Source: a bacterium
GTDB taxonomy: Bacteria; Joyebacterota; Joyebacteria; Joyebacterales; Joyebacteraceae
Length of the DNA stretch: 64,000 nucleotides
Assembly (NCBI GenBank): GCA_025774245.1
Contig: JALGWI010000008.1
Span: 2,525-66,524, forward strand
Direction: 5' to 3'
In this document: positions 1 to 64,000 of the stretch, in pieces
Layout: every line of letters starts with the position of its first letter
Numbering within the stretch: position 1 is the first letter of the stretch
Notes under the pieces: generated by a model
The model's input: the letters and a program-made list of their open reading frames with translations, nothing else
Database searches by the model: none
What the model was told of the DNA's origin: nothing
Translations under genes and position numbers: made by a program

Positions 1-2
1 TC

Positions 3-947
3 CACCTTGAGCCCTTCGTCGCCCGCGGGGACGTCCAGCTTCACGGCAGGCTCGACGAGTTCGCCCGCGGGCTCGAGCATCTCCAGAACTTCCTTGAGTA
101 CCAGCCGATCCGCCTCGTGGTGCCGGACCTCGCGACGCCGTTCGCGAAGGAGATTCGCGAGGCGGTCGCGGGGTACGCGTTCGTGCAGCTCGTGGCGGTC
201 CCCCTGAGATACCCGTTCGACCACGCCTCGGTCCTGGCACGTCACCTCGGTCTGCCGCACGACCTCGAGCACCCCGTGTGGGCGATCCCGACCGCGGGGA
301 TCTTCGCGGTCGACCGCGCGCTGACGTTCGGCAGGCCCGTCACCGAGCGTGTCGTCTCGCTGGGCGGACCGGCGGTCGACGAGCCCGTGCACGTCAGGAT
401 CCCCGTGGGCTACCCGATCGACGACGTGCTCGCGAATCACGTCTGCAGGGAGCCCGCCAGGGTCGTGTCGGGCGGGGTCTTTTCGGGCGACGCCATGGGC
501 GAGGACCGGAAGGGTCTCGACACGGAGACCGCCGGGCTCACCGTCCTCGCGGAGAACAGGAGTCGGCACCTCTTCGGGTTCGCGCGTCCCGGGTGGTCGC
601 GGCGCTCGTACGGGAGGACCTTCCTCTCCGGGATCCGCCCGACGTTCGCCGAGAGCATGAACACGGCGCTTCAGGGTGAGCTCCGCCCGTGCATAGCCTG
701 CGGGCAGTGCGTCGACGTCTGTCCCGCCGGGATCATGCCGAACGTGATCCACAAGTACCTCTACGCGGACGAGATCGAGAACACCATCGACGCCCGCGTG
801 GATCTCTGCTTCGAGTGCGGGCTCTGCTCGTACGTCTGCCCGTCGAAGATCGACCTCCGCCAGCAGTTCATCGACGCGAAGAGGGCGATCCAGGAAGAGC
901 TCGAGGCCATCGCGGAAGCCGAGGCCGCGCTGGAGGTGGAAGCTTGA
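3..947 (+). CDS. nqrA: Na+-translocating NADH:quinone oxidoreductase subunit A-like / RnfC-like C-terminal fragment. 5'-partial; the ORF is open to the window start.
   Basis: The frame is open from nt 3 with no upstream stop. The C-terminus has two CxxCxxCxxxCP ferredoxin motifs (CIACGQCVDVCP, CFECGLCSYVCP). It is the first gene of an operon whose downstream genes are NqrB-F-like. Confidence 0.65.
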   Translation, partial: HLEPFVARGDVQLHGRLDEFARGLEHLQNFLEYQPIRLVVPDLATPFAKEIREAVAGYAFVQLVAVPLRYPFDHASVLARHLGLPHDLEHPVWAIPTAGIFAVDRALTFGRPVTERVVSLGGPAVDEPVHVRIPVGYPIDDVLANHVCREPARVVSGGVFSGDAMGEDRKGLDTETAGLTVLAENRSRHLFGFARPGWSRRSYGRTFLSGIRPTFAESMNTALQGELRPCIACGQCVDVCPAGIMPNVIHKYLYADEIENTIDARVDLCFECGLCSYVCPSKIDLRQQFIDAKRAIQEELEAIAEAEAALEVEA

Positions 948-961
948 GGCTCGTCGCGAAC

Positions 962-2014
962 ATGCTCGATCGTGCGCGTCCCCTCTTCGAAGAGGGGGGC
1001 AGGTTCAATCTCCTCAAGCCCGTCTTCGACGCCGGAGACGCGCTCTTTCTCTCGCCGCTCGCGCGCACGTCGGTAGCACCCCACGTCCGCGATCCGCTCG
1101 ACGTCAAGCGCGTGATGACGACGGTGATCATCGCGGTCATCCCGTGCATCCTGGCTTCGGTCTACTTCTTCGGCCTGCGGATGCTCGCGATGTTCGTCGT
1201 CTCGTACGCGGTCGGGCTCTCCATTGAGGTCCTCTCCGCGATCGTCCGCAAGGAGGAGATCAACGAGGGCTTCTTCGTCACCGGCGCGCTCTTCCCGCTC
1301 ATCCTGCCGCCGGCGCTCCCGCTCTGGATGGTCGGGGTGGGCGTCGCCTTCGGGGTCATCGTCGGGAAGGAGATCTTCGGCGGGACCGGACGCAACGTCT
1401 TCAACCCGGCGCTCGTTGGGCGTGTGTTCCTCGCGCTCGCGTATCCGCGGGCGATGTCCGGAGCGTTCGTCGAGCCGGGAAGCGGACCGCTCGGACGCGT
1501 GACGCAGTACGCCGTCGATGCCGTCGCGACGGCCACGCCTCTCGCGGCCGCGAAGGGCGGCGACTTCGCCCCGATCCCGAACCTCCTCATCGGGAACGTG
1601 ACGGGAAGCGCGGGGGAGGTCTCGAGCATCGCGATCCTCCTGGGCGGCATCTTCCTCGTCGCCGTCGGGATAGCGAGCTGGCGCACGGTGTTCTCGATGC
1701 TCGGGTCGTTCGCGATCCTCTCCGCCGTCATGCACGGCGGGAGCCTCGAGATCGTCGGGTGGCACATGCTCGCCGGCGGGCTCCTCTTCGGCGCCTTCTT
1801 CATGGCGACCGATCCCGTGACGAGCCCGATGACGAACGCCGGGAAGTGGGCCTACGGGATCATCATCGGCGTGTCGGCCGCCCTCATCCGGAATCTCACC
1901 GGCTACGTCGAGGGCGTGATGTTCTCCATCCTTCTGGGGAACATCTTCGCGCCGGTCCTGGACGAGGCGTTCATCGCGGCGAGCCTGAGGAGGCTGCGTG
2001 AACAAAAAGCATAG
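962..2014 (+). CDS. nqrB: NADH:quinone oxidoreductase subunit B (NqrB/RnfD family)
   Basis: Polytopic membrane protein. The N-terminus LFEEGGRFNLLKPVFDAGDALFLSP...HVRDPLDVKRVMT resembles the cytoplasmic N-tail of Vibrio NqrB. The ATG at 962 lies 12 nt after a GAGG; the track ORF from 689 begins with an Arg-rich overlap with nqrA. Confidence 0.85.
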   Translation: MLDRARPLFEEGGRFNLLKPVFDAGDALFLSPLARTSVAPHVRDPLDVKRVMTTVIIAVIPCILASVYFFGLRMLAMFVVSYAVGLSIEVLSAIVRKEEINEGFFVTGALFPLILPPALPLWMVGVGVAFGVIVGKEIFGGTGRNVFNPALVGRVFLALAYPRAMSGAFVEPGSGPLGRVTQYAVDAVATATPLAAAKGGDFAPIPNLLIGNVTGSAGEVSSIAILLGGIFLVAVGIASWRTVFSMLGSFAILSAVMHGGSLEIVGWHMLAGGLLFGAFFMATDPVTSPMTNAGKWAYGIIIGVSAALIRNLTGYVEGVMFSILLGNIFAPVLDEAFIAASLRRLREQKA

Positions 2015-2636
2015 CGGATACGCGATCCTCTACGCGGCCGTCCTCGGTCTCGTCTGCGCGCTGGCTCTGACGGGCGTCGACCGCTTCACGGCGGAGAGGA
2101 AGGCGGCGAACGCGCAGGCGGAGGAGGTCCGGAACGTCCTCGGCGTTCTCGGCGTTCCGTTCGCCGCGGGCGCGAGCGCGGCAGAGCTCCTCGAGGTCTA
2201 CGAGTCGAACGTCCGGGACGAGGAGCGGAACGGCCGTGAGTTCTTCGTGTTCGATCATCCGTCTGCGGGCGAGCTCCTCGCGACGCGCTTCGAGGGGCCG
2301 GGTCTCTGGGGACCGGTCGAGGGGTTCCTCTGCCTCCGCGGAGATCGCGAGACGATCTACGCGGTCTCGTTCTACCGGCAGGAGGAGACGCCCGGGCTCG
2401 GCGGGGAGATCTCGTCCGACGCGTTCCAGGACCAGTTCCGCGGCAAGAAGATAGCGACGGCGGCGGGCGCGGGCATCCGCGTGGTCGCCGACGGGGCGGA
2501 CGCGCCGAACGAGGTCGACGCCATCGCCGGCGCGACGATGACGAGCGACAAGGTGCAGGCGATGCTCAACGAGACGATCGAGGAGATCGTCGGCGCGAAC
2601 GGCCGCCCGGCGAGGAGAGGTTCCCATGGCGGATAA
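1998..2636 (+). CDS. nqrC: NADH:quinone oxidoreductase subunit C (NqrC/RnfG family, FMN-binding)
   Basis: N-terminal transmembrane helix. Conserved flavinylation motif AIAGATMTSDKV. GTG start overlaps the nqrB 3' end. Confidence 0.8.
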   Translation: MNKKHSGYAILYAAVLGLVCALALTGVDRFTAERKAANAQAEEVRNVLGVLGVPFAAGASAAELLEVYESNVRDEERNGREFFVFDHPSAGELLATRFEGPGLWGPVEGFLCLRGDRETIYAVSFYRQEETPGLGGEISSDAFQDQFRGKKIATAAGAGIRVVADGADAPNEVDAIAGATMTSDKVQAMLNETIEEIVGANGRPARRGSHGG

Positions 2637-3306
2637 GAGCCCGGTCGCGTGCGTCACCTGCGTCTCCCGCGGCGGCGTCTGCGACGGGAAGGGCATCCAG
2701 ACGCTCAAGGACGGCGTCTGGGCCTCGAACCCGATCTCGATCCAGATCCTCGGGATCTGCTCCGCGCTTGCGGTCACGAACAGGCTCGAGAACTCGCTCG
2801 TGATGGGCGTGGCCCTCATCTTCGTCTGCGTCGGCTCGAACCTCTTCGTCTCGCTCCTCCGAAACGTCACGCCCCGGCGGATCCGCATGATCGCCGAGGT
2901 CGCGATCATCGCCACGTTCGTGATCGTCTTCGATCAGATCCTGAAGGCGTACTACTGGGAGATGTCGAAGCAGCTCGGCCCGTACGTCGGCCTCATCATC
3001 ACGAACTGCATCGTCATGGGGCGAGCCGAGGCCTTCGCGCTCCAGAACCGTCCGGTCGTCTCCATGGTCGACGGCCTGGCGAACGGAATCGGCTACGCCG
3101 TCGTCCTCGCGATCATCGGGTTCTTCCGCGAGCTCGCGGGGACAGGCGGGGTCGCAGGATTCCAGATCCTCTCGCTCGACTGGTACGTGCCCAATCAGCT
3201 GGCGGTCCTGGCGCCCGGCGCCTTCGTGGCGCTCGGTTTCCTGATCGCGCTCTTCAACTGGCTGAGCGGGGCGAACAAGGAGGAGAATGAGGGGAGCACG
3301 CCATGA
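2626..3306 (+). CDS. nqrD: NADH:quinone oxidoreductase subunit D (NqrD/RnfE family)
   Basis: PISIQILGICSALAVT matches the NqrD/RnfE N-terminal signature. Polytopic membrane protein. Has an unusual Cys-rich 25-aa N-terminal extension. Confidence 0.85.
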   Translation: MADKSPVACVTCVSRGGVCDGKGIQTLKDGVWASNPISIQILGICSALAVTNRLENSLVMGVALIFVCVGSNLFVSLLRNVTPRRIRMIAEVAIIATFVIVFDQILKAYYWEMSKQLGPYVGLIITNCIVMGRAEAFALQNRPVVSMVDGLANGIGYAVVLAIIGFFRELAGTGGVAGFQILSLDWYVPNQLAVLAPGAFVALGFLIALFNWLSGANKEENEGSTP

Positions 3307-3893
3307 CTGAGCTGTCGCCGTTCGTCATCCTGATTGCCGCGATCTTCACGAACAACATCCTGCTCGCGAACTTCCTCGGGATGTGCTCGTTTCTCGCGGT
3401 CTCGAAGAAGATCGAGACCGCGGCCGGGCTCGGCGCGGCCGTCATCTTCGTGACGACGGCCACGACGGCCATCAACTACGGCATCTACCATCACGTGCTC
3501 ACGCCCCTCGGTCTCACGTATCTCACGTTCATCGTCTTCATCGCGGTCATCGCCGCGTTCGTGCAGTTCGTGGAGATGTTCGTCGAGCGGTTCAGCCTCG
3601 GGCTCTACCACGCGCTCGGCATCTTCCTTCCGCTCATCACGGTCAACTGCGCCATCCTCGGCGCCTCGCTCTTCATGATCATCAGGAACTACACGTTCTG
3701 GCAGTCGGTCGCCTTCGGGTTCGGGGGCGGTGTCGGCTGGACGCTCGCGATCGTGCTCATCGCGGGCCTCCGGCAGAGGATGCGCTACTCCGACGTGCCG
3801 GTGCCCTTCCGCGGCGTCGCGATCGCGATGGTGATCACCGGCGTCATGGCGATGGCGTTCATGGGGTTCGCGGGAATGGTGAGGATCCAGTAG
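3303..3893 (+). CDS. nqrE: NADH:quinone oxidoreductase subunit E (NqrE/RnfA family)
   Basis: 196-aa polytopic membrane protein. ILLANFLGMCSFLAVSKK matches the NqrE/RnfA family. Confidence 0.9.
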   Translation: MTELSPFVILIAAIFTNNILLANFLGMCSFLAVSKKIETAAGLGAAVIFVTTATTAINYGIYHHVLTPLGLTYLTFIVFIAVIAAFVQFVEMFVERFSLGLYHALGIFLPLITVNCAILGASLFMIIRNYTFWQSVAFGFGGGVGWTLAIVLIAGLRQRMRYSDVPVPFRGVAIAMVITGVMAMAFMGFAGMVRIQ

Positions 3894-4988
3894 ATGGCTC
3901 TGCTCCTGCCGATACTCGTCTTCGGAGGTCTCCTCGTCGGGCTCACGATCGCCCTGTCGCTGGCGGAGCGCGTCCTCATCAACTACGGTGTCTGCAAGCT
4001 CGACGTCAACAACGGCGATCGCGAGTTCGAGGTCGACGGGGGGCAGACTCTCCTCTCGGCGCTGAACGAGTCGAAGGTCTTCATCCCCTCGGCGTGCGGC
4101 GGCCGCGGGTCGTGCGGACACTGCACCGTCACTGTCCTCTCGGGCGGCGGGCCGGTGCTCCCGACCGAGACGCCGTTCCTGACGAGGGTGGAGGTCAGGC
4201 AGGGCGTGCGCCTCGCCTGTCAGGTGAAGATCCGCGAGGACATCCGAATCAAGGTCCCGGAGGAGATCCTCAACGTCAAGATGTTCGCCGCGACCGTTTC
4301 GGCCAACCACCGGCTGACGCACGACCTCGTCGAGACCCACATGAGGCTCGACGAGCCGACCGAGATAGAGGCGAGGCCCGGGCAGTACGTGCAGCTGCAG
4401 GCTCCGGCGCCCGAGGGACCGGTCTACCGCGCGTACTCGATCAGCTCTCCCGCGTCCGTGAAGGACGAGGTCGAGCTCGTTGTGCGACTCGTTCCCGGCG
4501 GCATCGCGTCGACCTACATCCACGGCCTCGAGGAAGGCGACCAGGTCATCTTCACAGGACCGTACGGCGACTTCCGGATGAACGAGGAACCGGACGTCGA
4601 CATCGTCTGCATCGGCGGCGGATCGGGCATGGCGCCCTTGAAGAACCTCGTGCACACCGTGACCGCGCGCTGGCCGGAACGGAAGTGCTGGCTCTTCTTC
4701 GGCTGCCGCACGACGCAGGACATCTTCTACCTGGACGAGTTCCGGGAGCTCGAGAAGAAGAACCCGAACTTCCACGTCGTCTACGCGCTCTCCGATCCCC
4801 TCGAGGGCGAGGAGAAGTGGGAAGGGGAGACCGGGTTTATCCACCTGTCGGTCGACAAGCACCTCGACGTCAGCGACAGGAAGCGACAGGCGTTTCTGTG
4901 CGGCCCGCCGCCGATGGTCGAGGCCGTGATGAAGGTCCTCGAGGGCAAAGGGTTCAAGCCCGAGGACATCTACTACGACGAGTTCTAG
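3894..4988 (+). CDS. nqrF: NADH:quinone oxidoreductase subunit F (2Fe-2S ferredoxin plus FAD/NADH-binding)
   Basis: N-terminal transmembrane helix. 2Fe-2S motif CGGRGSCGHC...C. FAD motif RAYSISS. NAD motif GGGSGMAP. Confidence 0.9.
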   Translation: MALLLPILVFGGLLVGLTIALSLAERVLINYGVCKLDVNNGDREFEVDGGQTLLSALNESKVFIPSACGGRGSCGHCTVTVLSGGGPVLPTETPFLTRVEVRQGVRLACQVKIREDIRIKVPEEILNVKMFAATVSANHRLTHDLVETHMRLDEPTEIEARPGQYVQLQAPAPEGPVYRAYSISSPASVKDEVELVVRLVPGGIASTYIHGLEEGDQVIFTGPYGDFRMNEEPDVDIVCIGGGSGMAPLKNLVHTVTARWPERKCWLFFGCRTTQDIFYLDEFRELEKKNPNFHVVYALSDPLEGEEKWEGETGFIHLSVDKHLDVSDRKRQAFLCGPPPMVEAVMKVLEGKGFKPEDIYYDEF

Positions 4989-5000
4989 GGAGGTCGTCTC

Positions 5001-5453
5001 ATGGCCGTCACGACCGTTGCCTGCGTGCTGAGACGTGCCGCCGACTTCGAGTGCATCCTGATGGACTACTACCTCGGCCTCGCGGAGCAGACGACGCGGG
5101 AGGGGGTCAGGCTCCTCACCGACTACATGGCGCGGCACCGCCGCCGGCTCACCGAGGCGCTCGAGAGGTTCCCGGCCGGCGAGTACAAGAGGATCTCCGT
5201 CCTTCCGATCCGCTACGAGCCGGTCGCTGCGGAGTGCGACCACTTCTCGAGCAGGCCGCTGCCGCGGGACGCGACCGCGGCCGAGGTGCTCGATATCGCC
5301 ATCGAACTGGACGAGTGCCTGATATCGCTCTACCGTCAGGTGATCGAGCAGGACGTCGACCCCGAGGTGAAGGATCTCTTCGAGAGCCTCGTTCACCGTG
5401 AGGAGCGCGACGAGATTCAGCTCAAGAAGATCAAGGCGATGAACTACTTCTGA
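5001..5453 (+). CDS. Hypothetical protein, possibly a four-helix-bundle or ferritin-like fold
   Basis: 150-aa ORF with ordinary amino-acid composition, between nqrF and the polyprenyl synthase in the same orientation. No recognisable motif. Confidence 0.45.
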   Translation: MAVTTVACVLRRAADFECILMDYYLGLAEQTTREGVRLLTDYMARHRRRLTEALERFPAGEYKRISVLPIRYEPVAAECDHFSSRPLPRDATAAEVLDIAIELDECLISLYRQVIEQDVDPEVKDLFESLVHREERDEIQLKKIKAMNYF

Positions 5454-5472
5454 GTCGTCAGGGAACGCACAC

Positions 5473-6480
5473 ATGCAGCTTGCTGACATATACAGACCCG
5501 TCCGGGACGATCTCGACGCCGTCGAGGGTGTGCTTCGCAAGAGCCTGACGGGCACGGGCGATGGATCGATGGCGGAGGTCGGTCGGTACGTCCTCGAGGC
5601 GGGAGGCAAGCGTATGCGACCTGCGCTCGTGCTCCTCTCGGCCGGGGCGTCCGGCGGCGACGCTGCATCGGGTGCCAGGCAGCATCTCGTAGGCCTGGCC
5701 GCCGCCGCGGAGCTCATCCACATGGCGTCGCTCCTTCACGACGACGTCGTAGACGATGCGCGCCTGCGGCACCACAACCCCACGATCAACACGAGGTGGG
5801 GCGACGACGTCTCGATCGCGCTCGGCGACTACCTCTACTCAATCGCGTTCCACCTCATCTCCATGAGCGACGATCCCGGCATCGTCCAGGTCATGAGTTC
5901 CGCCACCGTCGCCATGTGCGAGGGTCAGCTCCTCCAGATCTGCGAGCGGACGAACCTGAACCTCTCCAGGGAGCGCTACGTCGAGATCGTCGAGAAAAAG
6001 ACCGCGGCCCTCTTCGCCGCCTCGGCCGAGGTCGGCGCCTCGCTCTCGAGCCGCAAGGAGTCCCTGAGGCGAGCGCTCCGCGACTACGGATTGAGCCTCG
6101 GCATCTCGTTTCAGATCGTCGACGACTACCTCGACCTCATCGGGGACGAGAAGCGGATGGGAAAGGAGCCCGGTCAGGACATCGCGGCCGGCGAGGCGAC
6201 CCTCCCGATGCTGAACTTGTGGGAGATCCTCTCGGACGAGGAGCGGAAGGCGACGGCCGATCTTCTGTCGTCGCACACCGGCGCCGACGCACTCTCGATC
6301 ATCAGGGAGAAGCTCGTGAGCACCGGGGCGGCCTCGATGACAGAGAAGGCCGCGATATCCTACGCGAACTCGGCGCGCGAGAGCCTGAGCGTGCTCACCA
6401 ACTCCACCTACAAGGAGAGCCTCCTCGGGCTCGCGGACTTCGTGCTCGAGCGCGGGTTCGGGAGCGCGGGAAGGGCGTAG
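5473..6480 (+). CDS. Polyprenyl diphosphate synthase (trans-isoprenyl diphosphate synthase, IspB/HepT/DmkB-like)
   Basis: Two DDxxD motifs (LLHDDVVDD and IVDDYLD), the GKRMRP motif, 335 aa. Confidence 0.85.
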   Translation: MQLADIYRPVRDDLDAVEGVLRKSLTGTGDGSMAEVGRYVLEAGGKRMRPALVLLSAGASGGDAASGARQHLVGLAAAAELIHMASLLHDDVVDDARLRHHNPTINTRWGDDVSIALGDYLYSIAFHLISMSDDPGIVQVMSSATVAMCEGQLLQICERTNLNLSRERYVEIVEKKTAALFAASAEVGASLSSRKESLRRALRDYGLSLGISFQIVDDYLDLIGDEKRMGKEPGQDIAAGEATLPMLNLWEILSDEERKATADLLSSHTGADALSIIREKLVSTGAASMTEKAAISYANSARESLSVLTNSTYKESLLGLADFVLERGFGSAGRA

Positions 6481-6581
6481 CCGCACCGCGGGAGCGGCGG
6501 CGCCCAGGCCGCAGCGGGGCCGAGCACGCGGGCACCGAGGGCCCACCAGAGCCGACGCGCAGCCGCCGCAGGCCAACCCAC

Positions 6582-6989
6582 ATGAAGCCGAATCCTGCAG
6601 TCGATCCCACTTTCCTCAAGCCGACGGCCACCGACGTGATCCTCATCGCGGTGGTCCTCGTTCTTGCGACCGCCTCGATCGTCTGGGTGGGCCGCGCCGA
6701 GAGCCGGACACCGGCCGGATCAGCCGTGGCGAAGATCTACCACGGCAACGTGCTCATCGAGGAGGTCGCGCTCGATGTCGATCGCGACCTCGAGCTCACC
6801 GACGTCGGCATGAGGGTCGAGGTGAGGGAGGGGAGGATCCGGGTCGTCGAGTCGGACTGCCCCCAGCAGGTCTGCGTCCATGCCGGCTGGATCCGGCGGG
6901 GCCGACAGGTGATCGCCTGCGTTCCGAACAAGGTCCTCATCACGATCGAGTCGTCGGAGCCGCCGTTCCTCGACGCCATCGTCCACTGA
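6582..6989 (+). CDS. NusG domain II-like small membrane protein (EetA-like candidate)
   Basis: N-terminal transmembrane helix, then a domain with CPQQVCVHAGWI...IACVPNKVLITIE (four-Cys NusG_II-type motif). The ATG at 6582 lies inside the longer track ORF from 5796. Confidence 0.6.
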   Translation: MKPNPAVDPTFLKPTATDVILIAVVLVLATASIVWVGRAESRTPAGSAVAKIYHGNVLIEEVALDVDRDLELTDVGMRVEVREGRIRVVESDCPQQVCVHAGWIRRGRQVIACVPNKVLITIESSEPPFLDAIVH

Positions 6990-7020
6990 CGCGGGCGTCG
7001 CCGCCCGCACGGGATGCCTC

Positions 7021-8307
7021 ATGGCAGAGCCGGACACCACCGATCACCACGGCACGCACAGGATGGCCCTCCTGGTGGCGGTCGCGTGCGTGCTCCAGAT
7101 CGCGGAGTCGCTCCTCCCGCATCCGATTCCGGGGCTGCGCCTGGGGCTCGCCAACACCCTGACCCTGGTCGCACTCGTGATGTTCGGGTTCCGCTCCGCG
7201 CTCGAGCTCACCGTGCTCCGAACGATCCTCTCCTCGTTCATCATCGGGACGTTCATGTCGCCGGGCTTCATCCTGAGCTTCTCGGCGGGGATCGTGAGCA
7301 CGTTCGTCATGGGTCTCGTCTACTGGCTCGCGACGAGGCACCGTCGCCTCGGGCTCAGCATCATCGGGGTGAGCGTCGTCGGCGCGCTCGCGCACAACAC
7401 GGTGCAGCTCCTTCTCGCCTACGCGCTTCTCGTTCGGCATCCCGGCATCTTCATCTTCTTCCCGTGGCTCATGATCGGGGCCGTCGTCATGGGGTGGGTG
7501 ACCGGACTCGTTGCGGGCGGAGTCTGCCGGAGGATCGCCGCGCCGCACGAGCACACGGAGCGGCGGATGGCGGTCGGGTCGAAGCCGGCACCGATGGTGC
7601 CGCGCGACTACGTGCCCGGCGACTCCCTCGTTCACCGTGTTCCCTCTGTTGTCAAGATCGCGAGCGTCGTCGTCCTGGCAATCGTCATTCTCGTGTTCAC
7701 CGACCCCTGGCTCTATCTTGCGATCTTCGTTCTCCTTCTCGTCGCGGGCGCGGTCTCGGGCGCCTCGCCGGTCTTCTTCGCGAAACGAGTGGGGAGATAC
7801 GCCTTCCTCCTCGCGGTCGCATTCCTGTTGCCCGCATTCTTCAACTCGGGTACGCACGTCCTCGCGAGCGCGGGCCCGCTCCGGATCACAACCGAGGGGA
7901 TCCGCGCCGGATGTTTCTTCGCCGCGCGGATTCTCCTGCTCATGATGGCAAGCTCGCTCTGGGTTCGAACGACGTCGCCGCAGGAGATGACGCGGGGACT
8001 CACGAAACTCCTGTCACCCTTGCGCGCATTTGGCATTCCCGTCGAAAGGTCTGCCGCCATCGTCTCCGAGGCGTGGCTCGCGATTCCAGCGTTCTGGGGG
8101 ACGGTGACGGACACGTTCCATATCGAGAACCTGAAGAAGTTGCGGGGTATCCGCGACTTCGTTCCGCTGCTCACGGAACTCATCGCGGCTCTGTACGTCG
8201 AGGCAGAAGATGCGGGAATCGACGGCTCCGCTCAGGGCGGAAGCGAGACTGCGACCGGGAGAAACGGAGACCGGCTTGCGGCCGATGGAGGAGGAGGGAC
8301 CTCCTGA
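7021..8307 (+). CDS. Fusion protein: Gx transporter (ECF S-component-like, 'heptaprenyl diphosphate synthase component I' family) N-terminal domain plus an ECF transporter T-component (EcfT/CbiQ)-like C-terminal domain
   Basis: Residues 1-175 are a small polytopic protein with the Gx-family pattern. Residues ~190-428 begin with YVPGDSLVHRVPSVVKI, an EcfT N-terminal motif, followed by EcfT-like transmembrane helices. A single uninterrupted ORF. Confidence 0.7.
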   Translation: MAEPDTTDHHGTHRMALLVAVACVLQIAESLLPHPIPGLRLGLANTLTLVALVMFGFRSALELTVLRTILSSFIIGTFMSPGFILSFSAGIVSTFVMGLVYWLATRHRRLGLSIIGVSVVGALAHNTVQLLLAYALLVRHPGIFIFFPWLMIGAVVMGWVTGLVAGGVCRRIAAPHEHTERRMAVGSKPAPMVPRDYVPGDSLVHRVPSVVKIASVVVLAIVILVFTDPWLYLAIFVLLLVAGAVSGASPVFFAKRVGRYAFLLAVAFLLPAFFNSGTHVLASAGPLRITTEGIRAGCFFAARILLLMMASSLWVRTTSPQEMTRGLTKLLSPLRAFGIPVERSAAIVSEAWLAIPAFWGTVTDTFHIENLKKLRGIRDFVPLLTELIAALYVEAEDAGIDGSAQGGSETATGRNGDRLAADGGGGTS

Positions 8308-8367
8308 GGGCCTGAAAGGGCCCGCCCGGCCGCTTCGCCACGACAACGCCCGCTTGGGGATACGCCC

Positions 8368-9393
8368 ATGGAGAGAAGGACCATCGGAGCTGCGCTCGTC
8401 TGCGCCGCGCTCGCCGGCGCCGCCGGCGTCGGGCTCCCCTCGTGCTCGTCGGACCGCAGCGGCTCCTCCTCGGATGACGTCTCCGACAAGACGCGTTTCA
8501 TGATGGGGACGTACGTCACCATCCACGTCCGGGGGCCGGCGGAGAGCGCGATCCCGGCGATCGAAGCGGCTCTCGACCGGATGGAGGAGATCGACAGGAA
8601 GTTCAACGTCACGAACCCCGAGAGCCCCCTCCACGCGTTCAATCACGATGGCACTCCGGTCACCGACGAGGAGATCCTGGCGGTCGTCGATGAGGCGATG
8701 AAGATGACTGGCCTCACGGACGGAGCGTTCGACGCGACGATCTCTCCTCTGATCGAGCTCTGGGGTTTCTACGATGAGACCCCCGCCCTTCCTGAGCATC
8801 AGAAGATCGAGTCGTGCATGGAGAGGATCGGCCACGAGCACGTGGTTCTCCTGGACGGCGTGCTCAGGAAGACGAAGGAGGGCGTTGGGATCGACCTGGG
8901 CGGCATAGCCAAGGGTTACGCCGTCGAGGAGGGCGCCGAGGTTCTGCGCGGCCTGGGTCTGACGGAGGCCCTCATCGACGCCGGGGGCGATATCTACGCG
9001 CTCGGTTCCCGGGGCGGAGAGCCCTGGAAGGTCGGCGTCAGAAGTCCCCGCGGGGAGGAGCTTCTCGGGTACATCGAGGTCGAGGACATGGCCGTCATGG
9101 GCTCGGGCGACTATGAGAGGTTCTTCATCCACGAGGGCAGGCGATACCATCACATCTTCGATCCCAGGACGGGATATCCGGCCGAAGGTCTGTCGGGAAT
9201 CACCGTCCTATCCTCCGAGCCGATGACGGCGGACGCCTGGGCGACCGCGCTCTTCGTCATGGGGCCTGAGGAAGGTCTCCGGGCGGCCGAGGAGATGCCG
9301 GACCTCGAGGTCATCATGGTCACGACATCGGGCGAAGTGCTCCACACGAGCGGGATGGGGAACGAGCTCAGGGCGCCGCCCGAAAACCAGTAG
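8368..9393 (+). CDS. apbE: FAD:protein FMN transferase (ApbE family) lipoprotein
   Basis: Lipobox LPSC after the signal peptide. ApbE motifs TRFMMGTYVTI, GIAKGYAV, DAGGDIY and GSGDYERFF. Confidence 0.85.
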   Translation: MERRTIGAALVCAALAGAAGVGLPSCSSDRSGSSSDDVSDKTRFMMGTYVTIHVRGPAESAIPAIEAALDRMEEIDRKFNVTNPESPLHAFNHDGTPVTDEEILAVVDEAMKMTGLTDGAFDATISPLIELWGFYDETPALPEHQKIESCMERIGHEHVVLLDGVLRKTKEGVGIDLGGIAKGYAVEEGAEVLRGLGLTEALIDAGGDIYALGSRGGEPWKVGVRSPRGEELLGYIEVEDMAVMGSGDYERFFIHEGRRYHHIFDPRTGYPAEGLSGITVLSSEPMTADAWATALFVMGPEEGLRAAEEMPDLEVIMVTTSGEVLHTSGMGNELRAPPENQ

Positions 9394-9416
9394 GAGAGAA
9401 TCGGGAGGAGGGTTTC

Positions 9417-10136
9417 TTGAAGCTGAGACTGAGTTCCATCGGATTCCTGTCGCTCGCGATACTCATCGCGATCGCCGGGCTCTCGTGGGCCGAAGAGGCC
9501 GCGACCGAGAAGACGAAGGGCGAGACGGCCGTCGAGGAGTACTTCGGTGACGGGGCCGAGATCATCCACAAGGCGCTCGAGCTGGTCGATCCGAAGCTCG
9601 CCGCCCTGGAGGAGCAGCTCGGGTTCGCGCTCGTCGCTGAGCCCGACGAGGACGAGGAGGTTGAGCGGAAGGCGACCTTCGACTACTACTTCGTGAAGAG
9701 CGGGGAGAAGGTCGGCGCGGCAACCGTCGTCTCCGCGAGGGGGAAGTGGGCGCCCGTGACGTATCTCGTGGTGCTCGGCTTCGACGCCGCGGTGACCCGC
9801 GTGGAGGTCATCGAGCACAGCGAGAAGCGCGGCAAGGACATCGAGGGCAGGACCTTCCTCGAGCAGTTCGACGGAAAGACGTCCGAAGACGACATCACGC
9901 TCACGACGGACATCACCGCGGTGAGCGGCGCGACGGTCTCGTCGCGGAGTGCCACCGAGGCGGTCCGGGCGGCGATCGTCGTCTACGAGGAGTTGATCCT
10001 CAAGGGCGGAGCTGAGAAGGACAAGAAGACCGCGGACGAGCACGGTGCGGCCTGCGATCACGGCGCCAAGGACGACCACGACGATCATGGCGCCAGGGAC
10101 GACCACGACGACCACTCCGAGTCGAAGGACGAGTAG
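9417..10136 (+). CDS. Secreted FMN-binding domain protein (NqrC/RnfG-type FMN_bind) with a His/Asp-rich C-terminal tail
   Basis: Signal peptide. Flavinylation-type motif DITAVSGATVSS. C-terminal HGAACDHGAKDDHDDHGARDDHDDHSE. TTG start 5 nt after GGGAGGAGG. Confidence 0.7.
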   Translation: MKLRLSSIGFLSLAILIAIAGLSWAEEAATEKTKGETAVEEYFGDGAEIIHKALELVDPKLAALEEQLGFALVAEPDEDEEVERKATFDYYFVKSGEKVGAATVVSARGKWAPVTYLVVLGFDAAVTRVEVIEHSEKRGKDIEGRTFLEQFDGKTSEDDITLTTDITAVSGATVSSRSATEAVRAAIVVYEELILKGGAEKDKKTADEHGAACDHGAKDDHDDHGARDDHDDHSESKDE

Positions 10137-10173
10137 CGATCGTCGGCGCACCGCTTCATGTCAGCGAAACGAG

Positions 10174-10202
10174 AAGGGCCGCGGCACGATGCCGCGGCCC
10201 TT
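10174..10202. terminator. Bidirectional hairpin terminator between convergent genes
   Basis: Perfect 12-bp GC-rich stem AAGGGCCGCGGC / GCCGCGGCCCTT with an ACGAT loop, between the + strand gene ending at 10136 and the - strand gene ending at 10228. Confidence 0.5.
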
Positions 10203-10227
10203 TGACCATCACGCGCCGGTCGCGCCG

Positions 10228-12741
10228 TTACTCCGGCAGCACGTCAGTCGTCGCTTCGAGCTGGAACAGGTTATCGATCCCCGTATTCCCGAGGCTGAGG
10301 AACCGGTGGAGCCCCAGGCCCGCCGTCACCTCCTCGAGGCGCCTGTCGAAGAACGACCGCTTCTCGGTGCAGTAGGCGATGTTCGCCCTCTCCCTCTTCA
10401 CGCCGATCTTCTCGCACGCGTAGTCGATCGTCGCCGAGAGGCCGCCGGACTCGTCGACGAGTCCGAGCTCGAGTGCCCGGGCACCCACGTAGACCCTGCC
10501 CTCCGCGAGCTCGCGCAGCCGGTCGGCGCTCATCCCTCGGCTGTCCGATGCCTTCTCGATGAAGTCGTCGTAGAACCACTCCATGGCCTCCTGCGCCATC
10601 TCGAGTTCCTTCTCCGTGAGATGCCGCGTGAGGGACCACTGGTCGGAGTGCTCCCCGCGCTTGATCGTCTCGTGCGTCGCGTCGATCTTGTCGTAGAGCT
10701 CGGCCAGGACCGGCTTCATCCCCATGACGCCGATGCTCCCCGTGATCGTGAGCGGCTGAACGAAGATCTTCTCAGCGGCGACTGCGATGTAGTAGCCGCC
10801 CGATGCGGCGACGTCGGCCATCGACACGATCAGGGGCTTCTCCTTCGCGAGCTTGACCGTCTCGTTCCAGATGATGTCGGAGGCGAGGCCGCTCCCTCCT
10901 CCGCTGTCGACTCGGAGGATCACCGCCTTGACGCGCGAGTCCTTCCGCACCTTCTTGAGCGCCGCCACGAGTGTCTCCGCGCCGATCGAGCGCGCGCCGG
11001 AGACGGGGTCGGTGCCGCCCTTGCCTTCGTGGATCGTCCCGTAGGCTCCCACGACCGCGATCGTCGGCCCGTAGGTCCAGTCGTACACCTTGTCCTGCCA
11101 CTTCCGCACGCTGACGACGCCGATGTTGTCGGGATCGTCCGGTACCTTCTCCCCGGTGAACTCCCTCGCGGCGACCTTCGCTTCCTCGTAGAAGCCGAGG
11201 CGATCGACCAGGCCGGCCTCGAGCGCCGCCGGCGGCGTGAAGAGCCGTCCGTTGCAGAGCTCCTCGGCCTTGCTCCGAATGATCCCGCGTCCCTCGACGA
11301 TCGACTCGACGATGGCCTCGTAGCTGGAGTCGACCAGTTCCTGCACCTCCACGCGCTGCTCGGCGGTCAGGGAATCGGGGCCGAGCGAATGGAAGGTGCT
11401 CTTGTACTTCCCGGCCGTCATGTAGTCCCACTCGATGCCGAGCTTCTCGGTGGTGCCCGTGAACCGCATGATCGTCCTGTGGGCCCCGAGGCCGTCGATT
11501 CCGCTCGCCGGGTTCATGACGACGAGGTCGGCGGCGGTGGCCAGGTAGTACTCCTGCGAGCTCGCGCCGTGCTCGAGGTACACGACGATCTTCTTCCCCT
11601 TGACGTCGCGCGCCCGCACGATCTCGTCGCGGATGTCCTGCGAGAGCGCCGACGGGCCACCGAAGAACCCGCGGCCGAGCCCCTTGATGCGGAACAGGAT
11701 GCAGTCGATCGAGCTCTGATCCGCCGCTCGCCGGATGTCCCTGACGATCCGCTGCGCGCTCGCCTCGGGCCCGCCGAAGAGGCTCCAGCCCGGCGACGTG
11801 TCGGAGAGCGGGCCGGTGATCTTGATTTCGGCCACCTGGTGCGACGGCTTGATGACGCTCCTCATACGCTGTCCCGTGAAGAGCACGTCGTAGGTCATGA
11901 CGCGATCGATCGACGGCGTGAAGCTCCTGGCCGAGGCGCCGGCCCCGACGTGCGTTCCTCCGAGCCAGAGCCCGAGGCTCGTCTCTTCCTCGCGCGCTCC
12001 CTCATACCGGTACGACTTCATCGAGCCCCGGAGGATCAGTCCGTTCATGATCTCGGTCTCGAGCCCGCCGACGTACGACGCCTCGTCCCAGTCCCAGCCC
12101 CGCGGAACGCTGGCGTCCGCCATGAGCGTGAGGCGGTTCCCGAACGGACGGACGGCGAGGCCGAACACGTAGGACATGGTCGTCGACTGGCACGAGCAAT
12201 CGGCGGGCAAGATCGGGTCGCTCAGGTAGGTAGGCTCCGAGAGGTTCCTGAGCGTGGCGCCGAGCGACAGGACGCTCGACGGACGGATCATGAGTCCCAC
12301 GTCCCACGTGCCCGACTTCTTGCGGGTGCCGAACTGCGGCCTGAACCAGCGGTAGTCGAAGCCGAGACCCCACGAACGCGACTGCCCGAAGGCGAAGCCG
12401 AGGGTGTAGGTGTCCATGGCGTTTCCGCCCATGCGGAGCCCGGAGATGTCAGGATCGTCGTACGGTTCCCAGAGGTACTGCCGGTCGTAACCGAACCCGA
12501 AGCTGCCGAGCTTGACCGCGGCCGAGCCTCCCGCCGACTTCGAGCCGGCGGTCGAGTACGACACGTAGAGGCTCTGTTCGGGGTAGAGCGCGAGCCCGCC
12601 CGGGTTCAGGAAGACCGCCGTCGCGTCGTCGTTGACGGCGACCGAACTCGCTCCCCGCAACCAGGTGTTCGGGAGGATGTCCGCCTGGGCTCCTCCGGCG
12701 AAGACCGCCGCCACGATGAGCACTGCTGCAATCGTCCGCAT
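10228..12741 (-). CDS. sppA: Signal peptide peptidase SppA (two S49 domains, 67K type) fused to a ~300-aa N-terminal beta-barrel-like (PorV/FadL-like) domain
   Basis: Signal peptide. The N-terminal domain has alternating aromatic/Gly beta-strand patterns (LGFAFGQS, WGLGFDYRW). Two S49 peptidase domains lie in the C-terminal 550 aa. Confidence 0.8.
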   Translation of the reverse strand: MRTIAAVLIVAAVFAGGAQADILPNTWLRGASSVAVNDDATAVFLNPGGLALYPEQSLYVSYSTAGSKSAGGSAAVKLGSFGFGYDRQYLWEPYDDPDISGLRMGGNAMDTYTLGFAFGQSRSWGLGFDYRWFRPQFGTRKKSGTWDVGLMIRPSSVLSLGATLRNLSEPTYLSDPILPADCSCQSTTMSYVFGLAVRPFGNRLTLMADASVPRGWDWDEASYVGGLETEIMNGLILRGSMKSYRYEGAREEETSLGLWLGGTHVGAGASARSFTPSIDRVMTYDVLFTGQRMRSVIKPSHQVAEIKITGPLSDTSPGWSLFGGPEASAQRIVRDIRRAADQSSIDCILFRIKGLGRGFFGGPSALSQDIRDEIVRARDVKGKKIVVYLEHGASSQEYYLATAADLVVMNPASGIDGLGAHRTIMRFTGTTEKLGIEWDYMTAGKYKSTFHSLGPDSLTAEQRVEVQELVDSSYEAIVESIVEGRGIIRSKAEELCNGRLFTPPAALEAGLVDRLGFYEEAKVAAREFTGEKVPDDPDNIGVVSVRKWQDKVYDWTYGPTIAVVGAYGTIHEGKGGTDPVSGARSIGAETLVAALKKVRKDSRVKAVILRVDSGGGSGLASDIIWNETVKLAKEKPLIVSMADVAASGGYYIAVAAEKIFVQPLTITGSIGVMGMKPVLAELYDKIDATHETIKRGEHSDQWSLTRHLTEKELEMAQEAMEWFYDDFIEKASDSRGMSADRLRELAEGRVYVGARALELGLVDESGGLSATIDYACEKIGVKRERANIAYCTEKRSFFDRRLEEVTAGLGLHRFLSLGNTGIDNLFQLEATTDVLPE

Positions 12742-12939
12742 GTGCCTCCTCCTTCTTCCCGCCGCGCTGTGCCGTGATTAGTATCGTCCGCGCACCGATC
12801 GTGTTGCCGCCGCGCTGGCAGCTCGCGTGGGTGGGATTGTACCACGATGTCGCGTGATGGTCACGCGACTCCCGGAGGTCGGGAGCCGCGTCGAGGTTGG
12901 GGGTCGTGCTGAGGCTGGGAGCCGCGCCAGGGGGCGGGG

Positions 12940-14127
12940 CTAGTTGACGTAGAGGCGGAAGTCCACCATCAGGTCCCTGTTGTCCTCGAACGCGCGCGCG
13001 ACGTCGACGCGGAACTCGCCGAGTCCGGGCGCGTCCCAGTGGAACCCGATGCCGAGGTCGTACTTGAGCTCGTCAAACTGGTAGCCCTTGCTCGACCAGG
13101 TCTCTCCGACGTCGGCGTAGTAGATCACCTCGAACTCGTGCCAGATCCTGACGCCGTACTCGAGGCGCGTGAAGAAGACGTTCTTGCCGGAGTACTCCTT
13201 GCGCTCGTATCCCGCGAGGTTCTCGATGCCGCCGAGGTAGAAGAGCTTGTGCGACGGGAAATCGGTGCCGCTCGCGATTCCCCACTGGGAGATGAGCGTG
13301 AGCGTCTGCGTGTCGGTGATGCGCCAGTAAGGCATGACGTCGAGCGTGTACTTCACGAAGTCGTAGTCGCCACCGGTGCTCTTGCCCGAGCGCTCGAAGA
13401 ACCCGCGGAGGCGCCAACCGCTGTGCGAGATCGCGTCCCTCGAGTCATACGCGAAGTTGAGGTACCAGCTGTTCATCTTCCCTTCGTACCCCCACGCGTT
13501 GATCTCGTTTCCGACCATGAGCGCCGGGTTCTCGCGCCACCTCTCGTTGTTTCGGAAGAGGCTCCAGACGCTCTGCGCGGTCGTCAGAGACGTGAGGTCG
13601 TCCGTCCGGTACTCGAGGCGGAAGAGGAGCTCGGGATTCACGATGTGCTGGATGAAGAACGTCCCGCCCTCGCGCATGAAGTAGTCCCTGAGGTCGCGCC
13701 TCGCGGTGACCGCCCGGAGGTTGTTGTCGAGGTCGCCGATGGCTTCCTCGTCCTGACGGGACATGGCCGTCTTCTTGTAGAAGTCGACGCCGAACGAGAG
13801 GCTCTTCTGGCTGAGGAGCGGCTGTTCGAACTCAAGCTGGTAGAAACTGGCGCTCCGGGCCGAGGGCCAGCCCCAGAGCGCGACGACGCGCGGGTGGAGG
13901 CGGGTCTCCGAGCGATACCGGAGGCCGAGGTAGAAGTCGATACCGTCCACGCGGTTGTAGTAGATTCTGCCGGCCGGACCGAGGCAGCTCCCTCCGTCGA
14001 AACACCAGTTGGTGAAATCCGAGGCGTTCACCTCGAGGAAGGCTTCGGGGAAGTCGTCGGCCACTGCCGTCGTCGTGACGACGGCGATGAGTACGAGAGC
14101 GAGAAGCGTGATTCTCCGTGCGGGCAT
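12940..14127 (-). CDS. Omp85/BamA-TamA family outer membrane protein (surface antigen D15 beta-barrel)
   Basis: Signal peptide MPARRITLLALVLIAVV. C-terminal FYLGGIENLAGY...GIGFHWDAPGLGEFRVDVA barrel signature. GGAGGA RBS before the ATG at 14127; the track ORF extends to 14184. Confidence 0.7.
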   Translation of the reverse strand: MPARRITLLALVLIAVVTTTAVADDFPEAFLEVNASDFTNWCFDGGSCLGPAGRIYYNRVDGIDFYLGLRYRSETRLHPRVVALWGWPSARSASFYQLEFEQPLLSQKSLSFGVDFYKKTAMSRQDEEAIGDLDNNLRAVTARRDLRDYFMREGGTFFIQHIVNPELLFRLEYRTDDLTSLTTAQSVWSLFRNNERWRENPALMVGNEINAWGYEGKMNSWYLNFAYDSRDAISHSGWRLRGFFERSGKSTGGDYDFVKYTLDVMPYWRITDTQTLTLISQWGIASGTDFPSHKLFYLGGIENLAGYERKEYSGKNVFFTRLEYGVRIWHEFEVIYYADVGETWSSKGYQFDELKYDLGIGFHWDAPGLGEFRVDVARAFEDNRDLMVDFRLYVN

Positions 14128-14207
14128 GACGGTCCTCCGCGGACGGTCCGATGCGGCCTGGCCCGACGCACGTGTATACGACATCGTGAGAGGGGGGCAG
14201 GTTTCGC

Positions 14208-14996
14208 CTAGTCGCGATGGACGATCGTATCAGTGTACGTATCGGCCGTGCAACGGCGAAGATAGAGCGATTCGATCTCCGGCAGCGAGCTGAACACGTT
14301 CCTCGCCAGCTCCCGCGTCAGGCCCGCGAGAAGTTCGTCCTCGGAGCGCCCGTCCTCGGAGGCGAAAACGTACTCGAGGTAGAGGTTCTGTCCCTCGCCC
14401 TTCAGGCCCACGATCCGTCGAGGGCTCAACGCGCGGGCGGCGGGCTCGAGCTCCTGCAGCTTCTTCGTCAGTTCCTCTTCGATGTGGAGATCGACGATGC
14501 GGCGTGAGACGTCGGTGTAACAGATCCTGTCGAGGCCGAGCGTCGTGCACAGCGCGGCGGGTCCCTCTTCCCACACGTTCCCGCCGGCCGAATGGTAGAA
14601 CGCGACGTGGTCCTCGCCGACGCCGAGGAGGTACGCGGGGGAGCTGTCGGAGATGTAGGGCGTCTGCCTCATCTCGCCCTCCCAGTCCGGCGGCATCAGC
14701 CAGACCCGGTAGAACGAGTAGTAGTGGAAGCCGTTCGGGTGGAGGAAGCGCGTCTGCGTGTCCTCCACCATGGCGTAGAGCCCGGCCTCGTCGCCCGTCC
14801 AGCCGATCGGCACGCTGGCGATCCCCGTCTCGATGACGTGCCAACCCTCGGGGAGCGCAGTCTCGAGCTTCCCGGTCAGAATCTCGAGCTCTGTCTCCGG
14901 GGGCACAGGGGGAGGAGGTGGCTGAACTGCACGCGCGCACGCCAAAGGGAGTGATAGAACGAAGGTCGCAACAAATAGGTACTTCACTCTGTTCAT
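14208..14996 (-). CDS. Hypothetical secreted protein or lipoprotein
   Basis: Signal peptide MNRVKYLFVATFVLSLPLACARA. No recognisable domain. The competing -strand ORF 14230..15132 is Arg-rich and rejected. Confidence 0.55.
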   Translation of the reverse strand: MNRVKYLFVATFVLSLPLACARAVQPPPPPVPPETELEILTGKLETALPEGWHVIETGIASVPIGWTGDEAGLYAMVEDTQTRFLHPNGFHYYSFYRVWLMPPDWEGEMRQTPYISDSSPAYLLGVGEDHVAFYHSAGGNVWEEGPAALCTTLGLDRICYTDVSRRIVDLHIEEELTKKLQELEPAARALSPRRIVGLKGEGQNLYLEYVFASEDGRSEDELLAGLTRELARNVFSSLPEIESLYLRRCTADTYTDTIVHRD

Positions 14997-15052
14997 GTGT
15001 TTCACGTCCAAGCTTGCAGAAGAGCTTCCTCGCGCCGTCGCGCCGCTGCCGA

Positions 15053-16150
15053 TCATCGGGACTGCCCATCGTCCGCGCAGAGCTGCCCGCAACCGGCGGC
15101 GATGTCGCTGCCGCGGCTGATCCTTCTGACAACCGTCGGACAACGCGCCCTCAGGAGCGCGAGGAACCGCTCGACTGTCTTGTCCGTGGGGGGTGCGTAC
15201 GCTGCCTTCTTCGTCTCATTATAACATATGACGTTGATGCTGCAAGGTAGTTTGTCAGCGAGGTCAGCCAGCATGCTGGCCATTTCGGGGGAATCGTTGA
15301 TGTCCTGGAGCAGGACGTACTCGATCGTGATCCTGCGGCCCCGGCGCTTCGTGTATTTGGCGAGCGCGTCGATGAGTTCGTTCAGCGGGTACTTCCCGGC
15401 GATCGGCATGATCTCCGCGCGGAGCCTCTGGACGGGGGCGTTGAGCGAGATCGCGAGGTTGAGCTGGAGATCCTCCTCGGCCAGTCGCAGGATGCCCGGC
15501 ACGACGCCCGCCGTCGAGATCGTGATCCGCCGGGCCCCGATCTCGAGGCCCCACGGGGCGTTCGCGATGACGATCGCCTTCATCGTGTCGTCGTAGTTGT
15601 CGAGAGGCTCGCCCATCCCCATGAAGACGATGTTGCCGAGCCGCTCCGGGGCGATGTTCCGCCTGAGCGCCAGGATCTGTTCGACGATCTCCGCGGCAGT
15701 GAGGTTCCTCTTCAAGCCCATCGTTCCGGTGGCGCAGAAGCTGCAGCCCCAGCGGCACCCGACCTGGGTCGAGATGCAGCCGGTCGTCCGGTCGCCGTCG
15801 CGAAGGACGACGGCCTCGATCCGCGCCGTGTCGTTGTACTCGAGGAGGAACTTCTCCGTACCGTCGATCGCCGACAGCTCGCGCTCGATCACCTCGGTCC
15901 TCGCGATCTTCGCGTCCCGGGCGAGGCGCTCGCGGAGGGCGCGCGGGAGGTCGGTCATCTCCTCGAATCCGCGGACGCCGCGCGTGAAGACCCACGCGGC
16001 GATCTGGTCGGCGCGATAGCGCGGCTCGCCGAGCGACGAGACGAACTGCTCGATCTCAGTCAGCGTGAGTCCTCTGAGGTCGATGCGTCCGCGGCGAGGA
16101 GGACTGCCACTCTTCCGATCGCGGCGGTCCGCTCCCTTCTTCTCGCTCAC
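15053..16150 (-). CDS. rlmN: 23S rRNA (adenine2503-C2)-methyltransferase RlmN (radical SAM)
   Basis: GCRWGCSFCATG (CxxxCxxC). Full-length RlmN-like architecture. Confidence 0.9.
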   Translation of the reverse strand: MSEKKGADRRDRKSGSPPRRGRIDLRGLTLTEIEQFVSSLGEPRYRADQIAAWVFTRGVRGFEEMTDLPRALRERLARDAKIARTEVIERELSAIDGTEKFLLEYNDTARIEAVVLRDGDRTTGCISTQVGCRWGCSFCATGTMGLKRNLTAAEIVEQILALRRNIAPERLGNIVFMGMGEPLDNYDDTMKAIVIANAPWGLEIGARRITISTAGVVPGILRLAEEDLQLNLAISLNAPVQRLRAEIMPIAGKYPLNELIDALAKYTKRRGRRITIEYVLLQDINDSPEMASMLADLADKLPCSINVICYNETKKAAYAPPTDKTVERFLALLRARCPTVVRRISRGSDIAAGCGQLCADDGQSR

Positions 16151-16414
16151 GTTTTCCTTCCTCGCCCGAGTCCCGGGGCGCGGTTCACCTCAGCACGACG
16201 AGCGGTAATGAACGCGAGGAAGGGAACCGGTCTCATGCGGACCACCTCCGTTCGCAGTAGGAATCGCTCTCGGGTTCTCTAAGGACTCCTCTATTGTAGA
16301 CCGTTCGGGCGCGTGGCGGAAGGGAACTTCGCAGGCGCCCCACGCCGGCGGGAGGCATCTGCGCTGCCTCCGCCCTTGACGGCCGCCCCCCGCGGTGCTA
16401 GCACTGATGGCGAG

Positions 16415-16894
16415 ATGAGCGACTCTTCATCGACACGGACAACCATCATGACGGCACCGCTCGAGGTGTTCCGCGAGCTCGGCGACGCCACGCGGCTTCA
16501 GGTGTTCCTCGTCCTCCTTCGTGGTCGGCGGAACGTCTCGCAGATCGTGCTGGAGCTGGGACTCTCGCAGCCGCAGGTCTCGTACCACCTCAAGAAGCTC
16601 CGCGAGGCGGGCCTCGCCGTCGAGGAGCGCGACGGCCGCTGGGTCTACTACGAGGCGAACTGGGAGACCGGCGACCCGCACGTCCGTGAGCTTCTCGACC
16701 TCACCGCGCGGTGGGCGGAACTCGCCCCACCGTCGGCAGGCCCGTCCGTCCGCCCGCCCGCGCGCACGCCCGTGCGCCCGAGTCGCCCCGCAGAGAAGCC
16801 TCCGCCCGCGGGCCCGTCCGGCGAAAATGAAGGACGACCCATCATCGAGCGTCCCAAGAGAGCAGACAACGATCTGGACGACTTTTTGCTCTAA
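16415..16894 (+). CDS. ArsR/SmtB family transcriptional regulator with a Pro-rich C-terminal tail
   Basis: wHTH signature RLQVFLVLL...VSQIVLELGLSQPQVSYHLKKLREAGL. Confidence 0.65.
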   Translation: MSDSSSTRTTIMTAPLEVFRELGDATRLQVFLVLLRGRRNVSQIVLELGLSQPQVSYHLKKLREAGLAVEERDGRWVYYEANWETGDPHVRELLDLTARWAELAPPSAGPSVRPPARTPVRPSRPAEKPPPAGPSGENEGRPIIERPKRADNDLDDFLL

Positions 16895-17018
16895 GTAAGC
16901 GGAGTCCAGATTGAGCGCGGACCTCCGGGCCGACGCGCCGAACGGGCGCGGTGGCCTCGTGGGGCAGCCCCTGGGGGGAGAGACCGTGGTGGCTGAGAGG
17001 ATCCGGCGGCTCGCCGAT

Positions 17019-17762
17019 ATGACCTGGAACGACGTCGAGGCCTGTCTCGGGGAATCGGACGGGCTCGTCGTCCCGATCGGTACGTGCGAGCAGCACGGAC
17101 TCCACCTCCCTCTCTCCACCGACACCCTCATCGCCGAAGCCTTCGCGGACAGGATCGCCGGCGCCACCGGCGTCCCGATCGCGCCGACCCTCTCCTACGG
17201 CGTGAACCTCCCGTGCGACCGCTACGTGCCGGGAACCGCCGGCCTTTCGTTCGACGGCATGCGCGAGAGCCTGCGCAATCTCATCACGGACTGGACCCGG
17301 CAGGGCTTCCGCCGCTTCTTCGTCGTGACGGCCCACGGCTGCGCGACGGACGGCTACGGCTTCGCCCATCACGAGGCGATCAAGCAGGCCGCGCTCCCGC
17401 TCCTGACCGAGCGGGTTTGCGATGTCTTTGTCCTGTTCCCATATTGGGAAGAGATAGGCGACCTCCTGACAGACCAGAGCGGCGTCGAGCACGCGGGCGA
17501 AGTGGAGACGTCGCTCGCCCTACACCTCTTCCCGGAGATGGTCCGAACCGACCTGATCCGGGACGCCGCGAATGGGGAAGAGGAGGAGCGCTACCGCGCC
17601 TTCCCGGAGGGCGTGGCGACCGGCCCGCCGCCGGCCGGATGGAACGGCGCCGAGGGGCACCCCTCGGCTGCGTCGGCGGAGACCGGGGAACGGATCTTCG
17701 AACGGTGTCTGACGGCCATGGTTCGGTTCGTCGCAGAGAGGGGAGGAGGCAGGAATTCGTGA
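17019..17762 (+). CDS. Creatininase-family amidohydrolase
   Basis: MTWNDVEA...GLVVPIGTCEQHGLHLPLSTD is the family N-terminal metal-binding motif. Confidence 0.7.
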   Translation: MTWNDVEACLGESDGLVVPIGTCEQHGLHLPLSTDTLIAEAFADRIAGATGVPIAPTLSYGVNLPCDRYVPGTAGLSFDGMRESLRNLITDWTRQGFRRFFVVTAHGCATDGYGFAHHEAIKQAALPLLTERVCDVFVLFPYWEEIGDLLTDQSGVEHAGEVETSLALHLFPEMVRTDLIRDAANGEEEERYRAFPEGVATGPPPAGWNGAEGHPSAASAETGERIFERCLTAMVRFVAERGGGRNS

Positions 17763-17976
17763 CTGAAACCCACCCTCTCCGACAGTCTCTCTGGTTGACG
17801 GGCCCGGGCAATGGTGGTACAATGACCTTGGAAGACGAGGTCTTCCGACCGGACACCCCCCTTGTTCCAGCGTCACTCGCCGCCGGGCGAGAGTCTTATG
17901 ACGCGGAATCCCCGGCGGCACATATCATCACGTGGACGACTACCCCACAGAGGGCACGCCACAGGGAGGACAGTTC

Positions 17977-18327
17977 ATGAGAACACGACGGATCCTCGAC
18001 CTACTTGTGGTCCTCGCGCTGAGCTTTGCCTTGCTCACGGCAACGGCCAGCTCGGCGAGGCAGGCTCACGTCAGCGTCACGGATCAGGGGACGGCTCCCC
18101 CGATCGCCCTGAAGGACGACGGCGACGGCGGAGACGATGATCGCTGGGGCGCCTGCGATCCCTACGATCCCGAAGATCCCGACCCCGAAGGAGAGGGTGA
18201 GGGCGACGGTGAGGAGCCAGAGGGCGACGGAGAGGTTCAGGGCGGGAACCCGAAGGCGTTCGAGACGATTCGGATGCAGCTCTCGAACATCTTCTGGCGC
18301 CTGAGGCTCATGCTCGCAGCACTCTAG
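17977..18327 (+). CDS. Small secreted acidic low-complexity protein
   Basis: Signal peptide MRTRRILDLLVVLALSFALLTATASSA, then a D/E/G/P-rich stretch (DPYDPEDPDPEGEGEGDGEEPEGDGE). Confidence 0.35.
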   Translation: MRTRRILDLLVVLALSFALLTATASSARQAHVSVTDQGTAPPIALKDDGDGGDDDRWGACDPYDPEDPDPEGEGEGDGEEPEGDGEVQGGNPKAFETIRMQLSNIFWRLRLMLAAL

Positions 18328-18378
18328 CTTCAGCCAACACGGCTCAAGCGTTCGTACCCTGCTGCGCGAGGCCAGGAT

Positions 18379-21300
18379 ATGGCTGACCGAAGGCCGGACG
18401 ATAAGCCCGAACGCGAGATGCTCGAGGCGTTCAAGAAGGCGATGGAGTCGCGGAGTGCGCGCGATGCGGCGCTCACGGCCATCCGCCTCGGAGACGTCTA
18501 CCTCGAGTCGGACAGCTACACCGACGCGCTCGGCTACTACACCCGCGCCGCGGGAACCGAGCTCGGCTCTGAGCTCGCCGACGGTGAGGTGGCCGGTCTC
18601 AATGTTCAGATCGCCAAGTGTCATCTCGGTCTCGGAAACTACGGCAAGGCGCGGGCCTGCTGCGCGAAGCTCGACGATCTCGAGCTCAGCGAGGAAGACA
18701 GCGCGGCCTGGGCGGAGGCGAACGTCGTTCTCGCGCGAATCGAGATCGAGAGCGGCCGGTACGACGAAGCCCTTCGCGCGGCGCAGAAGGCGTACGACAT
18801 ACTCAGGGTAAGCCCCGACAGCCCACTCCTCGCCGAGGCCGGCAAGGCGCTCGGCATCGCCAACGCCGAACTCGGCAACACGCAGGCGGCGCGCGACTAC
18901 TTCACCGACTATCTTGTTTCGCAGAAACGGCTCGGCAACGAGGCCGGGCTCGCCGCGGCGTACAACAACCTCGGCATTCTGGCGAAGCGGACCGGTGACC
19001 TGAACGGCGCGCTCGAGTATCTCGACAGCGCGCTCACGATCGATCGGAAGCTCGGTCGGTCGCTCGCGATCGCCGACCGCCTGACCAACACCGGCATCAC
19101 CCTCTACAGGCTCTCCAGGTGGGCCGAGGCCGAGGAGAAGCTGAACGAGGCGAAGGAGATCTACTCGAGGATCGGCGCGACGAGAGGCATCGCCGCTGCG
19201 CAGACCGCGCTCGGCAACGTCTATCGCGTGCGCCGCGAGTGGGGCCCCGCCCAGGATCTCCTCGAGAGCGCGCTCAGGGTGAGCCGCGACCACGGCTACC
19301 TCCGGACGGAGGCCCTCGCACTCGAGTTCCTCGGCGACCTCCAGATGGATCAGGGCCTGAAGCAGCAGGCGCGCGGAACGCTCGATCAGGCGCTCGGGTG
19401 CGCGTACCGGCTCGCGTCGAACAGCGACGTCGTCGGGGAGGTCCTGAGGCGTCGCGCCGAAGTGCTCTTCGCACTCGGACGGCTCGAGGACGCCGAGCGC
19501 GACTGCTCCGACGGCGTGAAGCTCTGCCGCGAGATCGGCGACAGCCTCGAGGAAGGCGCGTTCCTTCGCGTCCTGGCGAGCATCTGCTACGCCAAGGGCG
19601 AGCGCACCGCCGCAGAGGTCCTCATCGGCCGCACGGAGGACATCCTCCGGAGGGCGGGGGACTCCTTCGAGCTGGCCAAGACCGCGTTCGCCGACGCCGT
19701 CGGCATGCGCGATTCCTCGGCGCCGGGCGAGCTTCCCATCGACCGTATCGAGGCGCGCTTCTCCGCCGCCGAATCGATCTTCACGAGGATCGGCGCCGGC
19801 GACTGGGTCGCCCGGTGCGAGCTCGAGAGAGGGAAGGCGCTCCACCGCGCCGGCCAGCCCGACCGCGCGAGGACGTGGCTCGATCGCGCCAGGCTCAAGA
19901 TGGAAGTGAGCCACGACCGCGAGGGCCTGGCCGAGGTCGACGCCATTCTGAGGGAACTGGACGCGGAGCTCGAAGAGGCCGGCGTCTCCCGTCGGGGGAG
20001 GTACTCGACCATTGCGGAAGGCTACCGCTTTCTCGAGACGACCGAGCCCAAGGCGGAGGACCTGCACGAGTTCGCCATAGAGATCGCGAACGCGATCCCC
20101 GCGGACCGGCTCGTGCTCTTCTCGGTCACGGAGGAAAACGGCCCGGTCGTCGCGACCTCGGTCGATCACACGGGACGGGGAGTGGCCGAGGTCACCAGGT
20201 TCGTCCGGACCACCATCGGGAACCGCGGACACACGAGGCCGCTCATCGTCAGCGACGGGCGCTCGGCCGACGCATACTTCGCGCCGGGCGTGGGCGCCGT
20301 GGCGCTCATCCCGGGCGAGGTCGGGAACGATCGCGGGCGGACGTACCTTCTCTACACCGACCGCGCCAAGAGCGACCGGTCGACGCCGTTCACGCAGAGC
20401 GACATCGAGTTCATCGCCGCGGCCGCCCGCATGCTCGGGCTGGCGTACACGCGGGCCGGCGAATCGCACGCCTGGGAGGCGGACGGCGAGCTGGCGCAGC
20501 AGCTCAGTGAGTCGTCCGACGGGCGCGGGCTGATCACTCGGGATCCCGGCATGCTGCGGCTCCTGGCCAGCGTCGAGCGTCTGAAGGACAGCCACGTCCC
20601 GATCGTCATCCGCGGTGAGTCGGGAGTGGGCAAGGAGCTCATCGCTCGGGCGATCCACGAGGGTGGGCGCAGCAAGACGGGCCGTTTCGTCGCCTTGAAC
20701 GCCGGCGCCATTCCACCCAACCTGCAGGAGAGCGAGCTCTTCGGGCACGTCAAGGGCGCGTTCACCGACGCCGACCGCGACCGCGAGGGACTCGTTCAGG
20801 CCGCTGCCGCCGGCACGCTCTTCCTCGACGAGATCGGCGAGATGAGCTCGCAGCTCCAGGTGAAGCTCCTCAGGTTCCTGCAGAACGGGGAGTACCGACG
20901 TGTCGGCGAGAGCGTGACGAGGACGAGCGACGCCAGGGTCGTCTCGGCGAGCAACAAGGACCTCGCGGAGGAGGTCAAGGCCGGACGCTTCCGGCGCGAC
21001 CTCTTCTACAGGCTCTGCGCCGTCGTCATCCTGGTGCCGCCCCTGAGGGACAGGCCCGACGACGTCCCGCTCCTCATGGAGCACTTCCGGGAGTTCTACT
21101 CGAAGCGCGAGACCAAGCACATCCCCGGGTTCAGCCGCGAGGTGCGGGAGATCTTCCAGCGGTACGACTGGCGCGGGAATAACGTCCGCGAGCTCGAGAA
21201 CGAGGTCCGTCGGGGCGTGGCCCTGGCTGCGGACGGGGAGGTGATCGGGATCGACAAGATCAGCCCCGAGCTCCGCAGCCGCTACGAGGTCAGCCTCGGC

Positions 21301-21471
21301 GACGACGAGCCGCACCGCCGCTCTCTCAAAGACGAGGTTGGGGCGCTCGAGAAGAGCCGGATCCTGGAGGCGCTCTCGAGGACCGGGTGGAACAAGCAGG
21401 CGGCGGCCGACGTCCTCGGCCTGTCGCGCACAGGCCTCCACGCGAAGATGAAGAAGTACGGGCTCGGATAG
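18379..21471 (+). CDS. Sigma-54-dependent transcriptional activator with a large N-terminal TPR-repeat domain
   Basis: Multiple TPR-like repeats in aa 1-500. AAA+ sigma-54 interaction domain (GESGVGKELIARAIH, ESELFGHVKGAFTDA). C-terminal Fis-type HTH (AAADVLGLSRTGLHAKMKKYGL). Confidence 0.85.
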   Translation: MADRRPDDKPEREMLEAFKKAMESRSARDAALTAIRLGDVYLESDSYTDALGYYTRAAGTELGSELADGEVAGLNVQIAKCHLGLGNYGKARACCAKLDDLELSEEDSAAWAEANVVLARIEIESGRYDEALRAAQKAYDILRVSPDSPLLAEAGKALGIANAELGNTQAARDYFTDYLVSQKRLGNEAGLAAAYNNLGILAKRTGDLNGALEYLDSALTIDRKLGRSLAIADRLTNTGITLYRLSRWAEAEEKLNEAKEIYSRIGATRGIAAAQTALGNVYRVRREWGPAQDLLESALRVSRDHGYLRTEALALEFLGDLQMDQGLKQQARGTLDQALGCAYRLASNSDVVGEVLRRRAEVLFALGRLEDAERDCSDGVKLCREIGDSLEEGAFLRVLASICYAKGERTAAEVLIGRTEDILRRAGDSFELAKTAFADAVGMRDSSAPGELPIDRIEARFSAAESIFTRIGAGDWVARCELERGKALHRAGQPDRARTWLDRARLKMEVSHDREGLAEVDAILRELDAELEEAGVSRRGRYSTIAEGYRFLETTEPKAEDLHEFAIEIANAIPADRLVLFSVTEENGPVVATSVDHTGRGVAEVTRFVRTTIGNRGHTRPLIVSDGRSADAYFAPGVGAVALIPGEVGNDRGRTYLLYTDRAKSDRSTPFTQSDIEFIAAAARMLGLAYTRAGESHAWEADGELAQQLSESSDGRGLITRDPGMLRLLASVERLKDSHVPIVIRGESGVGKELIARAIHEGGRSKTGRFVALNAGAIPPNLQESELFGHVKGAFTDADRDREGLVQAAAAGTLFLDEIGEMSSQLQVKLLRFLQNGEYRRVGESVTRTSDARVVSASNKDLAEEVKAGRFRRDLFYRLCAVVILVPPLRDRPDDVPLLMEHFREFYSKRETKHIPGFSREVREIFQRYDWRGNNVRELENEVRRGVALAADGEVIGIDKISPELRSRYEVSLGDDEPHRRSLKDEVGALEKSRILEALSRTGWNKQAAADVLGLSRTGLHAKMKKYGLG

Positions 21472-21963
21472 AGGGCCCCGGGCCGGCTCTATCGGCCCCA
21501 CAGGAGTGTGCTCCACGATCTCCCCCGGGCGCGCCTGCGCCGGGGGTTTCGATTGTCCGGGAGCGGCTTCCTCTGACGGCGGACCCCGCGCCCCACCGCG
21601 TGTCCCCATGTGCCCCCCGCGTGTCCCCGCCCCCCCCCGCCGGATCCCTCCCCGCGGTCCACGTTCTCCGCAGCCTCCTCCAGGGAGGATCCGCGGCCGG
21701 AAGGCCCGCTTTGTCAGCACTTCCAGCGCGTCGAAACCTCGACGACGCGTCAAAATCTCGACGCTCTCGTAACTTCCCATTCTTCAAGCGGTTAAGGCGA
21801 TACCCCCCCGAGACACCGTACGGACCGTCGAAAACGTGCCATGAGGCTGAATCATCAACCATTTGAGCTCGGCGAGCGCGGCCGTAAACTACAGATGGGC
21901 CACATGTTACATGGAGGCTGTCAGAACATGGCTGAGCGGTCATTCAGCCGTTTCTGGCATGGT

Positions 21964-22185
21964 CTATGCGGTAGTAGGGTATCGGTTGGATTGAAAATCG
22001 AATATGGGAGGAAGAGGCGGCCAGGGTGTTAATAATGCAGGGGGGGCGAGTCCGGTCGCTCTTTGGTTCGCCTCTTTCTTCCTGACTCTCGGCTCCCCGG
22101 AAGATTCGGGGGGATGAAAATAGAGGGTTGTTATGCCGAGCACGGTGAGAGTGAGAATGAAGGTAATGGTCGTGATCCTGCTCAT
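21964..22185 (-). other. Small ORF (73 aa, N-terminal transmembrane helix) with atypical low-GC codon usage inside a low-GC patch. Coding status uncertain.
   Basis: MSRITTITFILTLTVLGITTLYF... AGGTGA lies 9 nt upstream. Codons are ATT/ACT/ATA/TTT-rich, unlike the surrounding GC3-rich genes. Confidence 0.2.
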
Positions 22186-22359
22186 CGGTATCGCATCACC
22201 TGTGCTCGGCTGAGATTACGACAGCTCGCGAAAGCACCCGCAGCTGTAATCGATATAGACAGAGCGGCAGAGCAACGGTCAGCGTCACAGCAAGGAGCAC
22301 ACACTAACAGCACCACCAGCGCGGTTCTTCTCCGCGGGCTCCGTTCCGAGCAGCAACTC

Positions 22360-22376
22360 TGGTCAGCATTTTGCTT
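22360..22376 (+). promoter_or_regulatory. Candidate sigma-54 (-24/-12) promoter upstream of the radical SAM gene
   Basis: TGGTCAGCATTTTGCT: GG and GC at the consensus 12-nt spacing, with a TTGCT -12 element (consensus TGGCACG-N4-TTGCW). A weaker second match TGGCATGGTCTATGCG lies at 21955-21970. Confidence 0.3.
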
Positions 22377-22568
22377 CTCACCTTTCGAGGACGGAGCTGG
22401 CCCACACGGCCGGCAGGAAAGCAGATGACTCTCCCGCAACTGCCCTGCCGGCCGAACCTCGTTCTGGAACAGCATCCCCTTTCATTCGCACCGTCCCGCA
22501 CACCCGAGTCGCAGCGACAGCGCGTCGCGCAGGCCACGCGCTGAGCTCGATCCCCGTCGTTCGCGCTG

Positions 22569-22619
22569 CCCCTGAGATCTGTCCCCGAGGTCCATCCCCG
22601 AGATCCACCCCCGAGAACC
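22569..22619 (+). repeat. Four tandem ~12-13-bp direct repeats CCCC(T)GAG(A/G)(T/A)(C) immediately upstream of the radical SAM maturase start
   Basis: CCCCTGAGATCT / GTCCCCGAGGTCC / ATCCCCGAGATCC / ACCCCCGAGAACC, read directly from the sequence. A partial fifth copy GATCCCCGTCG sits ~25 nt upstream. Confidence 0.55.
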
Positions 22620-22620
22620 A

Positions 22621-25113
22621 TTGGAGAGCAGACCCGCCGTGACGGACCATCGCGTCGAGCTCAGACGTATCGCCGATGGGTTCGCGGCCGCACTCGCTGA
22701 CGTGCGCGGGGCGCCGGGAACCGCAGGAAGCGACAGGGGGCTTCGGCCCGACAACCTGTCTCTCATGATGCCGTTCTATCTCATCGAGGCGGAGCCGTTC
22801 GACGGAGACGTCGACGCCGCGCGCGTGATGGCGCTCGGCAACGCCTTCGGCGCCACCCACTTCCTTCTCCAGGACAGAGAACTCGACGGCGACGAACGGC
22901 CGAGCCCGGGGGGCTGCCACCTGTCGGATCGGTGCCTCGTCCTCTTCGCGCGCCAGTACGGGCGGCTCTTCTCGGGCGGGAGGTTCTGGAGCTTCCTCGA
23001 TCGCTACCTCGGCGAGTACTTCGCGAGCCTCTCGTGGGAGCGCGAGGTGCTGGGGACCCGCGCGGGGGCGGCGGCCGTTTCCGAGGACGAGTTGCCGTCG
23101 ACCCTCACCAGACTCGGGCACAAGATCTCTCCTCTGAAGGCGTGTGCGTGCGCGGTGTCGATGCTCGCGGGGCGTGAGGATCGCCTGCCGCTGATGGAAC
23201 GGGTGATCGAGAGGTTCCACACGGCGTACCAGCTCGCTGACGATCTGGAGGACCTGGCGGACGATCTCGAGGCGAATCGGTGGTCGGTCGTGAGCTGGAT
23301 CCTGGCGCGCTCGGCCGGGCTCGACGAGCCGCCCGCCGGCCGCGCGGTCGATCGACTCCTCTCCGGCGGGCTCGCTGCCGGGGCGCTGCCCGCGATCATC
23401 GATACTATAGACGAGAACTACGCTTCCGCGATCGAGGACGCCGAGAGGCTCGGTGCGCCCTCGCTTCGCTCGCACCTCGAGCGGTGTCGCCGGCGGACGG
23501 CGGCCATCCACCACTGGATGTCGCGGCGGCTCTCGATCGTCCTGAGATCGATGGAGGGGGCCGGCGGGACGGAGGGACCGCGCGCGGAGAACACCGGCTC
23601 GCTCCGGGCGGACGCGCCCGCCCGTCTCCTCCGCCGGGTGCACGCGTTCGAGGTACGGGGCCAGGCGTACGTTCTCGATATCGACTCGGGCCTCTTCTTC
23701 GAGGCGGACCGGCTGGCGTTCGACGTGATCGAATGGCTCAGGCGCGGCGCGGGTCAGGCCGAACTCGACGTGCTGCGGATGAACTCGGGGCAGGAGCCGG
23801 TCGGCGAGGCGATCCGCGAGGTCTGGGGCCTGGTCGATCCGGGCGCGCCCACGCTCCCGGCGGGCGACGAATCCGGCGGGCTCCCGCTCTGGGACGACGT
23901 GCCCGGCGACGTGCTGCCGCCCGGGATCGCCGCGCTGGCGCTCAACCTCACCGACGGGTGCAACCTCCGGTGCGACTACTGCTATCTCGGCGGGAACGCG
24001 GAGGCGAGCCCGCAGGCGACACCGGCCGCGCCCCCGGGCACGGCTCCCGCCGCGAACGGCGGCGTGGCGCCGGTGCTCATGTCCGAGGAGACGGCGCTCC
24101 GCGCCGTCGATCTCCTCATCGACGAATCGCTCGGCGAGTCGCGTCTCTCGATCGTCTTCTTCGGCGGCGAGCCGCTTCTGAACCCGTCGCTCATCGAGAG
24201 CGTCGTCGGCCACGCCAGGAACCGCGTGCGTGCGGACGGCCGCGCCGTGACCTTCCACATGACCACGAACGGGACGCTCCTGACACCGCGGATGTCGGAA
24301 CGCCTGCACTCGCTCGGCGTGGGCATCCTCGTGAGCATCGACGGCGCCGCGTGCGACCACGACGCGCACCGCGTCTTCCCCGGCGGCGGAGGTTCGTACT
24401 CGACGATCGTCGCGAACCTCCTGGGGCTGCCGGAGGGGATGCGGGTCGGAGCGCGGGCGACCGTCACGGAGGAATCGCGCCCGCTCAGCGTGATCGTGGA
24501 GCACCTGAGGGGGCTCGGGTTCTCCGTGGTGCACCTCGCGCCGGTGAGCGGGCCGCCGATGTCGGCTGAGTTCTCCTCGCGACTCTGTGACGAGTTCGAG
24601 GAGCTCGCGCGCCGGGAACTCGAGGCGGTGCGCGACGGGCGGCCGCCGTCGGTGGGGAATCTCGTCGAGCCGGTTCTGGCGCTGCGGACCGGTGCGCGGC
24701 GGCCCGCCCCGTGCGGCGCCGGAGCGCGCTACGTCGCCGCGGGAGCGGACGGCACACTGTCGTTCTGCCACCGCTTCGCCGGCGACGCGCGGTTCGTCGT
24801 GGGCGACGTGGGGGGCGGGCTCGATCGCGACGCGGTGAGGCGCCTCCTCGGGCGGCTCCCCGCCGAGGCGGCCGCGTGTCGCGAGTGCTGGGCGCGCCAC
24901 CTCTGCGGCGGACCGTGCCTGTACGACCTCACGTACTCTCCCGAGGACACGGTCGGCAACGACGCGCCTCGCTGCCGGCTGAGGCGCAGGATCTTCGAGC
25001 TGGCGATGTGGATCTACGCTTCGCTGCCGGGAGATGGGCGCGCGAGGCTGGCGGGCATCGCGAGGAGGGACGTGAGGCCCGAGATCGGAGCCGGGAAGGA
25101 GCCAGGGTCGTAA
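22621..25113 (+). CDS. Radical SAM/SPASM peptide-modifying enzyme with an RRE (PqqD-like) domain and an additional ~330-aa N-terminal domain of unknown function
   Basis: CNLRCDYCY (CxxxCxxC) radical SAM motif. C-terminal SPASM Cys cluster (CGAGARY...FCHRF...CRECWARHLCGGPC). RRE-like segment VHAFEVRGQAYVLDIDSGLFFEADRLAFDVIEWL. N-terminal domain has an acidic QLADDLEDLADDLE motif. An alternative GTG start at 22639 has a better RBS (GGAGAG). Confidence 0.85.
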   Translation: MESRPAVTDHRVELRRIADGFAAALADVRGAPGTAGSDRGLRPDNLSLMMPFYLIEAEPFDGDVDAARVMALGNAFGATHFLLQDRELDGDERPSPGGCHLSDRCLVLFARQYGRLFSGGRFWSFLDRYLGEYFASLSWEREVLGTRAGAAAVSEDELPSTLTRLGHKISPLKACACAVSMLAGREDRLPLMERVIERFHTAYQLADDLEDLADDLEANRWSVVSWILARSAGLDEPPAGRAVDRLLSGGLAAGALPAIIDTIDENYASAIEDAERLGAPSLRSHLERCRRRTAAIHHWMSRRLSIVLRSMEGAGGTEGPRAENTGSLRADAPARLLRRVHAFEVRGQAYVLDIDSGLFFEADRLAFDVIEWLRRGAGQAELDVLRMNSGQEPVGEAIREVWGLVDPGAPTLPAGDESGGLPLWDDVPGDVLPPGIAALALNLTDGCNLRCDYCYLGGNAEASPQATPAAPPGTAPAANGGVAPVLMSEETALRAVDLLIDESLGESRLSIVFFGGEPLLNPSLIESVVGHARNRVRADGRAVTFHMTTNGTLLTPRMSERLHSLGVGILVSIDGAACDHDAHRVFPGGGGSYSTIVANLLGLPEGMRVGARATVTEESRPLSVIVEHLRGLGFSVVHLAPVSGPPMSAEFSSRLCDEFEELARRELEAVRDGRPPSVGNLVEPVLALRTGARRPAPCGAGARYVAAGADGTLSFCHRFAGDARFVVGDVGGGLDRDAVRRLLGRLPAEAAACRECWARHLCGGPCLYDLTYSPEDTVGNDAPRCRLRRRIFELAMWIYASLPGDGRARLAGIARRDVRPEIGAGKEPGS

Positions 25114-25157
25114 CGCCGGGTTGGAGGCGAGTGGGAGTGGGAAGGGAGGTGGTGGGA

Positions 25158-25334
25158 GTGAGGTACCTGAGGATCGCGAACGGGCCGGGAGTGGCCCGTG
25201 CGTGGAGTTCGCGGAGCTCGAAGAAAGACGTCTGTCTGATCGACTACGCGAGCTGCGCGGGATCGGACGTCTGCTGGCTGCTCGACATCGAGAGCGACTG
25301 CATGTCGAACGACGGCTGCATCGTCGACACCTAA
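25158..25334 (+). CDS. RiPP precursor peptide 1 (Cys/Asp-rich, ranthipeptide-like)
   Basis: (M)RYLRIANGPGVARAWSSRSSKKDVCLIDYASCAGSDVCWLLDIESDCMSNDGCIVDT. GTG start 8 nt after GAAGGGAGG; alternative GTG starts at 25149 and 25152. Five Cx3-4D units. Lies immediately 3' of the maturase. Confidence 0.6.
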   Translation: MRYLRIANGPGVARAWSSRSSKKDVCLIDYASCAGSDVCWLLDIESDCMSNDGCIVDT

Positions 25335-25384
25335 TGAGGCCGCACGATGTGCGGGACGGGAATCCGGGATCGGGGAAGGGGGTG

Positions 25385-25570
25385 GTGAGGTTGAAGCACC
25401 TGAGACTCGCCAACGGCGCAGAGGGCGCGGCCGGGACGGTACGAATGGCGCCCAGTCCGTTCCTCTGCTACATCTTCATCGACTGGGGAGACTGCAACTC
25501 GATCGACCAGTGCGGGTTCGACTTCGCGGACTGCGTGAGTGGCGGGGACATCTGTCTCATCGACTACTAG
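25385..25570 (+). CDS. RiPP precursor peptide 2 (Cys/Asp-rich, ranthipeptide-like)
   Basis: (M)RLKHLRLANGAEGAAGTVRMAPSPFLCYIFIDWGDCNSIDQCGFDFADCVSGGDICLIDY. GTG after a GGGGAAGGGGG RBS. An alternative ATG at 25334 overlaps the peptide 1 stop. Five Cx3-5D units. Confidence 0.6.
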   Translation: MRLKHLRLANGAEGAAGTVRMAPSPFLCYIFIDWGDCNSIDQCGFDFADCVSGGDICLIDY

Positions 25571-25646
25571 AGCCGGAGGCGGGAGAGGCACCGGGTTCCC
25601 GGGGGCCGCGGTCGCCGGGGACCCGTGGGGAGGGAGAGGAGGCGCC

Positions 25647-25814
25647 GTGAAGCACCTGAGACTCAAGAACGGACCCGTGTCGGGATCTGCCGCACACGCG
25701 GCACGGGAGTGCTGCGTCCCGTACATCGATTGGGGCGGATGCAACGCGGTCGACTACTGCGGGCAGGACGTCCTGGACTGCCTGGGGGGTGATCTCTGTG
25801 ACCTCGACTACTAG
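25647..25814 (+). CDS. RiPP precursor peptide 3 (Cys/Asp-rich, ranthipeptide-like)
   Basis: (M)KHLRLKNGPVSGSAAHAARECCVPYIDWGGCNAVDYCGQDVLDCLGGDLCDLDY. This is the only in-frame start after the peptide 2 stop and it is preceded by GGAGGGAGAGGAGG. Six Cys, each followed by Asp at +3 to +5. Confidence 0.65.
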   Translation: MKHLRLKNGPVSGSAAHAARECCVPYIDWGGCNAVDYCGQDVLDCLGGDLCDLDY

Positions 25815-27195
25815 ATCGGCGCGGTCCGCGGGCGCGGGTGTGGCTCGCGGGGCCGGCGCGCTCGGCCCACCGGTCGTTCTCGCCGTGCTGCTCGGCGCGC
25901 CGGTCGGAGCGGCGGGCGGGCTTGCCTTCGAGCAGCTGTGGGAGGTACCGCTGGGGCTTCCGTCCCGGGGTACCTCGGACGTGCGCCTCGTCGACTTCGA
26001 CGGGGACGGTCGGACGGAGATCCTGATCGCGCGCTGGCGGCGAGGCGAGCCGGGCGACCTCCTGGTCCTCGATGGGGCGACCGGTAGCGAGAGCTGGCGG
26101 GTCGGCCTCGAGGAGCGGCCGTACGTCGAGACGTGCGACGTCGGTGGGGACGGCAGGATCGAGGTGCTCGCCGCCGTCGGCAACGGACTTCTCGTGATCG
26201 ACGGGGCGTCGGGCGAAACGATCACGACCGTGGGGCTTGCGGGCGAAGCCGGCGCGCTCGCGGTCGGGCACCTCGACGGCGACGAGACCGTGGACGTCGT
26301 CTACGCGGCCGGTGACGAGCGATGCGACGTGCTCGTCGCGCTCGCCGGAGCGGGGGAGAAGGAACTCTGGCGGCGGGAGGCGGAGCCGGCGGAAGGGCGC
26401 TTCGACGAGGGCTTCGGGTTCCTCGTCGCGACCGACGTCGACGGTGACGGTCTGGACGAGGTGCTCGTGACGGAGAACATGAACGTCCTTCTCTGTCTCG
26501 CTTCCGGAGGCGACCTCTCCTGGTCGGCGGTCCTCGGCGAGAAGGGGACGCTCGTTCCGGAGGGCGCCGCGAGCTCCGTTCCGGTCGTCGCGGATCTCCT
26601 GGGCGACGGCGTCAACGAGATCGCCGTCGGCTGCTACGCGGGAGCGCTCGTCGTTCTCGACGGAGCGACCGGCGAGGCGCTCTCGCGGTCGGCCCCGTTC
26701 GGGATCGAATCGCACGCCCGGTACACAAAGAGGGGACGGTTCACTCGTCCCCTCCGCGAGCTCCTGGCGAGGACGGGCGAACCGATCCTCGGGCTCCTGG
26801 CGGTCGATCTGGTCGGTGGGCCCGCGCGCGAACTCGCGTTCGGATGCGCCGACGGCATCTTCTACGCCGTCGATCCTCGCACGGGCACGGAACTCTGGCG
26901 CTACGAGGAGGGAGGCAAGGTCACCGAGCCTGCCGTCGCGCTCGACGCCACGGGCGACGGCGTCGCCGATCTCCTCGTCCGGGACCAGGGGGGAGCGTTC
27001 GTGCTCGACGGGACCGGCGAGGGCGAAGTCGATGTCGGGCCGCTCCCCGACGTGCGCGCCGCCTCGAGCGTCGTCGCGGGCGATGTGAACGCGGACGGCG
27101 TTCTCGATCTGGTCGTCGTGAGCGTGAGGGAGAACCGCGTGGCCGCATGGACGACGGGACTCCCGTGTCCGTCGTCGAACGAGAAGTCGCGATGA
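25789..27195 (+). CDS. Secreted FG-GAP/VCBS-repeat (beta-propeller-like) protein
   Basis: Repeated DxDGDG motifs (DFDGDGRTE, DVGGDGRIE, DVDGDGLDE, DVNADGVLD, DATGDGVAD). Hydrophobic N-terminal segment. The start is uncertain because it overlaps the peptide 3 3' end. Confidence 0.65.
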   Translation: MISVTSTTRSARSAGAGVARGAGALGPPVVLAVLLGAPVGAAGGLAFEQLWEVPLGLPSRGTSDVRLVDFDGDGRTEILIARWRRGEPGDLLVLDGATGSESWRVGLEERPYVETCDVGGDGRIEVLAAVGNGLLVIDGASGETITTVGLAGEAGALAVGHLDGDETVDVVYAAGDERCDVLVALAGAGEKELWRREAEPAEGRFDEGFGFLVATDVDGDGLDEVLVTENMNVLLCLASGGDLSWSAVLGEKGTLVPEGAASSVPVVADLLGDGVNEIAVGCYAGALVVLDGATGEALSRSAPFGIESHARYTKRGRFTRPLRELLARTGEPILGLLAVDLVGGPARELAFGCADGIFYAVDPRTGTELWRYEEGGKVTEPAVALDATGDGVADLLVRDQGGAFVLDGTGEGEVDVGPLPDVRAASSVVAGDVNADGVLDLVVVSVRENRVAAWTTGLPCPSSNEKSR

Positions 27196-27887
27196 GCGCC
27201 GGGGCGACACCTGCCGCGTCGCTCGTCTCTCTCCTGAACGTCCGGAAGTCCTACGGCAAGCGGGGGCGCTCGGTCGAAGCGCTCGCTCCGCTCACGCTCT
27301 CGGTCGGTCGGGGAGAGTCCGTCGCGCTGGTCGGACCGAACGGTGTCGGGAAGACGACGGCGCTCAAGATCGTCGCGACGCTCGTCGAGCCGACGTCCGG
27401 CACGGCGATCGTGTGCGGACACGACGTCGTCGGCGATTCCGGACGGGCGCGCCGCGCCGTCGGCGTGTCCCTCGGGTCTCGCCGCTCGTTCTACTGGAGA
27501 CTGACCACGCGGCACAACCTGTCGTTCTTCGCGAGGCTCAGGGGCGTCCGCGGCGCGAGGATCCCCGCGGAGATCGACCAGGTCGCCCGTGAGATGGGAC
27601 TCGGTCCGAACCTGGACCTTCCGGTCAGACGCCTCTCGCGGGGAGCGCTCGCGAGGCTCTCCGTCGGGCGGGCGATGCTCGGGGATCCCACCGTGCTCCT
27701 TCTCGACGAACCCCTGGCGTCGGTCGATCGCGCCGGGCGAGAGCTCGTCTGGCGCGCGATCGAGAGACGCCTCGCCGCCGGCGCCTGTCTGCTCCTGGCG
27801 ACCCACGAACCGGAGGTGGCGTCCCGGTGCGGCTCGGCCGTGTCGCTCGCCGGAGCTCCCCGCGTGCCGGGGAGGGCGGCGCGATGA
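27192..27887 (+). CDS. ABC transporter ATP-binding protein
   Basis: Walker A GPNGVGKTT, signature LSRGALARL, Walker B LLLDEP. ATGA start-stop overlap with the upstream gene. Confidence 0.8.
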   Translation: MSAGATPAASLVSLLNVRKSYGKRGRSVEALAPLTLSVGRGESVALVGPNGVGKTTALKIVATLVEPTSGTAIVCGHDVVGDSGRARRAVGVSLGSRRSFYWRLTTRHNLSFFARLRGVRGARIPAEIDQVAREMGLGPNLDLPVRRLSRGALARLSVGRAMLGDPTVLLLDEPLASVDRAGRELVWRAIERRLAAGACLLLATHEPEVASRCGSAVSLAGAPRVPGRAAR

Positions 27888-28735
27888 GAGACGACGTTCA
27901 CTGGCTCCGACGCGCGGTCCGCGCGGCGCGGATCCTGTGCGGCGTGGCGTGGGCGTTCGCGTCGCGGAGCGTCGCCACGTACGCGAGCTACCGGGCCAAG
28001 CTCTCGCTCGGGCTGGCGTCGCTCGTCCTGTCGCTCGTGACGTTCTCGTTCGTCGGCCGCGTCGTCTCGAGCGCCGGCTCCGGGTTCGTCGACCGCTACG
28101 GGATGAGCTACTCGTCGTTTGTCATCGTCGGCGTGCTCGTCCACGGCGCGGCCTCCGCCGGGCTCTCGTCGTTCCGCTCGTCGGTGCGCCGCGAGCAGCT
28201 CCAGGGGACGCTCGAGCTCCTCGCCGTCACGCCGGTTCCCGTGCCGCTCGTCCTGTTCCTCTCCGGGCTCGGCGAGATCGCCATCGCCGCGGCGGGCGGC
28301 GCGGCCCTTCTCGCGCTCGCGGCTGTGTTCCTCGGCTTCGAGATCACGCTCTCGCTCCCGCTCGTCGCGGCCGTCGTCCTCTACGGTGTCGCCGCGTGCG
28401 GGATCGGTCTCGCCTCCGCGGGGATCATCCTCGTCTCGAAGGAGGGCGAGCCGCTCTCCTGGGGGTTCGGGGCGATCGCCGGGCTCGTGGGCGGCGTCTA
28501 CTTCCCGGTCGACCTCCTGCCTTCGTGGCTGCGGCGCGTCTCGGTCGCCCTTCCCACCACGCACGCGCTTCGCCTCGCCCGCGCGGGCCTCTCGGGGGCC
28601 GGCGCCGACGCGTCGACGTCCTCGTCGCTCGTCCTCCTCGGGGCCACCGCCGGTCTCGCGCTGGTCGCCGGGTTTCTCGTCCTCCACTGGGGATACCGCT
28701 CCGCGCGGCGCGCGGGGACGCTCGGGGAGTACTAG
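27884..28735 (+). CDS. ABC-2 type transporter permease
   Basis: Six predicted transmembrane helices. Translationally coupled (ATGA) to the ATPase. Confidence 0.75.
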   Translation: MRDDVHWLRRAVRAARILCGVAWAFASRSVATYASYRAKLSLGLASLVLSLVTFSFVGRVVSSAGSGFVDRYGMSYSSFVIVGVLVHGAASAGLSSFRSSVRREQLQGTLELLAVTPVPVPLVLFLSGLGEIAIAAAGGAALLALAAVFLGFEITLSLPLVAAVVLYGVAACGIGLASAGIILVSKEGEPLSWGFGAIAGLVGGVYFPVDLLPSWLRRVSVALPTTHALRLARAGLSGAGADASTSSSLVLLGATAGLALVAGFLVLHWGYRSARRAGTLGEY

Positions 28736-28897
28736 ACGTCCCGCGATCGCGCCGCCCGGCGCACCCGCCCGCTTTCCGCTTGCTCTCGTCTCACGCCGTA
28801 GTGTCTAATGAGAGGATCGCCGCTCGCGCCGGTCGTTCCTCGCGGTGGACGCGTCCCGCGCCGCCGCGATCGCCGCACCCGACTCCGGAGTTCCGCG

Positions 28898-30706
28898 ATG
28901 ACCTCGAAAAGGCCCAGCTATCTCCCGATCGCGTCGATCGTCGTGGGCATCGTCATTCTCGCGATCGCCGTCGGCGTCGCCTCGTTCCGCGACATCGACC
29001 GGGGACGCCAGCAGGTCGCTGACGTGCTCGACCGCCAGGCGAGGTTCGCGATCGGGTCGCTCGGGGCGGCCGTGCGGGCCAGCTTCATGGCGCCGAACTG
29101 GGATCGACCGCACCTCGATCTGATCCTGCAGGGCGCGGCGGGCGACGAGGAGATCAGCCACGTGGCGATCCTCGACGCCGACGGGACGATCGTCGCGCAC
29201 AGCGATCCCGAGCGGGTCGGAACCGTCTGGGAGGGGAGCGGGCTTCTCGAGGCCGTGGCGGACCGGCGGTTCTTCGCAAGTCGCGTCATTCAGACCGACG
29301 GCCTGACGGTCCACGAGTACGTGGCGCCGTTCCCTCCGTTCCCGCGCCGTCTCACCGCGGCCATGATCCGGCGGGCGCCGCACAGGATCCTCGAGCTCGA
29401 GGCCATGTACGGCCGCATCTCGGTGCTCCTGAACAGGCGGGTCGCACCCGGCGAGAACCTCAATCTCTTCATGGTGATCGGCCTCGACTCGACGCAGCTC
29501 GACGCCGGGTTCCTCGCGTCGAGGAACCACACGTTCATGATGTCCGGCATCCTCCTTCTGATCGGCGGCATCGCGATCTACTTCCTCTTCCTGATGGCTC
29601 ACTACCGGTCGGTCAGGACGGCCCTCGCGAACATGCGTTCGTACACGACCAACGTGATCGAGAGCATGGGGAGCGGACTCGTCTCGTTCGACGCCGACGC
29701 GCGTCTCGTCACCGTGAACTCGAGGGCTCGCTCCCTTCTCAGCATTCCCTCGGGCGATGTCGCGGGTACGCCGATCGACGACGTCCTCGCCTTCGAATCG
29801 GACGCCGACAGGGCCGGCGTCTACGGCGTCATGAGCGGCGCCGCGGACACGTTCGAGTCCGAGGCCAGGCTCGTCGCGGGGAGCGACACCATCCCGGTGG
29901 CCCTCGCCGCCTCGTCGCTCAGGGACGAGGCGGGGGAGCGGTCGGGGTCGGTCGTGCTGCTCCAGGACATGCGCGAGATCGAATCGCTCAAGGAGGAGGT
30001 CGCGAGGGAACGCCACCTGGCGTCGCTGGGCAGGCTCGCGGCGGGCGTCGCGCACGAAGTCAGAAACCCCCTGAGCTCGCTCAAGGGTTTCGCCCAGTTC
30101 CTCCGGACCAAGTTCACGCCAGGGTCCCGGGAGGAGCGATACGCCGACATCATGATCGAGGAGGTCGAGCGGCTCGACCGCGTCGTTCAGGAACTCCTCG
30201 ACTTCGCGAAGCCGATCACGCCCGAGAAGAGGGCGGCCGATCTGAACGCGATCGTCGAGGAAGCGCTCTCGCTCGTCGTCGACGACGCCCTCTACAGAGA
30301 GGTCGAGATCGCGCGGGAGCTGGGCGACGGTCTCCCGCACGTGTTCGTCGACCCCGGGCAGGTTAAGCAGGCGCTTCTCAACATCCTCCTGAACGGACTC
30401 GAGTCGATGGGCGACGACGGCGGGACGCTCACCGTGGCGACGTCGGCCGATGGCGGCTCGGGTGGCAGCGTCGCGATCGCCGTCTCCGACACGGGAGCCG
30501 GCATGACGGACGAGGAGATCGCGAAGCTCTACGAGCCGTTCTACACGACGAAGCCGTCGGGCACGGGTCTCGGCCTCACGATCGTGTCGAGGATCATCGA
30601 GCAGAACGACGGTCACGTCCGCGTCGCGAGCGCGAAGGGCGAGGGAACGACGTTCACGATCGAGCTGCCGGCGGCGTCGGGACGCGGCGCGCGGCCGGCC
30701 GCCTGA
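28898..30706 (+). CDS. Sensor histidine kinase (NtrB/AtoS-like) with a periplasmic sensing domain, PAS, HisKA and HATPase
   Basis: Two N-terminal transmembrane helices flank a ~190-aa loop. H-box HEVRNPLSSLKGF. ATP-binding motifs (DTGAGMTDEE, GTGLGL). Confidence 0.8.
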   Translation: MTSKRPSYLPIASIVVGIVILAIAVGVASFRDIDRGRQQVADVLDRQARFAIGSLGAAVRASFMAPNWDRPHLDLILQGAAGDEEISHVAILDADGTIVAHSDPERVGTVWEGSGLLEAVADRRFFASRVIQTDGLTVHEYVAPFPPFPRRLTAAMIRRAPHRILELEAMYGRISVLLNRRVAPGENLNLFMVIGLDSTQLDAGFLASRNHTFMMSGILLLIGGIAIYFLFLMAHYRSVRTALANMRSYTTNVIESMGSGLVSFDADARLVTVNSRARSLLSIPSGDVAGTPIDDVLAFESDADRAGVYGVMSGAADTFESEARLVAGSDTIPVALAASSLRDEAGERSGSVVLLQDMREIESLKEEVARERHLASLGRLAAGVAHEVRNPLSSLKGFAQFLRTKFTPGSREERYADIMIEEVERLDRVVQELLDFAKPITPEKRAADLNAIVEEALSLVVDDALYREVEIARELGDGLPHVFVDPGQVKQALLNILLNGLESMGDDGGTLTVATSADGGSGGSVAIAVSDTGAGMTDEEIAKLYEPFYTTKPSGTGLGLTIVSRIIEQNDGHVRVASAKGEGTTFTIELPAASGRGARPAA

Positions 30707-30723
30707 GCCGCGAGGGGAATCGG

Positions 30724-32067
30724 ATGGACGCCAGGAGCATGAGGATCCTCGTCGTCGACGACCAGTCGAGTGTGCGGCAGCTTCTCAAGGCCGTGCTCGA
30801 GGAGGACGGACACGAGATCGACACGGCGCCCGACGGGGAGAAGGCGCTCGAGGCCGTCGCCGCGGGCTACCACGACCTCGTCGTGATGGACATCCGGATG
30901 CCGGGGATCGACGGCGTCGAGGCGCTCGAGCGGATGCGCGCGTCGAGCCCTCAGACGGCCGTCGTCATGATGACCGCGTACGCCTCGGTCGAGACCGCGG
31001 TGCGGGCCATGAAGCTCGGCGCCTTCGACTACGTCACGAAGCCGATCGACATCGACGAGGTCCGGGCCGTCGTCGCGCGGTTCATCGAGTCGTCCGGCCC
31101 TCCCGACGCCGTCGAGGAGGCGCCGCCCAAGCCGTCGAGGGAGATCATCGGGGCGAGCGAGACGTTCCGGGAGATGCTCTCGGTCGTCCACAGGGTCGCC
31201 GAGAGCGACGCGAGCGTTCTCCTTCTCGGCGAGAGCGGGACCGGCAAGGAGGTCATCGCGAAGGAGATCCACCGCGCCGGCCCCCGCGCCCGGAAGCCGT
31301 TCGTCGCCATCAACTGCTCTGCGATCCCGGAGGGTCTCCTCGAGAGCGAGCTCTTCGGGCACGAGAAGGGCGCGTTCACCGGTGCGGTCCGTCTGAAGAA
31401 GGGACGCTTCGAGCTGGCCAACGGCGGCACGGTTTTCCTCGACGAGATCGGCGACATGTCGCGGGCGCTCCAGGCGAAGCTCCTGAGGTTCCTCCAGGAC
31501 CACACGCTGTCGAGGGTCGGAGGAGGGCAGGACATCACGGTTGACGTCCGCGTGGTCGCGGCGACGAACCGCGATCTCGAGCGCGCGGTGGCGGACGGCG
31601 ACTTCCGCCAGGACCTCTACTTCCGGCTGAACGTCGTCACGATCACGATCCCGCCGCTCCGCGATCGCCAGGAAGACGTGCCGCTCCTGGTGGAGCACTT
31701 CCTGAAGCTCCACGCGCCGGAACGGGGCAAACCGAAGAAGATGTCGCCGCGCGCGATGCGCATCGCCATGAACTACGACTGGCCCGGGAACGTCCGCGAG
31801 CTCGAGAACGCCGTCCAGAGGGCGGTCGTCCTCTCGCGCGGAGAGACGATCTTCCCCGAGCACCTGCCCGCGAAGGTGCAGGCGACGGGCGGCGATCCCG
31901 GGGCTGAGACGCTCGAGGTGGGGAAGACCATCCGGGAGGTCGAGCGGGACATCATCGAGAAGACACTCAAGCAGACCGACGGGAACCGCACGAAGGCATC
32001 CGAGATCCTCGGCATCTCGCGGCGGACCCTCCAGAACAAGATCAAGGAGTACAAGATCGACCTCTGA
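30724..32067 (+). CDS. Sigma-54-dependent response regulator (NtrC/AtoC family)
   Basis: REC domain (VVDDQSSVRQLL...D). AAA+ domain (GESGTGKEVIAKEIH, ESELFGHEKGAFTGA). C-terminal Fis HTH. Confidence 0.9.
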   Translation: MDARSMRILVVDDQSSVRQLLKAVLEEDGHEIDTAPDGEKALEAVAAGYHDLVVMDIRMPGIDGVEALERMRASSPQTAVVMMTAYASVETAVRAMKLGAFDYVTKPIDIDEVRAVVARFIESSGPPDAVEEAPPKPSREIIGASETFREMLSVVHRVAESDASVLLLGESGTGKEVIAKEIHRAGPRARKPFVAINCSAIPEGLLESELFGHEKGAFTGAVRLKKGRFELANGGTVFLDEIGDMSRALQAKLLRFLQDHTLSRVGGGQDITVDVRVVAATNRDLERAVADGDFRQDLYFRLNVVTITIPPLRDRQEDVPLLVEHFLKLHAPERGKPKKMSPRAMRIAMNYDWPGNVRELENAVQRAVVLSRGETIFPEHLPAKVQATGGDPGAETLEVGKTIREVERDIIEKTLKQTDGNRTKASEILGISRRTLQNKIKEYKIDL

Positions 32068-32408
32068 GCGGCGGCTCCGGGACCGCGCTCCGCGGCGACG
32101 GGGAGCGGCCTTCGGAGGTGCGAAGATTCTGCGCAGTGGGTCCTCCCATCTGGGAAGGACCTGCGCAGCCGGACGCGTCGATCGCTCCCGGAAGCGCGTC
32201 GCTCGCGATCCTGCGCGCGCGTAACCCGCTGAATCCTCGGCGGTTGCACGATCATCAGAAAAGGGTGCGGCGGTTGTCCGGAGCTGGCATGCCGGTTGCA
32301 CAAAACGGGGAGTGTGGGAACGCTCCCGGCGGACCGAAAGAGGACGAACGGAGAAACGGTCACGGGGAGCACAAGACGGGAGAGTCGAAGGAAGGAAAGG
32401 GGAGAACC

Positions 32409-33209
32409 ATGAGACGCAGAAAAGCTCTGATCGCGGTCATCATAGCGCTGGCAGTTGCCACCGCGATTGCGGTTCCCGCGGTCGCGCAGAAGCGAGTAGA
32501 GGTCAGGCGCATGGAGTGCATGGACGGCCCCGGGATGGGCATGGGGCGCCCCGGCATGGGTAAGGGGCATCCCGGCATGGGCACGGGGCACGGCCCCGCG
32601 CTGACCTCCGAGCAGCAGGAGCAGGCCGACGCCATCCGGGAGAAGTACGATGACCAGCGCGTGGAGCTCGTCAACAGGCTGAAGGCGATGGCGATCGAGG
32701 CCGACGATGCCTTCGACGGTGACGCGCCGGACTTCGCCGCGCTCGAGAAGCAGATCGACGAGGCGGCAAAGGTCAGAGCCGACATGGCGAAGCTCAAGCT
32801 CAGGATGCACAAGGAGATCCGCGGTATTCTCACCGAGGACCAGCGCACCATCTTCGATCACGGCCTGTCCTCGAAGTTTGGCCGCGGTCTCATGATGGGC
32901 GGCCAGGGACACGGCGGCATGCGGGGCGACATGGGCCGCGGTTGCCGCGGCATGAGAGGCGGCGGGCGCGCCAGCTGCGGCATGATGGGCGGCATGGGTC
33001 CCGGAAGCTGCGGCATGATGGGCGGCTTCGGCATGGGCGGTGAGCCCATGATCTGGGAAGAGAAGACCGAGGACGGTACGCGTATCCGCAAGATGATCTT
33101 CATCCCCGAGGGGGCGGAGCTCCCCGAGGGGCACGAGATGCACGAGATGCACGAGATGTACTTCGAGACGGATCACGACGGCGACTCGGAGGGGCACAGC
33201 TCCCTCTGA
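32409..33209 (+). CDS. Periplasmic Spy/CpxP-family (LTxxQ motif) protein with Met/Gly/His-rich low-complexity segments
   Basis: Signal peptide. LTSEQQEQADAIREKY and LTEDQRTIFDHG motifs. GMGMGRPGMGKGHPGMGTGHG, MMGGQGHGGMRGDMG...GMMGGMGPGSCGMMGGFGMGG and HEMHEMHEM segments. Confidence 0.7.
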   Translation: MRRRKALIAVIIALAVATAIAVPAVAQKRVEVRRMECMDGPGMGMGRPGMGKGHPGMGTGHGPALTSEQQEQADAIREKYDDQRVELVNRLKAMAIEADDAFDGDAPDFAALEKQIDEAAKVRADMAKLKLRMHKEIRGILTEDQRTIFDHGLSSKFGRGLMMGGQGHGGMRGDMGRGCRGMRGGGRASCGMMGGMGPGSCGMMGGFGMGGEPMIWEEKTEDGTRIRKMIFIPEGAELPEGHEMHEMHEMYFETDHDGDSEGHSSL

Positions 33210-33221
33210 TGCGCGCTCCGT

Positions 33222-33256
33222 GAGGGAGGGGGTCGGGGGATTCCCCGACTCCCTCC
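33222..33256 (+). terminator. GC-rich hairpin downstream of the Spy-like gene (candidate terminator)
   Basis: GAGGGAGGGGGTCGGGG-gatt-CCCCGACTCCCTC extended stem. No strong U-tract follows. Confidence 0.4.
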
Positions 33257-33346
33257 ACCCCCCAACACACCGCAGGTCAGGATCACGATGCCCCCCCTCG
33301 AACGAGCGGGCGGACCCGGCGAAGAGGCCGCCCGCCCGCTTTCCTC

Positions 33347-33376
33347 TTGTCAGCCCGAGCGAGCCTTCCATATACT
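33347..33376 (+). promoter_or_regulatory. Candidate sigma-70 promoter for the NCS2 permease gene
   Basis: TTGTCA, 18-nt spacer, TATACT, ~60 nt upstream of the ATG at 33437. Confidence 0.4.
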
Positions 33377-33436
33377 GCGCGCTGGGCGCGGCTGACACGC
33401 CGACGCCCCGGGTGACTCGCGACAACGGGGGAGGCC

Positions 33437-34762
33437 ATGATCGAACGTCTCTTCAAGCTCAGCGAGAACGGAACGACGGTCCGCACCGAGCTCCTCGCCG
33501 GCGCGACGACCTTCATGACGATGGCCTACATCGTCTTCGTGAACCCGAGCATCCTCTCCGCTCCGGGCGGAGCCGCGATGGACTTCAGGGCGGTGATGGC
33601 CGCGACGTGCATCGCGTCCGCGCTCGCCACACTCCTCATGGCGTTCCTCGCGAACTACCCGATCGCGCTCGCGCCCGGCATGGGCCTCAACGCTTACTTC
33701 AGCTTCACCGTCTGCGGCCAGATGGGCGTCCCGTGGGACGTGGCCCTCGGGATCGTCTTCATCTCGGGCGTCGTCTTCACGATCCTTACGGTCGCGCGCG
33801 TGCGCGAGCTCATCGTCACCGCGATCCCCGCGCCACTGAAGTACGCGACCGCCGCCGGCATCGGTCTCTTCATCGCGTTCCTCGGCCTCAAGGACTCCGG
33901 GATCATCGCGTCCCATCCAGCCGCGTTCCTCACGCTCGGCACGCTCAAGGAGCCGCCCGTTCTCCTGGCGCTCTTCGGGCTGGCGGTGACCGCGGTCCTC
34001 CTGGCGGCGAAGGTCAGGGGCGCGATCTTCTGGGGCATCCTCGCGACGGGGGCCGCGGGCCTCGTGACCGGCATCGTGACGTTCACAGGCGTCTTCGCCC
34101 TTCCGACGCTCGGCCCGACCTTCCTCAAGATGAGGCCGGCGGCGGCGCTCAGGCTCGAGTACCTGACGCCGATCTTCGTCCTCCTCTTCTTCGACATGTT
34201 CGACACCGTCGGGACGCTCATCGGGGTCGGGGAGCGGGCGGGGTTCATGAAGGACGGCAAGATGCCGCGCGTCAACCAGGCGCTCGTGTCCGACTCGGTC
34301 GGCACGATGGTGGGAGCGGCCGTCGGCACGTCGACGACGACGAGCTACGTCGAGAGCGTGGCGGGCGTCTCGGCAGGCGGACGCACGGGCCTCGCGAACC
34401 TTGCGACCGCGGCGCTCTTCCTGATGGCGCTCTTCTTCTCGCCGCTGGCGGAGATGTTCGGCGGCGGGCACGAGATCGGCACCGGCGTCATCCTCCATCC
34501 CATCACGGCTCCGGCGCTCATCGTCGTCGGCTGCCTCATGATGAAGTGCGTCACGAAGATCGACTGGGACAACTACTCCGACGCGATCCCGGCCTTCCTC
34601 ACGATGATCGTGATGCCGCTGACCTCGAGCATCGCCCACGGTCTCGCGATCGGGTTCATCAGCTACCCGATCATCAAGGCGCTCTCGGGGAAGGCCCGCG
34701 AGGTCCACTGGCTGGTTTATTGCCTTGCCGCTCTGTCCATCCTGAGGTATATACTTCTGTAG
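33437..34762 (+). CDS. NCS2-family nucleobase permease (AzgA/PbuG-like adenine/guanine/hypoxanthine permease)
   Basis: 441-aa polytopic protein with conserved AzgA-like blocks (TFMTMAYIVFVNP, GLNAYF, FDMFDTVGTLIG). Confidence 0.85.
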   Translation: MIERLFKLSENGTTVRTELLAGATTFMTMAYIVFVNPSILSAPGGAAMDFRAVMAATCIASALATLLMAFLANYPIALAPGMGLNAYFSFTVCGQMGVPWDVALGIVFISGVVFTILTVARVRELIVTAIPAPLKYATAAGIGLFIAFLGLKDSGIIASHPAAFLTLGTLKEPPVLLALFGLAVTAVLLAAKVRGAIFWGILATGAAGLVTGIVTFTGVFALPTLGPTFLKMRPAAALRLEYLTPIFVLLFFDMFDTVGTLIGVGERAGFMKDGKMPRVNQALVSDSVGTMVGAAVGTSTTTSYVESVAGVSAGGRTGLANLATAALFLMALFFSPLAEMFGGGHEIGTGVILHPITAPALIVVGCLMMKCVTKIDWDNYSDAIPAFLTMIVMPLTSSIAHGLAIGFISYPIIKALSGKAREVHWLVYCLAALSILRYILL

Positions 34763-34870
34763 TGATGTGACCGGAATCCGGCGCGCCCGTCCAGGCTCGT
34801 CAGCCTTCGGATCGAGCGCGTCGTTCCTGCCCTATCGGGTGCCCCCACGTTTGACCGGGAGCCGCCGTCC

Positions 34871-35194
34871 GTGCCTCGCAGGTTCGTTCAGCTCCAGACG
34901 ACCATCGACGATCGGGACAGAGCGGAGGAACTGATCCGCGAAGTCGTCGAGAGGCGTCTGGCCGCCTGCGGCCAGATCGTCGGGCCGATCGAGAGCATCT
35001 ACCGCTGGAAGGGCTCGATCGAGACGGCGACGGAGTGGCTCTGTCTCTTCAAGACGAGGGCGGCGCTCGCGGGAGCGCTCGAGGAGTTCATCCTCGAGTG
35101 GCACCCCTACGAGGTTCCCGAGATCGTCGTCCTCGAGACGGTGAGGGTATCGGATGACTACGGGAAGTGGATCAGAAACGAGACGAGCGGCTAG
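34871..35194 (+). CDS. cutA: Divalent-cation tolerance protein CutA
   Basis: 107 aa. CutA1 signature (LAACGQI...SIYRWKG...ETVLLFKT). Confidence 0.8.
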   Translation: MPRRFVQLQTTIDDRDRAEELIREVVERRLAACGQIVGPIESIYRWKGSIETATEWLCLFKTRAALAGALEEFILEWHPYEVPEIVVLETVRVSDDYGKWIRNETSG

Positions 35195-35213
35195 CCGCGC
35201 GCTTCCTCGCGCG

Positions 35214-35852
35214 ATGCTCATCGTGCTCGCAGCGGCCGTCGTGCTCGGCTCGGTGTGCCGGGCGGCCGCCGAGGAGGAGAGGAGCGGCGACCGCAGATAT
35301 CGCTCGAAGTCCTACCGACGTCAGGGCGCCGAGGTCGGCGTGGTCTTCCCACGCTACGTCTTTCCAACGGGAGACGGCTACGCGGACGAATACGAGATCG
35401 ACGGCGGGATCGGGTTCGGGTTCAGTCTCATGTTCGCGGTCACCGACGTGATCGCTCTCGAGGGAGGGATGCTCCAGACGAACCACAAGACCCCGGACGG
35501 CCAGAAGTGGGACATGGACGAGGTCTACATCGGGCTCCGCTACATCATCCTCCACGATGTGGCGTGGCAGCCGTTCGTCGGACTCGGAGGATGCCGGCTG
35601 GCGCTCGAGACCGACCAGGAAGCGCTCGCTCCCCTGGAGTTCAGACGGATCAACGGGTTCGGCGGTGTCGTCTACGCGGGCGTCGACTACATCATGTCGA
35701 GCCGGTGGACCCTGAACTTCCGGATGGACTACCACCTCCTGAGCTACGCGGACGAGACCATCGGGATCCAGAGCGACAAGCTCGATCCCAAGCTCGACGG
35801 CAGCACCCTCGGATTCTCGCTCGGGCTCTCGTACCGGGTACCGATGTTCTAG
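35214..35852 (+). CDS. Small outer-membrane beta-barrel protein (OmpW/OmpA-like porin family)
   Basis: Signal peptide. Alternating beta-strand pattern ending with the C-terminal LGLSYRVPMF, consistent with an OMP signal that ends in Phe. Confidence 0.6.
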   Translation: MLIVLAAAVVLGSVCRAAAEEERSGDRRYRSKSYRRQGAEVGVVFPRYVFPTGDGYADEYEIDGGIGFGFSLMFAVTDVIALEGGMLQTNHKTPDGQKWDMDEVYIGLRYIILHDVAWQPFVGLGGCRLALETDQEALAPLEFRRINGFGGVVYAGVDYIMSSRWTLNFRMDYHLLSYADETIGIQSDKLDPKLDGSTLGFSLGLSYRVPMF

Positions 35853-35903
35853 CCGGCCGCGCGGAAGCGTCCGGCGCGCACTGCGTTCGAAACGGGAGGA
35901 CAC

Positions 35904-36323
35904 ATGCTCGAAGCGAAGGTCCGGTGGGTCGACGGTTTCCGATTCGACGCCACGGACGCGGACGGCCGCGAGCTCGCGCTCGACGCGAGCGTTGCCGGGG
36001 GCGGGGAGGGCAAGGGCATGAGCCCCGCGCTCCTTCCGCTCATGGGGCTCGCCGGCTGCACCGGTATTGACACCCTGGAGATCCTCCAGAAGATGCGCGA
36101 GCCGGTGGCAGGGCTCGAGGTCAAGGTGTCCTCGAGGAAGAAGGAGGGCATCCCTTCCGGCTACGACGGCATAGAGGTCGAGTACGTCGTCACCGGGAAG
36201 GGGATTTCGCGGGAGAAGGTCGAGAAGGCCGTCAGGCTCTCGGAGGAGAAGTACTGCACGGTCTCGCAGGTGCTCGCGAAGGCGTCGAAGATCACGCACA
36301 CCATCACGATCGTGGAAGAGTAG
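35904..36323 (+). CDS. OsmC/Ohr family peroxiredoxin-like protein
   Basis: 139 aa. GLAGCTGIDTLEIL and EKYCTVSQ motifs with the conserved Cys pair. Confidence 0.8.
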   Translation: MLEAKVRWVDGFRFDATDADGRELALDASVAGGGEGKGMSPALLPLMGLAGCTGIDTLEILQKMREPVAGLEVKVSSRKKEGIPSGYDGIEVEYVVTGKGISREKVEKAVRLSEEKYCTVSQVLAKASKITHTITIVEE

Positions 36324-36352
36324 CGCCCGGAGGGGCGTTCAGGGAGACCGAC

Positions 36353-37723
36353 ATGAAGGATCGTCTGGAACAGGTGGTTGCGAAGTTCGCCTCGCAGTGC
36401 GACTACCTCGAGGTTCACGCGGAGGAGACCGAGGAGTCACGGGTCACGTTCAGCGGCCCGAGGCTCGAGGACCTCGGGAAGAAGGTGGATTTCGGCGGGA
36501 ACGTGCGCGCTCTCTACAAGGGGGGCTGGGGGTTCGCGTCGTTCAACTCGGTCGACCGGATCGGCGAGTTCGCGCAGAACGCGATCGATCAGGCGAAGCT
36601 CGTCGGAGCGGAGACGAGCGAGTTGGCGAAGACGGATCCGGTGCGCGACGACGTGCTGCTCGATCTCAAGAACGACCCGCGCACGATCTCGCTCGAGAAG
36701 AAGGTCGAGATCCTGAAGGCATACAACGAGCAGGCGCTCGGGTATCACGAGCGCATCGTCAGCTCGTCGACGAGGTACTTCGACCGGAACCGGAAGTTCT
36801 GGTTCGCCAACAGCGAGGGGAGTCTCGTCTACCAGGAGCGCGTCGACATCGGTGGCATGGTTGCGCCGATCGCGATGAAGGGCGGAGACTCGCAGTACTT
36901 CGGGGTGCCGTTCGGGTCGAGCGACGACTTCAACGTCGCGCTCGGGCTAGAGAAGCGGATCGACGAGGTCTGCGAGATCTCGCTCGGCAAGCTCGAGGCT
37001 CCGAAGGTCAAGGGCGGCGAGTACACCGTCATCCTCGATCCGCGCCTCGGCGGGACGTTCATCCACGAAGCCTTCGGCCACCTCTCGGAGGCCGACAACG
37101 TCTACGAGGACAAGAATCTCCAGAAGGTCATGCAGCTCGGTCGCGAGTTCGGCAGGCCGTTCCTGAACGTCTACGACACGGGACTCGACAAGGGGCACCG
37201 CGGCTATCTCGTCTACGACGACGAGGGCGTCCCCACCGAGAAGACCTACCTCCTCCGCGAGGGCAAGCTCGTCGGGAGGCTCCACTCGCGCGAGACCGCG
37301 GGGAAGATGGGCGAGCGCCCGACCGGAAACGCGCGCCAGATCGACTACCGCCACGAGCCGGTCTGCCGGATGCGGAACACGTGCATCGAGAACGGTGAAG
37401 CGAGCTTCGACGAGATGCTCGCCGGCATCGACCTCGGCGTCTACTGCGTCTCCGCGCAGGGCGGCCAGACGAACGGCGAGATGTTCACGTTCACGGCGGG
37501 GAACGCCTACATGATCAGGGACGGCAAGCTCGCAGAGATGGTCCGCGACGTGACCCTGACGGGGAACGTGTTCGTCACGCTCAAGAACATCGACGCGCTC
37601 GGGAACGACCAGGCCGCGCACGACGGCCCGGGCGGCTGCGGCAAGGCCGGGCAGTTCCCGCTCCAGACGAGCCACGGGGCGCCGCACGTGCGGATCCGGA
37701 ACGTCGTGATCGGAGGTGAGTAA
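36353..37723 (+). CDS. tldD: TldD-family metalloprotease
   Basis: HEAFGHLSEAD (HExxxH) motif. 456 aa. Confidence 0.85.
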   Translation: MKDRLEQVVAKFASQCDYLEVHAEETEESRVTFSGPRLEDLGKKVDFGGNVRALYKGGWGFASFNSVDRIGEFAQNAIDQAKLVGAETSELAKTDPVRDDVLLDLKNDPRTISLEKKVEILKAYNEQALGYHERIVSSSTRYFDRNRKFWFANSEGSLVYQERVDIGGMVAPIAMKGGDSQYFGVPFGSSDDFNVALGLEKRIDEVCEISLGKLEAPKVKGGEYTVILDPRLGGTFIHEAFGHLSEADNVYEDKNLQKVMQLGREFGRPFLNVYDTGLDKGHRGYLVYDDEGVPTEKTYLLREGKLVGRLHSRETAGKMGERPTGNARQIDYRHEPVCRMRNTCIENGEASFDEMLAGIDLGVYCVSAQGGQTNGEMFTFTAGNAYMIRDGKLAEMVRDVTLTGNVFVTLKNIDALGNDQAAHDGPGGCGKAGQFPLQTSHGAPHVRIRNVVIGGE

Positions 37724-39068
37724 CGTGAGGGAGATCATCGAAAAGGCGATGGCGAAGGGCGCTTCGAGCTGCGAGGTCTTCTATCTCAACTCCCTCAGGA
37801 CCTCCGTCGACTTCGAGACCGGGCGCCTGAAGGGCGTCGGGCGCACCGAGGAGAGAGGCGCGACGCTCAGGCTTGTGAAGGACGGGCGGATGGGGCTCGC
37901 GACGAGCACGAAGCTGGACGAAGTCGACCGGCTGGTCGACGACGCGCTGGCCACCTCAGCCTTCGGCGGGAAGGCGGAGATCGAATTCGCCGGCGCCGCG
38001 ACGCTGCCCGGCGTCGAGACGGCACACGACGACGTCGAGAACCTCGACATCGACCGCGTGATCGAGGAGTCGCAGGCGGAGATCGCGAGGATCCTCGACT
38101 ACGAGGGTGAGATCAACGCCGAGGCGTCGACGCTCCGGGACGTCCAGGAGATCCGCGTGCTCACGTCGGAGGGGTTCGACGGGAGCTTCAAGCGGACGCT
38201 CTACCGGCACCACGCCGGCGGGCGGCTCATTGAGGGCGACAACATGCTGGACGCCTACGCCTACTTCGGCGGGACGAACCTCGACGCGCGACGCGACATC
38301 ATCGCCGAGGTGATCGAGGACTTCGAGAACGGGCGCACGAACGTCGGCGTGTCGACGGGGCCGACGAACGTGCTCTTCACGCCGAGGGCGGTCGCCGACG
38401 TCCTCATGACGCTCTATCTCGGCGTCTCCGGCGCGATGGTCGACAGGAAGATCTCGCCCCTGGCGGGGAAGCTCGGCCAGACCGTCTTCGACGAGCGCGT
38501 CACGATCTACGACGATGGGCTCGCGAAGGGCGCGTACGAGTCGGCGCCGTTCGATGACGAGGGCGTGCCGATGCAGCGCACACCGGTCTTCGAGTCCGGC
38601 GTGCTCAAGAACTTCCTGACGGACCTCCGCACGGCCCGGAAGCTCGACCTGCCCCTGACGGGCAACGCGCTCCGCGCCAAGCGGCTCGTGCTGACGAAGG
38701 ACCTGGGCAAGGTGCCCTCTCCCGAGGTCACGAACTGGCGGATGGAGGGCGGGACGAAGTCGAGCGACGAGCTCCTGGCGGGCATGAAGGAGGGCGTCAT
38801 CATCGACTCCATCATGGGCATCCTCATGAGCAATCTCACTGCCGGCGACTTCTCCGGCAACGTCGCGTACGGGCTCAAGGTCGAGAACGGGAAGACCGTC
38901 GGCCGCGTGAAGGACACGATGGTCTCGGGGAACGTCTACAAGCTCTTGAGGGACAACCTGCTCGATCTCTCGAGCGACACCAAGCTCACGGGGAGGCTCG
39001 GCGTCTTCGGGACGCACCACTTCCCGTATATGCTTCTGAAGGACGTGCCGATCTCGACGAAGGGGTAG
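37716..39068 (+). CDS. pmbA: PmbA/TldE-family protein (TldD partner)
   Basis: 450-aa TldD/PmbA-fold protein lacking HExxxH. Overlaps the tldD stop. Confidence 0.8.
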   Translation: MSNVREIIEKAMAKGASSCEVFYLNSLRTSVDFETGRLKGVGRTEERGATLRLVKDGRMGLATSTKLDEVDRLVDDALATSAFGGKAEIEFAGAATLPGVETAHDDVENLDIDRVIEESQAEIARILDYEGEINAEASTLRDVQEIRVLTSEGFDGSFKRTLYRHHAGGRLIEGDNMLDAYAYFGGTNLDARRDIIAEVIEDFENGRTNVGVSTGPTNVLFTPRAVADVLMTLYLGVSGAMVDRKISPLAGKLGQTVFDERVTIYDDGLAKGAYESAPFDDEGVPMQRTPVFESGVLKNFLTDLRTARKLDLPLTGNALRAKRLVLTKDLGKVPSPEVTNWRMEGGTKSSDELLAGMKEGVIIDSIMGILMSNLTAGDFSGNVAYGLKVENGKTVGRVKDTMVSGNVYKLLRDNLLDLSSDTKLTGRLGVFGTHHFPYMLLKDVPISTKG

Positions 39069-39100
39069 GGTCGACGACAGCGCCTTCGACTGCACCCACT

Positions 39101-39140
39101 CCGGGCCGCGTCCACTGCGACGCGGCCCGGCTCTCTTTGC
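39101..39140 (+). terminator. Rho-independent terminator downstream of tldD-pmbA
   Basis: Perfect 12-bp stem CCGGGCCGCGTC / GACGCGGCCCGG, loop CACTGC, followed by CTCTCTTTG. Confidence 0.55.
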
Positions 39141-39421
39141 GCCGCCCGGCGCCCGGATTCCGCACAAGTCGTCCTTGAACTCCACGCGTGGGATGGTAGC
39201 GTGGAGTCCGTCGTGCGCGCGGTCTCCGATGGGCCGACCCGCGCGCCGGAACGCTCCGTGGCGCTCAAGCGAATACCCGCTTGCACACCGTGTATATGAT
39301 GGTAGCTTCGGGTTGCTGGAGCGACTCGGGGTCGTCGGAGGAACCCGGGCGCGCTGCGTCGGGGCTCCGACCCCGATGCACATGTGGCGATCCCCCTGTC
39401 GGGGCACACACGGAGGCGAGA

Positions 39422-41326
39422 ATGCGGGTGATACGCGCAACATTCCTCATCATCCTTGCGGCTGTAGTGCTCGTGTGTGGAGCATCGCTCCCCGCGGCCG
39501 CCAAGGACTACCGAGTCACGAAGGTCCACATCGACGCCACCGTCCGTCCGGACGGGAGTTTCGCGTTCCTCGAGAAACGGACCTTCAAGTTCGACGACGA
39601 CTTCACGTTCGCCTTCTACAAGGTCGAGAAGGCGCGCACCGCGGGAGGAGGGCGGGTCGACATCACCGACTTCGTCGTGGGGGAGGCCGGACGGCCGTAC
39701 AGGCTGGGAACGCAGCGCGAGCTCGACGATCCGAGGACTCCCGATTCGTACTGGGTCTCCTACGACTACGAGGGCGACTCGGTCTACGGGAAGTGGTTCT
39801 ACCGCGCCGACGACGAGGAACGGACGTTCGACATCTCCTACGTGGTCCACGACGCCGTGACCGTCTTCGACGACTTCGCCATGCTCTACTGGAAGTTCAT
39901 CGGCGACGACTGGGACAAGGGCGTGAGGGAGGTGACCGGCACGATCCACCTCCCGCCCGGCGCCGACCGCGACCGCGTGCGCGCGTGGCTCCACACGACG
40001 CTCACGAGCGAGTACTGGATCCAGGACGAGCGCACCATCGGTTTCCGCGTCGACAACCTGCCGGCGAGGACGTTCGTCGAGATGCGGGTCCTCTTCCCGC
40101 CCGAGCTCGTTCCGCAGTCGAGGACACGCGGGTCGGGCGCGATCTGGGACACGGTGTACGCGGAGGAGTCGGAGTGGGTCGAGGACGCCAACCGCCGTCG
40201 CGAGCGGGCGCAGGTCGCCGTCGAGAACTGGCGGAAGAGGCGCGAGGCCGCGCGGGTGATCGGTCCCTTGATCGCCGCCATCGTCCTCCTCATCTGGGGG
40301 TTCATCTTCTCGCGCTTCGGTCGCGAGCACGATGTCACGTTCGACGGCGACTACTACCGCGAGCTTCCCTCGGAGCGACCGCCGGCCGAGGTCGGGTACA
40401 TCATGAGCTCGGGCTACGTCGGCTCCGGCGACATGGTGGCCACCATCATGGACCTGGCACGAAGAGGCTACCTCAGGATCGAGGAGATCCACCACGACGA
40501 CCGCGGGCTCCTCGAGAAGCTCGGCGGCCTGCCGGAGTACGACTACATGCTCGAGTGGTTGAAGAGGGACGTCTCGGAGCTCACCGACTACGAGAGCACC
40601 CTGCTCGTTCGCCTCTTCTCGTCCAAGTCGTCGCTCGACGGTCGCCTCTCGCTCCACGAGTTCAAGAAGGAGGCGCAGAAGAACTCGCACGAGTTCCTGA
40701 GGTGGTTCCGCACGTGGAAGAAGCGCGTCACGAAGACGGCCGAGCAGGAGGGGATCCTCGAGAAGCAGAGCTCGAAGATGGCGATCATCGCCATCTTCGT
40801 CGGGATACTCGGCGCGCTGGGCGGTGGTCTGACGTCCGCGCTGTCGCAGTCTATCTGGGGGATCCCGGCGTTCATCGTCGGCATCCTCGTCGTCATCCTC
40901 TCCTCGCTCATCAAGAGGAGGAGCCCGGAGGCGGGCCTCGAGTTCAAGAAGTGGAAGGCGCTCAAGCGTTACCTCCTCCACTTCTCCACGCTCGACGAGG
41001 CGCCGACGGCATCGCTCGTGCTCTGGGAGCACTTCCTCGTTTACGCGGTCACGCTCGGCGTCGCGAAGGAGGTCCTGAAGCAGCTCGAGCGCTTCATCCC
41101 GCAGCTCGAACAGGCCGCGGGGCGCCCGTTCGCGGCGGGATGGTACGTCGGCTCACAGGCCAGGCTGAGCGAGGGCGTCGGCGGCAGCATCGCTGGACTC
41201 TCCGAGGGGCTCACGAGCATGGTGGCCGTCGCAGGTAGCGCCATGAGCACGGCGAGCGGAACCGGAGGCGGCGGCACCGGTGGTGGTGGCGGTGGCGGTG
41301 GTGGCGGTGGTGGCGGCGCGGGCTAG
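39422..41326 (+). CDS. DUF2207-like membrane protein (extracytoplasmic N-domain, transmembrane segments, Gly-rich C-terminal tail)
   Basis: Signal/transmembrane MRVIRATFLIILAAVV, large N-domain, two transmembrane helices near aa 270 and 470, terminal GTGGGGTGGGGGGGGGGGGGAG. The ATG at 39422 has an upstream GGAGG. Confidence 0.7.
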   Translation: MRVIRATFLIILAAVVLVCGASLPAAAKDYRVTKVHIDATVRPDGSFAFLEKRTFKFDDDFTFAFYKVEKARTAGGGRVDITDFVVGEAGRPYRLGTQRELDDPRTPDSYWVSYDYEGDSVYGKWFYRADDEERTFDISYVVHDAVTVFDDFAMLYWKFIGDDWDKGVREVTGTIHLPPGADRDRVRAWLHTTLTSEYWIQDERTIGFRVDNLPARTFVEMRVLFPPELVPQSRTRGSGAIWDTVYAEESEWVEDANRRRERAQVAVENWRKRREAARVIGPLIAAIVLLIWGFIFSRFGREHDVTFDGDYYRELPSERPPAEVGYIMSSGYVGSGDMVATIMDLARRGYLRIEEIHHDDRGLLEKLGGLPEYDYMLEWLKRDVSELTDYESTLLVRLFSSKSSLDGRLSLHEFKKEAQKNSHEFLRWFRTWKKRVTKTAEQEGILEKQSSKMAIIAIFVGILGALGGGLTSALSQSIWGIPAFIVGILVVILSSLIKRRSPEAGLEFKKWKALKRYLLHFSTLDEAPTASLVLWEHFLVYAVTLGVAKEVLKQLERFIPQLEQAAGRPFAAGWYVGSQARLSEGVGGSIAGLSEGLTSMVAVAGSAMSTASGTGGGGTGGGGGGGGGGGGGAG

Positions 41327-41328
41327 CG

Positions 41329-41760
41329 ATGGTGGAGCGCCCCACATACGACGAGATCGAGCACACGGCTGACGTCGGCGTCGCGCTCAGCGCACCCGAC
41401 CTGCGGTCGGCCTTCGAGCTTGCGGCCGCATCGATGTTCGACCTCATGTTCGATCTCGACAGCATCGGATCGTCGTGGCGGCGCGAGATCAGGGTCGAGG
41501 GCCGCGAGGGCGACCTCGAGAACCTCCTGATCCGCTGGCTCGCAGAACTCCTCTTCATCTTCGAGACGGAGCGCGTCCTGCTCTCGACGTTCGCCGTCGC
41601 CCGGCTCGAGGACGGGGTCGTCGAGGCCCTCGTGGTCGGCGAGCCGTACGACGCGGCGAGGCACGCCGTGAAGGTCGAGATCAAGGCGGCGACCTACCAC
41701 GAACTCACGATCGAGGAGACCGACGGCGGCTGGACGGTGCGCGTGATCTTCGACACGTAG
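41329..41760 (+). CDS. Archease (RtcB activator)
   Basis: YDEIEHTADVGV N-terminal archease signature. 143 aa. Immediately upstream of rtcB. Confidence 0.8.
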   Translation: MVERPTYDEIEHTADVGVALSAPDLRSAFELAAASMFDLMFDLDSIGSSWRREIRVEGREGDLENLLIRWLAELLFIFETERVLLSTFAVARLEDGVVEALVVGEPYDAARHAVKVEIKAATYHELTIEETDGGWTVRVIFDT

Positions 41761-41853
41761 GCGGCGGGCACCGACGGCGGGGACGGTCCCGCGACGGTCC
41801 CGCGGACGGCCGCACGGACGCCCGCGCGGCGCCGGCACCGGCAACACGAGGGG

Positions 41854-43317
41854 GTGAACCGGGTGACGCACTACATGCACGGCATGGAGAGACGGAGCGA
41901 ATGCGTCTGGGAGATCCCGCGGGCGGGCGGCATGCGCGTGCCCGGGAGGATCTACGCGGACGACAAGCTCATGGAGCTCATCCGGAAGGAGAAGGCGGTC
42001 GACCAGGTCGCGAACGTCGCGCATCTCAATGGGATCGTCGGCGCCTCGCTCGCGATGCCGGACATCCACTGGGGCTACGGGTTTCCGATCGGCGGCGTCG
42101 CGGCGACCGACCCGGCGCAGGGCGGCGTCATCTCACCGGGCGGCGTCGGCTACGACATCAACTGCGGCGTGCGGCTCATCACGACGGCGCTCGAACGGGA
42201 GGAGATCGAGGATCGCATCCCGAGGCTCGTGAAGGCGCTCTTCCGGGACGTTCCGTGCGGCCTCGGCTCGCACGGCGCGATCGGGAAGCTCTCGAAGAAG
42301 GAGCTCGAAGAGGTCGCGGTCGGTGGATCCGAGTGGGCCGTCCGGAAGGGCTTCGGCACCAAGGCCGACCTCGACCACACGGAGGAGGGCGGCCGCCTCC
42401 GGATGGCCGACCCGTCGAAGGTGGGGCCGCGCGCGATCGAGCGCGGGCGCGACCAGGTCGGGACGCTCGGTTCCGGCAACCACTTCATAGAGATCGACGT
42501 CGTCGACGAGATCTTCGACGAGGCGACCGCGGCGGCCTTCCGTCTCCGCAAGGGCGGCATCGTCATCCAGATCCACTCGGGGTCGCGCGGGTTCGGATAC
42601 CAGGTCTGCGACGACTACCTCGAGGTCATGCAGGGCGCCGTGTCCAAGTACGGCATCACGCTCCCGGACCGCCAGCTCGCGTGCGCGCCCGTCGAGACGC
42701 CCGAGGGGCAGCGCTACCTCGCGGCGATGGCGTGCGCCGCGAACTACGCGTGGGCGAACCGGCAGGTGATGATGGCGCTCGCGAAACGCTCGTTCGCGAA
42801 GACGCTCTGCGCGAGCGAGCAGAAGCTCGGCCTCTCTCTCCTCTACGACGTCTGCCACAACATCGCGAAGCTCGAGACCCACGAGGTCGACGGCCGACCG
42901 ACCACGCTCTGCGTCCACAGGAAGGGCGCCACGCGCGCGTTTCCCGCGGGACATCCCGACGTCCCCGACAGCTACCGCTCCGTCGGCCAGCCGGTGCTCG
43001 TGCCGGGCGACATGGGGACGCACTCGTACGTGTGCGTCGGGACCGACGCCGCCATGCGCGAGACGTTCGGGAGCACGTGCCACGGAGCCGGACGCGTCCT
43101 CTCGCGCTCGAAGGCGAAGAAGGCCGCGGCGGGGAGGAACCTCGAGCAGGAGCTCTCGAAGATGGGCGTCTTCGTGATGGCGACCGGCAAGCGGACGCTC
43201 GCGGAGGAGATGCCCGACGCCTACAAGAACGTGACCGACGTGGTCGGCGTGATGGAGCGAGCCGGGATAGCCCGCCAGGTTGCCCGCCTGACGCCGCTCG
43301 GCGTCATCAAGGGATGA
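41854..43317 (+). CDS. rtcB: RNA-splicing ligase RtcB
   Basis: GYDINCGVRL, HSGSRGFG and CHNIA motifs. 487 aa. Confidence 0.9.
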   Translation: MNRVTHYMHGMERRSECVWEIPRAGGMRVPGRIYADDKLMELIRKEKAVDQVANVAHLNGIVGASLAMPDIHWGYGFPIGGVAATDPAQGGVISPGGVGYDINCGVRLITTALEREEIEDRIPRLVKALFRDVPCGLGSHGAIGKLSKKELEEVAVGGSEWAVRKGFGTKADLDHTEEGGRLRMADPSKVGPRAIERGRDQVGTLGSGNHFIEIDVVDEIFDEATAAAFRLRKGGIVIQIHSGSRGFGYQVCDDYLEVMQGAVSKYGITLPDRQLACAPVETPEGQRYLAAMACAANYAWANRQVMMALAKRSFAKTLCASEQKLGLSLLYDVCHNIAKLETHEVDGRPTTLCVHRKGATRAFPAGHPDVPDSYRSVGQPVLVPGDMGTHSYVCVGTDAAMRETFGSTCHGAGRVLSRSKAKKAAAGRNLEQELSKMGVFVMATGKRTLAEEMPDAYKNVTDVVGVMERAGIARQVARLTPLGVIKG

Positions 43318-43318
43318 G

Positions 43319-45031
43319 ATGAAGAACCGCGAGATCGCGACGATCTTCGAATCGCTCGCCGACATCCTCGAGATCAAGGGAGAGAACGCGTTCCGCGTGA
43401 ACGCGTACCACAGGGTGTCGCGCATCATCGGCGACCTTCCGACCGACGTGGCCGACCTCGTCGAGTCCGGCGAGATCACGGAGATCGCAGGTATCGGCGC
43501 GGGGACCGCCGGACAGCTCGCCGAGTATCTCGAGACCGGGAGGATCACGAGGTACGAGGAGGCGAAGAAGAGCATCCCGAAGGGACTGATCGAGCTCCTG
43601 TCGGTTCCGGGCCTCGGCCCCAAGACGATCGGTCTCGTCTGGAACGATCTGAACGTCAAGTCGCTCGCAGGCCTCAAGAGGGCGCTCCGCGGCGGGAAGA
43701 TCCTCGACCTCCCCGGCATGGGGAAGAAGAAGGTCGAGAACATCCAGAAGGGGATCAGCGCCTACGAGTCGCGGTCCGGGCGGCTCACGCTCGGCGCGAT
43801 CCTGCCGACCGCCGAGGAGATCGTCGAGTACCTGAAGGAGACCACCGGCGTCTCCGACGTGAGCCTCGCAGGATCGACGCGCAGGTACCGCGAGACGATC
43901 GGCGACATCGACGTGCTCGCGTTCAGCAGAAAGCCCGCGGCCGTCATCGAGGCGTTCACCGGAATGCCCGGCGTCAAAGAGGTCCTCGCTGCCGGAACGA
44001 CGAAGGCGAGCGTTCGCGTGTCGGGCGCCATGCAGGTCGACCTCAGGGTCGTCCCGCCGGACTCCGCTGGCGCCGCGCTCATGTACTTCACGGGATCGAA
44101 GGACCACAACGTCCGCCTCCGCGGGCTCGCCCAGGAGAAGGGCCTGAAGCTGAACGAGTACGGGCTCTTCAAGGGCGACCGGCGCGTCGCCGGGAAGACC
44201 GAGGAGGCGGTCTTCCGGAGGCTCGGGCTCCCGTTCATCCCGCCGGAGCTCCGCGAGGACAGGGGAGAGGTCGAGGCGGCGCTCGAGGGCGAGCTCCCGG
44301 ACCTCGTCGAGAGGGAAGACATCCGCGGCGACCTCCACGTCCACTCGAACTGGAGCGACGGCTACGCGACGATCGAGGAGGTCGCCCGCGCGGCGAAGGC
44401 GCAGGGACACCAGTACGTCTCGATCAACGACCACACCCGATCGCTCGGCATCGCGCACGGGCTCTCGATCGAGCGGATCGAGAAGCAGCTCAAGGAGATC
44501 GCGAAGGTCAACAAAAAGATCAAGGGGATCACGGTGCTCTCCGGCACCGAGGTAGACATCCTCTCGGACGGGCGGCTCGACTTCCCGGACAAGCTCCTCG
44601 CGCGGCTCGACGTCGTGGTCGCGTCGGTCCACAGCGGGTTCGCGCAGTCGAGCGACCGGATCACGGGCAGGATAGTCTCGGCGATGGAGAACCCGCACGT
44701 CGACATCATCGGCCACCCGACGGGACGGCTCCTCGGGACGCGGGAGCCGTACGCCGTCGACCTCGAGCGGGTCATGGAGGTCGCGGCGGAGACCGGGACG
44801 GCGCTCGAGATCAACGCCTACTACGAGCGTCTCGATCTCAACGGTGTCAACGTGCGGAGGGCGGTCGAGCTCGGCGCCACGATCGCAATCGGCACCGACT
44901 CCCACCACATCGACCAGCTCTGGATGATGGACCTCGGCGTGCACACCGCGCGCCGCGGCTGGCTCACGAAGAAGTCCCTCCTGAACACACTCACGAAGAG
45001 CGCGCTCCTGAAGAGACTCGGGCGGAAATAG
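43319..45031 (+). CDS. polX: DNA polymerase/3'-5' exonuclease PolX (Pol beta-like domain plus PHP domain)
   Basis: Helix-hairpin-helix and nucleotidyltransferase region (GSTRRYRETIGDIDVL). C-terminal PHP with His clusters (HVHSNWSDG, HSGF, GTDSH). Confidence 0.85.
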   Translation: MKNREIATIFESLADILEIKGENAFRVNAYHRVSRIIGDLPTDVADLVESGEITEIAGIGAGTAGQLAEYLETGRITRYEEAKKSIPKGLIELLSVPGLGPKTIGLVWNDLNVKSLAGLKRALRGGKILDLPGMGKKKVENIQKGISAYESRSGRLTLGAILPTAEEIVEYLKETTGVSDVSLAGSTRRYRETIGDIDVLAFSRKPAAVIEAFTGMPGVKEVLAAGTTKASVRVSGAMQVDLRVVPPDSAGAALMYFTGSKDHNVRLRGLAQEKGLKLNEYGLFKGDRRVAGKTEEAVFRRLGLPFIPPELREDRGEVEAALEGELPDLVEREDIRGDLHVHSNWSDGYATIEEVARAAKAQGHQYVSINDHTRSLGIAHGLSIERIEKQLKEIAKVNKKIKGITVLSGTEVDILSDGRLDFPDKLLARLDVVVASVHSGFAQSSDRITGRIVSAMENPHVDIIGHPTGRLLGTREPYAVDLERVMEVAAETGTALEINAYYERLDLNGVNVRRAVELGATIAIGTDSHHIDQLWMMDLGVHTARRGWLTKKSLLNTLTKSALLKRLGRK

Positions 45032-45098
45032 CCGTCAGGCCCGGGGCCCGAACGTCACGCTCAGTGACGCGTCGATGACGGGCTACGTCTATGATGGC

Positions 45099-45989
45099 CT
45101 ACATCGCTCTCAGGATCTCGATCCGTTTTTCGACGGCGGGATGGGTGGAGAAGAGGTTGTTCAGGCCGCTCTTGTGTTCCTTGAGCGGGTTCTCGATGTA
45201 GAGGTGGGCCGTCGCCTTGTTGGCGACCTCGAGAGGTTCCTTGTCCATCGCGATCTTCTCGAGGGCGCTCGCGAGCCCCTCGGGGTATCGCGTCAGTCGG
45301 GCGGCGTTGGCGTCGGCCAGGAACTCGCGCCGGCGCGAGATCGCGAGCTTGATGAGCTGGGCGATGAGCGGGGAGAGGACCGCGAGCGCGACCGCCACGA
45401 GCGCGATGATCGCCCCGCCCGAGCCGCCGCTCTTGCGGCTCCTGCTCCTCCCGCCGCCCCAGAAGAAGCTCCGGAGCATCCAGTCGCTCACGAGCGCGAC
45501 CGTGCCGACGAGCACGACGGTCAGCGTCATGAGCAGCGTATCGTAGTCGGCGATGTGCGACATCTCGTGCGCGATCACGCCCTCGAGCTCGACGCGGTTG
45601 AGCTTGCTCATGAGCCCGGTGGTGACGGCGACGGCGGCGTGCTCGGGGTTCCTGCCCGTCGCGAAGGCGTTCGGGGCGCTGTCGTCGATCACGTAGACCT
45701 TCGGCTGCGGAATGCCCGCCGCGATCGAGAGTCCCTCTACGATGTTGGTCAGGAGCGGGAACTCGTCGTGGTGTGCCGGGCGCGCGCGGCTGATCGCGAG
45801 GACCATCTTGTCGCTGTTGTAGTAGCTGGCGAACCCCGCGATCCCGGCGAAGATCGCCGCGAGGATGGGACCCGCCGGGCCCCACCCGGTCGATCGTCCG
45901 AAGATCCAGCCGAGGAAGACCACGAAGAGAAGGAAGAACCCGACGAGGAACGCCGACTTGACTCGGTTGCTGGTGATCTGTTCCCACAT
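45099..45989 (-). CDS. htpX: Heat-shock membrane protease HtpX (M48)
   Basis: HEMSH (IAHEMSHI) zinc motif. Two N-terminal transmembrane helices. Confidence 0.9.
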   Translation of the reverse strand: MWEQITSNRVKSAFLVGFFLLFVVFLGWIFGRSTGWGPAGPILAAIFAGIAGFASYYNSDKMVLAISRARPAHHDEFPLLTNIVEGLSIAAGIPQPKVYVIDDSAPNAFATGRNPEHAAVAVTTGLMSKLNRVELEGVIAHEMSHIADYDTLLMTLTVVLVGTVALVSDWMLRSFFWGGGRSRSRKSGGSGGAIIALVAVALAVLSPLIAQLIKLAISRRREFLADANAARLTRYPEGLASALEKIAMDKEPLEVANKATAHLYIENPLKEHKSGLNNLFSTHPAVEKRIEILRAM

Positions 45990-46065
45990 CGCTCTCTACT
46001 CCGACTCGCCCCGGACGCGAGCGCTCGGGGACGGACGCTCGGACGGGCGGAACCGTGCGCGCGGC

Positions 46066-46236
46066 CTACAGGAAGGGCGTGGTGATCGCGGCCAGGATCA
46101 AGAGACCCGCGGGGATCGCGAGGTTCGGCGGCTTGCCGTCCTCGACCAGCCGCTTCCTGCCCCAGAAGAGTGCCAGCCCGGCGAAGAGGTAGAGGAGCGA
46201 AAGGACGATCTTGATGACTACTCTGCTTGCATCCAT
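46066..46236 (-). CDS. Small two-transmembrane-helix membrane protein (YgaP/DUF2892-like)
   Basis: MDASRVVIKIVLSLLYLFAGLALFWG. GGGAGAAG RBS before the internal ATG; the track ORF extends to 46296. Confidence 0.35.
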   Translation of the reverse strand: MDASRVVIKIVLSLLYLFAGLALFWGRKRLVEDGKPPNLAIPAGLLILAAITTPFL

Positions 46237-46329
46237 CTCAGCTTCTCCCGGATAACGGCGCGCGCTGCTCCCGCATCCGCGGTCGCGACGCGGCACGCCG
46301 GCGAAGGGGCCGGCGCGCGGACGACGTTC

Positions 46330-46872
46330 CTAGAACTCCACCTTGACCGGCTCGCGGTCGGTCTCCGGAACCTCGAAGTACTCGCGCTCCTTGAAGTTGA
46401 ACATGTTGGCAACGACGTTCGACGGGAAGCGCTCGCGCTTGTTGTCGTACTTCAGCACCGTGTCGTTGTAGAACTGCCTGGCGTACGCGATCTTGCTCTC
46501 CGTGCCCGACAGCTCCTCCTGGAGCATCATGAAGTTCTCGTTCGCCTTGAGCTCCGGGTAGTTCTCGGCGACGGCGAAGAGCGTCTTCAAGGCCCCGGTC
46601 AGCATGTTGTTCGCCGCGGCCTGGTCCTTGACTCCCTCCGCCTTCATGAGGGCGCTCCGGGCCTCGGTGACCTTCAGGAACACCTCCTTCTCGTGTTCCA
46701 TGTACCCCTTGACGGTCTCGACGAGGTTCGGGATGAGGTCGGTCCGCCTCTTCAGCTGGACGTCGATCTGCGACCAGGCGTTCTCGATCCGGTTCCTCAG
46801 AACCACGAGGCCGTTGTACGTCGAGATCAGCCAGGCGACGATCACTGCCAGGATGACGAGAATGACAATCAT
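46330..46872 (-). CDS. lemA: LemA family protein
   Basis: N-terminal transmembrane helix. LemA blocks ([36 protein letters not shown]). Confidence 0.8.
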
Positions 46873-47063
46873 CGCGCTGCTCCCCGGTTTCGGTTGGACT
46901 GCTTCGTGCCCCTCGTTAACCAGTACGTCCCGGGGCGCGGCGTATTCGTCGCTGCGCAACCCGACGTATCGTTTATAGGGGGTGTTCCGGGCGTGAGTCA
47001 ACGGGATTCAGCGGGGGAGGCGTGGGCGCGGGAGGCGTCCGCCGTTTCCGGAGCCGGATCTCG

Positions 47064-49541
47064 CTAGAGCCGGGCGCGCCGGAGCCTGAGCGAGTTCGTG
47101 ACGACCGAGACCGACGAGAACGCCATCGCGGCGGCGGCGAAGACCGGCTTGAGGAGGATCCCGAACGCGGGATAGAGCACGCCCGCGGCGATCGGGATGC
47201 CGATCGAGTTGTAGAAGAAGGCCCAGAAGAGGTTCTGCCGGATCGTCGCGATCGTGCGACGCGAGAGCCGGATCGCCTTCACGACCCCGGTGAGGTCGGG
47301 CCGCATGAGCGTGATGTCGGACGCCTCGATGGCGACGTCGGTCCCCGTTCCGATCGCGATGCCGACGTCCGCCTGGGCCAGCGCCGGCGCGTCGTTGATA
47401 CCGTCCCCGACCATGCCGACGAGCCCGCCCTCTTCCTGGAGCCGCACGATCTCGAGGGCCTTGCCCTCGGGCAGGACCTCGGCGATCACGCGGTCGACGC
47501 CGACCTCGTCGCCGATCGCCCGCGCGATCCGCTCGCGGTCGCCCGTCATCATCACGACCGTGATCCCCATTTCGCGAAGCTCGCGGACGGCCTGCCGCGC
47601 CTCGTCCCGGAGCGTGTCGGCGACCCCGACGATGCCGAGGAGGCGTCCGTTCCGGGCGACGAGAAGCGGTGTCCTCCCGCGCGCGGCGATCGACTCCGCC
47701 GTCTCGGTGAGGGAACCGCCCGCGCCCGTCCCGCCTGCCGCCAACGCGCCCCGCTCGCGCAGGAACTCCTCGGTTCCGACCAGGACCGTCGCTTCGCCGA
47801 GCTTCGCCGCGACGCCCTTGCCGGCCGTCGCCTCGAAGTCCGTCGCGCCGGGGATCTCGATCCCGCGCCGCGCGGCGTCCGCGACGACCGCCTGGCCGAG
47901 CGGGTGTTCCGAGCCCCTCTCGACAGCGGCGGCGGCCCTGAGAACATCATCCTCCGTCGCGCCCTCGACGGGAACGACGTCGGTCACCGACATCTCGCCG
48001 CGCGTGAGCGTCCCCGTCTTGTCGAGGACGATCGTGGTGAGCTTGTGCGCGGTCTCGAGCGTCTCGCCGCCCTTGATGAGTATGCCCATCTCGGCCCCGC
48101 GTCCGGTTCCCACCATGATCGCCGTCGGCGTGGCGAGCCCCATGGCGCACGGGCACGCGATGATGAGGACCGCGACGAAGCTCAGGAGCGCCGTCACCGC
48201 CGCCGGCTCCGGTCCGAAGAAGAGCCAGACGAGGAAGGTGACGACGGCGATCCCGATCACCGTCGGGACGAAGATCCCCGCGACCCTGTCGGCGAGGCGC
48301 TGGATCGGGGCCTTCGAGCCCTGCGCGTCCTCGACCATCTTGATGATGTGCGCGAGGACGGTCTCCTTGCCGGTGCGCGTCGCGCGGAACTCGAAGCTGC
48401 CGGTCGCGTTGAGGGTGGCGCCGATGACCTCGTCGCCGACGTCCTTGTCGACCGGGATGCTCTCGCCGGTCAGCATCGACTCGTCGACGGCCGAGGCGCC
48501 GCGTGTGACGACGCCGTCGACCGGGATCTTCTCGCCGGGGCGGACGAGGACGACGTCGCCCGGCGCGACCTCTTCCACCGGGATCTCGACCTCGCCGCCG
48601 TCTCGAAGGACCGTCGCGGTCTTGGGAGCGAGGTCGGCCAGACGCCGGATGGCCTGCGACGCCCTTCCTCTCGCGCGCCTCTCGAGATAGCGCCCGAGGA
48701 GGATGAGCGTGATGATCATCGTGCTCGTGTCGAAGTAGACGTGGACACCGCCCCCGGTCCCCGCGAAGAGCCGGGGCGCGAACGTGGCGACGACGCTGTA
48801 CGCGTACGCGGCCGACGTTCCCACCGCGACGAGTGTGTTCATGTCGGCGGTCCCGTGCTTCGTCGCCGCCCAGAATCCCTTGAAGAACGGGAGGCCCGCC
48901 CAGAACATGACGGGCGTCGCGAGGAGGAAGAGGATGGTGTGTCGGATCTGAACCGGGATCCCCGTGACGAACGGGAAGAGCATCGGCATGCTGCCGATGA
49001 AGACCAGCACGGAGAGAACGGCCGCGCCGATGAGGCGCGTCCGAAGGTCGGACAGCTCCCGGGCCTCGCGCTTCTCGCGCGTCGTGGCCCAGTCGGCGTC
49101 TGTCGCCCCCGTCTCCTTCTCGATGATCCTGTAGTCGCCCGCCGCGACCGCGGCCTCGCGCACGTCGTCCATCGTGATGGTGCCCGGGACGATCTCGGTG
49201 GTGATGCCGCCCGTCGCGAGGTTGACACTTGCGGAGACGACGCCCGGGACGAGGAGCAGCTTGTCCTCGATCTTCTTCACGCACGAGGCGCAGGAGATGC
49301 CTTCGACCTCGGCCTCGATACGGTCGAGACCGACGCCGTATCCCGCGTCGCGGACGGCGGCCGCGATGTCGCCGGCCTTCGTCTCGGAGGGATCGAAGGC
49401 GATCCGCGCGCTGTTCGTCGCGAGGTTGACGGTGGCCTCGGCGACGCCCGGCACGCCGGCGATCGCCCGTTCGACGCGGCGCACGCAGGCCGCACACGTC
49501 ATGCCGGTGACCGGCAGGGTGATCTCGACCTTCTCCTTCAT
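47064..49541 (-). CDS. copA: Copper-translocating P1B-type ATPase with two N-terminal HMA domains
   Basis: [12 protein letters not shown] and [12 protein letters not shown] metal-binding motifs. CPC ([14 protein letters not shown]), [27 protein letters not shown] before the ATG at 49541. Confidence 0.9.
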
Positions 49542-49679
49542 GCCGCCACCTCCCGGGGTCTTCATCGTCGCCGCGGCCGGTCCGCCAGGCTCCGCCGTGG
49601 GCGTTCTTGACACCGCCCGGCTCCCGCGGTTATCATCCTCATACTACCGCTCGCCGCGAACCCGACAAAGGACATCGCC

Positions 49680-50072
49680 GTGCTGAAGTCGTTCTCCGTC
49701 AGGACGAGGTCGAGGACGCAGTTCGTCAACATCACACCCGAGGTCGAAGAGGCCGTCGCCGAGTTCGGCCTCACCGACGGCGCCGTCCTCGTCTACGTCC
49801 CGCACACCACCGCCGCCGTCACGATCAACGAGAGCGCGGACCCGGACGTGGTTCGCGACCTGAACGGCAAGCTCTCCGAGCTCGTTCCCTCGTCGCCGAA
49901 CTACTTCCACGCCGAGGGAAACTCCGACGCGCACATCAAGTCGACGCTCGTCGGGTGTTCGGAGACGATCCTCGTCAGGGACGGAGCCCTGGTGTTCGGG
50001 ACCTGGCAGGGGATCTTCTTCTGCGAGTTCGACGGCCCGAGGACGCGGCGGGTCGTCGTCGGGACGCTCTGA
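49680..50072 (+). CDS. YjbQ/UPF0047 family protein (secondary thiamine-phosphate synthase-like)
   Basis: 130 aa. Conserved VPHTTAAVTINE and HIKSTLVG blocks. Confidence 0.8.
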   Translation: MLKSFSVRTRSRTQFVNITPEVEEAVAEFGLTDGAVLVYVPHTTAAVTINESADPDVVRDLNGKLSELVPSSPNYFHAEGNSDAHIKSTLVGCSETILVRDGALVFGTWQGIFFCEFDGPRTRRVVVGTL

Positions 50073-50166
50073 GTCGGCGTCAGGACTCTTACGACCGATA
50101 GTAACCACGGTGGACGCGAGGTCAAGCGTCCGCTGACGACGTGCGAAGGGAGAGGAGGTCGGTATC

Positions 50167-50784
50167 ATGAGAACCACGGCATGCGCGATCCTGGCGGTGT
50201 CGGTGCTCCTCCTGGCGGCCGGATTCGCCGGCGCCGACGAGGTGACCGACGCGATCGGTCAGGCGTCCGCCGCGTACTCGGGCGGCGACTACAAGGAAGC
50301 GAGCACGCAGCTCCAGACGGCGCTCATCGGGGTGAACCAGCAGCTGATCGATCTTCTGCTGGAGCAGTTCCCCGATCCGCCTTCCGGATGGACGGCCGAC
50401 GAGCCCGAGAGCATGGACGCGTCGATGATCGGAGCGTCGTTCTTCGCAGGTCTCGTCGTATCGCGCGACTACCACCCGCCGTCCGGGTCGACGGTCGAGC
50501 TCACCGTCGCCGCGAACTCCCCGATGCTCGCGATGCTCCGGAGCTTCATCGGGAACCCGATGCTCGCGGCGATGACCGGGCAGTCCGGCATGAAGAAGAT
50601 CTCGGCCTGCGGCTTCGACGCGATCGAGCAGGCGGACGAGGAGAGCGGGTCTTTCGACCTGCACGTGCTCGCAGGGAACGCGACCCTGGTGAGTTACTCG
50701 GGTCAGACCGCCGACGACATGCCGCACATCCACACGCTGGTCGGCGGCACGGACTGCCAGGGGTTCGTCGACGTCGTGGAGTAG
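50167..50784 (+). CDS. Hypothetical secreted protein
   Basis: Signal peptide MRTTACAILAVSVLLLAAGFAGA. No recognisable domain. Confidence 0.5.
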   Translation: MRTTACAILAVSVLLLAAGFAGADEVTDAIGQASAAYSGGDYKEASTQLQTALIGVNQQLIDLLLEQFPDPPSGWTADEPESMDASMIGASFFAGLVVSRDYHPPSGSTVELTVAANSPMLAMLRSFIGNPMLAAMTGQSGMKKISACGFDAIEQADEESGSFDLHVLAGNATLVSYSGQTADDMPHIHTLVGGTDCQGFVDVVE

Positions 50785-50915
50785 AGGTCGACCGGGCGGC
50801 GCCGAGCGCCAACCGATCACCGTTGGACAACACCAGATAACACCGGGCGGCCCCACCGAAAGGCGGGGCCGCCCGATTCTCTTGTCTTGTCGCCGGCCGC
50901 GGCCGTCGGGCGCGG

Positions 50916-51959
50916 TCAGGTTCCTTCCTCTTCCTTCCGCCTGCCGGTCCTCTTCCAGATGAGCCACCCGCCCCAGATCGCGAGGGCGACCGTGCAGGCG
51001 AGCCCCGCCTCGGGCCCGTAGCTTCCCCCCGTCAGCCGTGAGTCCGGGTCGACCTCGACCACGTTCAGCACACCGTAGATGGGAAGCCCGCTCACGGGGA
51101 GCGAGTAGAGATAGCCGAGCGAGAAGTTCCACGCGAAGTGGAAGCCGACGGGCATCCAGAGCGACTGCGTGCGGAAGTAGAGGACGCAGAGGATGACGCC
51201 GATGATCGTCGTGTTGAAGATCCCGAACGCGTCGGCGCCTGGGTTCGCGCCGTGCAGAACCGCGAAGACGATCGACGAGATGATCGTCGCGACGACCTTG
51301 CTCGCGCGCTCGCTCAGCCGCTGAAGGATGTAGCCCCGGAACATCACCTCCTCGTAGAGCCCCACCACGAAGAAGGCGACGATCGCTCCGAGAAGGTACA
51401 GGGCGATCGGCGTTCCCTCCGGCGCCGGGCGCGCGAATCCCTCCACCCGGACCTGATCGATCGCGATCGAGAACGTGAAGATGACCCCGAGGATGAGGAG
51501 CGCGAGCGCGGCGCCCTTCGCGAAGTCTGAAGCCCAGCCCCGCTTGAAGTAGAGCCCGAGGCTCACGAGCGGCTTCCTGTCCACGATCCACATGAAGGCC
51601 CACGTGTAGAGGATCGTGTAGAGCCCCGTGATGATGGCGAGAGGGAAGAGGTACGGAGAGATGTACTCGAGGATCTCCTCGATGTTCATCGTCGGCGTGA
51701 TGGAATCGAGCGGCGTCGAGTCGATGACGCCGAAGCCTATCAGGATCCCGGCGATCATCGCGAAGAAGATCGAGACGACGATGCCGACGACGAAGTAGCC
51801 GACGAGGTAGAGGATGACCTTCCCGTAGGGACCTGGACCGCGTCGCACCGGGGGCGGCATGGGCGTCGCTTCGGGCGGGGCCTCGAGGGTCGCTTCGTGC
51901 TCCTCGGGACCTCCGGTCTCGCGGTAGGTCGGTTCCTCGTCGTGCTCGGGGGAGTTCAT
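50916..51959 (-). CDS. CPBP family intramembrane metalloprotease (CAAX protease-like)
   Basis: EEVMFRGY, FAVLHG and HFAWNF motifs. Multiple transmembrane helices. Acidic N-terminal tail. Confidence 0.75.
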   Translation of the reverse strand: MNSPEHDEEPTYRETGGPEEHEATLEAPPEATPMPPPVRRGPGPYGKVILYLVGYFVVGIVVSIFFAMIAGILIGFGVIDSTPLDSITPTMNIEEILEYISPYLFPLAIITGLYTILYTWAFMWIVDRKPLVSLGLYFKRGWASDFAKGAALALLILGVIFTFSIAIDQVRVEGFARPAPEGTPIALYLLGAIVAFFVVGLYEEVMFRGYILQRLSERASKVVATIISSIVFAVLHGANPGADAFGIFNTTIIGVILCVLYFRTQSLWMPVGFHFAWNFSLGYLYSLPVSGLPIYGVLNVVEVDPDSRLTGGSYGPEAGLACTVALAIWGGWLIWKRTGRRKEEEGT

Positions 51960-52151
51960 GGATGCCTCCGCTCAGGGCCGCGTGGGGGACGCGCTCACCG
52001 TCGACGCAGTGACGGAGAGGCGGCGTCCCGGACGCTCAGATGATAGCCGCGCGGAGGCGATGGCTGCAAGTTCGTTCGGTGAAGTTGGGGACGGTGCGGT
52101 GCGGGCCTGGCAGGCGTCAGGTCGCTGGAGTATCGACCGTGTGGCGGGGTG

Positions 52152-52778
52152 TCATCGCTGCGAACTCTTGAGCTCGCTGAGGCTCGACGCTCCGTCCGGG
52201 AGCGCCGGAGGAGGCCCGGTGTCGTACCACCTGGTGACGTCCCACAGTAGTTCGCCGCTCGAGCTGACGGTGTCCGGGTCGGCCCGGAACCGAAACTCGC
52301 TGTCGCCGACGACGTACCACGCCGGATGGTCGGGATCCTCGAAGACGATCTCGAGATCGACGTCGACGACATAGTGCCACGCGTCATCGGTCGGATCGTA
52401 GGGATCGGGGCCCTCCTGGAACTGGACAGACACCGCCTCAATGTCGAGAGAGATCTCGGCGATGCCACCGTCGGGACCGAACATGTCCTCGTGGATCTCG
52501 CGCTCGGTCTCTCTGTCCCAGCAGGGAGGGAGCGGGTTGTTCGGGTCGTTCTGATCGTAGGAGGGACAGAACAGGAAGTCCTCCGCGAGGCAGTCCATGT
52601 AGGCGTCGCAGTCCATGTTCCTGAAAGCCCGCTCGATCTTGGTGAGGACGTTGTCCGGGGTCGTGCGCTCGGGGTATCCGGTGTCCTCGGTGTCCCCGGG
52701 CCCGCTCGTCGAGCCGCAGCCTGCGACGAGCGTCGCGACGATCGCGATCAGGATCCAGACGGAAACGCGTGTCGTCAC
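52152..52778 (-). CDS. NTF2/SnoaL-like lipoprotein, paralog 1 of a tandem array
   Basis: Lipobox LVAGCGS. Conserved YPERTTPDNVL...MDCDAYMDCLAEDF block. ~75% identical at the N-terminus to the next gene. Confidence 0.6.
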   Translation of the reverse strand: MTTRVSVWILIAIVATLVAGCGSTSGPGDTEDTGYPERTTPDNVLTKIERAFRNMDCDAYMDCLAEDFLFCPSYDQNDPNNPLPPCWDRETEREIHEDMFGPDGGIAEISLDIEAVSVQFQEGPDPYDPTDDAWHYVVDVDLEIVFEDPDHPAWYVVGDSEFRFRADPDTVSSSGELLWDVTRWYDTGPPPALPDGASSLSELKSSQR

Positions 52779-52803
52779 GTGTTGTCCTCCCGGTGGACGG
52801 CCG

Positions 52804-53433
52804 TCACCGGAATGCGGCCTTGAGTTTTCCCCAACTCCACGACTCTACTCTCTCGCCAGCCCAGTAGTCGAGCTCCCTCCACTCTACGATCTCCCAGAGG
52901 TTCTCTCCGCCTGGTCCGACTTGGCTCTCGTCGACCTGGAGCAGGAATCGCTGGTCCCCGTATCCGAGGTAGACGAGGGGGTCATCGGGGATCGCGACGA
53001 AGGCCCGGATGTCTGCCTCCGCGACGTACACCCACCGGCCGTCATTGCTCTCGGGATCGGAACCGGGATCAAACTCGGCAGTCTGCGTCGCCAGGTAGAT
53101 CACGATCCGATTGATCTCCGGCCCTGGCCCAAACATGTTCTCGTGGATCCTGCGCTCGGCTTCCCGATCCCATGACGGAGGAAGAGGATCGACCCAGCCG
53201 AACTGATCTTCCAGAGACGGGATGAAGACGAAGTCCTCGGCGAGGCAGTCCATGTACGCCTCGCAGTCCATGTCCTCGTAGGCCTGCTTGAGCTTGGCGA
53301 GGACGTTGTCCGGGGTCGTGCGCTCGGGGTATCCGGTGTCCTCGGTGTCGCCGGGTCCGCTCGTCGAGCTGCAGCCGGCGACGAGCGTCGCGGCGATCGC
53401 GATCAGTATCCAGACGGGAACGCGTGTCGTCAC
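52804..53433 (-). CDS. NTF2/SnoaL-like lipoprotein, paralog 2
   Basis: Lipobox LVAGCSS. Same conserved blocks. Confidence 0.6.
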   Translation of the reverse strand: MTTRVPVWILIAIAATLVAGCSSTSGPGDTEDTGYPERTTPDNVLAKLKQAYEDMDCEAYMDCLAEDFVFIPSLEDQFGWVDPLPPSWDREAERRIHENMFGPGPEINRIVIYLATQTAEFDPGSDPESNDGRWVYVAEADIRAFVAIPDDPLVYLGYGDQRFLLQVDESQVGPGGENLWEIVEWRELDYWAGERVESWSWGKLKAAFR

Positions 53434-53458
53434 GGGTCGTCCTCCTGGTGGAACAGCG

Positions 53459-54253
53459 TCACCGGTACATGGCCTTGATGCTGCCCCAGGTCGAGTCCTC
53501 TACTCTCTCGCCGGCGCGCTCCTCGACGTCCCACCACTCGACGATCTCCCAGAGGTCCTCGCCGCCCTGTCCGACCTGATCGGGATCGACCTGGAGCAGG
53601 AACCGCTGGTCCGCGGTCGCGAGGTAGATGAGATAATCGTCGGGGAGCGGGATGAGGAGCCTGAGATCGATCGCCTCGACGTAGTCCCACGTGTCGTCGG
53701 CCGTGCTCCCTGGGTCCGCTCCTGGGTCGAACTCGGAGGTCTGCGTCGACAGATCGAGCGTGATGCGAGCGACATCGCTGTCGGGCCCGAACATGTTCTC
53801 GTGGATCGTCCGCTCCTCCTCCTTGTCCCAATCGGGCGGCAGAGGGCTGTTCGGGTCGTTCTGATCGGCCTCAGCTGTGTGGAACACGAAGTCCTCGGCG
53901 AGGCAATCGAGGTACGCGTAGAGGTTCATGTTCTCGTAGGCGGCCGCGAGCCGGGCCAGACAGTTCTCCGGCGTCGTGCGCTCGGGGTACTCGGGCTCCT
54001 CGACACCGATGCGGTGGAACGAGTGCTTGAGTCGTCCCCAGGTGGTCTCCGCCCGTCCGGCGCCGGTGAACGACGGGACGTCGTCCCACTCGGCGATCTC
54101 CCACAGCGTCTCACCCTCGGGGCCTGTGTCGATCGGGTCCTGTTCGATCAGGAGAACGGCGCCGCCCGCGACGGTGTAGGTCAACCCGTCGTCGATCCGA
54201 ACGCTGAGGTCCACGTCCTCGCTGTACTCCCAGGCGACCGTGTCTCCGGGCAC
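53459..54253 (-). CDS. NTF2-like paralog 3 in frame with the C-terminal region of paralog 4. It lacks its own signal peptide and is probably part of a frameshifted tandem-fusion gene.
   Basis: The first ~80 aa align to the C-terminal third of paralogs 1 and 2 (AWEYSEDVDL...LWEIAEWDDV). A second copy starting YPERTTPENCL... then follows without a stop. Confidence 0.45.
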   Translation of the reverse strand: MPGDTVAWEYSEDVDLSVRIDDGLTYTVAGGAVLLIEQDPIDTGPEGETLWEIAEWDDVPSFTGAGRAETTWGRLKHSFHRIGVEEPEYPERTTPENCLARLAAAYENMNLYAYLDCLAEDFVFHTAEADQNDPNSPLPPDWDKEEERTIHENMFGPDSDVARITLDLSTQTSEFDPGADPGSTADDTWDYVEAIDLRLLIPLPDDYLIYLATADQRFLLQVDPDQVGQGGEDLWEIVEWWDVEERAGERVEDSTWGSIKAMYR

Positions 54254-54684
54254 TGCCCCAGTGTCAGGACGATGCTCCTCGCGGCCTCGTCACTCACGAA
54301 CAGGTTCCAGTGGATCGTCTCCTCGACGGCCGCGTTCCAGAAGAGCGGTATGTTCGGATCGCCGGTGCAGTCGTCCTCGTTCGGGAAGAAGAGGAAGTCG
54401 TCCGACAGGCAGTCGAGGTACGCGCCCTGGTCTCTGTTCCCGTATGCGGCGACGAGCTTCTCGATGACGCCCGCTGGGGTGGTCCTCAGGGCGTACTCGA
54501 CGTCACCGTCACAGCCGCACGGTGCAGTCGTCGACGTGCAGGAGCCGAGCAGGAAGACGAGAGGGACGAGCATCGCAAGTGCTGAGCAGGTTCTTCGCAT
54601 GGCGGTCTCCGTCGGCTGGGTGCGATCTCGGGGGTGGGGTCGGTGAGCACGACACATTATCTCACACCTCGGGGCGTTGGTCAA
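54181..54684 (-). CDS. NTF2-like lipoprotein paralog 4 N-terminal part. The reading frame breaks near 54240 (apparent 1-nt frameshift into the 53459..54253 frame).
   Basis: Signal peptide plus lipobox LLGSCTS. Conserved domain up to ...IVLTLGQ, after which translation diverges. The paralog-like continuation is in the adjacent frame. Confidence 0.45.
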   Translation of the reverse strand: MTNAPRCEIMCRAHRPHPRDRTQPTETAMRRTCSALAMLVPLVFLLGSCTSTTAPCGCDGDVEYALRTTPAGVIEKLVAAYGNRDQGAYLDCLSDDFLFFPNEDDCTGDPNIPLFWNAAVEETIHWNLFVSDEAARSIVLTLGQCPETRSPGSTARTWTSAFGSTTG

Positions 54685-55310
54685 ACCGCGGGGCAGGCTC
54701 CCCAGCGTTCACACCACCCCCGCCACAACGGCCCGGGACCGCCTGGAGAGACCCCGCCGCGGCCCCGGGTGTCGACCGGGTTGACACCCGATCGGCCGCT
54801 CCGTCGCGTTTCGCGAGGGGCCCCGCGACCGCGCGTTCCTAACCCCGTGCCGCGCCACAGGTTCCGCCGTTCGTCACGAACGGAGCGGCTCGGGAACCCA
54901 CCTGGCACGCCCCTTGTTATTACAGGGGGGTGAGCGCTTGCGTTCCGCGCGGAACGGGGGAGGAGCTGGGCGGGGCTGGCCCGAAAAGGGGCGGGGCAGT
55001 TCCTGCCCGGCACCTGCCGAAGACCGCGCGGCACGGGGCGTCACGGCACGCCCGGGCGCCGCCCGCACCTCTGCCGTCCCCGCACGCCGCCCTCGAAGTG
55101 CCGCCCGCCGTCGTCCTTCCCGAGAATCGCCTTGCGGACCCATTCCGTGTTGAGTAAACTCTCGCGAGCGACGTCTTTATCTAGCGGACGCCGCTTGCGA
55201 ACGCACGGGGCGGCCGGGCTCTGTCCGGCCGGCCTGCACATCTCCGCACTGCTACCCGGGCACCAAGGCTCCGAGAGGCGCCGAGACCGGCCTCTCTCGA
55301 GGAGGACCCG

Positions 55311-56222
55311 ATGAAGCGTACGATCATCATTCTCGCGGGTATCGCCCTCATGCTTCTTTCCTCCGCGGCCGCTGCCGAGGACGGCACGTCCGGGGCCGCC
55401 TATCTGAAGCTCGGGGCCGGCGCCCGCGCGATCGGGCTGGGGGACGCCTACGTCGCCGTCAGCGGCGACGCCTCATGCGTGTACTGGAATCCGGCGGGGT
55501 TGGCGGGGGTCGAGCACATCGACGTCGAGCTCATGCACAGCGAGTGGTTCCAGGGGATCCGCTACGAGTTCCTCGGCGGGGCGAAGCGGTACGATCACCA
55601 GGCGTTCGGCGGCGCGATCACGGGTCTCTACATGGACGACCTCGAGCGGCGCGAGGGCGCGAGCGCGGAGCCGGACGGTCACTTCGGCGTCTTCGACTTC
55701 TCGCTCACGGGAAGCTACGCGCGCCGGCTCACCGAGCACTTCGACGTCGGCGGTTCGCTCAAGTACCTGCACGAGAAGATCGATCACGAGACCGCGTCGG
55801 GCTTCGCCGTCGACCTCGGCACGATCTACCGCATCCCCGGCGTCGAGGGGCTTGCGGCCGGCATCGTCGTACAGAACCTCGGTCCCCAGATGAGCTTCAT
55901 CAAGGAGAAGTTCAATCTGCCCTTCGCGGTCCGCGCGGGCGTGGCGTTCGCGTTCCCGGCGGAGCCGCTCCACGGCGACTTCCTCCTCACGGGCGACGCC
56001 GTCGTTCCGAACGACGGCGACACGAAGGTGCACTTCGGGATCGAGTACGAATACGCCAAGATCCTCGCGCTGCGATTCGGGTACCGGACGGGGTGGGACA
56101 ATCAGAACGTCTCGCTCGGTCTCGGCGCGAAGGTGAACAGGTTCCGTCTCGACTACGCCTACACGCCGTTCTACTCCGACCTGGGCGACACCCACAGGAT
56201 CTCGCTGGGCTTCACCCTCTAG
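55311..56222 (+). CDS. PorV/FadL-like outer membrane beta-barrel protein (T9SS PorV-like family)
   Basis: Signal peptide. N-terminal YLKLGAGARAIGLGDAYVAVSGDASCVYWNPAGLA signature. C-terminal barrel ending LGFTL. Confidence 0.7.
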   Translation: MKRTIIILAGIALMLLSSAAAAEDGTSGAAYLKLGAGARAIGLGDAYVAVSGDASCVYWNPAGLAGVEHIDVELMHSEWFQGIRYEFLGGAKRYDHQAFGGAITGLYMDDLERREGASAEPDGHFGVFDFSLTGSYARRLTEHFDVGGSLKYLHEKIDHETASGFAVDLGTIYRIPGVEGLAAGIVVQNLGPQMSFIKEKFNLPFAVRAGVAFAFPAEPLHGDFLLTGDAVVPNDGDTKVHFGIEYEYAKILALRFGYRTGWDNQNVSLGLGAKVNRFRLDYAYTPFYSDLGDTHRISLGFTL

Positions 56223-56362
56223 CGCGCGAGCGCACGCGGGCGACGCGGGCGCAGGCGAGCACGCGGGGCGTTCGTCCGACTTCGCTCTCTCACAGGAATG
56301 GAAGAGGCGGGGTGGTCAGATCCCTCTGGCCGCGCCCCCGCCGTGGCGGCAGGGAGACGCCG

Positions 56363-57211
56363 TCACAGCACGGCCGCGCTTCGCTCCGCGTCCGACTCGA
56401 CGAGCGAGCCATCCGACCAGCGCAGCATCCGGAAACCGTCGGGCGTGAGTTCCACGACGGAGCGGTTCACCATCCAGTCGCCGACGATCACCGCGGTCCC
56501 GCGCTCGGTCCGCCAGATGAACGGTCGGTGGACGTGGCCGACGATTACGGCGTCGTACCCGTCGGCGAGCTTCCGCTCGAGGAAGTCCCTCATCGGCGGG
56601 ACGGCGTTCTGGATCCTCTCCTCGGTGATCTCGCTCAGCCCCGACGCCCAGCGGGCGAGCGCCGCGCCGATCGTCGGGTGGAGCAGGCGGAACGCGGCGA
56701 TCGCGGGGCGGCTCCTGATCACGGCCTTGAGCATCCGGTAGCCCCAGTCGCCGGCGGGAAGCCCGTCGCCGTGTGCGACGAAGAGCTTCTTCCCGAAGTG
56801 CGTCGGGTGGGCGGTGTTCCGGACGACGATGGCTCCGGCCATCGCCTCGAGCTTCTCGCCGGCCCAGTAGTCGTGGTTGCCGCCGAGGAACCGGATCTCG
56901 GTCCCCGCGCGCGAGAGTTCCGAGAGCGCCTTCAGCACCTCGAAGTGCTCGGTCGGTGTGACGGTGGGATACTCGAACCAGAAGTCGAACAGGTCGCCGA
57001 CGAGGTAGAGAGACGAGGCGCGACCCCGGAGGTGGGAGAGGAGCGCGAGGAGGTCGCGGAGCTTCTCCGACTCGAGTGACGGAGGCTCACCGCCGAGATG
57101 GGCGTCGGCTATGAAATAGACGATCCCGCCGGCGGATCCATCGGCCGGGGGACCCGCGCCGGGGACGGCGTCGGTGGCTCGGGGTTTCAGCTCGGTTGCC
57201 ATCGCGGCCAC
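56363..57211 (-). CDS. Calcineurin-like metallophosphoesterase, UDP-2,3-diacylglucosamine hydrolase (LpxH)-like
   Basis: YFIADAHLG, GDLFDFW, GNHD and VHGHVH metallophosphatase motifs. Confidence 0.7.
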   Translation of the reverse strand: MAAMATELKPRATDAVPGAGPPADGSAGGIVYFIADAHLGGEPPSLESEKLRDLLALLSHLRGRASSLYLVGDLFDFWFEYPTVTPTEHFEVLKALSELSRAGTEIRFLGGNHDYWAGEKLEAMAGAIVVRNTAHPTHFGKKLFVAHGDGLPAGDWGYRMLKAVIRSRPAIAAFRLLHPTIGAALARWASGLSEITEERIQNAVPPMRDFLERKLADGYDAVIVGHVHRPFIWRTERGTAVIVGDWMVNRSVVELTPDGFRMLRWSDGSLVESDAERSAAVL

Positions 57212-57315
57212 GCTCTCGAATCACGGGAAACATGGGCTTTTCGGCGTTTCGGGCGGTCTGGGCGATCCGGCCGGGACCGGATTCCGCCGATTCGGCCAAG
57301 GCGGGCGAAATACGC

Positions 57316-57344
57316 TTGACCCTCTGAATCTACGCTCATATAGT
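57316..57344 (+). promoter_or_regulatory. Near-consensus sigma-70 promoter upstream of the 57490 gene
   Basis: TTGACC, 17-nt spacer, TATAGT. ~145-nt leader before the ATG. Confidence 0.45.
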
Positions 57345-57489
57345 AGCATCTCATTGATTGGGTTCGATGAGGGGTATGGGGGAGACGCAGCTCCCCGCCC
57401 GGCACGCTGCCAAGCGGCCCGAAGCGTGAGTATAGGCCGAGAGGGCCCCTGCGGCAAGCGAAACCCCGGCGGTACAGGAGGGCGAAGCG

Positions 57490-57852
57490 ATGTCGAGCCT
57501 CTGGGAAGATGTCAAGAACGCGATCGTCGACGGGTACGTCCACGCCGCCGACAAGGCCGAGGAACTCACGCAGATCGGCAAGGCGAAGGTCGAGATCCTC
57601 CGCCTGAACCGCCAGATCGCCAACACGATGAGCGAGGTCGGCGGTATGGTCTTCGATCTCTTCGACAAGGGCGAGCAGAGCAAGATCGCCAAGGACGAGG
57701 ACGTTCGCGTCGCCGTCGAGAAGATCCAGGCCCACCGGGCCGAAATCGAGAAGTGGCAGGTCGAGGTCGAGCAGGCCAAGGCCGAGCGCGAGGCGAGGGC
57801 CTCGGTCGAGACCGAGGCTCCCGAAGAGGAGCAGGGGACTCCGTCGAAATAA
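57490..57852 (+). CDS. Hypothetical coiled-coil protein
   Basis: 120 aa, charged and helical (EKWQVEVEQAKAEREARA). No domain assigned. Confidence 0.5.
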   Translation: MSSLWEDVKNAIVDGYVHAADKAEELTQIGKAKVEILRLNRQIANTMSEVGGMVFDLFDKGEQSKIAKDEDVRVAVEKIQAHRAEIEKWQVEVEQAKAEREARASVETEAPEEEQGTPSK

Positions 57853-57950
57853 GATTGAACGCGAGCCCCTTAATGACCGTCTAATCAATAAAGGCCGAAG
57901 CGAGCCCGTTTTCGGGCGCGATCGAGATCCGGGAAGGGAGCAGTCAGCCC

Positions 57951-59459
57951 ATGAGAAGCTCGGCAGGTTGGATCGGTGGAGGCGTTGTTCTCCTTCTTGC
58001 CGGACTGGTCCTCGGTGTTCTGATCACCGTGAACTACGATCTGCAGCCGCCCTCGTCGGCGCGGGAGGTCCGCGAAGTCGACACACGGATCCCGCCGGCC
58101 GCCGCCGCGTTCGGAGGCAGAAGTCCGTTCGTCGCGGTGGCGGAGGAGGTCCTTCCCGCGGTCGTGAGCGTCGACACGAAGCAGAAGGTGAGCCGGGGCT
58201 CCGGCGATCCGTTCGCGGAGATGTTCAGGGACTTCTTCGGCGAGAGATGGTACCGCGAGCGCTACGGCGATCAGGACTCGGAGCGGGAGTTCGAGATCCC
58301 GAGTTCGGCGTCGGGGTTCATCTTCGACGATCGCGGGTACGTGATGACGAACAACCACGTGGTGCAGCACGCGGACGAGATCGAGATCACGCTCGACGAC
58401 GGTCGTTCGTTTCCGGCCGAGGTCATCGGTCGGGATCCGTCGACCGACATCGCGGTGGTGAAGATCGACGGAACTGATCTTCCGACGGTGCGGCTCGGAG
58501 ATTCCGACGAGATCCGCGTCGGGGACTGGGCGATCGCCATCGGCAATCCGCTCGAGCTCAAGGGAACCGTGACGGTCGGCGTCGTCAGCGCGCTCGGTCG
58601 CGCGGACCTGCGCATAAGAGGAGGGGCGCCGATCTACCAGGACTTCATCCAGACGGACGCTTCGATCAACTTCGGGAACAGCGGCGGACCCCTCGTCAGC
58701 ATCGAGGGTGAGGTCATCGGCATCAACAGCGCCATCAATCCGGGAGCCGACGGCATCGGGTTCGCCATTCCCATCAACCTCGCGCGTCACGTGGCAGAGG
58801 CGCTGATCAGCGAGGGGAAGGTCGTGCGGGGTTACCTCGGCGTCGTGCCGCAGGAGATCACCCGCGACCTGGCCGAGGCGAGAGACCTCGACGTGGACGA
58901 CGGCATCCTCATCGCGAGCGTCGAGGCAGGGACGCCGGCCGACGACGCGGGCCTCGAGCCCGGCGACGTCCTGGTCGAGTTCGGAGGCGTCAAGATCGCC
59001 AACGTCTCGCAGTTCCGGATGGCAGTCGCCGCCGTGGCGCCGGAGGAGCAGGTCGACATGAAGATCCTCCGCGACGGCCGCACGCGGGACCTGACGGCGA
59101 CGCTTCGGGAGCGGCCCGACTCGTTCGCCGCGGCCGAGGAGCCGGTGGAGGAGCGGGAGGAGATCGAGCCGACGTGGCTCGGGATCGACGTCGTGGCCCT
59201 GGACGATGCCATGGCCGACGACTTCGACATCGAGGCGGAGCACGGCGTGCTCGTTGTGAACGTAGAGGGTGGAAGCCCTGCAGCCGACGGCGGTTTGCTC
59301 GTCGGTGACATAATAGTGAGTATCGGCGACCGGGAAGTGACAGGCCTCCGAGACTACAGGCGGATCGTCAGTGACCTCGAGGGAAGCACGCGTGCCGTGG
59401 CCTTCATGGTTCAGCGTGGCGCCTATACGTATTTCGTGGCGATCCGACCGGAGAAGTAA
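57951..59459 (+). CDS. htrA: Periplasmic serine endoprotease DegP/HtrA (trypsin domain plus two PDZ domains)
   Basis: Catalytic motifs TNNHVV, D...(IAVVKI), GNSGGPL. Two PDZ-like regions. Confidence 0.9.
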   Translation: MRSSAGWIGGGVVLLLAGLVLGVLITVNYDLQPPSSAREVREVDTRIPPAAAAFGGRSPFVAVAEEVLPAVVSVDTKQKVSRGSGDPFAEMFRDFFGERWYRERYGDQDSEREFEIPSSASGFIFDDRGYVMTNNHVVQHADEIEITLDDGRSFPAEVIGRDPSTDIAVVKIDGTDLPTVRLGDSDEIRVGDWAIAIGNPLELKGTVTVGVVSALGRADLRIRGGAPIYQDFIQTDASINFGNSGGPLVSIEGEVIGINSAINPGADGIGFAIPINLARHVAEALISEGKVVRGYLGVVPQEITRDLAEARDLDVDDGILIASVEAGTPADDAGLEPGDVLVEFGGVKIANVSQFRMAVAAVAPEEQVDMKILRDGRTRDLTATLRERPDSFAAAEEPVEEREEIEPTWLGIDVVALDDAMADDFDIEAEHGVLVVNVEGGSPAADGGLLVGDIIVSIGDREVTGLRDYRRIVSDLEGSTRAVAFMVQRGAYTYFVAIRPEK

Positions 59460-59552
59460 GGGGAACGCGCCTGCGCCCGGGTAGACGGAGACGAACCGGC
59501 AGGGAAGGACCGTCGACTCGGCGACCGGAACAGGCGGAACCCCAGGGGGGAA

Positions 59553-60416
59553 GTGAGTAACATGTCGTACTACGGAAGTGGAGCTGAGGAAGACAAGAGC
59601 CTGGACCTCTATCTGAGGGAGATCGCCAGGACCCCGCTGCTGACCAGAGAACAGGAGCAGGAGCTGGGCAGGCGGATCCTTCGCGGAGACCAGTGCGCTC
59701 GAGACGAGCTGATTCAGGCGAACCTTCGGTTTGTGGTCAGCGTCGCGAAGGGGTACGCCCGGAAGACGGGCGCCCCGATCATGGACATCATCAATCAGGG
59801 GAACGTCGGTCTCATCGAGGCGGCCAAACGCTTCGACTCCGAGCGCGGACGGAAGTTCATCACGTACGCCGTCTGGTGGATCCGGCACGCCATCCTCAAG
59901 GGCATGGCGGAGCAGTCAGGAGCCATGCGGCTCCCGCTCAACAAGGCGGGCGCGGTCCGGAGGATGTGGCGGACGAATGAGCGGATCCGGCAGAAGACCG
60001 GGTGCGAGCCGACCGACACTGAGCTCGCGGAGGTCATGAAGCTCAGGGTGAAGGACATCGCGGAGCTCCGGAAGCTCTCGGTGGGAAGCCTCTCGCTCGA
60101 CGCTCCCGTCGCGTCCGACCAGGACATCGCACTCGGTGACATGGTTCCCGACACGGCCGAGGATCCGGCCCTCGCGGGCCTCCACTACGAGTCGCTCGGG
60201 CAGGAGGTCGATTTCGCGCTTGCGGCCCTCACGCCGAGGGAGAGCAGGATCATCAGGCACTACTTCGGCCTGGGCGGCAAGAAGAAGCGGACGCTCGAGC
60301 AGATCGGCCAGATGATGGGCCTGACTCGCGAGCGGATTCGCCAGATCAAGGAAGAGGCCCTCGGGAAGCTCAGGGGCGGAGCGGGGCTCGACGAGCTCAG
60401 GACGTACCTGAACTAG
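59553..60416 (+). CDS. rpoD: RNA polymerase sigma factor, sigma-70 family, probably the short FCB-type primary sigma
   Basis: Regions 1.2 (LYLREIARTPLL), 2 (ANLRFVVSVAKGY...DLIQEGNxGL-like), 3 and 4 (LTPRESRIIRHYFGL...TLEQIG). 287 aa. Confidence 0.8.
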   Translation: MSNMSYYGSGAEEDKSLDLYLREIARTPLLTREQEQELGRRILRGDQCARDELIQANLRFVVSVAKGYARKTGAPIMDIINQGNVGLIEAAKRFDSERGRKFITYAVWWIRHAILKGMAEQSGAMRLPLNKAGAVRRMWRTNERIRQKTGCEPTDTELAEVMKLRVKDIAELRKLSVGSLSLDAPVASDQDIALGDMVPDTAEDPALAGLHYESLGQEVDFALAALTPRESRIIRHYFGLGGKKKRTLEQIGQMMGLTRERIRQIKEEALGKLRGGAGLDELRTYLN

Positions 60417-60495
60417 AGACGGTCGGGCGCCGGCACGCAGCCGGCGCGGCGTCCAGCACCGAAGGGACCTTTCGAGCACTAAAGCTGAAGGAACG

Positions 60496-60530
60496 AGCGC
60501 CCACCGATCCGCTCCCGAACGGTGGGCGCT
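60496..60530 (+). terminator. Hairpin downstream of the sigma factor gene (candidate terminator)
   Basis: 11-bp stem GAGCGCCCACCG / CGGTGGGCGCT with a 13-nt loop. A second 8-bp hairpin GCGCCGGC-acgca-GCCGGCGC lies at 60427-60448. Confidence 0.35.
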
Positions 60531-60601
60531 TCCGTAGGCGCCCCGGGTCGGGAGGGCGAGCCGTTCGCGGCCGAGACGCGGGCATGTTGGAACGAAACGC
60601 C

Positions 60602-60631
60602 TTGACGAGGGATTTGACCTTTCCTTAGTAT
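60602..60631 (+). promoter_or_regulatory. Candidate sigma-70 promoter upstream of the M16 peptidase pair
   Basis: TTGACG, 18-nt spacer, TAGTAT. Followed by the inverted repeat CACTCC-N9-GGAGTG, which contains the palindrome GTGCGCAC. Confidence 0.4.
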
Positions 60632-60699
60632 CTCTTGTCTAAGGGTTTTGGAGCCCTGAATTCGTGCGCACTCCGTGCGCGGTGGAGTGAACCGGACGG

Positions 60700-62028
60700 A
60701 TGATAAGAACCCCCTTGAAGTCAATCCTCCTCGTCGTCATCGCGACGGCGACCCTCCTCGGCGGATGCGCCACGGAGGACCAGCGGACGACCACCTCGGT
60801 CACGCGCATACTCGACAACGGGCTCATCATCATCACCAAAGAGAACCGCGGCGGCGACGTCGTCTCCGCCCAGGCCTGGGTGGCCGATGGCGCCGTCCAC
60901 GAGACTGCCGAGGAGGCGGGGATCGCCTCCTTCGTTGCGCGGATGATGTTCGACCAGACTGAGTCCCGCGGTCCGGGCGAGATGACCAACCTCGTCGAGA
61001 ACGTGGGCGGGGTCATCAAGATCGAGCCATCCCACGACTACGGCCAGTTCGCGATCACCGTCTCGGCGGAGCACGGCGACCTCGCGCTCAAGCTCCTCGC
61101 CGACGGGCTTCGGAACGCCACGTTTGCCCCCGAACGGGTCGAGAGGATCCGGAGGACGATCCTCTCCGAGATCACGTCGATAGCAGAGCGGCCGATCGAC
61201 CAGGTGAACCTGCGATTCCTCAAGGAGATGCTGGGCGACCATCCCTACGCTAGGCCCGCGCAGGGGACGGCCGCGACCGTCTCGCGGTTCACGCCGGCCG
61301 ATCTCGAGAAGAGGCACGCCGAGCGTTACGTCGGCAACAACATCGTCATCGTCGTCGCCGGCGCCATCGACGCCGTGGCCGTCGCCGATCGAGTGGAGTC
61401 GCTCTTCGGCGACCTCGACGCCGGCGTTCCCGCAGAGCTGGCCTCGCCGAGCGGCGGGTGGCCGACGAGCCCGGTCCGCGTCGTGGAGCACGGCGACGTT
61501 CACAGGGCCTACCAGATCGTTGGTTTTCCCGCGCCGGCGGTCGGCGACGAGGGCGACGTCGCGATGGACGTCCTCCTGTCGGTTCTCGGGCTCGGACGGA
61601 GCTCGCGCCTGCGACAGGCACTCACCGAGAAACGAGGACTCGTGAGCGGTGTGTCGGCCGGCTGGTACACGCGGCGACAGCGCAGCCCGATTTTCGTCTG
61701 GATGGAACTCTCACCGGAGAACACGACCGACGCCGAGCTGGCGACGGTCGCTCTCTTCCGCGACCTCGCGGAGTCGCCGGTCGACGATGAAGAGATCACG
61801 AAGGCGAAGGCGTTCTACGAGTCGTCGCTCCTCTTCATGCAGGAGACCGCGGAGGGGCAGGCCGGCTTCTACGGATACTGGACATCGGTCGGCGGGCCCG
61901 ATTTCACCGACGAGTACGTCGAGCGGCTTGCCGCTGTCACGGCGGAGGACATCCAGGAACTCGCGGCCGCGCACTTCGCGTCGTCGTCGCACGCAGCAGT
62001 GGCGGTCGTGCCGAAGTGGGCGAAGTGA
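60700..62028 (+). CDS. M16 (pitrilysin) family protein with a degenerate zinc motif, lipoprotein-like N-terminus
   Basis: Signal peptide plus LLGGCA lipobox. M16 N-domain fold, but the HxxEH position reads HETAE. Confidence 0.7.
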   Translation: MIRTPLKSILLVVIATATLLGGCATEDQRTTTSVTRILDNGLIIITKENRGGDVVSAQAWVADGAVHETAEEAGIASFVARMMFDQTESRGPGEMTNLVENVGGVIKIEPSHDYGQFAITVSAEHGDLALKLLADGLRNATFAPERVERIRRTILSEITSIAERPIDQVNLRFLKEMLGDHPYARPAQGTAATVSRFTPADLEKRHAERYVGNNIVIVVAGAIDAVAVADRVESLFGDLDAGVPAELASPSGGWPTSPVRVVEHGDVHRAYQIVGFPAPAVGDEGDVAMDVLLSVLGLGRSSRLRQALTEKRGLVSGVSAGWYTRRQRSPIFVWMELSPENTTDAELATVALFRDLAESPVDDEEITKAKAFYESSLLFMQETAEGQAGFYGYWTSVGGPDFTDEYVERLAAVTAEDIQELAAAHFASSSHAAVAVVPKWAK

Positions 62029-62075
62029 TTTCGAGGCCTTTCGGGAGAGAGGGCCTCGTTCTGAGGAGAGCAGCA

Positions 62076-63404
62076 ATGGAGAGGACGCGTCGCCACCGGG
62101 TTGCCATCGCCATCGGGATCATGATTCTCGTGGGCGCGTCCCTGTCCGTGGCGACGGTCAGGAGGCACGAGCTTCCGAACGGTCTCACGGTCATCACGGC
62201 TCCGCACGAGTGGAACCGCATCGTCTCGGTCTCGTTCGTGGTCGGCGCCGGCTCGAAGTACGACCCGCCGGGCCGCCGCGGACTCGCGCACGTGACGAAC
62301 GAGCTTCTGGCCCGCGGGACGGAGACGATGTCGGCGCTCGAGCTGGCGGAGCTCCTCGACGGCTCCGGCATCCACCTCGAGACCTACACGACCGAAGACT
62401 ACGCGATGGTGAGCCTGGCCTCGAGCGACACGCAGTTCGATCAGATCATCGACATCCTGGGCGAGATCGTGGCGAGTCCCGCGCTCGAGGGTCACCAGCT
62501 CATCGACGTACAGAAGAAGACGCGCGACGCCCTGGAGGGAGAGCAGGACGACACGTTCGCGAGGAGCTACCTGAAGCTCAACCGTCTTCTCTTCGGCGAG
62601 CACCCGTACGCGTATCCGACCGCCGGCTCGCCCGAAGGGGTCGACGCGATCACGCCCTCCGATGTCGAGTCGTTTTACGGAGAGCGGTATCGCGGCGGCA
62701 ACTCCGTCATCGCGATCGTCGGGAGCTTCGATCCGGCGGTGGCGGTGAGCGCACTCGGCGCCAGGCTCCAGGACTACCCGCGTGGGACCGCCGAGCGGGT
62801 CGTCTTCCCCGAGGTGGAGGCTCACGAGGCGACCGAGATCGAGATCTATCGCGCCGCCTCTCGGGGGTACGTCCAGATCGGCTTCCTCGCGCCGTCGATC
62901 GGCGCGAAGGACCACGCGGCCGTGTCGGTCCTGACCTCCGTCCTGGGCGACGGGACCGCCTCCAGGCTCTACCAGGCGCTCGGGCCGGACGGCGCAGGGC
63001 TTGCGGACGTCGCCGGCGCGTTCTACCCCGGGCGGTTCGAGGCCGGGCAGATCGTGATCTACACCGAGTCGGCCGACGTCGACCAGACGATCGACATCGT
63101 CGGCGAGGTCGTGCAGGGCGTCTGGGACGGACCCATCACGGACGAGGAGCTGGTGCGGGCGAAGAACCGCGTCAAGGGTCGGTGGCTTCTGAAGGGCCAG
63201 ACGAACCTCGAACAGGCCCGACGCCTCGCCGTCGGCGAGCTCTCGGGCCTCGGATACGGTTTCTACGGCGATACGTACGTGAAGCAGATCGAGCGAGTCG
63301 ACAGTGAGGACGTGCTGGCCGCTGCGCGGGAGTATCTCGAGAACCCCGCGAAGGTGATCCAGCGGCCCGCGGAACCACCCAGAAAGAGGAAGGCGGGCAT
63401 CTGA
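62076..63404 (+). CDS. M16 (pitrilysin) family protein with a degenerate zinc motif (second subunit)
   Basis: Signal/transmembrane RVAIAIGIMILVGASL. GLAHVTNELLARGT sits where GxxHFLEHMxFKGT is expected. The ATG at 62076 has a GAGGAGAG RBS; the track ORF begins at a GTG at 62016. Confidence 0.7.
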   Translation: MERTRRHRVAIAIGIMILVGASLSVATVRRHELPNGLTVITAPHEWNRIVSVSFVVGAGSKYDPPGRRGLAHVTNELLARGTETMSALELAELLDGSGIHLETYTTEDYAMVSLASSDTQFDQIIDILGEIVASPALEGHQLIDVQKKTRDALEGEQDDTFARSYLKLNRLLFGEHPYAYPTAGSPEGVDAITPSDVESFYGERYRGGNSVIAIVGSFDPAVAVSALGARLQDYPRGTAERVVFPEVEAHEATEIEIYRAASRGYVQIGFLAPSIGAKDHAAVSVLTSVLGDGTASRLYQALGPDGAGLADVAGAFYPGRFEAGQIVIYTESADVDQTIDIVGEVVQGVWDGPITDEELVRAKNRVKGRWLLKGQTNLEQARRLAVGELSGLGYGFYGDTYVKQIERVDSEDVLAAAREYLENPAKVIQRPAEPPRKRKAGI

Positions 63405-63543
63405 CCCGCCCGGACGCCCGTCGCGGGCTGGCGTGACGCGGCGACCGACATCCTGATTCGTCCCCGGCAGCGGCGGGGGGTGTTCGGCCCCGGAACGCTC
63501 ACCGCAGGGGAACCGCCGTCGGAGGAATCCCTTTGGACAGGCC

Positions 63544-64000
63544 TCGTTGCTCCATGAGGCTCGCGCAGCTCGCGGCCGTTGCCGCGATCGTCCTGTTGGC
63601 GCAGGGCGTTTCCGCCGAGCCGACCATTACGTCCGTCCGCCACTGGACCGCGCCCGACGCGACGCGGATCGTCGTCGACCTGAGCGAGAACGCCGCGTAC
63701 TCGACGCGCGTCCTGACGGGCCCGGACCGCGTCGTCGTGCTCGTCGTCGACGGGAGCATCGGCGGCATGGCGCGGAGGACCGAGGTCATGGACGGGCTCG
63801 TCGATCGGGTCCGCCTGAACCAGCTCAAGAGCGGGGCGCAGGTCGTGATCGACCTCGCGTCGTCATCGCCGCACAACGTCTTCCACCTGAGGCCCTACCT
63901 CGACAAGCCGCATCGTGTGGTCATCGACGTCTTCCACGACGGGCCGCCCGAGGCGCCCACGCCGCCGCCCGGTGTCGACACACGGGAGGCGATCGGTCCC
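63544..64000 (+). CDS. N-acetylmuramoyl-L-alanine amidase (AmiC-like) N-terminal AMIN domain. 3'-partial; runs off the window end.
   Basis: Signal peptide MRLAQLAAVAAIVLLAQGVSA. AMIN-domain pattern (VRHWTAPDATRIVVDL...VVIDL). Open to the window end. Confidence 0.55.

What the first reader, a model, noticed from the sequence alone, without database searches (positions are those of the whole stretch)
3..4988. Nqr operon whose A subunit retains RnfC-type 2x[4Fe-4S] ferredoxin motifs while the terminal subunit is a canonical NqrF: a possible Rnf-to-Nqr evolutionary intermediate
Gene content and order is A-B-C-D-E-F. B has the NqrB-type cytoplasmic N-tail. F has the full NqrF architecture (transmembrane helix, 2Fe-2S, FAD, NADH), not RnfB. 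Yet the C-terminal region of the first gene contains two complete CxxCxxCxxxCP motifs (CIACGQCVDVCP, CFECGLCSYVCP). These are characteristic of RnfC and were lost in classical NqrA, which binds no cofactor. Na+-NQR is thought to have arisen from Rnf in the Chlorobi/Bacteroidetes (FCB) lineage by swapping RnfB for NqrF and stripping RnfC of its cofactors. A complex combining NqrF with an Fe-S-retaining A subunit would fit such an intermediate, or be a functional hybrid. The 5' part of the gene lies outside the window.
Basis: partly seen in the sequence, partly recalled or inferred. Interest (0 to 1): 0.6.

Follow-up and report, generated by a model that had tools for sequence, protein, structure and literature searches.

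The report
NQR pump with iron-sulfur NqrA
This operon encodes an NQR-type NADH-driven membrane ion pump whose A subunit, cofactor-free in textbook NQR, keeps the two iron-sulfur clusters of its Rnf ancestor; this form is widespread, I found no description of it, and it documents how NQR arose from Rnf.

Summary
Window 3-4988 holds a co-directional A-B-C-D-E-F operon. The 5'-truncated A gene carries two complete CxxCxxCxxxCP motifs (nt 690-725 and 807-842).

A full-length homologue aligns end to end with Vibrio NqrA. It has NqrA-type sequence where RnfC binds FMN and NAD ('LGAWQFF' for GxGGAxFP, 'HLDPH' for ECEPY). So A is an NqrA-like protein that kept only the 2x[4Fe-4S] ferredoxin domain.

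B has the NqrB N-terminal tail. C, D and E keep the flavinylation threonine and the 2Fe-2S cysteines. F is NqrF-like but lacks two NqrF-specific insertions.

This is not a one-off. All eight cysteines are invariant in 58 relatives, and the representative search gave 193 clusters (50% identity) at E<1e-30. The same operon recurs in Eisenbacteria, Planctomycetota and Phycisphaerae MAGs.

Neighbour-joining trees place the window clade between Rnf and canonical NQR. Cofactor-less NqrA is nested (95-100% bootstrap) inside a clade of NqrAs with two or one clusters.

Function is inferred: NADH to quinone, with A's clusters in the exit path. I found no paper describing this. Verdict: new variant of a known kind.

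The parts
3..947 (+). 3' part (314 of about 469 codons) of the A subunit gene: NqrA-like body plus a C-terminal 2x[4Fe-4S] ferredoxin domain
   Evidence: The 5' end was recovered from the 99%-identical contig L023.
690..725 (+). First cluster motif, CIACGQCVDVCP
   Evidence: The Cys are invariant in 58 relatives and align with RnfC motif 1.
807..842 (+). Second cluster motif, CFECGLCSYVCP
962..2014 (+). B subunit (350 aa), NqrB-like. It has the cytoplasmic N-terminal tail and a flavinylation motif DAVATAT (nt 1517-1537). It lacks the V. cholerae NqrB loop 84-128.
   Evidence: It scores 254.8 bits to V. cholerae NqrB and 168.7 to C. tetanomorphum RnfD.
1998..2636 (+). C subunit (212 aa, GTG start): periplasmic FMN_bind protein with flavinylation motif AGATMT (nt 2526-2543)
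   Evidence: NqrC TIGR01938 scores 120.6 bits; rnfG scores 54.9.
2626..3306 (+). D subunit (226 aa). Cys45 and Cys128 lie at the positions that ligate the intramembrane 2Fe-2S.
   Evidence: It passes the NqrD cutoffs (NF006777 251.1 > 235; TIGR01939 245.2 > 244.85).
3303..3893 (+). E subunit (196 aa). Cys28 and Cys116 lie at the positions that ligate the intramembrane 2Fe-2S.
   Evidence: nqrE scores 234.9 bits and rnfA 220.8.
3894..4988 (+). F subunit (364 aa): TM helix, plant-type 2Fe-2S (C68, C74, C77, C109), FAD (RAYS) and NADH (GGGSGMAP) domains. It is NqrF-like but lacks two canonical NqrF insertions.
   Evidence: TIGR01941 scores 276.2 bits (cutoff 295).
5001..5453 (+). 150-aa helical-bundle protein directly after F. 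It is conserved after F in close relatives and is a possible accessory component of unknown role.
   Evidence: 79% and 58% identity in L001 and L002. Ferritin-like signals are weak.
5473..6480 (+). Polyprenyl diphosphate synthase (quinone side-chain synthesis), a recurrent neighbour of these operons
   Evidence: Also seen next to related operons in L002, L024, L025 and L026.
6576..10136 (+). Flavin-supply and flavinylation genes: NusG_II protein, Hpre_diP_synt_I+CbiQ (EcfT-like) fusion, ApbE flavin transferase (8368-9393), and an extra FMN_bind protein

Best explanation
The window opens inside the first gene of an nqrABCDEF-type operon. The host is an FCB-group, Eisenbacteria-like bacterium. 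The operon encodes a membrane redox pump of the RNF/NQR family.

Shown by sequence:
- All six subunits are present in NQR order.
- F is an NqrF-type NADH dehydrogenase module (TM helix, 2Fe-2S, FAD, NADH site), not RnfB.
- D and E keep the four Cys of the intramembrane 2Fe-2S. C and B keep the ApbE flavinylation threonines. B has the NqrB N-terminal tail that anchors A.
- A has an NqrA-type body that has lost the RnfC FMN/NAD site but keeps a complete, strongly conserved 2x[4Fe-4S] ferredoxin domain.

Inferred mechanism: NADH reduces FAD in F. Electrons then pass through F 2Fe-2S, D/E 2Fe-2S, C-FMN, B-FMN and B-riboflavin, as in Vibrio NQR and Rnf, driving Na+ or H+ export. From riboflavin they enter the two [4Fe-4S] clusters of A. 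These occupy the position they have in RnfC and serve as the exit wire to the acceptor. The acceptor is most likely a (mena)quinone bound at or near the A/B interface.

Evolutionary reading: this is a deep-branching, widespread NQR lineage. It has already swapped RnfB for NqrF and lost the RnfC flavin site, but it has not lost the clusters. It also has not gained the NqrB and NqrF insertions of canonical NQR. Cofactor-free NqrA is a later, derived state reached through one-cluster forms.
For: Architecture and motifs.

A is NqrA-like without an FMN/NAD site:
- End-to-end alignment to V. cholerae NqrA.
- Pfam NQRA_2nd hit, no Complex1_51K hit.
- Motif table.
- AlphaFold model (pLDDT 79.5, pTM 0.83). 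Its best Foldseek hits are V. cholerae NqrA (TM 0.76-0.78), then RnfC (TM 0.69-0.71).

The clusters are under selection:
- 8/8 Cys are invariant in 58 sequences.
- All 128 retrieved relatives have two motifs.
- All full-length top-150 representatives, down to 26% identity, have two motifs, except three one-cluster forms (and P0166, an apparently defective entry with none). Those three retain exactly the four Cys needed for the surviving cluster.

The operon is conserved. A(FeS)-B-C-D-E-F occurs in the window, L001, L002, L005, L007, L025 and L027, plus the one-cluster L026.

Phylogeny:
- B+D+E tree: Rnf 100%, window clade 100%, canonical NQR plus L007 100%.
- A tree: RnfC, then RnfC-like variants, then the window clade, then a clade of 37 (29 two-cluster, 3 one-cluster, 5 canonical) with 95-100% bootstrap. 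This holds with the ferredoxin domain removed.
- NCBIfam scores form a gradient.
- F lacks the two NqrF insertions and B lacks the NqrB loop.

Quinone link: polyprenyl synthase, UbiA or UbiE lie beside the operon in the window, L002, L024, L025 and L026. L002 also has a Psr/NrfD-type quinol-dependent reductase nearby.

Flavinylation: ApbE is nearby.

[quoted passage not shown] Stepwise loss was predicted (PMC4014512).
Against: - There is no biochemical evidence. Cluster binding, the electron path, the acceptor and the coupling ion are all inferred.
- Canonical NQR reduces quinone directly from riboflavin in NqrB without any cofactor in A, so A's clusters need not be on the main path.
- Low-potential [4Fe-4S] clusters downstream of a riboflavin could be energetically awkward unless potentials are tuned.
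- The trees are neighbour-joining on corrected p-distances, with few canonical NQR and Rnf references. Rooting on Rnf is an assumption.
- Bootstrap for the window's own clade in the A tree is only 50-70%.
- The Ilyobacter A-less cluster is unstable (55% with the canonical side, 44% with Rnf).
- Only 64 kb of the genome was seen, so an rnfB elsewhere cannot be excluded.
- The ferredoxin domain of the AlphaFold model has modest confidence (pLDDT ~50-80), and the linker 341-385 is unmodelled.
- The paper library is incomplete, so a prior description may exist.
Confidence: 0.7

Rival explanations
1. The clusters are bound but off-pathway. Electrons go from B-riboflavin straight to quinone, as in Vibrio NQR. 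A's 2x[4Fe-4S] domain survives as a structural element, an electron buffer, or an O2/redox sensor.
For: Canonical NQR works with a cofactor-less A (PMC12174285). Clusters were lost repeatedly and in either order within otherwise canonical operons, with no other visible change to the operon (P0208/P0245 against P0252). V. cholerae NqrA still keeps two vestigial Cys with no cluster.
Against: Invariance of all eight ligands across a very diverse family argues for a demanding function. The one-cluster forms keep precisely a complete ligand set. In RnfC the homologous clusters are the obligatory wire from riboflavin (PMC12174285).
Confidence: 0.25
2. This is a third functional class. A's clusters deliver electrons to an acceptor other than membrane quinone, such as a soluble redox protein. 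The conserved 150-aa ferritin-like-fold protein encoded after F is one candidate partner. The enzyme would then be an NADH:X oxidoreductase pump.
For: The RnfC-type output wire is retained while its flavin end-point is lost. This leaves an exposed terminal cluster (inference). A conserved extra gene follows F in the window, L001 and L002. In a relative (L024) the input module is also exchangeable, with NuoE/F-like genes in place of F. A precedent exists in the D. toluolica Tol2-type Rnf, whose RnfC lacks the NAD module and has an unknown partner (PMC5109826).
Against: The 150-aa gene is missing in L005, L027 and the more distant operons. It has no recognisable metal or redox motif. Quinone-biosynthesis genes are the recurrent neighbours. 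B keeps the NqrB N-tail that contributes to the quinone/inhibitor site in Vibrio (the site assignment is from my background knowledge).
Confidence: 0.12
3. It is really an Rnf complex. An rnfB lies elsewhere in the genome, and the NqrF-like gene is an unrelated neighbour.
For: A carries RnfC-type clusters. B also passes the broad rnfD 'subfamily' cutoff (241 > 207). E scores almost equally on nqrE and rnfA. The whole genome was not seen.
Against: F is translationally packed directly after E (E ends at 3893, F starts at 3894). It occupies the same position in eight independent loci. A lacks the NAD/FMN site that defines Rnf output. B, C, D and F score higher on Nqr than on Rnf models. No RnfB-like ORF is in the window.
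Confidence: 0.03
4. It is a recent chimera. An rnfC 3' end (ferredoxin domain) was recombined onto an nqrA in an otherwise ordinary NQR operon.
For: Taken alone, the C-terminal domain scores best on RnfC models (TIGR01945 stretch 225-298).
Against: The whole operon is divergent, not just A. The A tree has the same topology with the ferredoxin domain removed. The trait is shared by more than a hundred 50%-identity clusters forming a ladder, not a tip.
Confidence: 0.03

Closest known systems
[quoted passage not shown]
   Same: The six genes are in the same order. F is an NqrF-type input subunit (TM helix, 2Fe-2S, FAD, NADH). B has the NqrB N-terminal tail. C and B have flavinylation sites, and D/E have the 2Fe-2S cysteines. 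The A body is NqrA-like and lacks FMN/NAD motifs. The best sequence and fold matches of A, B, C and F are to the Vibrio subunits.
   Different: A has a complete 2x[4Fe-4S] domain where Vibrio NqrA has none. F lacks two insertions (~34 and ~15 aa) of canonical NqrF. B lacks the ~45-aa loop 84-128. C is shorter. Only D passes its NCBIfam Nqr equivalog cutoff.
Rnf ferredoxin:NAD+ oxidoreductase (RnfCDGEAB; A. woodii 9ERI, C. tetanomorphum 7ZC6, A. vinelandii 8AHX)
   Same: It has a homologous membrane core. The C-terminal ferredoxin domain with two CxxCxxCxxxCP motifs is at the same place as in RnfC. B and F lack the NQR-specific insertions.
   Different: There is no RnfB; NqrF takes its place. 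A lacks GxGGAxFP and ECEPY, so it has no FMN or NAD+ site. The electron donor is therefore NADH at the opposite end of the chain.
Two- and one-cluster NqrA in otherwise canonical NQR operons (P0188/L025, P0223/L007, P0208/L026; uncultured, unnamed)
   Same: These are FeS-bearing NqrAs in ABCDEF operons with NqrF.
   Different: They have canonical-length NqrB (395-404 aa) and NqrF (407-411 aa). Some pass the NqrA equivalog cutoffs. They group with canonical NQR at 95-100%. The window clade is a deeper, separate lineage.
Desulfobacula toluolica Tol2-type Rnf (as described in PMC5109826)
   Same: It is a variant of the family in which the C/A subunit has lost the NADH-binding module, while an NAD(H) site sits on the input-side subunit.
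   Different: There the input subunit is an enlarged RnfB polyferredoxin and RnfC also lacks the SLBB domain. Here the input is NqrF and A keeps the full NqrA domain set. I did not examine those sequences.
A-less NqrBCDEF clusters (Pseudothermotoga, Clostridium ultunense: PMC5924567; Ilyobacter polytropus pILYOP01, L016)
   Same: They have a short NqrF-like F (about 370 aa), which is the closest named relative of the window's F (346 bits against 206-254 for canonical NqrF). B has no NQR-specific loop.
   Different: They have no A gene, and B lacks the N-terminal tail. The window operon has both.

Membership tests
Na+-NQR (NqrABCDEF) | Six subunits encoded in the order A-B-C-D-E-F | tested here: met
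Na+-NQR (NqrABCDEF) | NqrF input subunit: N-terminal TM helix, plant-type 2Fe-2S, FAD and NADH domains | tested here: met
   However, TIGR01941 scores 276.2, below the cutoff of 295, and two canonical insertions are absent.
Na+-NQR (NqrABCDEF) | NqrA without redox cofactors | tested here: not met
   Two complete, invariant CxxCxxCxxxCP motifs. Full-length relatives score 199-216 bits on NF003761 (cutoff 450) and 128-141 on TIGR01936 (cutoff 321).
Na+-NQR (NqrABCDEF) | NqrB with a cytoplasmic N-terminal extension and a flavinylated Thr | tested here: met
   The tail aligns to V. cholerae NqrB 11-83, and the DAVATAT motif is present. The equivalog cutoffs are narrowly missed (329.5 against 349.9).
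Na+-NQR (NqrABCDEF) | NqrC FMN site and NqrD/E cysteines for the intramembrane 2Fe-2S | tested here: met
   AGATMT in C; D C45/C128; E C28/C116. D passes the NqrD cutoffs.
Na+-NQR (NqrABCDEF) | NADH:quinone oxidoreductase activity coupled to Na+ export | not testable with these tools
   There is only contextual support, from neighbouring quinone-biosynthesis genes.
Rnf (RnfABCDGE) | RnfB polyferredoxin subunit in the operon | tested here: not met
   No RnfB-like ORF is in the window. F occupies that slot in all related operons.
Rnf (RnfABCDGE) | RnfC with an FMN/NAD(H) site (Complex1_51K; GxGGAxFP, ECEPY) | tested here: not met
   Complex1_51K scores 15.7 bits (cutoff 31.2). The motifs are replaced by NqrA-type sequence.
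Rnf (RnfABCDGE) | RnfC C-terminal 2x[4Fe-4S] ferredoxin domain | tested here: met
A-less NqrBCDEF-type clusters | No A/C-type peripheral subunit, and B without the N-terminal tail | tested here: not met
   A is present and B has the tail. Contrast with L016.

The most novel reading that the evidence does not exclude
A's two [4Fe-4S] clusters may be a working electron exit. They could lead to an acceptor site inherited from the RnfC flavin pocket: a quinone bound in A, or a non-quinone soluble acceptor. FeS-NqrA complexes would then be a functionally distinct third branch of the RNF/NQR pump family. The 'useless' NqrA of pathogens' NQR would be the fossil of that output module.
Probability: 0.2. 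Interest if true: 0.85.

Novelty: new variant of a known kind. Interest (0 to 1): 0.62.

Why it matters
NqrA is the one NQR subunit with no assigned function. Reviews up to 2025 state that it has no cofactor (PMC12174285). The Rnf-to-NQR transition has so far been a hypothesis without extant intermediates (PMC4014512).

This operon and its many relatives supply a graded living series, with the window clade as the third step:
1. RnfC with FMN and two clusters.
2. RnfC-like proteins with a decaying flavin loop.
3. An NqrA-like body with two clusters, plus a short NqrF.
4. Canonical NQR with a two-cluster NqrA.
5. One-cluster forms.
6. Cofactor-free NqrA.

The series orders the evolutionary steps. 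RnfB was replaced and the flavin site lost first. The NqrB and NqrF insertions came next. Cluster loss came last and happened repeatedly.

The series also makes the original role of NqrA experimentally testable. It shows that annotation pipelines mislabel these A subunits as generic '4Fe-4S dicluster domain-containing protein'. Finally, the input module looks exchangeable, since NuoE/F-like genes replace F in L024.

Tried and rejected
It returned one locus (L001), so organism-level sampling stayed thin.
- An alignment-based homologue search, meant to name taxa carrying FeS-NqrA, was swamped by Vibrio NqrA. It yielded only a full-length V. cholerae reference.
- The listing of cluster members gave almost no organism names.
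- Biopython distance/NJ bootstrapping timed out twice. I replaced it with my own numpy NJ. An early reading of support values after re-rooting was unreliable, so I recomputed support as bipartition frequencies.
- I considered the downstream 150-aa protein as an NqrM-like maturation factor or a redox partner. It has no significant family, no ExxH pairs and only weak ferritin-like fold matches. It is not homologous to the Ilyobacter ORF in the same position. Its role remains open.
- Eight literature searches found no description of Fe-S-bearing NqrA. The key anammox complexome paper (BBA 2016) is not in the library and could not be checked.
- The readings 'Rnf with unrelated NqrF-like neighbour' and 'recent chimera' were rejected on operon conservation and congruent trees.

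Full report
**1. What is in the sequence**

The + strand, frame 3, is open from base 3 to a stop at 945-947. The 314 translated residues end in two complete ferredoxin motifs: CIACGQCVDVCP (nt 690-725) and CFECGLCSYVCP (nt 807-842). Pfam recognises a 4Fe-4S dicluster domain (E about 1e-9 to 1e-10) preceded by the NqrA SLBB domain.

Five more genes follow, tightly packed on the same strand:

| Subunit | Coordinates | Pfam domains |
|---|---|---|
| B | 962-2014 | NQR2_RnfD_RnfE |
| C | 1998-2636 | FMN_bind |
| D | 2626-3306 | Rnf-Nqr |
| E | 3303-3893 | Rnf-Nqr |
| F | 3894-4988 | Fer2 + FAD_binding_6 + NAD_binding_1 |

The window has 67% G+C, and these frames have GC3 of 0.81-0.95, so they are real genes.

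**2. The subunits one by one**

*B.* It scores 254.8 bits against V. cholerae NqrB and 168.7 against C. tetanomorphum RnfD. Its residues 7-79 align with the NqrB N-terminal tail (11-83), whereas RnfD matches start at residue 37. About 45 residues of Vibrio NqrB (84-128) have no counterpart. The flavinylation motif is DAVATAT.

*C.* It is closer to NqrC than to RnfG and keeps the AGATMT flavinylation site.

*D and E.* They keep the two Cys each that ligate the intramembrane 2Fe-2S. D is the only subunit that passes its Nqr equivalog cutoffs.

*F.* It aligns with V. cholerae NqrF from residue 4 (211.7 bits), including the TM helix and the 2Fe-2S cysteines. It lacks two insertions present in every canonical NqrF examined: about 34 aa before the RAYS motif and about 15 aa after it. 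It scores just under the TIGR01941 cutoff (276 against 295).

*A.* The 5' end is available from a 99%-identical JGI contig (L023). The true start is MKLRGGHNIRLAGRP..., giving about 469 aa. The upstream gene is divergent, so A is the first gene of the operon.

- A full-length relative (P0002, 66% identical over the part within the window) aligns end to end with V. cholerae NqrA (E=6e-25) and with RnfC only in pieces.
- It hits Pfam NQRA_2nd and NQRA_SLBB above threshold. Complex1_51K, the RnfC flavin domain, scores only 15.7 bits (cutoff 31.2).
- In a 128-sequence alignment the RnfC FMN loop G[LI]GGA[GT]FP is replaced by 'LGAWQFF', matching the NqrA signature (Vibrio 'SGLWTAF'). ECEPY is replaced by HL[DE]P[HF] (Vibrio 'DTNPL').
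- An AlphaFold model (pLDDT 79.5, pTM 0.83) matches V. cholerae NqrA best (TM 0.76-0.78), then RnfC (TM 0.69-0.71).

So A is an NqrA-type protein that has lost the flavin/NAD site but kept the RnfC-type cluster domain.

**3. A family, not an oddity**

- The homologue search returned 907 proteins. The best 120 (52-99% identical) all carry NqrA domains plus Fer4. Their names, where given, are either NqrA (JGI) or '4Fe-4S dicluster domain-containing protein' from Planctomycetota, Phycisphaerae and Eisenbacteria MAGs.
- All 128 sequences then in hand, apart from one 53-residue fragment, have two full motifs.
- In 58 aligned relatives (54% mean column identity) all eight Cys are invariant.
- A search of 1.84 billion 50%-identity representatives gave 193 clusters at E<1e-30. 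Every full-length member of the top 150, down to 26% identity, has two motifs, apart from three one-cluster exceptions and P0166. P0166 has no motif and matches the query only over residues 4-284, so it is probably a defective or chimeric entry.
- The three exceptions are instructive. P0208 and P0245 lost Cys I-III of motif 1 but keep its fourth Cys plus an intact motif 2. P0252 shows the mirror pattern. By the established ligation scheme of 2x[4Fe-4S] ferredoxins, each keeps exactly one complete cluster.
- NCBIfam scores form a gradient. Window-clade proteins score about 170-216 bits on the best NqrA model and about 130-150 on rnfC. The two-cluster P0188 passes the TIGR01936 NqrA cutoff. The one-cluster P0208 and P0245 pass both NqrA cutoffs.

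**4. Operon context elsewhere**

- A(FeS)-B-C-D-E-F, with a 363-367-aa F, recurs in L001, L002, L005 and L027.
- More NQR-like operons carry two-cluster A (L007, L025) or one-cluster A (L026). They have canonical NqrB (395-404 aa) and NqrF (407-411 aa), and L025 and L026 are followed by ApbE.
- One relative (L024) has A-B-C-D-E followed by NuoE/NuoF-like genes instead of F, so the input module is exchangeable.
- More RnfC-like A homologues (P0211, P0226, P0227) still hit Complex1_51K. Where neighbouring genes could be seen (L021), they sit in a different operon type.
- Ilyobacter polytropus has B-C-D-E-F with a short F, no A and no N-tail on B. This matches the A-less clusters reported in PMC5924567.
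- Quinone-related genes recur beside these operons: polyprenyl synthase (window, L002, L024, L025, L026), UbiA (L002, L024) and UbiE (L024). L002 also has a Psr/NrfD-type reductase.
- In the window, the operon is followed by a conserved 150-aa protein, polyprenyl synthase, NusG_II, an Hpre_diP_synt_I+CbiQ fusion, ApbE and a further FMN_bind protein.
- No RnfB or second rnf/nqr set occurs in the 64 kb window.

**5. Phylogeny**

I took reference operons from the annotated collections. NQR came from Parabacteroides, Prevotella, Leisingera and Neisseria. Rnf came from E. coli, Parabacteroides, Fusobacterium, Subdoligranulum and Persicobacter.

*Concatenated B+D+E* (691 columns; NJ, gamma-corrected distances, 500 bootstraps):
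- Rnf 100%.
- Window clade (window, L001, L002, L005) 100%.
- Canonical NQR plus the FeS-A operon L007 100%.
- Ilyobacter unstable.

*A/RnfC tree* of 128 sequences rooted on RnfC. It forms a ladder:
1. RnfC.
2. RnfC-like proteins with a degenerate FMN loop.
3. The window clade (about 35-43 representatives; 50-70% bootstrap).
4. A clade of 37 with 95-100% bootstrap under two distance corrections, with or without the ferredoxin domain. It holds 29 two-cluster proteins, 3 one-cluster proteins and, nested inside, the 5 canonical cofactor-less NqrAs.

These are distance trees with limited outgroups. The Rnf root is an assumption taken from PMC4014512.

**6. Organism**

The RlmN encoded in the window is 74% identical to that of the MAG contig that also carries L001. 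Its best named relatives are Candidatus Eisenbacteria (58-66%). A PorV-like gene is also present. The host is therefore an uncultured FCB-group bacterium. This is the superphylum in which PMC4014512 placed the origin of NQR.

**7. Interpretation**

The sequence evidence supports an NQR-type pump with NADH input through F and the conserved flavin/2Fe-2S relay.

The exit is the new part. The RnfC-type clusters are retained under strong purifying selection although the flavin they used to feed is gone. I consider it most likely (about 0.5 within an overall 0.7) that they carry electrons from B-riboflavin to the acceptor. The probable acceptor is menaquinone at the A/B interface, given the gene neighbourhood and the conserved NqrB tail.

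The main rival is that they are off-pathway, serving a structural, buffering or sensing role. A soluble acceptor is a less likely alternative, and I ranked two further rivals lower still: an Rnf complex with an unrelated NqrF-like neighbour, and a recent chimera. None of this is testable in silico.

On evolution, the characters give an order of events:
1. RnfB was replaced by an NqrF-like reductase, and the RnfC flavin/NAD site was lost. The window clade has reached this stage.
2. Insertions were gained in NqrB and NqrF (L007 and L025 type).
3. The clusters were then lost, repeatedly and one at a time (P0208, P0245, P0252), ending in the cofactor-free NqrA of Proteobacteria and Bacteroidota.

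**8. Novelty**

The 2014 evolutionary study, the 2022 Rnf structure paper and a 2025 review all state that NqrA lacks cofactors. Eight full-text searches found no report of Fe-S-bearing NqrA. The library is incomplete, so prior mention cannot be excluded.

I rate it a new variant of a known kind, of real interest to RNF/NQR specialists. The main limits are the lack of experimental evidence and the distance-based trees.

Noticed in passing
window 5001-5453 (+): A 150-aa protein sits immediately after the F gene. It is 79% and 58% identical to the ORFs in the same position in L001 and L002, and it is absent from L005 and L027. The single-sequence AlphaFold model (pLDDT 73) is a helical bundle with weak ferritin-like/Dps matches (E>=0.01). 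Pfam Rubrerythrin scores only E=0.003, below cutoff, and there are no ExxH pairs. Its role is unknown.
   Followed up: partly
window 6576-10136 (+): A flavin-trafficking and flavinylation cluster follows the operon: a NusG_II protein, an Hpre_diP_synt_I fused to a CbiQ/EcfT-like domain, an ApbE lipoprotein, and an extra FMN_bind protein with weak RnfG similarity. This suggests a second extracytosolic flavoprotein system or dedicated cofactor supply.
   Followed up: partly
L024:8001-15414: A relative of the window's A subunit (P0164) heads an A-B-C-D-E cluster. It is followed by four NuoE/NuoF/HydB-like genes (Fer2+2Fe-2S_thioredx; 2Fe-2S_thioredx+Complex1_51K; NADH_4Fe-4S+Fer4; Fer2) instead of NqrF. 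UbiA, UbiE and polyprenyl synthase lie upstream. This appears to be a third kind of input module on the same core.
   Followed up: no
L016 (Ilyobacter polytropus pILYOP01) 5983-10308: A cultured fusobacterium carries B-C-D-E-F with a short NqrF (it passes TIGR01941), no A gene and a B without the N-terminal tail. PGAP annotates the subunits with a mix of Rnf and Nqr names.
   Followed up: partly
L021:148-4278; L020; L022: These loci carry RnfC-like proteins with two clusters and a degenerate FMN loop (ALGTAGLP, GGGKGGFP and similar). In L021, the only one with enough flanking genes to read, the gene order is unusual: RnfC-like, RnfD-like, a Fer2+PF04060 'FeS' protein, then a Fer2 protein. These may be further uncharacterised members of the RNF/NQR family.
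   Followed up: no
P0208, P0245, P0252 (L026 for P0208): These NqrA proteins keep exactly one complete [4Fe-4S] ligand set, and either cluster can be the survivor. P0208 and P0245 pass the NCBIfam NqrA cutoffs, and P0208 sits in a canonical nqrABCDEF-apbE operon.
   Followed up: partly
window 15053-16189 (-) and 55185-56222 (+): RlmN is closest to Candidatus Eisenbacteria MAGs, and a PorV (type IX secretion)-like gene is present. The window comes from an uncultured FCB-group bacterium. A 99%-identical strain occurs in JGI metagenome 3300033142.
   Followed up: partly
window 18328-21471, 28802-32067 (+): The window holds two sigma-54-dependent regulators. One is a 1047-aa TPR-rich activator. 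The other is a PAS histidine kinase / response regulator pair. A sigma-54 activator pair also lies upstream of the related operon in L002. No link to nqr regulation was examined.
   Followed up: no

Follow-up and report, generated by a model that had tools for sequence, protein, structure and literature searches.

In the 64-kb stretch of DNA analysed here (hereafter the window), which stems from an uncultured Gram-negative bacterium, we found behind the Na+-NQR genes a cassette whose most likely function is to deliver FAD to the periplasm and to link flavin covalently to respiratory proteins in that compartment. We consider it probable that positions 5001-10136 are the tail of an nqr operon of at least 10 kb and comprise two modules, of which the first (5001-6480) would be a quinone-reductase part, made up of a ferritin-like 150-aa protein and a long-chain polyprenyl diphosphate synthase, and the second (6582-10136) a portable cassette for flavin trafficking. 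The best reading, which we hold with good but not full confidence, is an ECF-type FAD exporter together with an ApbE whose substrates are NqrB, NqrC and a secreted flavoprotein; it builds on the genes present, the identity of their domains and folds, sequence motifs and synteny with related loci, all computed here.

Table 1. Features of the nqr operon and its downstream modules; each Pfam match reported for the window proteins exceeds its gathering cut-off.
Feature	Coordinates	Strand	Details
nqrA	3-947	+	5'-truncated by the window edge; keeps a pair of 4Fe-4S motifs, CxxCxxCxxxCP (690-725, 807-842)
nqrB	962-2014	+	E=2e-74 versus Vibrio NqrB chains; GSAGEVSS FMN attachment site at 1604-1627
nqrC	1998-2636	+	FMN_bind protein; flavinylation motif DAIAGAT at 2517-2537
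nqrD	2626-3306	+	Rnf-Nqr family
nqrE	3303-3893	+	Rnf-Nqr family
nqrF	3894-4988	+	Fer2, FAD_binding_6 and NAD_binding_1; N-terminal TM helix
Ferritin-like four-helix-bundle protein, 150 aa	5001-5453	+	"hypothetical protein"; seventh, Nqr-linked gene
trans-Polyprenyl diphosphate synthase, long-chain type, HepT/IspB-like	5473-6480	+	polyprenyl_synt E=4e-67
EetA-like single-pass membrane protein, NusG_II domain	6582-6989	+	PF07009, E=1.9e-24
EetB-like/FmnA-EcfT-like fusion	7021-8307	+	ECF-S aa 18-165, ECF-T aa ~202-397; putative FAD exporter
ApbE FAD:protein FMN transferase	8368-9393	+	E=3.9e-84, match spanning all 266 profile positions (1-266); putative N-terminal signal
Secreted RnfG-like FMN_bind protein	9417-10136	+	FMN_bind E=5.7e-11; TTG start, GGAGG RBS, Sec signal peptide
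Hairpin, 14-bp, GC-rich	10173-10203	.	z=-3.9; separates the FMN_bind gene from the convergent sppA

The original prediction placed six co-oriented genes right after nqrF, and both the open reading frames and the Pfam matches confirm this arrangement. All six lie on the + strand immediately 3' of nqrF, separated in order from nqrF to the FMN_bind gene by gaps of 12, 19, 101, 31, 60 and 23 nt, and the same genes appear in the JGI calls for an independent contig of the same organism. Since no terminator-like site within 5001-10136 exceeded shuffle expectation and the hairpin behind the last gene likely marks the operon end, the layout is consistent with one transcription unit reaching from nqrA through the FMN_bind gene. 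All six subunits NqrA-F are encoded, with the Fer2, FAD and NAD domains in NqrF and FMN sites in both NqrB and NqrC, the NqrB site carrying Ser in place of Thr236 of Vibrio NqrB. The two 4Fe-4S motifs retained in NqrA deviate from the Na+-NQR norm.

The first gene behind nqrF, previously listed as a hypothetical protein of the flavin locus, does exist there; its membership of the cassette was not borne out, since in several phyla this ferritin-like gene trails the nqrF of Nqr operons of this type, even where the cassette is absent, and hence belongs to Nqr. The polyprenyl synthase that follows bears the motifs DDVVD (5740-5754) and DDYLD (6121-6135) and is predicted to make the quinone tail. 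Its proposed synthase family holds, while as a DmkB, a dedicated paralogue of the polyprenyl synthase, it is a candidate at most: long-chain-type synthases also accompany this Nqr type at cassette-free loci, and the gene is tied to the quinone reductase. No UbiA homologue (DmkA, DHNA prenyltransferase) was found in the 64-kb window; a UbiA gene lies between nqrF and the polyprenyl synthase in the relatives L008, L015, L022, L023 and L026.

The second module opens with a NusG_II protein whose PF07009 domain follows one N-terminal TM helix, whose gene lies beside eetB and which holds a conserved Cys triad (DCPxxxC at 6855-6875 and CVPN at 6918-6929). The topology of this protein is ambiguous. 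PF07009 and PF07456 are the operational definitions of EetA and EetB in Rivera-Lugo 2023 (Data Set S1), and the absence of an EET phenotype in a Listeria delta-eetA strain counts against assigning the NusG_II protein a role. In the neighbouring protein, the N-terminal part matches Hpre_diP_synt_I (PF07456) over aa 18-165 with E=1.2e-37 and 129.7 bits against a cut-off of 30, and the C-terminal part of the same polypeptide matches CbiQ with E=2e-14. Profile searches in Pfam thus supported the predicted NusG_II, Gx (PF07456) and EcfT domains, and a structure model, showing a six-helix ECF-S fold and an ECF-T fold, confirmed the last two; the equivalents of EetB and FmnA that had been proposed are both present, corrected to two domains of one protein. 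EetB-ECF-T fusions are known from the literature. Of the xRG coupling-helix motifs with which ECF-T proteins dock their ATPases, the first reads TRG at aa 324-326, its Arg being kept in less than 70% of the 20 members compared, and the second was not recognisable in the fusion sequence. An ORF for an ABC/ECF ATPase (Walker A plus LSGGQ) was found neither in the 64-kb window nor within 10 kb on either side of 53 loci. Listeria, too, encodes its ECF ATPases away from the EET locus.

By homology to Listeria EetB/FmnA, we infer that the direction of transport is export: the fusion and the EetA-like protein, presumably with EcfA/A' ATPases encoded elsewhere, would move cytosolic FAD across the inner membrane. 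Binding of FAD by EetB (PF07456) and its requirement for export to ApbE have been demonstrated for Listeria EetB alone; 3,328 genomes have eetB co-localised with eetA, and 2,169 have it co-localised with apbE. It could be argued that the fusion is instead an importer of riboflavin, FMN or FAD like RibU-ECF, scavenging flavin rather than exporting FAD, given that RibU, a riboflavin importer, is the best structural match of the ECF-S part and that classical ECF transporters all import. We regard this as improbable, as the sole characterised PF07456 member exports FAD and is dispensable for import, and the near-obligate link to a periplasmic ApbE and its substrates (34/37) fits export, not uptake. 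The name "heptaprenyl diphosphate synthase component I", which JGI gives to many homologues, would make the PF07456 protein a partner of the polyprenyl synthase encoded two genes upstream. This identity is hardly credible, being contradicted by the model, in which the six-helix ECF-S fold is fused to an ECF-T domain, by about 23 Desulfobacterota loci in which the protein is retained and no polyprenyl synthase is encoded close by, and by the experimental FAD binding of EetB.

The predicted ApbE lipoprotein has the full-length ApbE domain; its hydrophobic N-terminus leads into a lipobox-like but non-canonical LPSC with Pro at -2, which reads LTSC in the ApbE of a relative with 68% identity, while the ApbE of other lineages carries a TM anchor. 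The last gene encodes a product with an FMN_bind domain, an export signal and the flavinylation motif SGAT at 9924-9935 (aa 170-173, Thr173), as is expected of an ApbE substrate. Within the family motif SGAT(I/V)SS, SGAT is found in 32 of 34 FMN_bind members and AGAT or VGAT in the other two; the signal peptides of the family are of AxA type, with no Cys at the cleavage site. The protein is 42% identical to an Omnitrophota cassette protein and 26% to its own NqrC, and ends in a lineage-specific His/Asp-rich tail (10002-10133). PplA is a lipoprotein with two FMN_bind domains. A secreted FMN-binding protein, as anticipated, is therefore present, but it is not PplA-like, having a single RnfG-like domain and no lipid anchor.

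Periplasmic ApbE would use the exported FAD to place FMN on the Ser of NqrB (GEVSS), the Thr of NqrC (AGAT) and Thr173 of the flavoprotein (SGAT), and the flavoprotein would most plausibly be a periplasmic one- or two-electron carrier fed by Nqr or the quinone pool. We infer ATPase dependence of the exporter, these targets of ApbE and electron flow through the extra flavoprotein, which may serve as an electron outlet. The flavoprotein gene of the window is accompanied by no gene for a membrane quinol oxidase or a terminal reductase. Could the exporter and ApbE exist solely to mature NqrB and NqrC, with the FMN_bind protein a spare NqrC/RnfG-type subunit or assembly intermediate and no outlet at all? 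The missing acceptor or reductase gene in the operon would suit this, as would the size and fold type of the protein, which match RnfG/NqrC. Indeed, exporter and ApbE can serve Nqr alone, since the Omnitrophota loci L039 and L047 hold the NusG_II, fusion and ApbE genes adjoining nqr and no FMN_bind gene. However, about 23 Desulfobacterota loci retain the FMN_bind gene with the cassette though neither Nqr nor Rnf lies within 10 kb, from which we take the protein to be the cognate ApbE substrate of the cassette. The low identity to its own NqrC, an AxA signal peptide that looks cleavable where a complex subunit should have an anchor, and the strict co-occurrence with an outer-membrane porin in relatives likewise speak against a role confined to Nqr, which we hold to be unlikely.

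Is this arrangement peculiar to the window? Among 49 non-redundant related loci, the NusG_II gene lies upstream of the fusion in 44/44, an ApbE gene downstream in 34/37 of those with enough flank, and an FMN_bind gene accompanies the cassette in 27/33. The genes keep their order in at least five phyla. The nqrABCDEF set stands beside the cassette in the 68%-identity relative, six Omnitrophota loci and one Poribacteria locus, so that the junction recurs in at least three phyla. That unrelated housekeeping genes merely happen to lie behind nqr is very improbable and contradicted by these synteny counts, as well as by the short gaps and the lack of an internal terminator, even though unrelated genes pack tightly in compact high-GC genomes and Nqr adjoins the cassette in just 8 of the 49 loci. 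Conserved linkage to apbE elsewhere, on which the original prediction had staked itself, is thus found.

The conserved core consists of NusG_II, EetB::EcfT, porin, ApbE and RnfG-like FMN_bind protein. It is attached to Nqr and quinone-tail genes in the window lineage, Omnitrophota and Poribacteria, and to cytochrome b, multihaem and OmcA-like genes in Desulfobacterota. Porin and flavoprotein genes occur together in 27 related loci and are both missing in 6, with no discordant case. Neither the porin gene nor the UbiA prenyltransferase gene is present in the window, which is a reduced version of the cassette; with the porin of its relatives missing, its flavoprotein may work differently or be partly decayed. 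We tentatively raise the possibility, in our view a doubtful one, that the cassette with its coiled-coil porin represents a flavin pathway across the diderm envelope that has not been described before, set on interchangeable inner-membrane electron-input modules. These inputs would be Nqr with MenA/polyprenyl synthase in Omnitrophota, Poribacteria and the window lineage, Nuo in an Elusimicrobia locus, and cytochrome b with multihaem cytochromes and an OmcA-like terminal cytochrome in Desulfobacterota. Flavoprotein and porin would convey electrons, or else flavin shuttles, to the surface of the cell. The window would then represent a derivative that lacks the porin and whose Nqr passes electrons to a periplasmic flavoprotein, the His-rich tail of which would bind metal.

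The flavin-based EET locus of Listeria monocytogenes comprises dmkA, eetB, fmnA, dmkB, ndh2, eetA, pplA and fmnB (Light 2018, Rivera-Lugo 2023). Both loci combine the families of EetA (PF07009), EetB (PF07456), FmnA (ECF-T/CbiQ) and FmnB (ApbE) with an FMN_bind ApbE substrate, a polyprenyl synthase and an NADH:quinone oxidoreductase in one cluster. The claim that most of the Listeria locus is reproduced therefore stands for EetA, EetB, the FmnA-like and FmnB-like proteins and the ApbE substrate, and fails for the PplA architecture. As predicted, nqrABCDEF occupies the place of Ndh2: the window has the six-subunit Na+-NQR, not a type II Ndh2. It further differs in the fused EetB and FmnA, in the missing DmkA/UbiA (present in Omnitrophota and Poribacteria relatives), in a flavoprotein with one RnfG-like domain and a Sec signal instead of two domains and a lipid anchor, and in the diderm envelope, to which relatives add the outer-membrane porin. 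In Clostridia, eetA-eetB-apbE clusters stand beside Rnf in 572 genomes (Rivera-Lugo 2023), and these share with the window a flavin exporter and ApbE next to a pump of the Rnf/Nqr family in which subunits B/D and C/G depend on covalently bound FMN; the extra secreted FMN_bind protein and the diderm hosts set our loci apart. The accessible text of Rivera-Lugo 2023 names Rnf, EET, MsrQ-like and NapH-like as associated systems, Nqr not being among those named there.

In the Vibrio-type operon, nqrABCDEF-apbE-nqrM, apbE downstream of nqr is ordinary, and Shewanella exports FAD by MATE-type Bfe/YeeO. The window shares with this operon an apbE behind nqrF, a small accessory gene linked to Nqr maturation and an ApbE in need of periplasmic FAD, but its exporter is ECF-type and encoded within the operon, its accessory gene encodes the ferritin-like protein rather than NqrM, and its NqrA keeps the two 4Fe-4S motifs. 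For Ca. Effluviviacota (VGIX01), a high-GC Gram-negative seep and hydrothermal lineage, the accessible portion of the report (mBio 2024) describes 'NUO-DMK-EET-FMN' gene sets, claims the flavin-based EET genes DmkAB, EetAB and FmnAB, and draws a flavin-export model for Nqr. In that portion, gene presence is given per MAG, and operon architecture, the S-T fusion, the porin link and a cross-phylum cassette are not reported. The named relatives of the window (Eisenbacteria-like; Guaymas MAGs) are compatible with the Ca. Effluviviacota neighbourhood.

In summary, the locus is a Gram-negative variant of the Listeria system that was largely anticipated in publications (Rivera-Lugo 2023; Ca. Effluviviacota 2024), and since the principle is already published, the gain is one of architecture and breadth rather than of concept. 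The locus and its relatives suggest, as far as sequences can tell, that an ECF-type exporter supplies periplasmic FAD in several uncultured phyla; its gene forms a single unit with those of the respiratory complexes to which flavin must be covalently bound. How FAD is delivered to periplasmic ApbE in Gram-negative bacteria is settled in few models (MATE-type Bfe). Together, the locus and its relatives offer a clonable set of five genes for work on export by an ECF system, on the maturation of Nqr and on a possible periplasmic electron transfer by flavoproteins. Should the extra flavoprotein prove to be a true outlet, the logic of flavin-based EET, so far one of Firmicutes, would reach into diderms and have Nqr as its electron donor.

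The window has a G+C content of 63-69% and begins inside nqrA, with nqrB-F running on to position 4988. Behind nqrF, ORF calling returned six same-strand reading frames at 5001-10136, exactly as listed in the original prediction, with intergenic gaps of 12, 19, 101, 31, 60 and 23 nt across the stretch. An independent contig from this organism carries matching JGI gene calls throughout. In a profile search, every predicted domain scored above its Pfam gathering cut-off: polyprenyl_synt (E=4e-67), NusG_II (E=2e-24), Hpre_diP_synt_I (E=1e-37) together with CbiQ (E=2e-14) in a single 428-aa protein, ApbE (E=4e-84, full length) and FMN_bind (E=6e-11). No internal terminator stands out between nqr and the FMN_bind gene, and a 14-bp GC hairpin (z=-3.9) lies between this last gene and the convergent sppA. 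We found no riboswitch or other Rfam family, an E-value scan of positions 1-12000 giving two sub-threshold chance matches. The 101-nt gap 5' of the NusG_II gene has no more stable a fold than its shuffles, and no sigma-70 promoter was seen in a scan that is uninformative for this phylum. The SppA-type peptidase beyond the hairpin is unusually long (837 aa), with two S49 domains and an N-terminal region without Pfam match; an Omp85-family gene comes next.

The 428-aa protein joins an EetB-like ECF-S part to an FmnA/EcfT-like ECF-T part (hereafter, the fusion). In its AlphaFold2 model (20 homologues; pLDDT 80.7, pTM 0.80) the two halves are separated by a disordered linker of ~30 residues, and the top Foldseek matches in the PDB are ECF-T chains only (7nnu_D, 4huq_T and 4rfs_T, prob 1.00). 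Both halves of the predicted ECF assignment, the EetB and FmnA equivalents, are confirmed by fold. The name 'heptaprenyl synthase component I' is ruled out by the fold and by loci without a polyprenyl synthase. At least 371 homologues of the fusion exist, and both domains are present in 120/120 of the matches listed. Within this family the ECF-T coupling motifs are conserved only partly, and no ECF ATPase gene turned up when every ORF of the window and of 53 related loci was scanned by motif. Rivera-Lugo et al. (2023) described Listeria EetB (defined as PF07456) as an FAD-binding ECF-S-like protein and FmnA as an ECF-T, both needed to export FAD for ApbE (FmnB); EcfA/A' were also required, and EetB-ECF-T fusions were reported to occur naturally. 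By homology, we infer that the fusion, too, would act in the direction of export.

Is the adjacency to apbE and to the nqr operon incidental? We collected 53 loci and mapped the proteins of the window and of its relative onto their six-frame ORFs by phmmer; synteny was counted over 49 non-redundant loci, with denominators varying by gene. NusG_II lies upstream of the fusion in 44/44 loci, ApbE follows the fusion in 34/37, and an orthologous FMN_bind gene is found 3' of ApbE in 27/33. Given these counts and the recurrent contexts of the cassette, neither the link to apbE nor the junction with Nqr is incidental; both are conserved. Most relatives also carry a porin gene between fusion and ApbE (31 of 38 loci); its product, which ends in ...GWRTTF, combines a signal peptide and an N-terminal coiled coil with a Porin_4/Porin_O_P barrel. 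Its co-occurrence with FMN_bind is strict (both in 27 loci, neither in 6, discordant in 0, uncorrected for shared ancestry); FMN_bind without the porin occurs only in the window and its near-identical contigs. No porin remnant was found in the window's 60-nt gap between fusion and ApbE, and at E<1e-3 to 1e-4 the rest of the 64-kb window gave no porin, UbiA or cytochrome homologue and no second FMN_bind homologue. Loci of Omnitrophota, Elusimicrobia and Planctomycetota conserve, beside the cassette, a gene for a small membrane protein (~155-190 aa, no Pfam match) that often precedes response regulator and histidine kinase genes; the window is without this gene.

We found that the cassette attaches to different electron-input modules, of which Nqr is one of several. 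In a first context, nqrABCDEF and the polyprenyl synthase stand directly 5' of the cassette; this holds for the window, for its relative at 66-68% identity ('bacterium BHB10-38_Bin_124'), for four Omnitrophota loci and for one Poribacteria locus. All five Omnitrophota and Poribacteria loci carry a UbiA-family prenyltransferase (Pfam E=3e-35), a DmkA/MenA equivalent, between nqrF and the synthase, which makes their Listeria-like gene set complete, Nqr replacing Ndh2. In the window, this position is taken instead by the gene of a ferritin-like 150-aa protein. Two more Omnitrophota loci have nqr 3' of NusG_II, fusion and ApbE, with neither an FMN_bind gene nor a homologue of the cassette porin; in L047, one of the two, ApbE and nqrA are separated by a gene for an outer-membrane protein of a different family. 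In a second context, seen in one Elusimicrobia locus, Nuo (complex I-type) genes rather than Nqr follow the polyprenyl synthase and a full cassette. In a third, ~23 Desulfobacterota loci place the cassette behind a cytochrome b (Ni_hydr_CYTB), multihaem cytochromes and a response-regulator-like gene; most of those with enough sequence on the downstream side also have an OmcA/MtrC-like multihaem cytochrome there. This arrangement suggests a cluster that combines flavin and cytochromes in extracellular electron transfer. Apparent NqrA matches in loci L027 and L049 were merely Fer4 proteins, the latter being NuoI of the Elusimicrobia Nuo operon. In the Poribacteria locus, NqrF is shrunk to a 164-aa Fer2 protein followed by ORFs resembling NuoF- and NuoG-type modules, suggesting a different electron-input head on the Nqr membrane core.

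The flavoprotein encoded last in the cassette starts with TTG behind a GGAGG site and has an AxA-type signal peptide, one FMN_bind domain and the motif SGAT at residues 170-173. The prediction of a PplA-like secreted FMN_bind protein holds for secretion and domain; the PplA architecture is absent, the protein being single-domain and without lipobox. Over its full length it shares 42% identity with the Omnitrophota cassette protein, and only 26% with its own NqrC over 112 residues; among solved structures, RnfG subunits are the closest. The window copy alone bears a His/Asp-rich C-terminal tail of ~45 residues (DHGAKDDHDDHGARDDHDDH), possibly metal-binding; the tails in the closest relative are Pro/Glu/Ala-rich. 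In the NusG_II protein, a conserved Cys triad (DCPxxxC ... C[V/L]PN, CVPN in the window) occurs in at least 90% of 49 aligned family members and in the best solved relative, 4esn; 4obi lacks the second Cys; the triad suggests a metal or redox site. By the positive-inside rule, an N-in orientation with periplasmic domain is only weakly favoured (28 vs 10 of 46), and the window copy scores the opposite way. PF07009 NusG_II proteins are labelled EetA in the data set of Rivera-Lugo et al. (2023). A Listeria delta-eetA strain shows no EET phenotype.

The 150-aa protein had been counted as a hypothetical member of the EET-like module. Its gene also directly follows nqrF in Eisenbacteria, Planctomycetes and one unassigned contig with no flavin cassette nearby, and it is therefore Nqr-linked and stands outside the EET-like module. 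The 202 homologues are nearly all exactly 150 aa long and 54-83% identical across phyla, with E17, H46, D98, D104, E128 and E134 invariant. Modelled, it forms a four-helix bundle; every one of the best PDB matches is ferritin-like (1vjx, Dps/Dpr), at weak E-values of ~0.01, and the Rubrerythrin Pfam match is sub-threshold only. By analogy with NqrM, to which it corresponds in position, it may handle iron for Nqr; it is a candidate for a seventh subunit or for a maturation factor that handles iron. For the polyprenyl synthase, the family was correctly predicted; since synthase and UbiA genes flank cassette-free nqr operons too, a specifically DmkB-like role cannot be assigned. The residues before DDVVD (…HMASLLHDDVVDD) are typical of the long-chain HepT/IspB type, and NCBIfam places the protein near HepT, IspB and IdsA with no cut-off reached.

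The window's NqrA carries two complete, RnfC-like 4Fe-4S motifs (CxxCxxCxxxCP) where Vibrio NqrA has lost cysteines. The motifs recur in loci L002, L015, L022, L026 and L047, with Pfam Fer4 matches in L054-L056; the Omnitrophota locus L039, without motif, is the exception among the Nqr examined that are linked to the cassette or the 150-aa gene. NqrA has been described as cofactor-free, its 4Fe-4S cysteines lost (Reyes-Prieto 2014), and we found no published Fe-S-bearing NqrA in the literature searched. Such Nqr appear to form a clade of their own that bears Fe-S motifs, perhaps intermediate in evolution between Rnf and Nqr. Both flavin attachment sites are kept: DAIAGAT in NqrC, and GEVSS in NqrB, in which a Ser takes the place of Vibrio Thr236 (GEVST); at this site the 68%-identity relative reads GETSA.

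Coordinates of features in the window and in related loci (L0xx)
Feature	Locus	Coordinates	Remark
NqrA 4Fe-4S motifs	window	690-725; 807-842
NqrB attachment site	window	1604-1627
150-aa gene	window	5001-5453
150-aa gene	L054, L055, L056	9001-9453
Polyprenyl synthase	window	5473-6480
NusG_II (EetA-like)	window	6582-6989
NusG_II Cys triad	window	6855-6875; 6918-6929
Fusion	window	7021-8307
ApbE	window	8368-9393
FMN_bind flavoprotein	window	9417-10136
His/Asp-rich tail	window	10002-10133
GC hairpin	window	10173-10203
SppA-type peptidase	window	10228-12741	minus strand
Omp85-family gene	window	12940-14184
UbiA-family prenyltransferase	L022	7663-8589	also L008, L015, L023, L026
Porin	L002	11343-12461	about 31 loci in total
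Porin	L004	11339-12583
Small membrane protein	L022	14196-14663	also L020, L023, L026, L008, L049
Small membrane protein	L044	11250-11825
Cassette with Nuo genes (Elusimicrobia)	L049	12678-18813
Reduced NqrF and following ORFs (Poribacteria)	L015	3885-7506
Cassette with cytochromes (Desulfobacterota)	L004, L006, L017, L025, L034, L041 and others

The best supported mechanism, which we consider probable, is that the fusion would export FAD together with the EetA-like protein and with ATPases whose genes lie elsewhere, and that ApbE would then flavinylate NqrB, NqrC and the secreted flavoprotein. That Nqr can be the only client of exporter and ApbE is indicated by the two Omnitrophota loci lacking FMN_bind, and the Desulfobacterota loci indicate that the flavoprotein is a cognate ApbE substrate independent of Nqr. 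A putative electron outlet, in which the flavoprotein is fed by Nqr or quinol, is plausible. A membrane redox module always adjoins the cassette, and in Desulfobacterota extracellular-type cytochromes do so too; no quinol oxidase or electron acceptor is encoded in the window.

In summary, the locus is real and conserved, and the original prediction interpreted it correctly. By family definitions, it holds EetA, EetB, FmnA-like and FmnB-like proteins and an ApbE substrate; Ndh2, DmkA and the PplA architecture are Listeria features that the window locus does not share. Judged by its RlmN, whose named relatives are Ca. Eisenbacteria (58-66% identity), the organism is Eisenbacteria-related; it may be close to the Ca. 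Effluviviacota phylum. A 2024 paper on Ca. Effluviviacota describes DmkAB, EetAB and FmnAB genes in this high-GC Gram-negative seep phylum and sketches flavin export to Nqr. We found no description of a porin-containing cassette or of swappable input modules in the literature searched. The principle of the locus is already published; the locus probably works like the Listeria FAD-trafficking unit, but is a different assembly.

Follow-up and report, generated by a model that had tools for sequence, protein, structure and literature searches.

An uninterrupted reading frame joining an EetB/Gx-type S domain to a short EcfT-type T domain within a flavinylation gene neighbourhood

Introduction

In Listeria monocytogenes, FAD is exported by EetB (PF07456), the ECF-T paralogue FmnA and EcfA/A′ for use by the ApbE-type protein FmnB, which acts on PplA; EetB binds FAD, and both EetB and FmnA are needed for the flavinylation of PplA (PMC9973259). 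The S and T units of this exporter are separate proteins, while in the stretch of bacterial DNA analysed here (64 kb, referred to below as the window) an S-like and a T-like unit lie in one polypeptide. The question raised by this locus is whether the joined protein acts as both membrane subunits of a single flavin exporter and, if it does, how such an exporter would be energised.

Fusions of this kind have been described before. Rivera-Lugo et al. (2023) listed single-chain proteins combining EetB with ECF-T and EetB with ECF-A (PMC9973259, section 7, Fig. 2C), the former under the accessions WP_021725833.1, MBE6480012.1, MBQ3267887.1 and WP_012799238.1, and used them for the Rosetta-stone argument that EetB is an ECF-S component. 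The preliminary description of the window presented its fusion as strong evidence that the two families work as one transporter. That reasoning is correct, but the S-T fusion itself is already published, the family is common and the inference is not new.

Results and Discussion

Integrity of the reading frame

The fusion gene belongs to a long operon on the plus strand, which is ended by the convergent sppA gene, and it translates without a stop into 428 amino acids (Table 1). The single uninterrupted frame of the preliminary description could be an artefact of sequencing or assembly, in which a lost stop codon or a frameshift has run two genes together. Against this, a second JGI contig carries the identical ORF with the same neighbours, the cluster formed at 90% identity contains in-frame variants of 428 and 444 amino acids from other assemblies, and the S-T architecture is kept in hundreds of homologues across phyla. 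The chance that the fusion is an artefact is close to nil.

Several other reading frames were considered and set aside. A 172-residue member of the 90% cluster (P0121), examined as a possible split gene, is a C-terminal fragment at the end of a contig, and the ORF that overlaps the fusion in another frame (7014-8315) has no Pfam match. The ORF at 10045-12777 (+) was rejected as a gene, the true gene being sppA (Peptidase_S49) on the minus strand. Elsewhere in the window an ORF of 1259 amino acids (18001-21780, minus strand) has no Pfam match at E ≤ 0.001 and may not be a gene, since GC-rich sequence makes long spurious ORFs common.

Table 1. Positions in the window of the fusion gene, its parts and the neighbouring genes.
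Feature	Position	Strand	Remarks
Nqr-like six-gene operon (nqrA-like, nqrB, nqrC, nqrD, nqrE, nqrF)	3..4988	+	nqrA-like gene cut by the window start
150-aa ORF	5001..5453	+	no Pfam match; between nqrF and the polyprenyl synthase gene
Polyprenyl diphosphate synthase	5473..6480	+	PF00348, E 4e-67; two genes upstream of the fusion
EetA-like membrane-anchored NusG_II domain protein, 136 aa	6579..6989	+	PF07009, E 2e-24
Fusion ORF	7021..8307	+	428 codons and stop; made up of the four parts in the next rows
S-component-like EetB/Gx domain, residues 1-173	7021..7539	+	PF07456, fold
Linker, residues 174-195	7540..7605	+	basic, poorly conserved; pLDDT 57-76, no secondary structure, variable columns
Short EcfT/CbiQ-like T domain, residues 196-397	7606..8211	+	Pfam, fold, alignment
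C-terminal tail, residues 398-428	8212..8304	+	hydrophilic, non-conserved; pLDDT <50
ApbE flavin transferase	8368..9393	+	PF02424, E 3.9e-84; N-terminal lipoprotein-like signal
FMN_bind protein, secreted or lipid-anchored	9417..10136	+	PF04205; flavinylation motif DITAVSGATVSS

Domain composition and predicted structure

Two Pfam families are found in the same frame of the one polypeptide, with the S-like part N-terminal to the T-like part. PF07456 (Hpre_diP_synt_I, the EetB/Gx family) covers residues 18-165 with an E-value of 1.2e-37 and 129.7 bits, while PF02361 (CbiQ, the ECF T-component family) covers residues 202-357 with an E-value of 1.6e-14 and 54.6 bits; both scores exceed the Pfam gathering cut-offs, which are 30 and 25 bits respectively. 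The N-terminal half is thus the Gx-type core and the C-terminal half the EcfT/CbiQ-type unit that the preliminary description had recognised. The second match spans only profile positions 3-151 of 216, and against the TIGR02454 CbiQ equivalog the fusion scores 39.2 bits, where 111.8 are needed.

The structure prediction that had been called for supports both assignments. The AF2 model, built with 40 homologues, has a mean pLDDT of 85.5 and a pTM of 0.83; its N-terminal half has the six-helix bundle of an ECF S-component and its C-terminal half the transmembrane domain and coupling helices (CH1-3) of EcfT. When the halves were compared with known structures using Foldseek, the first matched RibU (3p5n_A, probability 0.99) and the second matched EcfT (7nnu_D, E-value 1.2e-6, target TM 0.62). 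In the S domain the loop HPIPGLRLGLAN is invariant, and helix 1 contains an AxxxA/S motif (A16-LLV-A20), with alanine at position 16 in 40/40 sequences and alanine or serine at position 20 in 39/40. An AxxxA motif in helix 1 of S-components is used for docking on the T unit (PMC4820897). The two domains are separated by a linker, as proposed; the length of about 15 residues given for it was too short, the model showing about 22-29 residues of low pLDDT, from 174 to approximately 202. The linker is presumably cytoplasmic.

Distribution of the fusion

A search for other Gx-CbiQ fusions, which the preliminary description had recommended, finds many of them. Among the matches listed, all 120 homologues (of at least 371) carry both PF07456 and PF02361. 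An exhaustive search with the fusion profile matched 204 clusters at 50% identity with E ≤ 1e-30, and the best 150 of these 204 are mostly full-length matches in a single stretch, of 350-480 amino acids. The fusion was located in 56 species-representative genomes, whose hosts belong to the Desulfobacterales, Omnitrophota, Poribacteria, Planctomycetota/Brocadiaceae, Elusimicrobiota and KSB1. Literature searches under the name "Gx transporter" returned nothing relevant.

One fusion is of particular use for comparison. It comes from the Eggerthellaceae (P0269/P0275, MGI6045235.1), is not among the published accessions, has the same order of EetB followed by T, and adjoins ApbE/NusG_II and an Rnf/Nqr-type operon. 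At this locus (L059) ApbE and NusG_II (EetA), which are separate proteins in the window, are themselves fused into a protein of 456 amino acids (6634-8004), encoded directly upstream of the EetB-T fusion and the Rnf operon. This second fusion provides a further Rosetta-stone link, from EetA to ApbE.

Gene neighbourhood and the likely substrate

The genes around the fusion are strongly conserved. A NusG_II gene lies immediately upstream in all 53 loci with enough upstream sequence, and downstream apbE is present in 34 of the 38 informative loci and an FMN_bind gene in 30 of them. Nqr/Rnf-type genes (8 loci) and a polyprenyl synthase gene (10 of the 56 loci) are linked to the fusion in a subset only. 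In the window apbE starts 61 nt downstream of the fusion, and the FMN_bind protein encoded after it is likely to be an ApbE substrate, in a PplA-like role.

This arrangement resembles the extracellular-electron-transfer locus of Listeria, where apbE (fmnB), eetA (NusG_II), an FMN_bind substrate (PplA-like) and a polyprenyl synthase (DmkB-like) are likewise linked, and the fusion resembles the EetB and FmnA exporter in pairing an S-like unit of the PF07456 family with a T unit of the CbiQ/EcfT family. It differs in its diderm host and in its partner for electron transfer, an Nqr-like complex where Listeria has Ndh2. From the parallel with the Listeria locus, the best-supported reading is that the protein is the single-chain S-T module of an FAD exporter, and we consider it probable that the ORF combines, in one chain, the two membrane-embedded subunits of an ECF-type exporter of flavin (FAD).

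The same neighbourhood bears on two other functions that might be assigned to the protein. The first is import, with the protein serving as an ECF-type module that takes up a flavin or some other micronutrient. Every S/T pair whose structure has been characterised is an importer, and the fold by itself is silent on direction. The S domain belongs to PF07456/EetB and not to RibU or another importer family; the EetB of Listeria is needed for export and does not replace RibU as an importer (PMC9973259). Tight and conserved synteny with a periplasmic ApbE and its substrate also fits a supply of FAD to the periplasm, and import is in our view very improbable.

The second is a part in prenyl metabolism, either as a subunit of heptaprenyl or polyprenyl diphosphate synthase or in the handling of prenyl lipids or quinones. 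A polyprenyl synthase gene stands close upstream in the window, and many of the homologues are named "heptaprenyl diphosphate synthase" by JGI. NCBI now uses "Gx transporter family protein" as the family name, the linkage to polyprenyl synthase is limited to the small subset of loci given above while eetA and apbE are nearly universal, EetB binds FAD (PMC9973259), and an integral membrane protein in which an ECF S-component fold is joined to a T component would be an unexpected synthase subunit. Such a role is most improbable, even more so than import, and the polyprenyl synthase neighbourhood may itself lie behind the misnomer "heptaprenyl diphosphate synthase component I" for PF07456.

Several features of the surrounding genes deserve description in their own right. 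NqrB and NqrC are classical substrates of ApbE. In the NqrC of the window the motif reads IAGATMT, and in the NqrB-like subunit (approximately 962-2014, +) the stretch where the SGAT flavinylation motif was expected reads DAVATATPL. The NqrA-like subunit (3-947, +) contains an RnfC-type 2x[4Fe-4S] ferredoxin domain, CIACGQCVDVCP ... CFECGLCSYVCP, and a full NqrF (Fer2, FAD and NAD domains) is encoded at 3894-4988 (+); this hybrid Nqr/Rnf composition is conserved in loci L001, L009, L016 and L020. The 150-aa ORF that follows nqrF has counterparts of 76-79% identity in L001 and L007, and was called as a gene in L057.

In most relatives the fusion and apbE are separated by a gap of approximately 1.4-2.0 kb, while the window and four other loci have no gap. 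The gap gene was inspected in two loci, L011 (11343-12641) and L001 (11250-12437), where it encodes a beta-barrel protein of approximately 400 amino acids with a signal peptide, a C-terminal ...TF and a weak Porin_O_P match; the idea that it is an ATPase was rejected in both. In L011 (4106-9522 and 14523-16868), from a member of the Desulfobacterales, the eetA-fusion-porin-apbE-FMN_bind cassette is set among genes for cytochrome b561 and multihaem c-type cytochromes, and an MtrC/OmcA-like outer-membrane cytochrome (PF22113, E-value 7e-51) follows the cassette. The cluster looks like a porin-cytochrome type system for extracellular electron transfer with a flavinylated component.

The short T domain

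The T domain consists of four transmembrane helices, a beta hairpin and the coupling helices CH1 (320-337), CH2 (341-368) and a shortened CH3 (377-397). The EcfT N-terminal motif mentioned in the preliminary description was located at residues 197-213 as YVPGDSLVHRVPSVVKI; in the alignment its counterpart at the N-terminus of EcfT from Lactobacillus brevis is RYLPLDSVVHRLDPRAKL, and the fusion-family profile matches the L. brevis protein with an E-value of 1.7e-29. The domain shares with the canonical EcfT/CbiQ proteins (PDB 4HUQ, 4HZU, 5D3M, 5X3X) the N-terminal motif, TMH1-4, the CH1-CH3 topology and the fold. EcfT has five transmembrane helices (PMC4820897), and in the fusion TMH5 and the arginine at the end of CH3 are missing. 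For about 65 of the 259 residues of EcfT the fusion offers no structural equivalent, and a covalent link ties its T domain to the S unit. EcfT-like helices are thus present as proposed, although the EcfT is not complete, lacking the second Arg signature and the last helix; the same two elements probably set it apart from the T part of the Listeria exporter.

This truncation is a property of a whole clade and not of one protein, and the fused members of the clade come from Desulfobacterales, Omnitrophota, Planctomycetota, Elusimicrobiota and further phyla. Among 208 full-length members of the short-T clade the last conserved position is Y392, about 12 residues of CH3 are missing, and the second Arg signature, at the C-terminal end of CH3, is absent, a match to A[RK][GSA] occurring in just 7 of the 208 tails. 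EcfT has AMEARGY at this point and the Eggerthellaceae fusion has AICARAY, to which nothing in the short-T clade corresponds. The tails are 0-61 amino acids long and none of the 208 contains a hydrophobic 17-mer after Y392, so TMH5 is missing from the clade; in the AF2 model no helix follows residue 397 other than 403-406. Matches to the CbiQ profile end at positions 151-194 of 216 in the short-T clade, compared with a match over 4-209 of 216 in the Eggerthellaceae protein, which keeps both coupling signatures (SRG and ARA). The CH2-CH3 loop of the clade is also shorter, by a deletion of 8-9 residues after CH2, than that of the Eggerthellaceae protein or of L. brevis EcfT.

The first Arg signature appears to be degenerate. 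Arginine occurs within residues 372-376 in 110 of the 208 members, while lysine or arginine is present there in 206; position 375 is lysine in 81, glycine in 38 and arginine in 36, which amounts to a basic patch without a conserved arginine. The patch is conserved at the turn between CH2 and CH3 and is extended by R/K378. The window fusion has L374-R375-G376 at this place, 2-3 residues out of register with the ARG of EcfT, and this may be a remnant of signature 1.

An unfused short T protein of the same truncated type was also found (P0268, 231 aa). It is encoded at 408-1103 of locus L058, directly upstream of apbE, on a contig of 3.8 kb from which an EetB gene is absent.

No feature of T units is more conserved than the two Arg signatures, at which the ATPases dock (PMC3246461, PMC4820897). 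The short-T variant is distinct, and the one fresh point in this analysis is the loss, from the T half of this lineage, of part of the usual ATPase-docking apparatus.

ATPase dependence

A T domain without the second Arg signature means that the canonical four-subunit ECF cycle is not assured. One alternative is a tethered facilitator, independent of ATPases or using a single one, in which the T domain is a mere docking scaffold for the attached S domain and FAD would move down its gradient without an EcfA/A′ motor, pulled by its consumption by ApbE. The shortened CH3, the loss of TMH5 and of the second Ala-Arg-Gly signature throughout the clade, the apparent decay of the first signature and the early end of the CbiQ match relative to the Eggerthellaceae fusion with both signatures all favour this alternative, given that these signatures are where A units dock.

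The search for ATPase genes points in the same direction. No ECF ATPase gene was found in the 64-kb window by a scan for Walker-A and LSGGQ motifs, and the only ABC ATPase of the window (26844-27887) was rejected as a candidate, being of the DrrA/ABC-2 type with its own permease. A motif scan, rather than a profile search, of the 56 loci detected no ABC ATPase gene near the fusion, with two Walker-A-only matches approximately 9 kb away. The neighbourhood of the Eggerthellaceae fusion, with its intact signatures, is likewise without an ABC ATPase gene, and distally encoded ATPases are normal, so synteny cannot decide whether an ATPase is needed.

Group II ECF systems normally share ATPases encoded at a distance, which speaks against a facilitator, and the basic patch that persists at 372-376 and 378, including L374-R375-G376 in the window, could dock one ATPase. 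Solitary S components such as BioY transport without an ECF module and set a precedent for S-type carriers that are free of ATPases. Unlike these components, which have no T unit, the fusion keeps a conserved T-like scaffold. For the Listeria exporter, dependence on EcfA/EcfA′ has been demonstrated (PMC9973259). On balance we regard the facilitator as unlikely, though with a much better claim than import or a prenyl function.

A broader form of the same idea takes in the whole short-T clade, fused as well as unfused next to apbE, as a self-contained "toppling" carrier, ATPase-independent or with a single ATPase, that would deliver FAD straight to ApbE, perhaps by way of NusG_II. We put this forward as a tentative and rather unlikely proposal; if it were true, the short-T system would descend from ECF transporters without being an ABC transporter any more.

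Proposed mechanism

For the preferred reading, a single-chain module of an FAD exporter, the substrate, the direction of export and the toppling movement rest on analogy with the EetB and FmnA proteins of Listeria (PMC9973259) and with the ECF mechanism (PMC4820897). The N-terminal half would be the EetB-type domain that carries the substrate, and the C-terminal half the FmnA/EcfT-type scaffold. The S domain would bind cytosolic FAD and topple against its own T domain, whose coupling helices form a hydrophobic platform, before releasing the FAD at the periplasmic side. There the neighbouring ApbE would draw on this FAD to flavinylate, by covalent attachment of FMN, both the FMN_bind protein encoded downstream and the NqrC/NqrB subunits of the Nqr-like complex encoded upstream. 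A third component is probably the invariant EetA-like NusG_II membrane protein, which may hand FAD on to ApbE.

Conclusions

The fusion adds little by itself, as it repeats the published argument for a single flavin exporter composed of EetB-type and EcfT-type proteins. Its distribution extends that Rosetta-stone argument far beyond the Firmicutes, into many uncultivated diderm lineages. The cassette of eetA, fusion, porin-like gene (where present), apbE and FMN_bind flags flavinylated periplasmic electron carriers in bacteria related to sulfate reducers; it adjoins Nqr-like genes in the window, and genes for multihaem and MtrC/OmcA-like cytochromes in one relative. The short-T lineage, in which the T domain is tethered and the second docking signature has been lost, and its sister type in the Eggerthellaceae, which keeps both signatures, together form a natural experiment. 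A comparison between them could reveal what powers ECF-type export, and whether the S unit has to leave the T unit for transport to take place.
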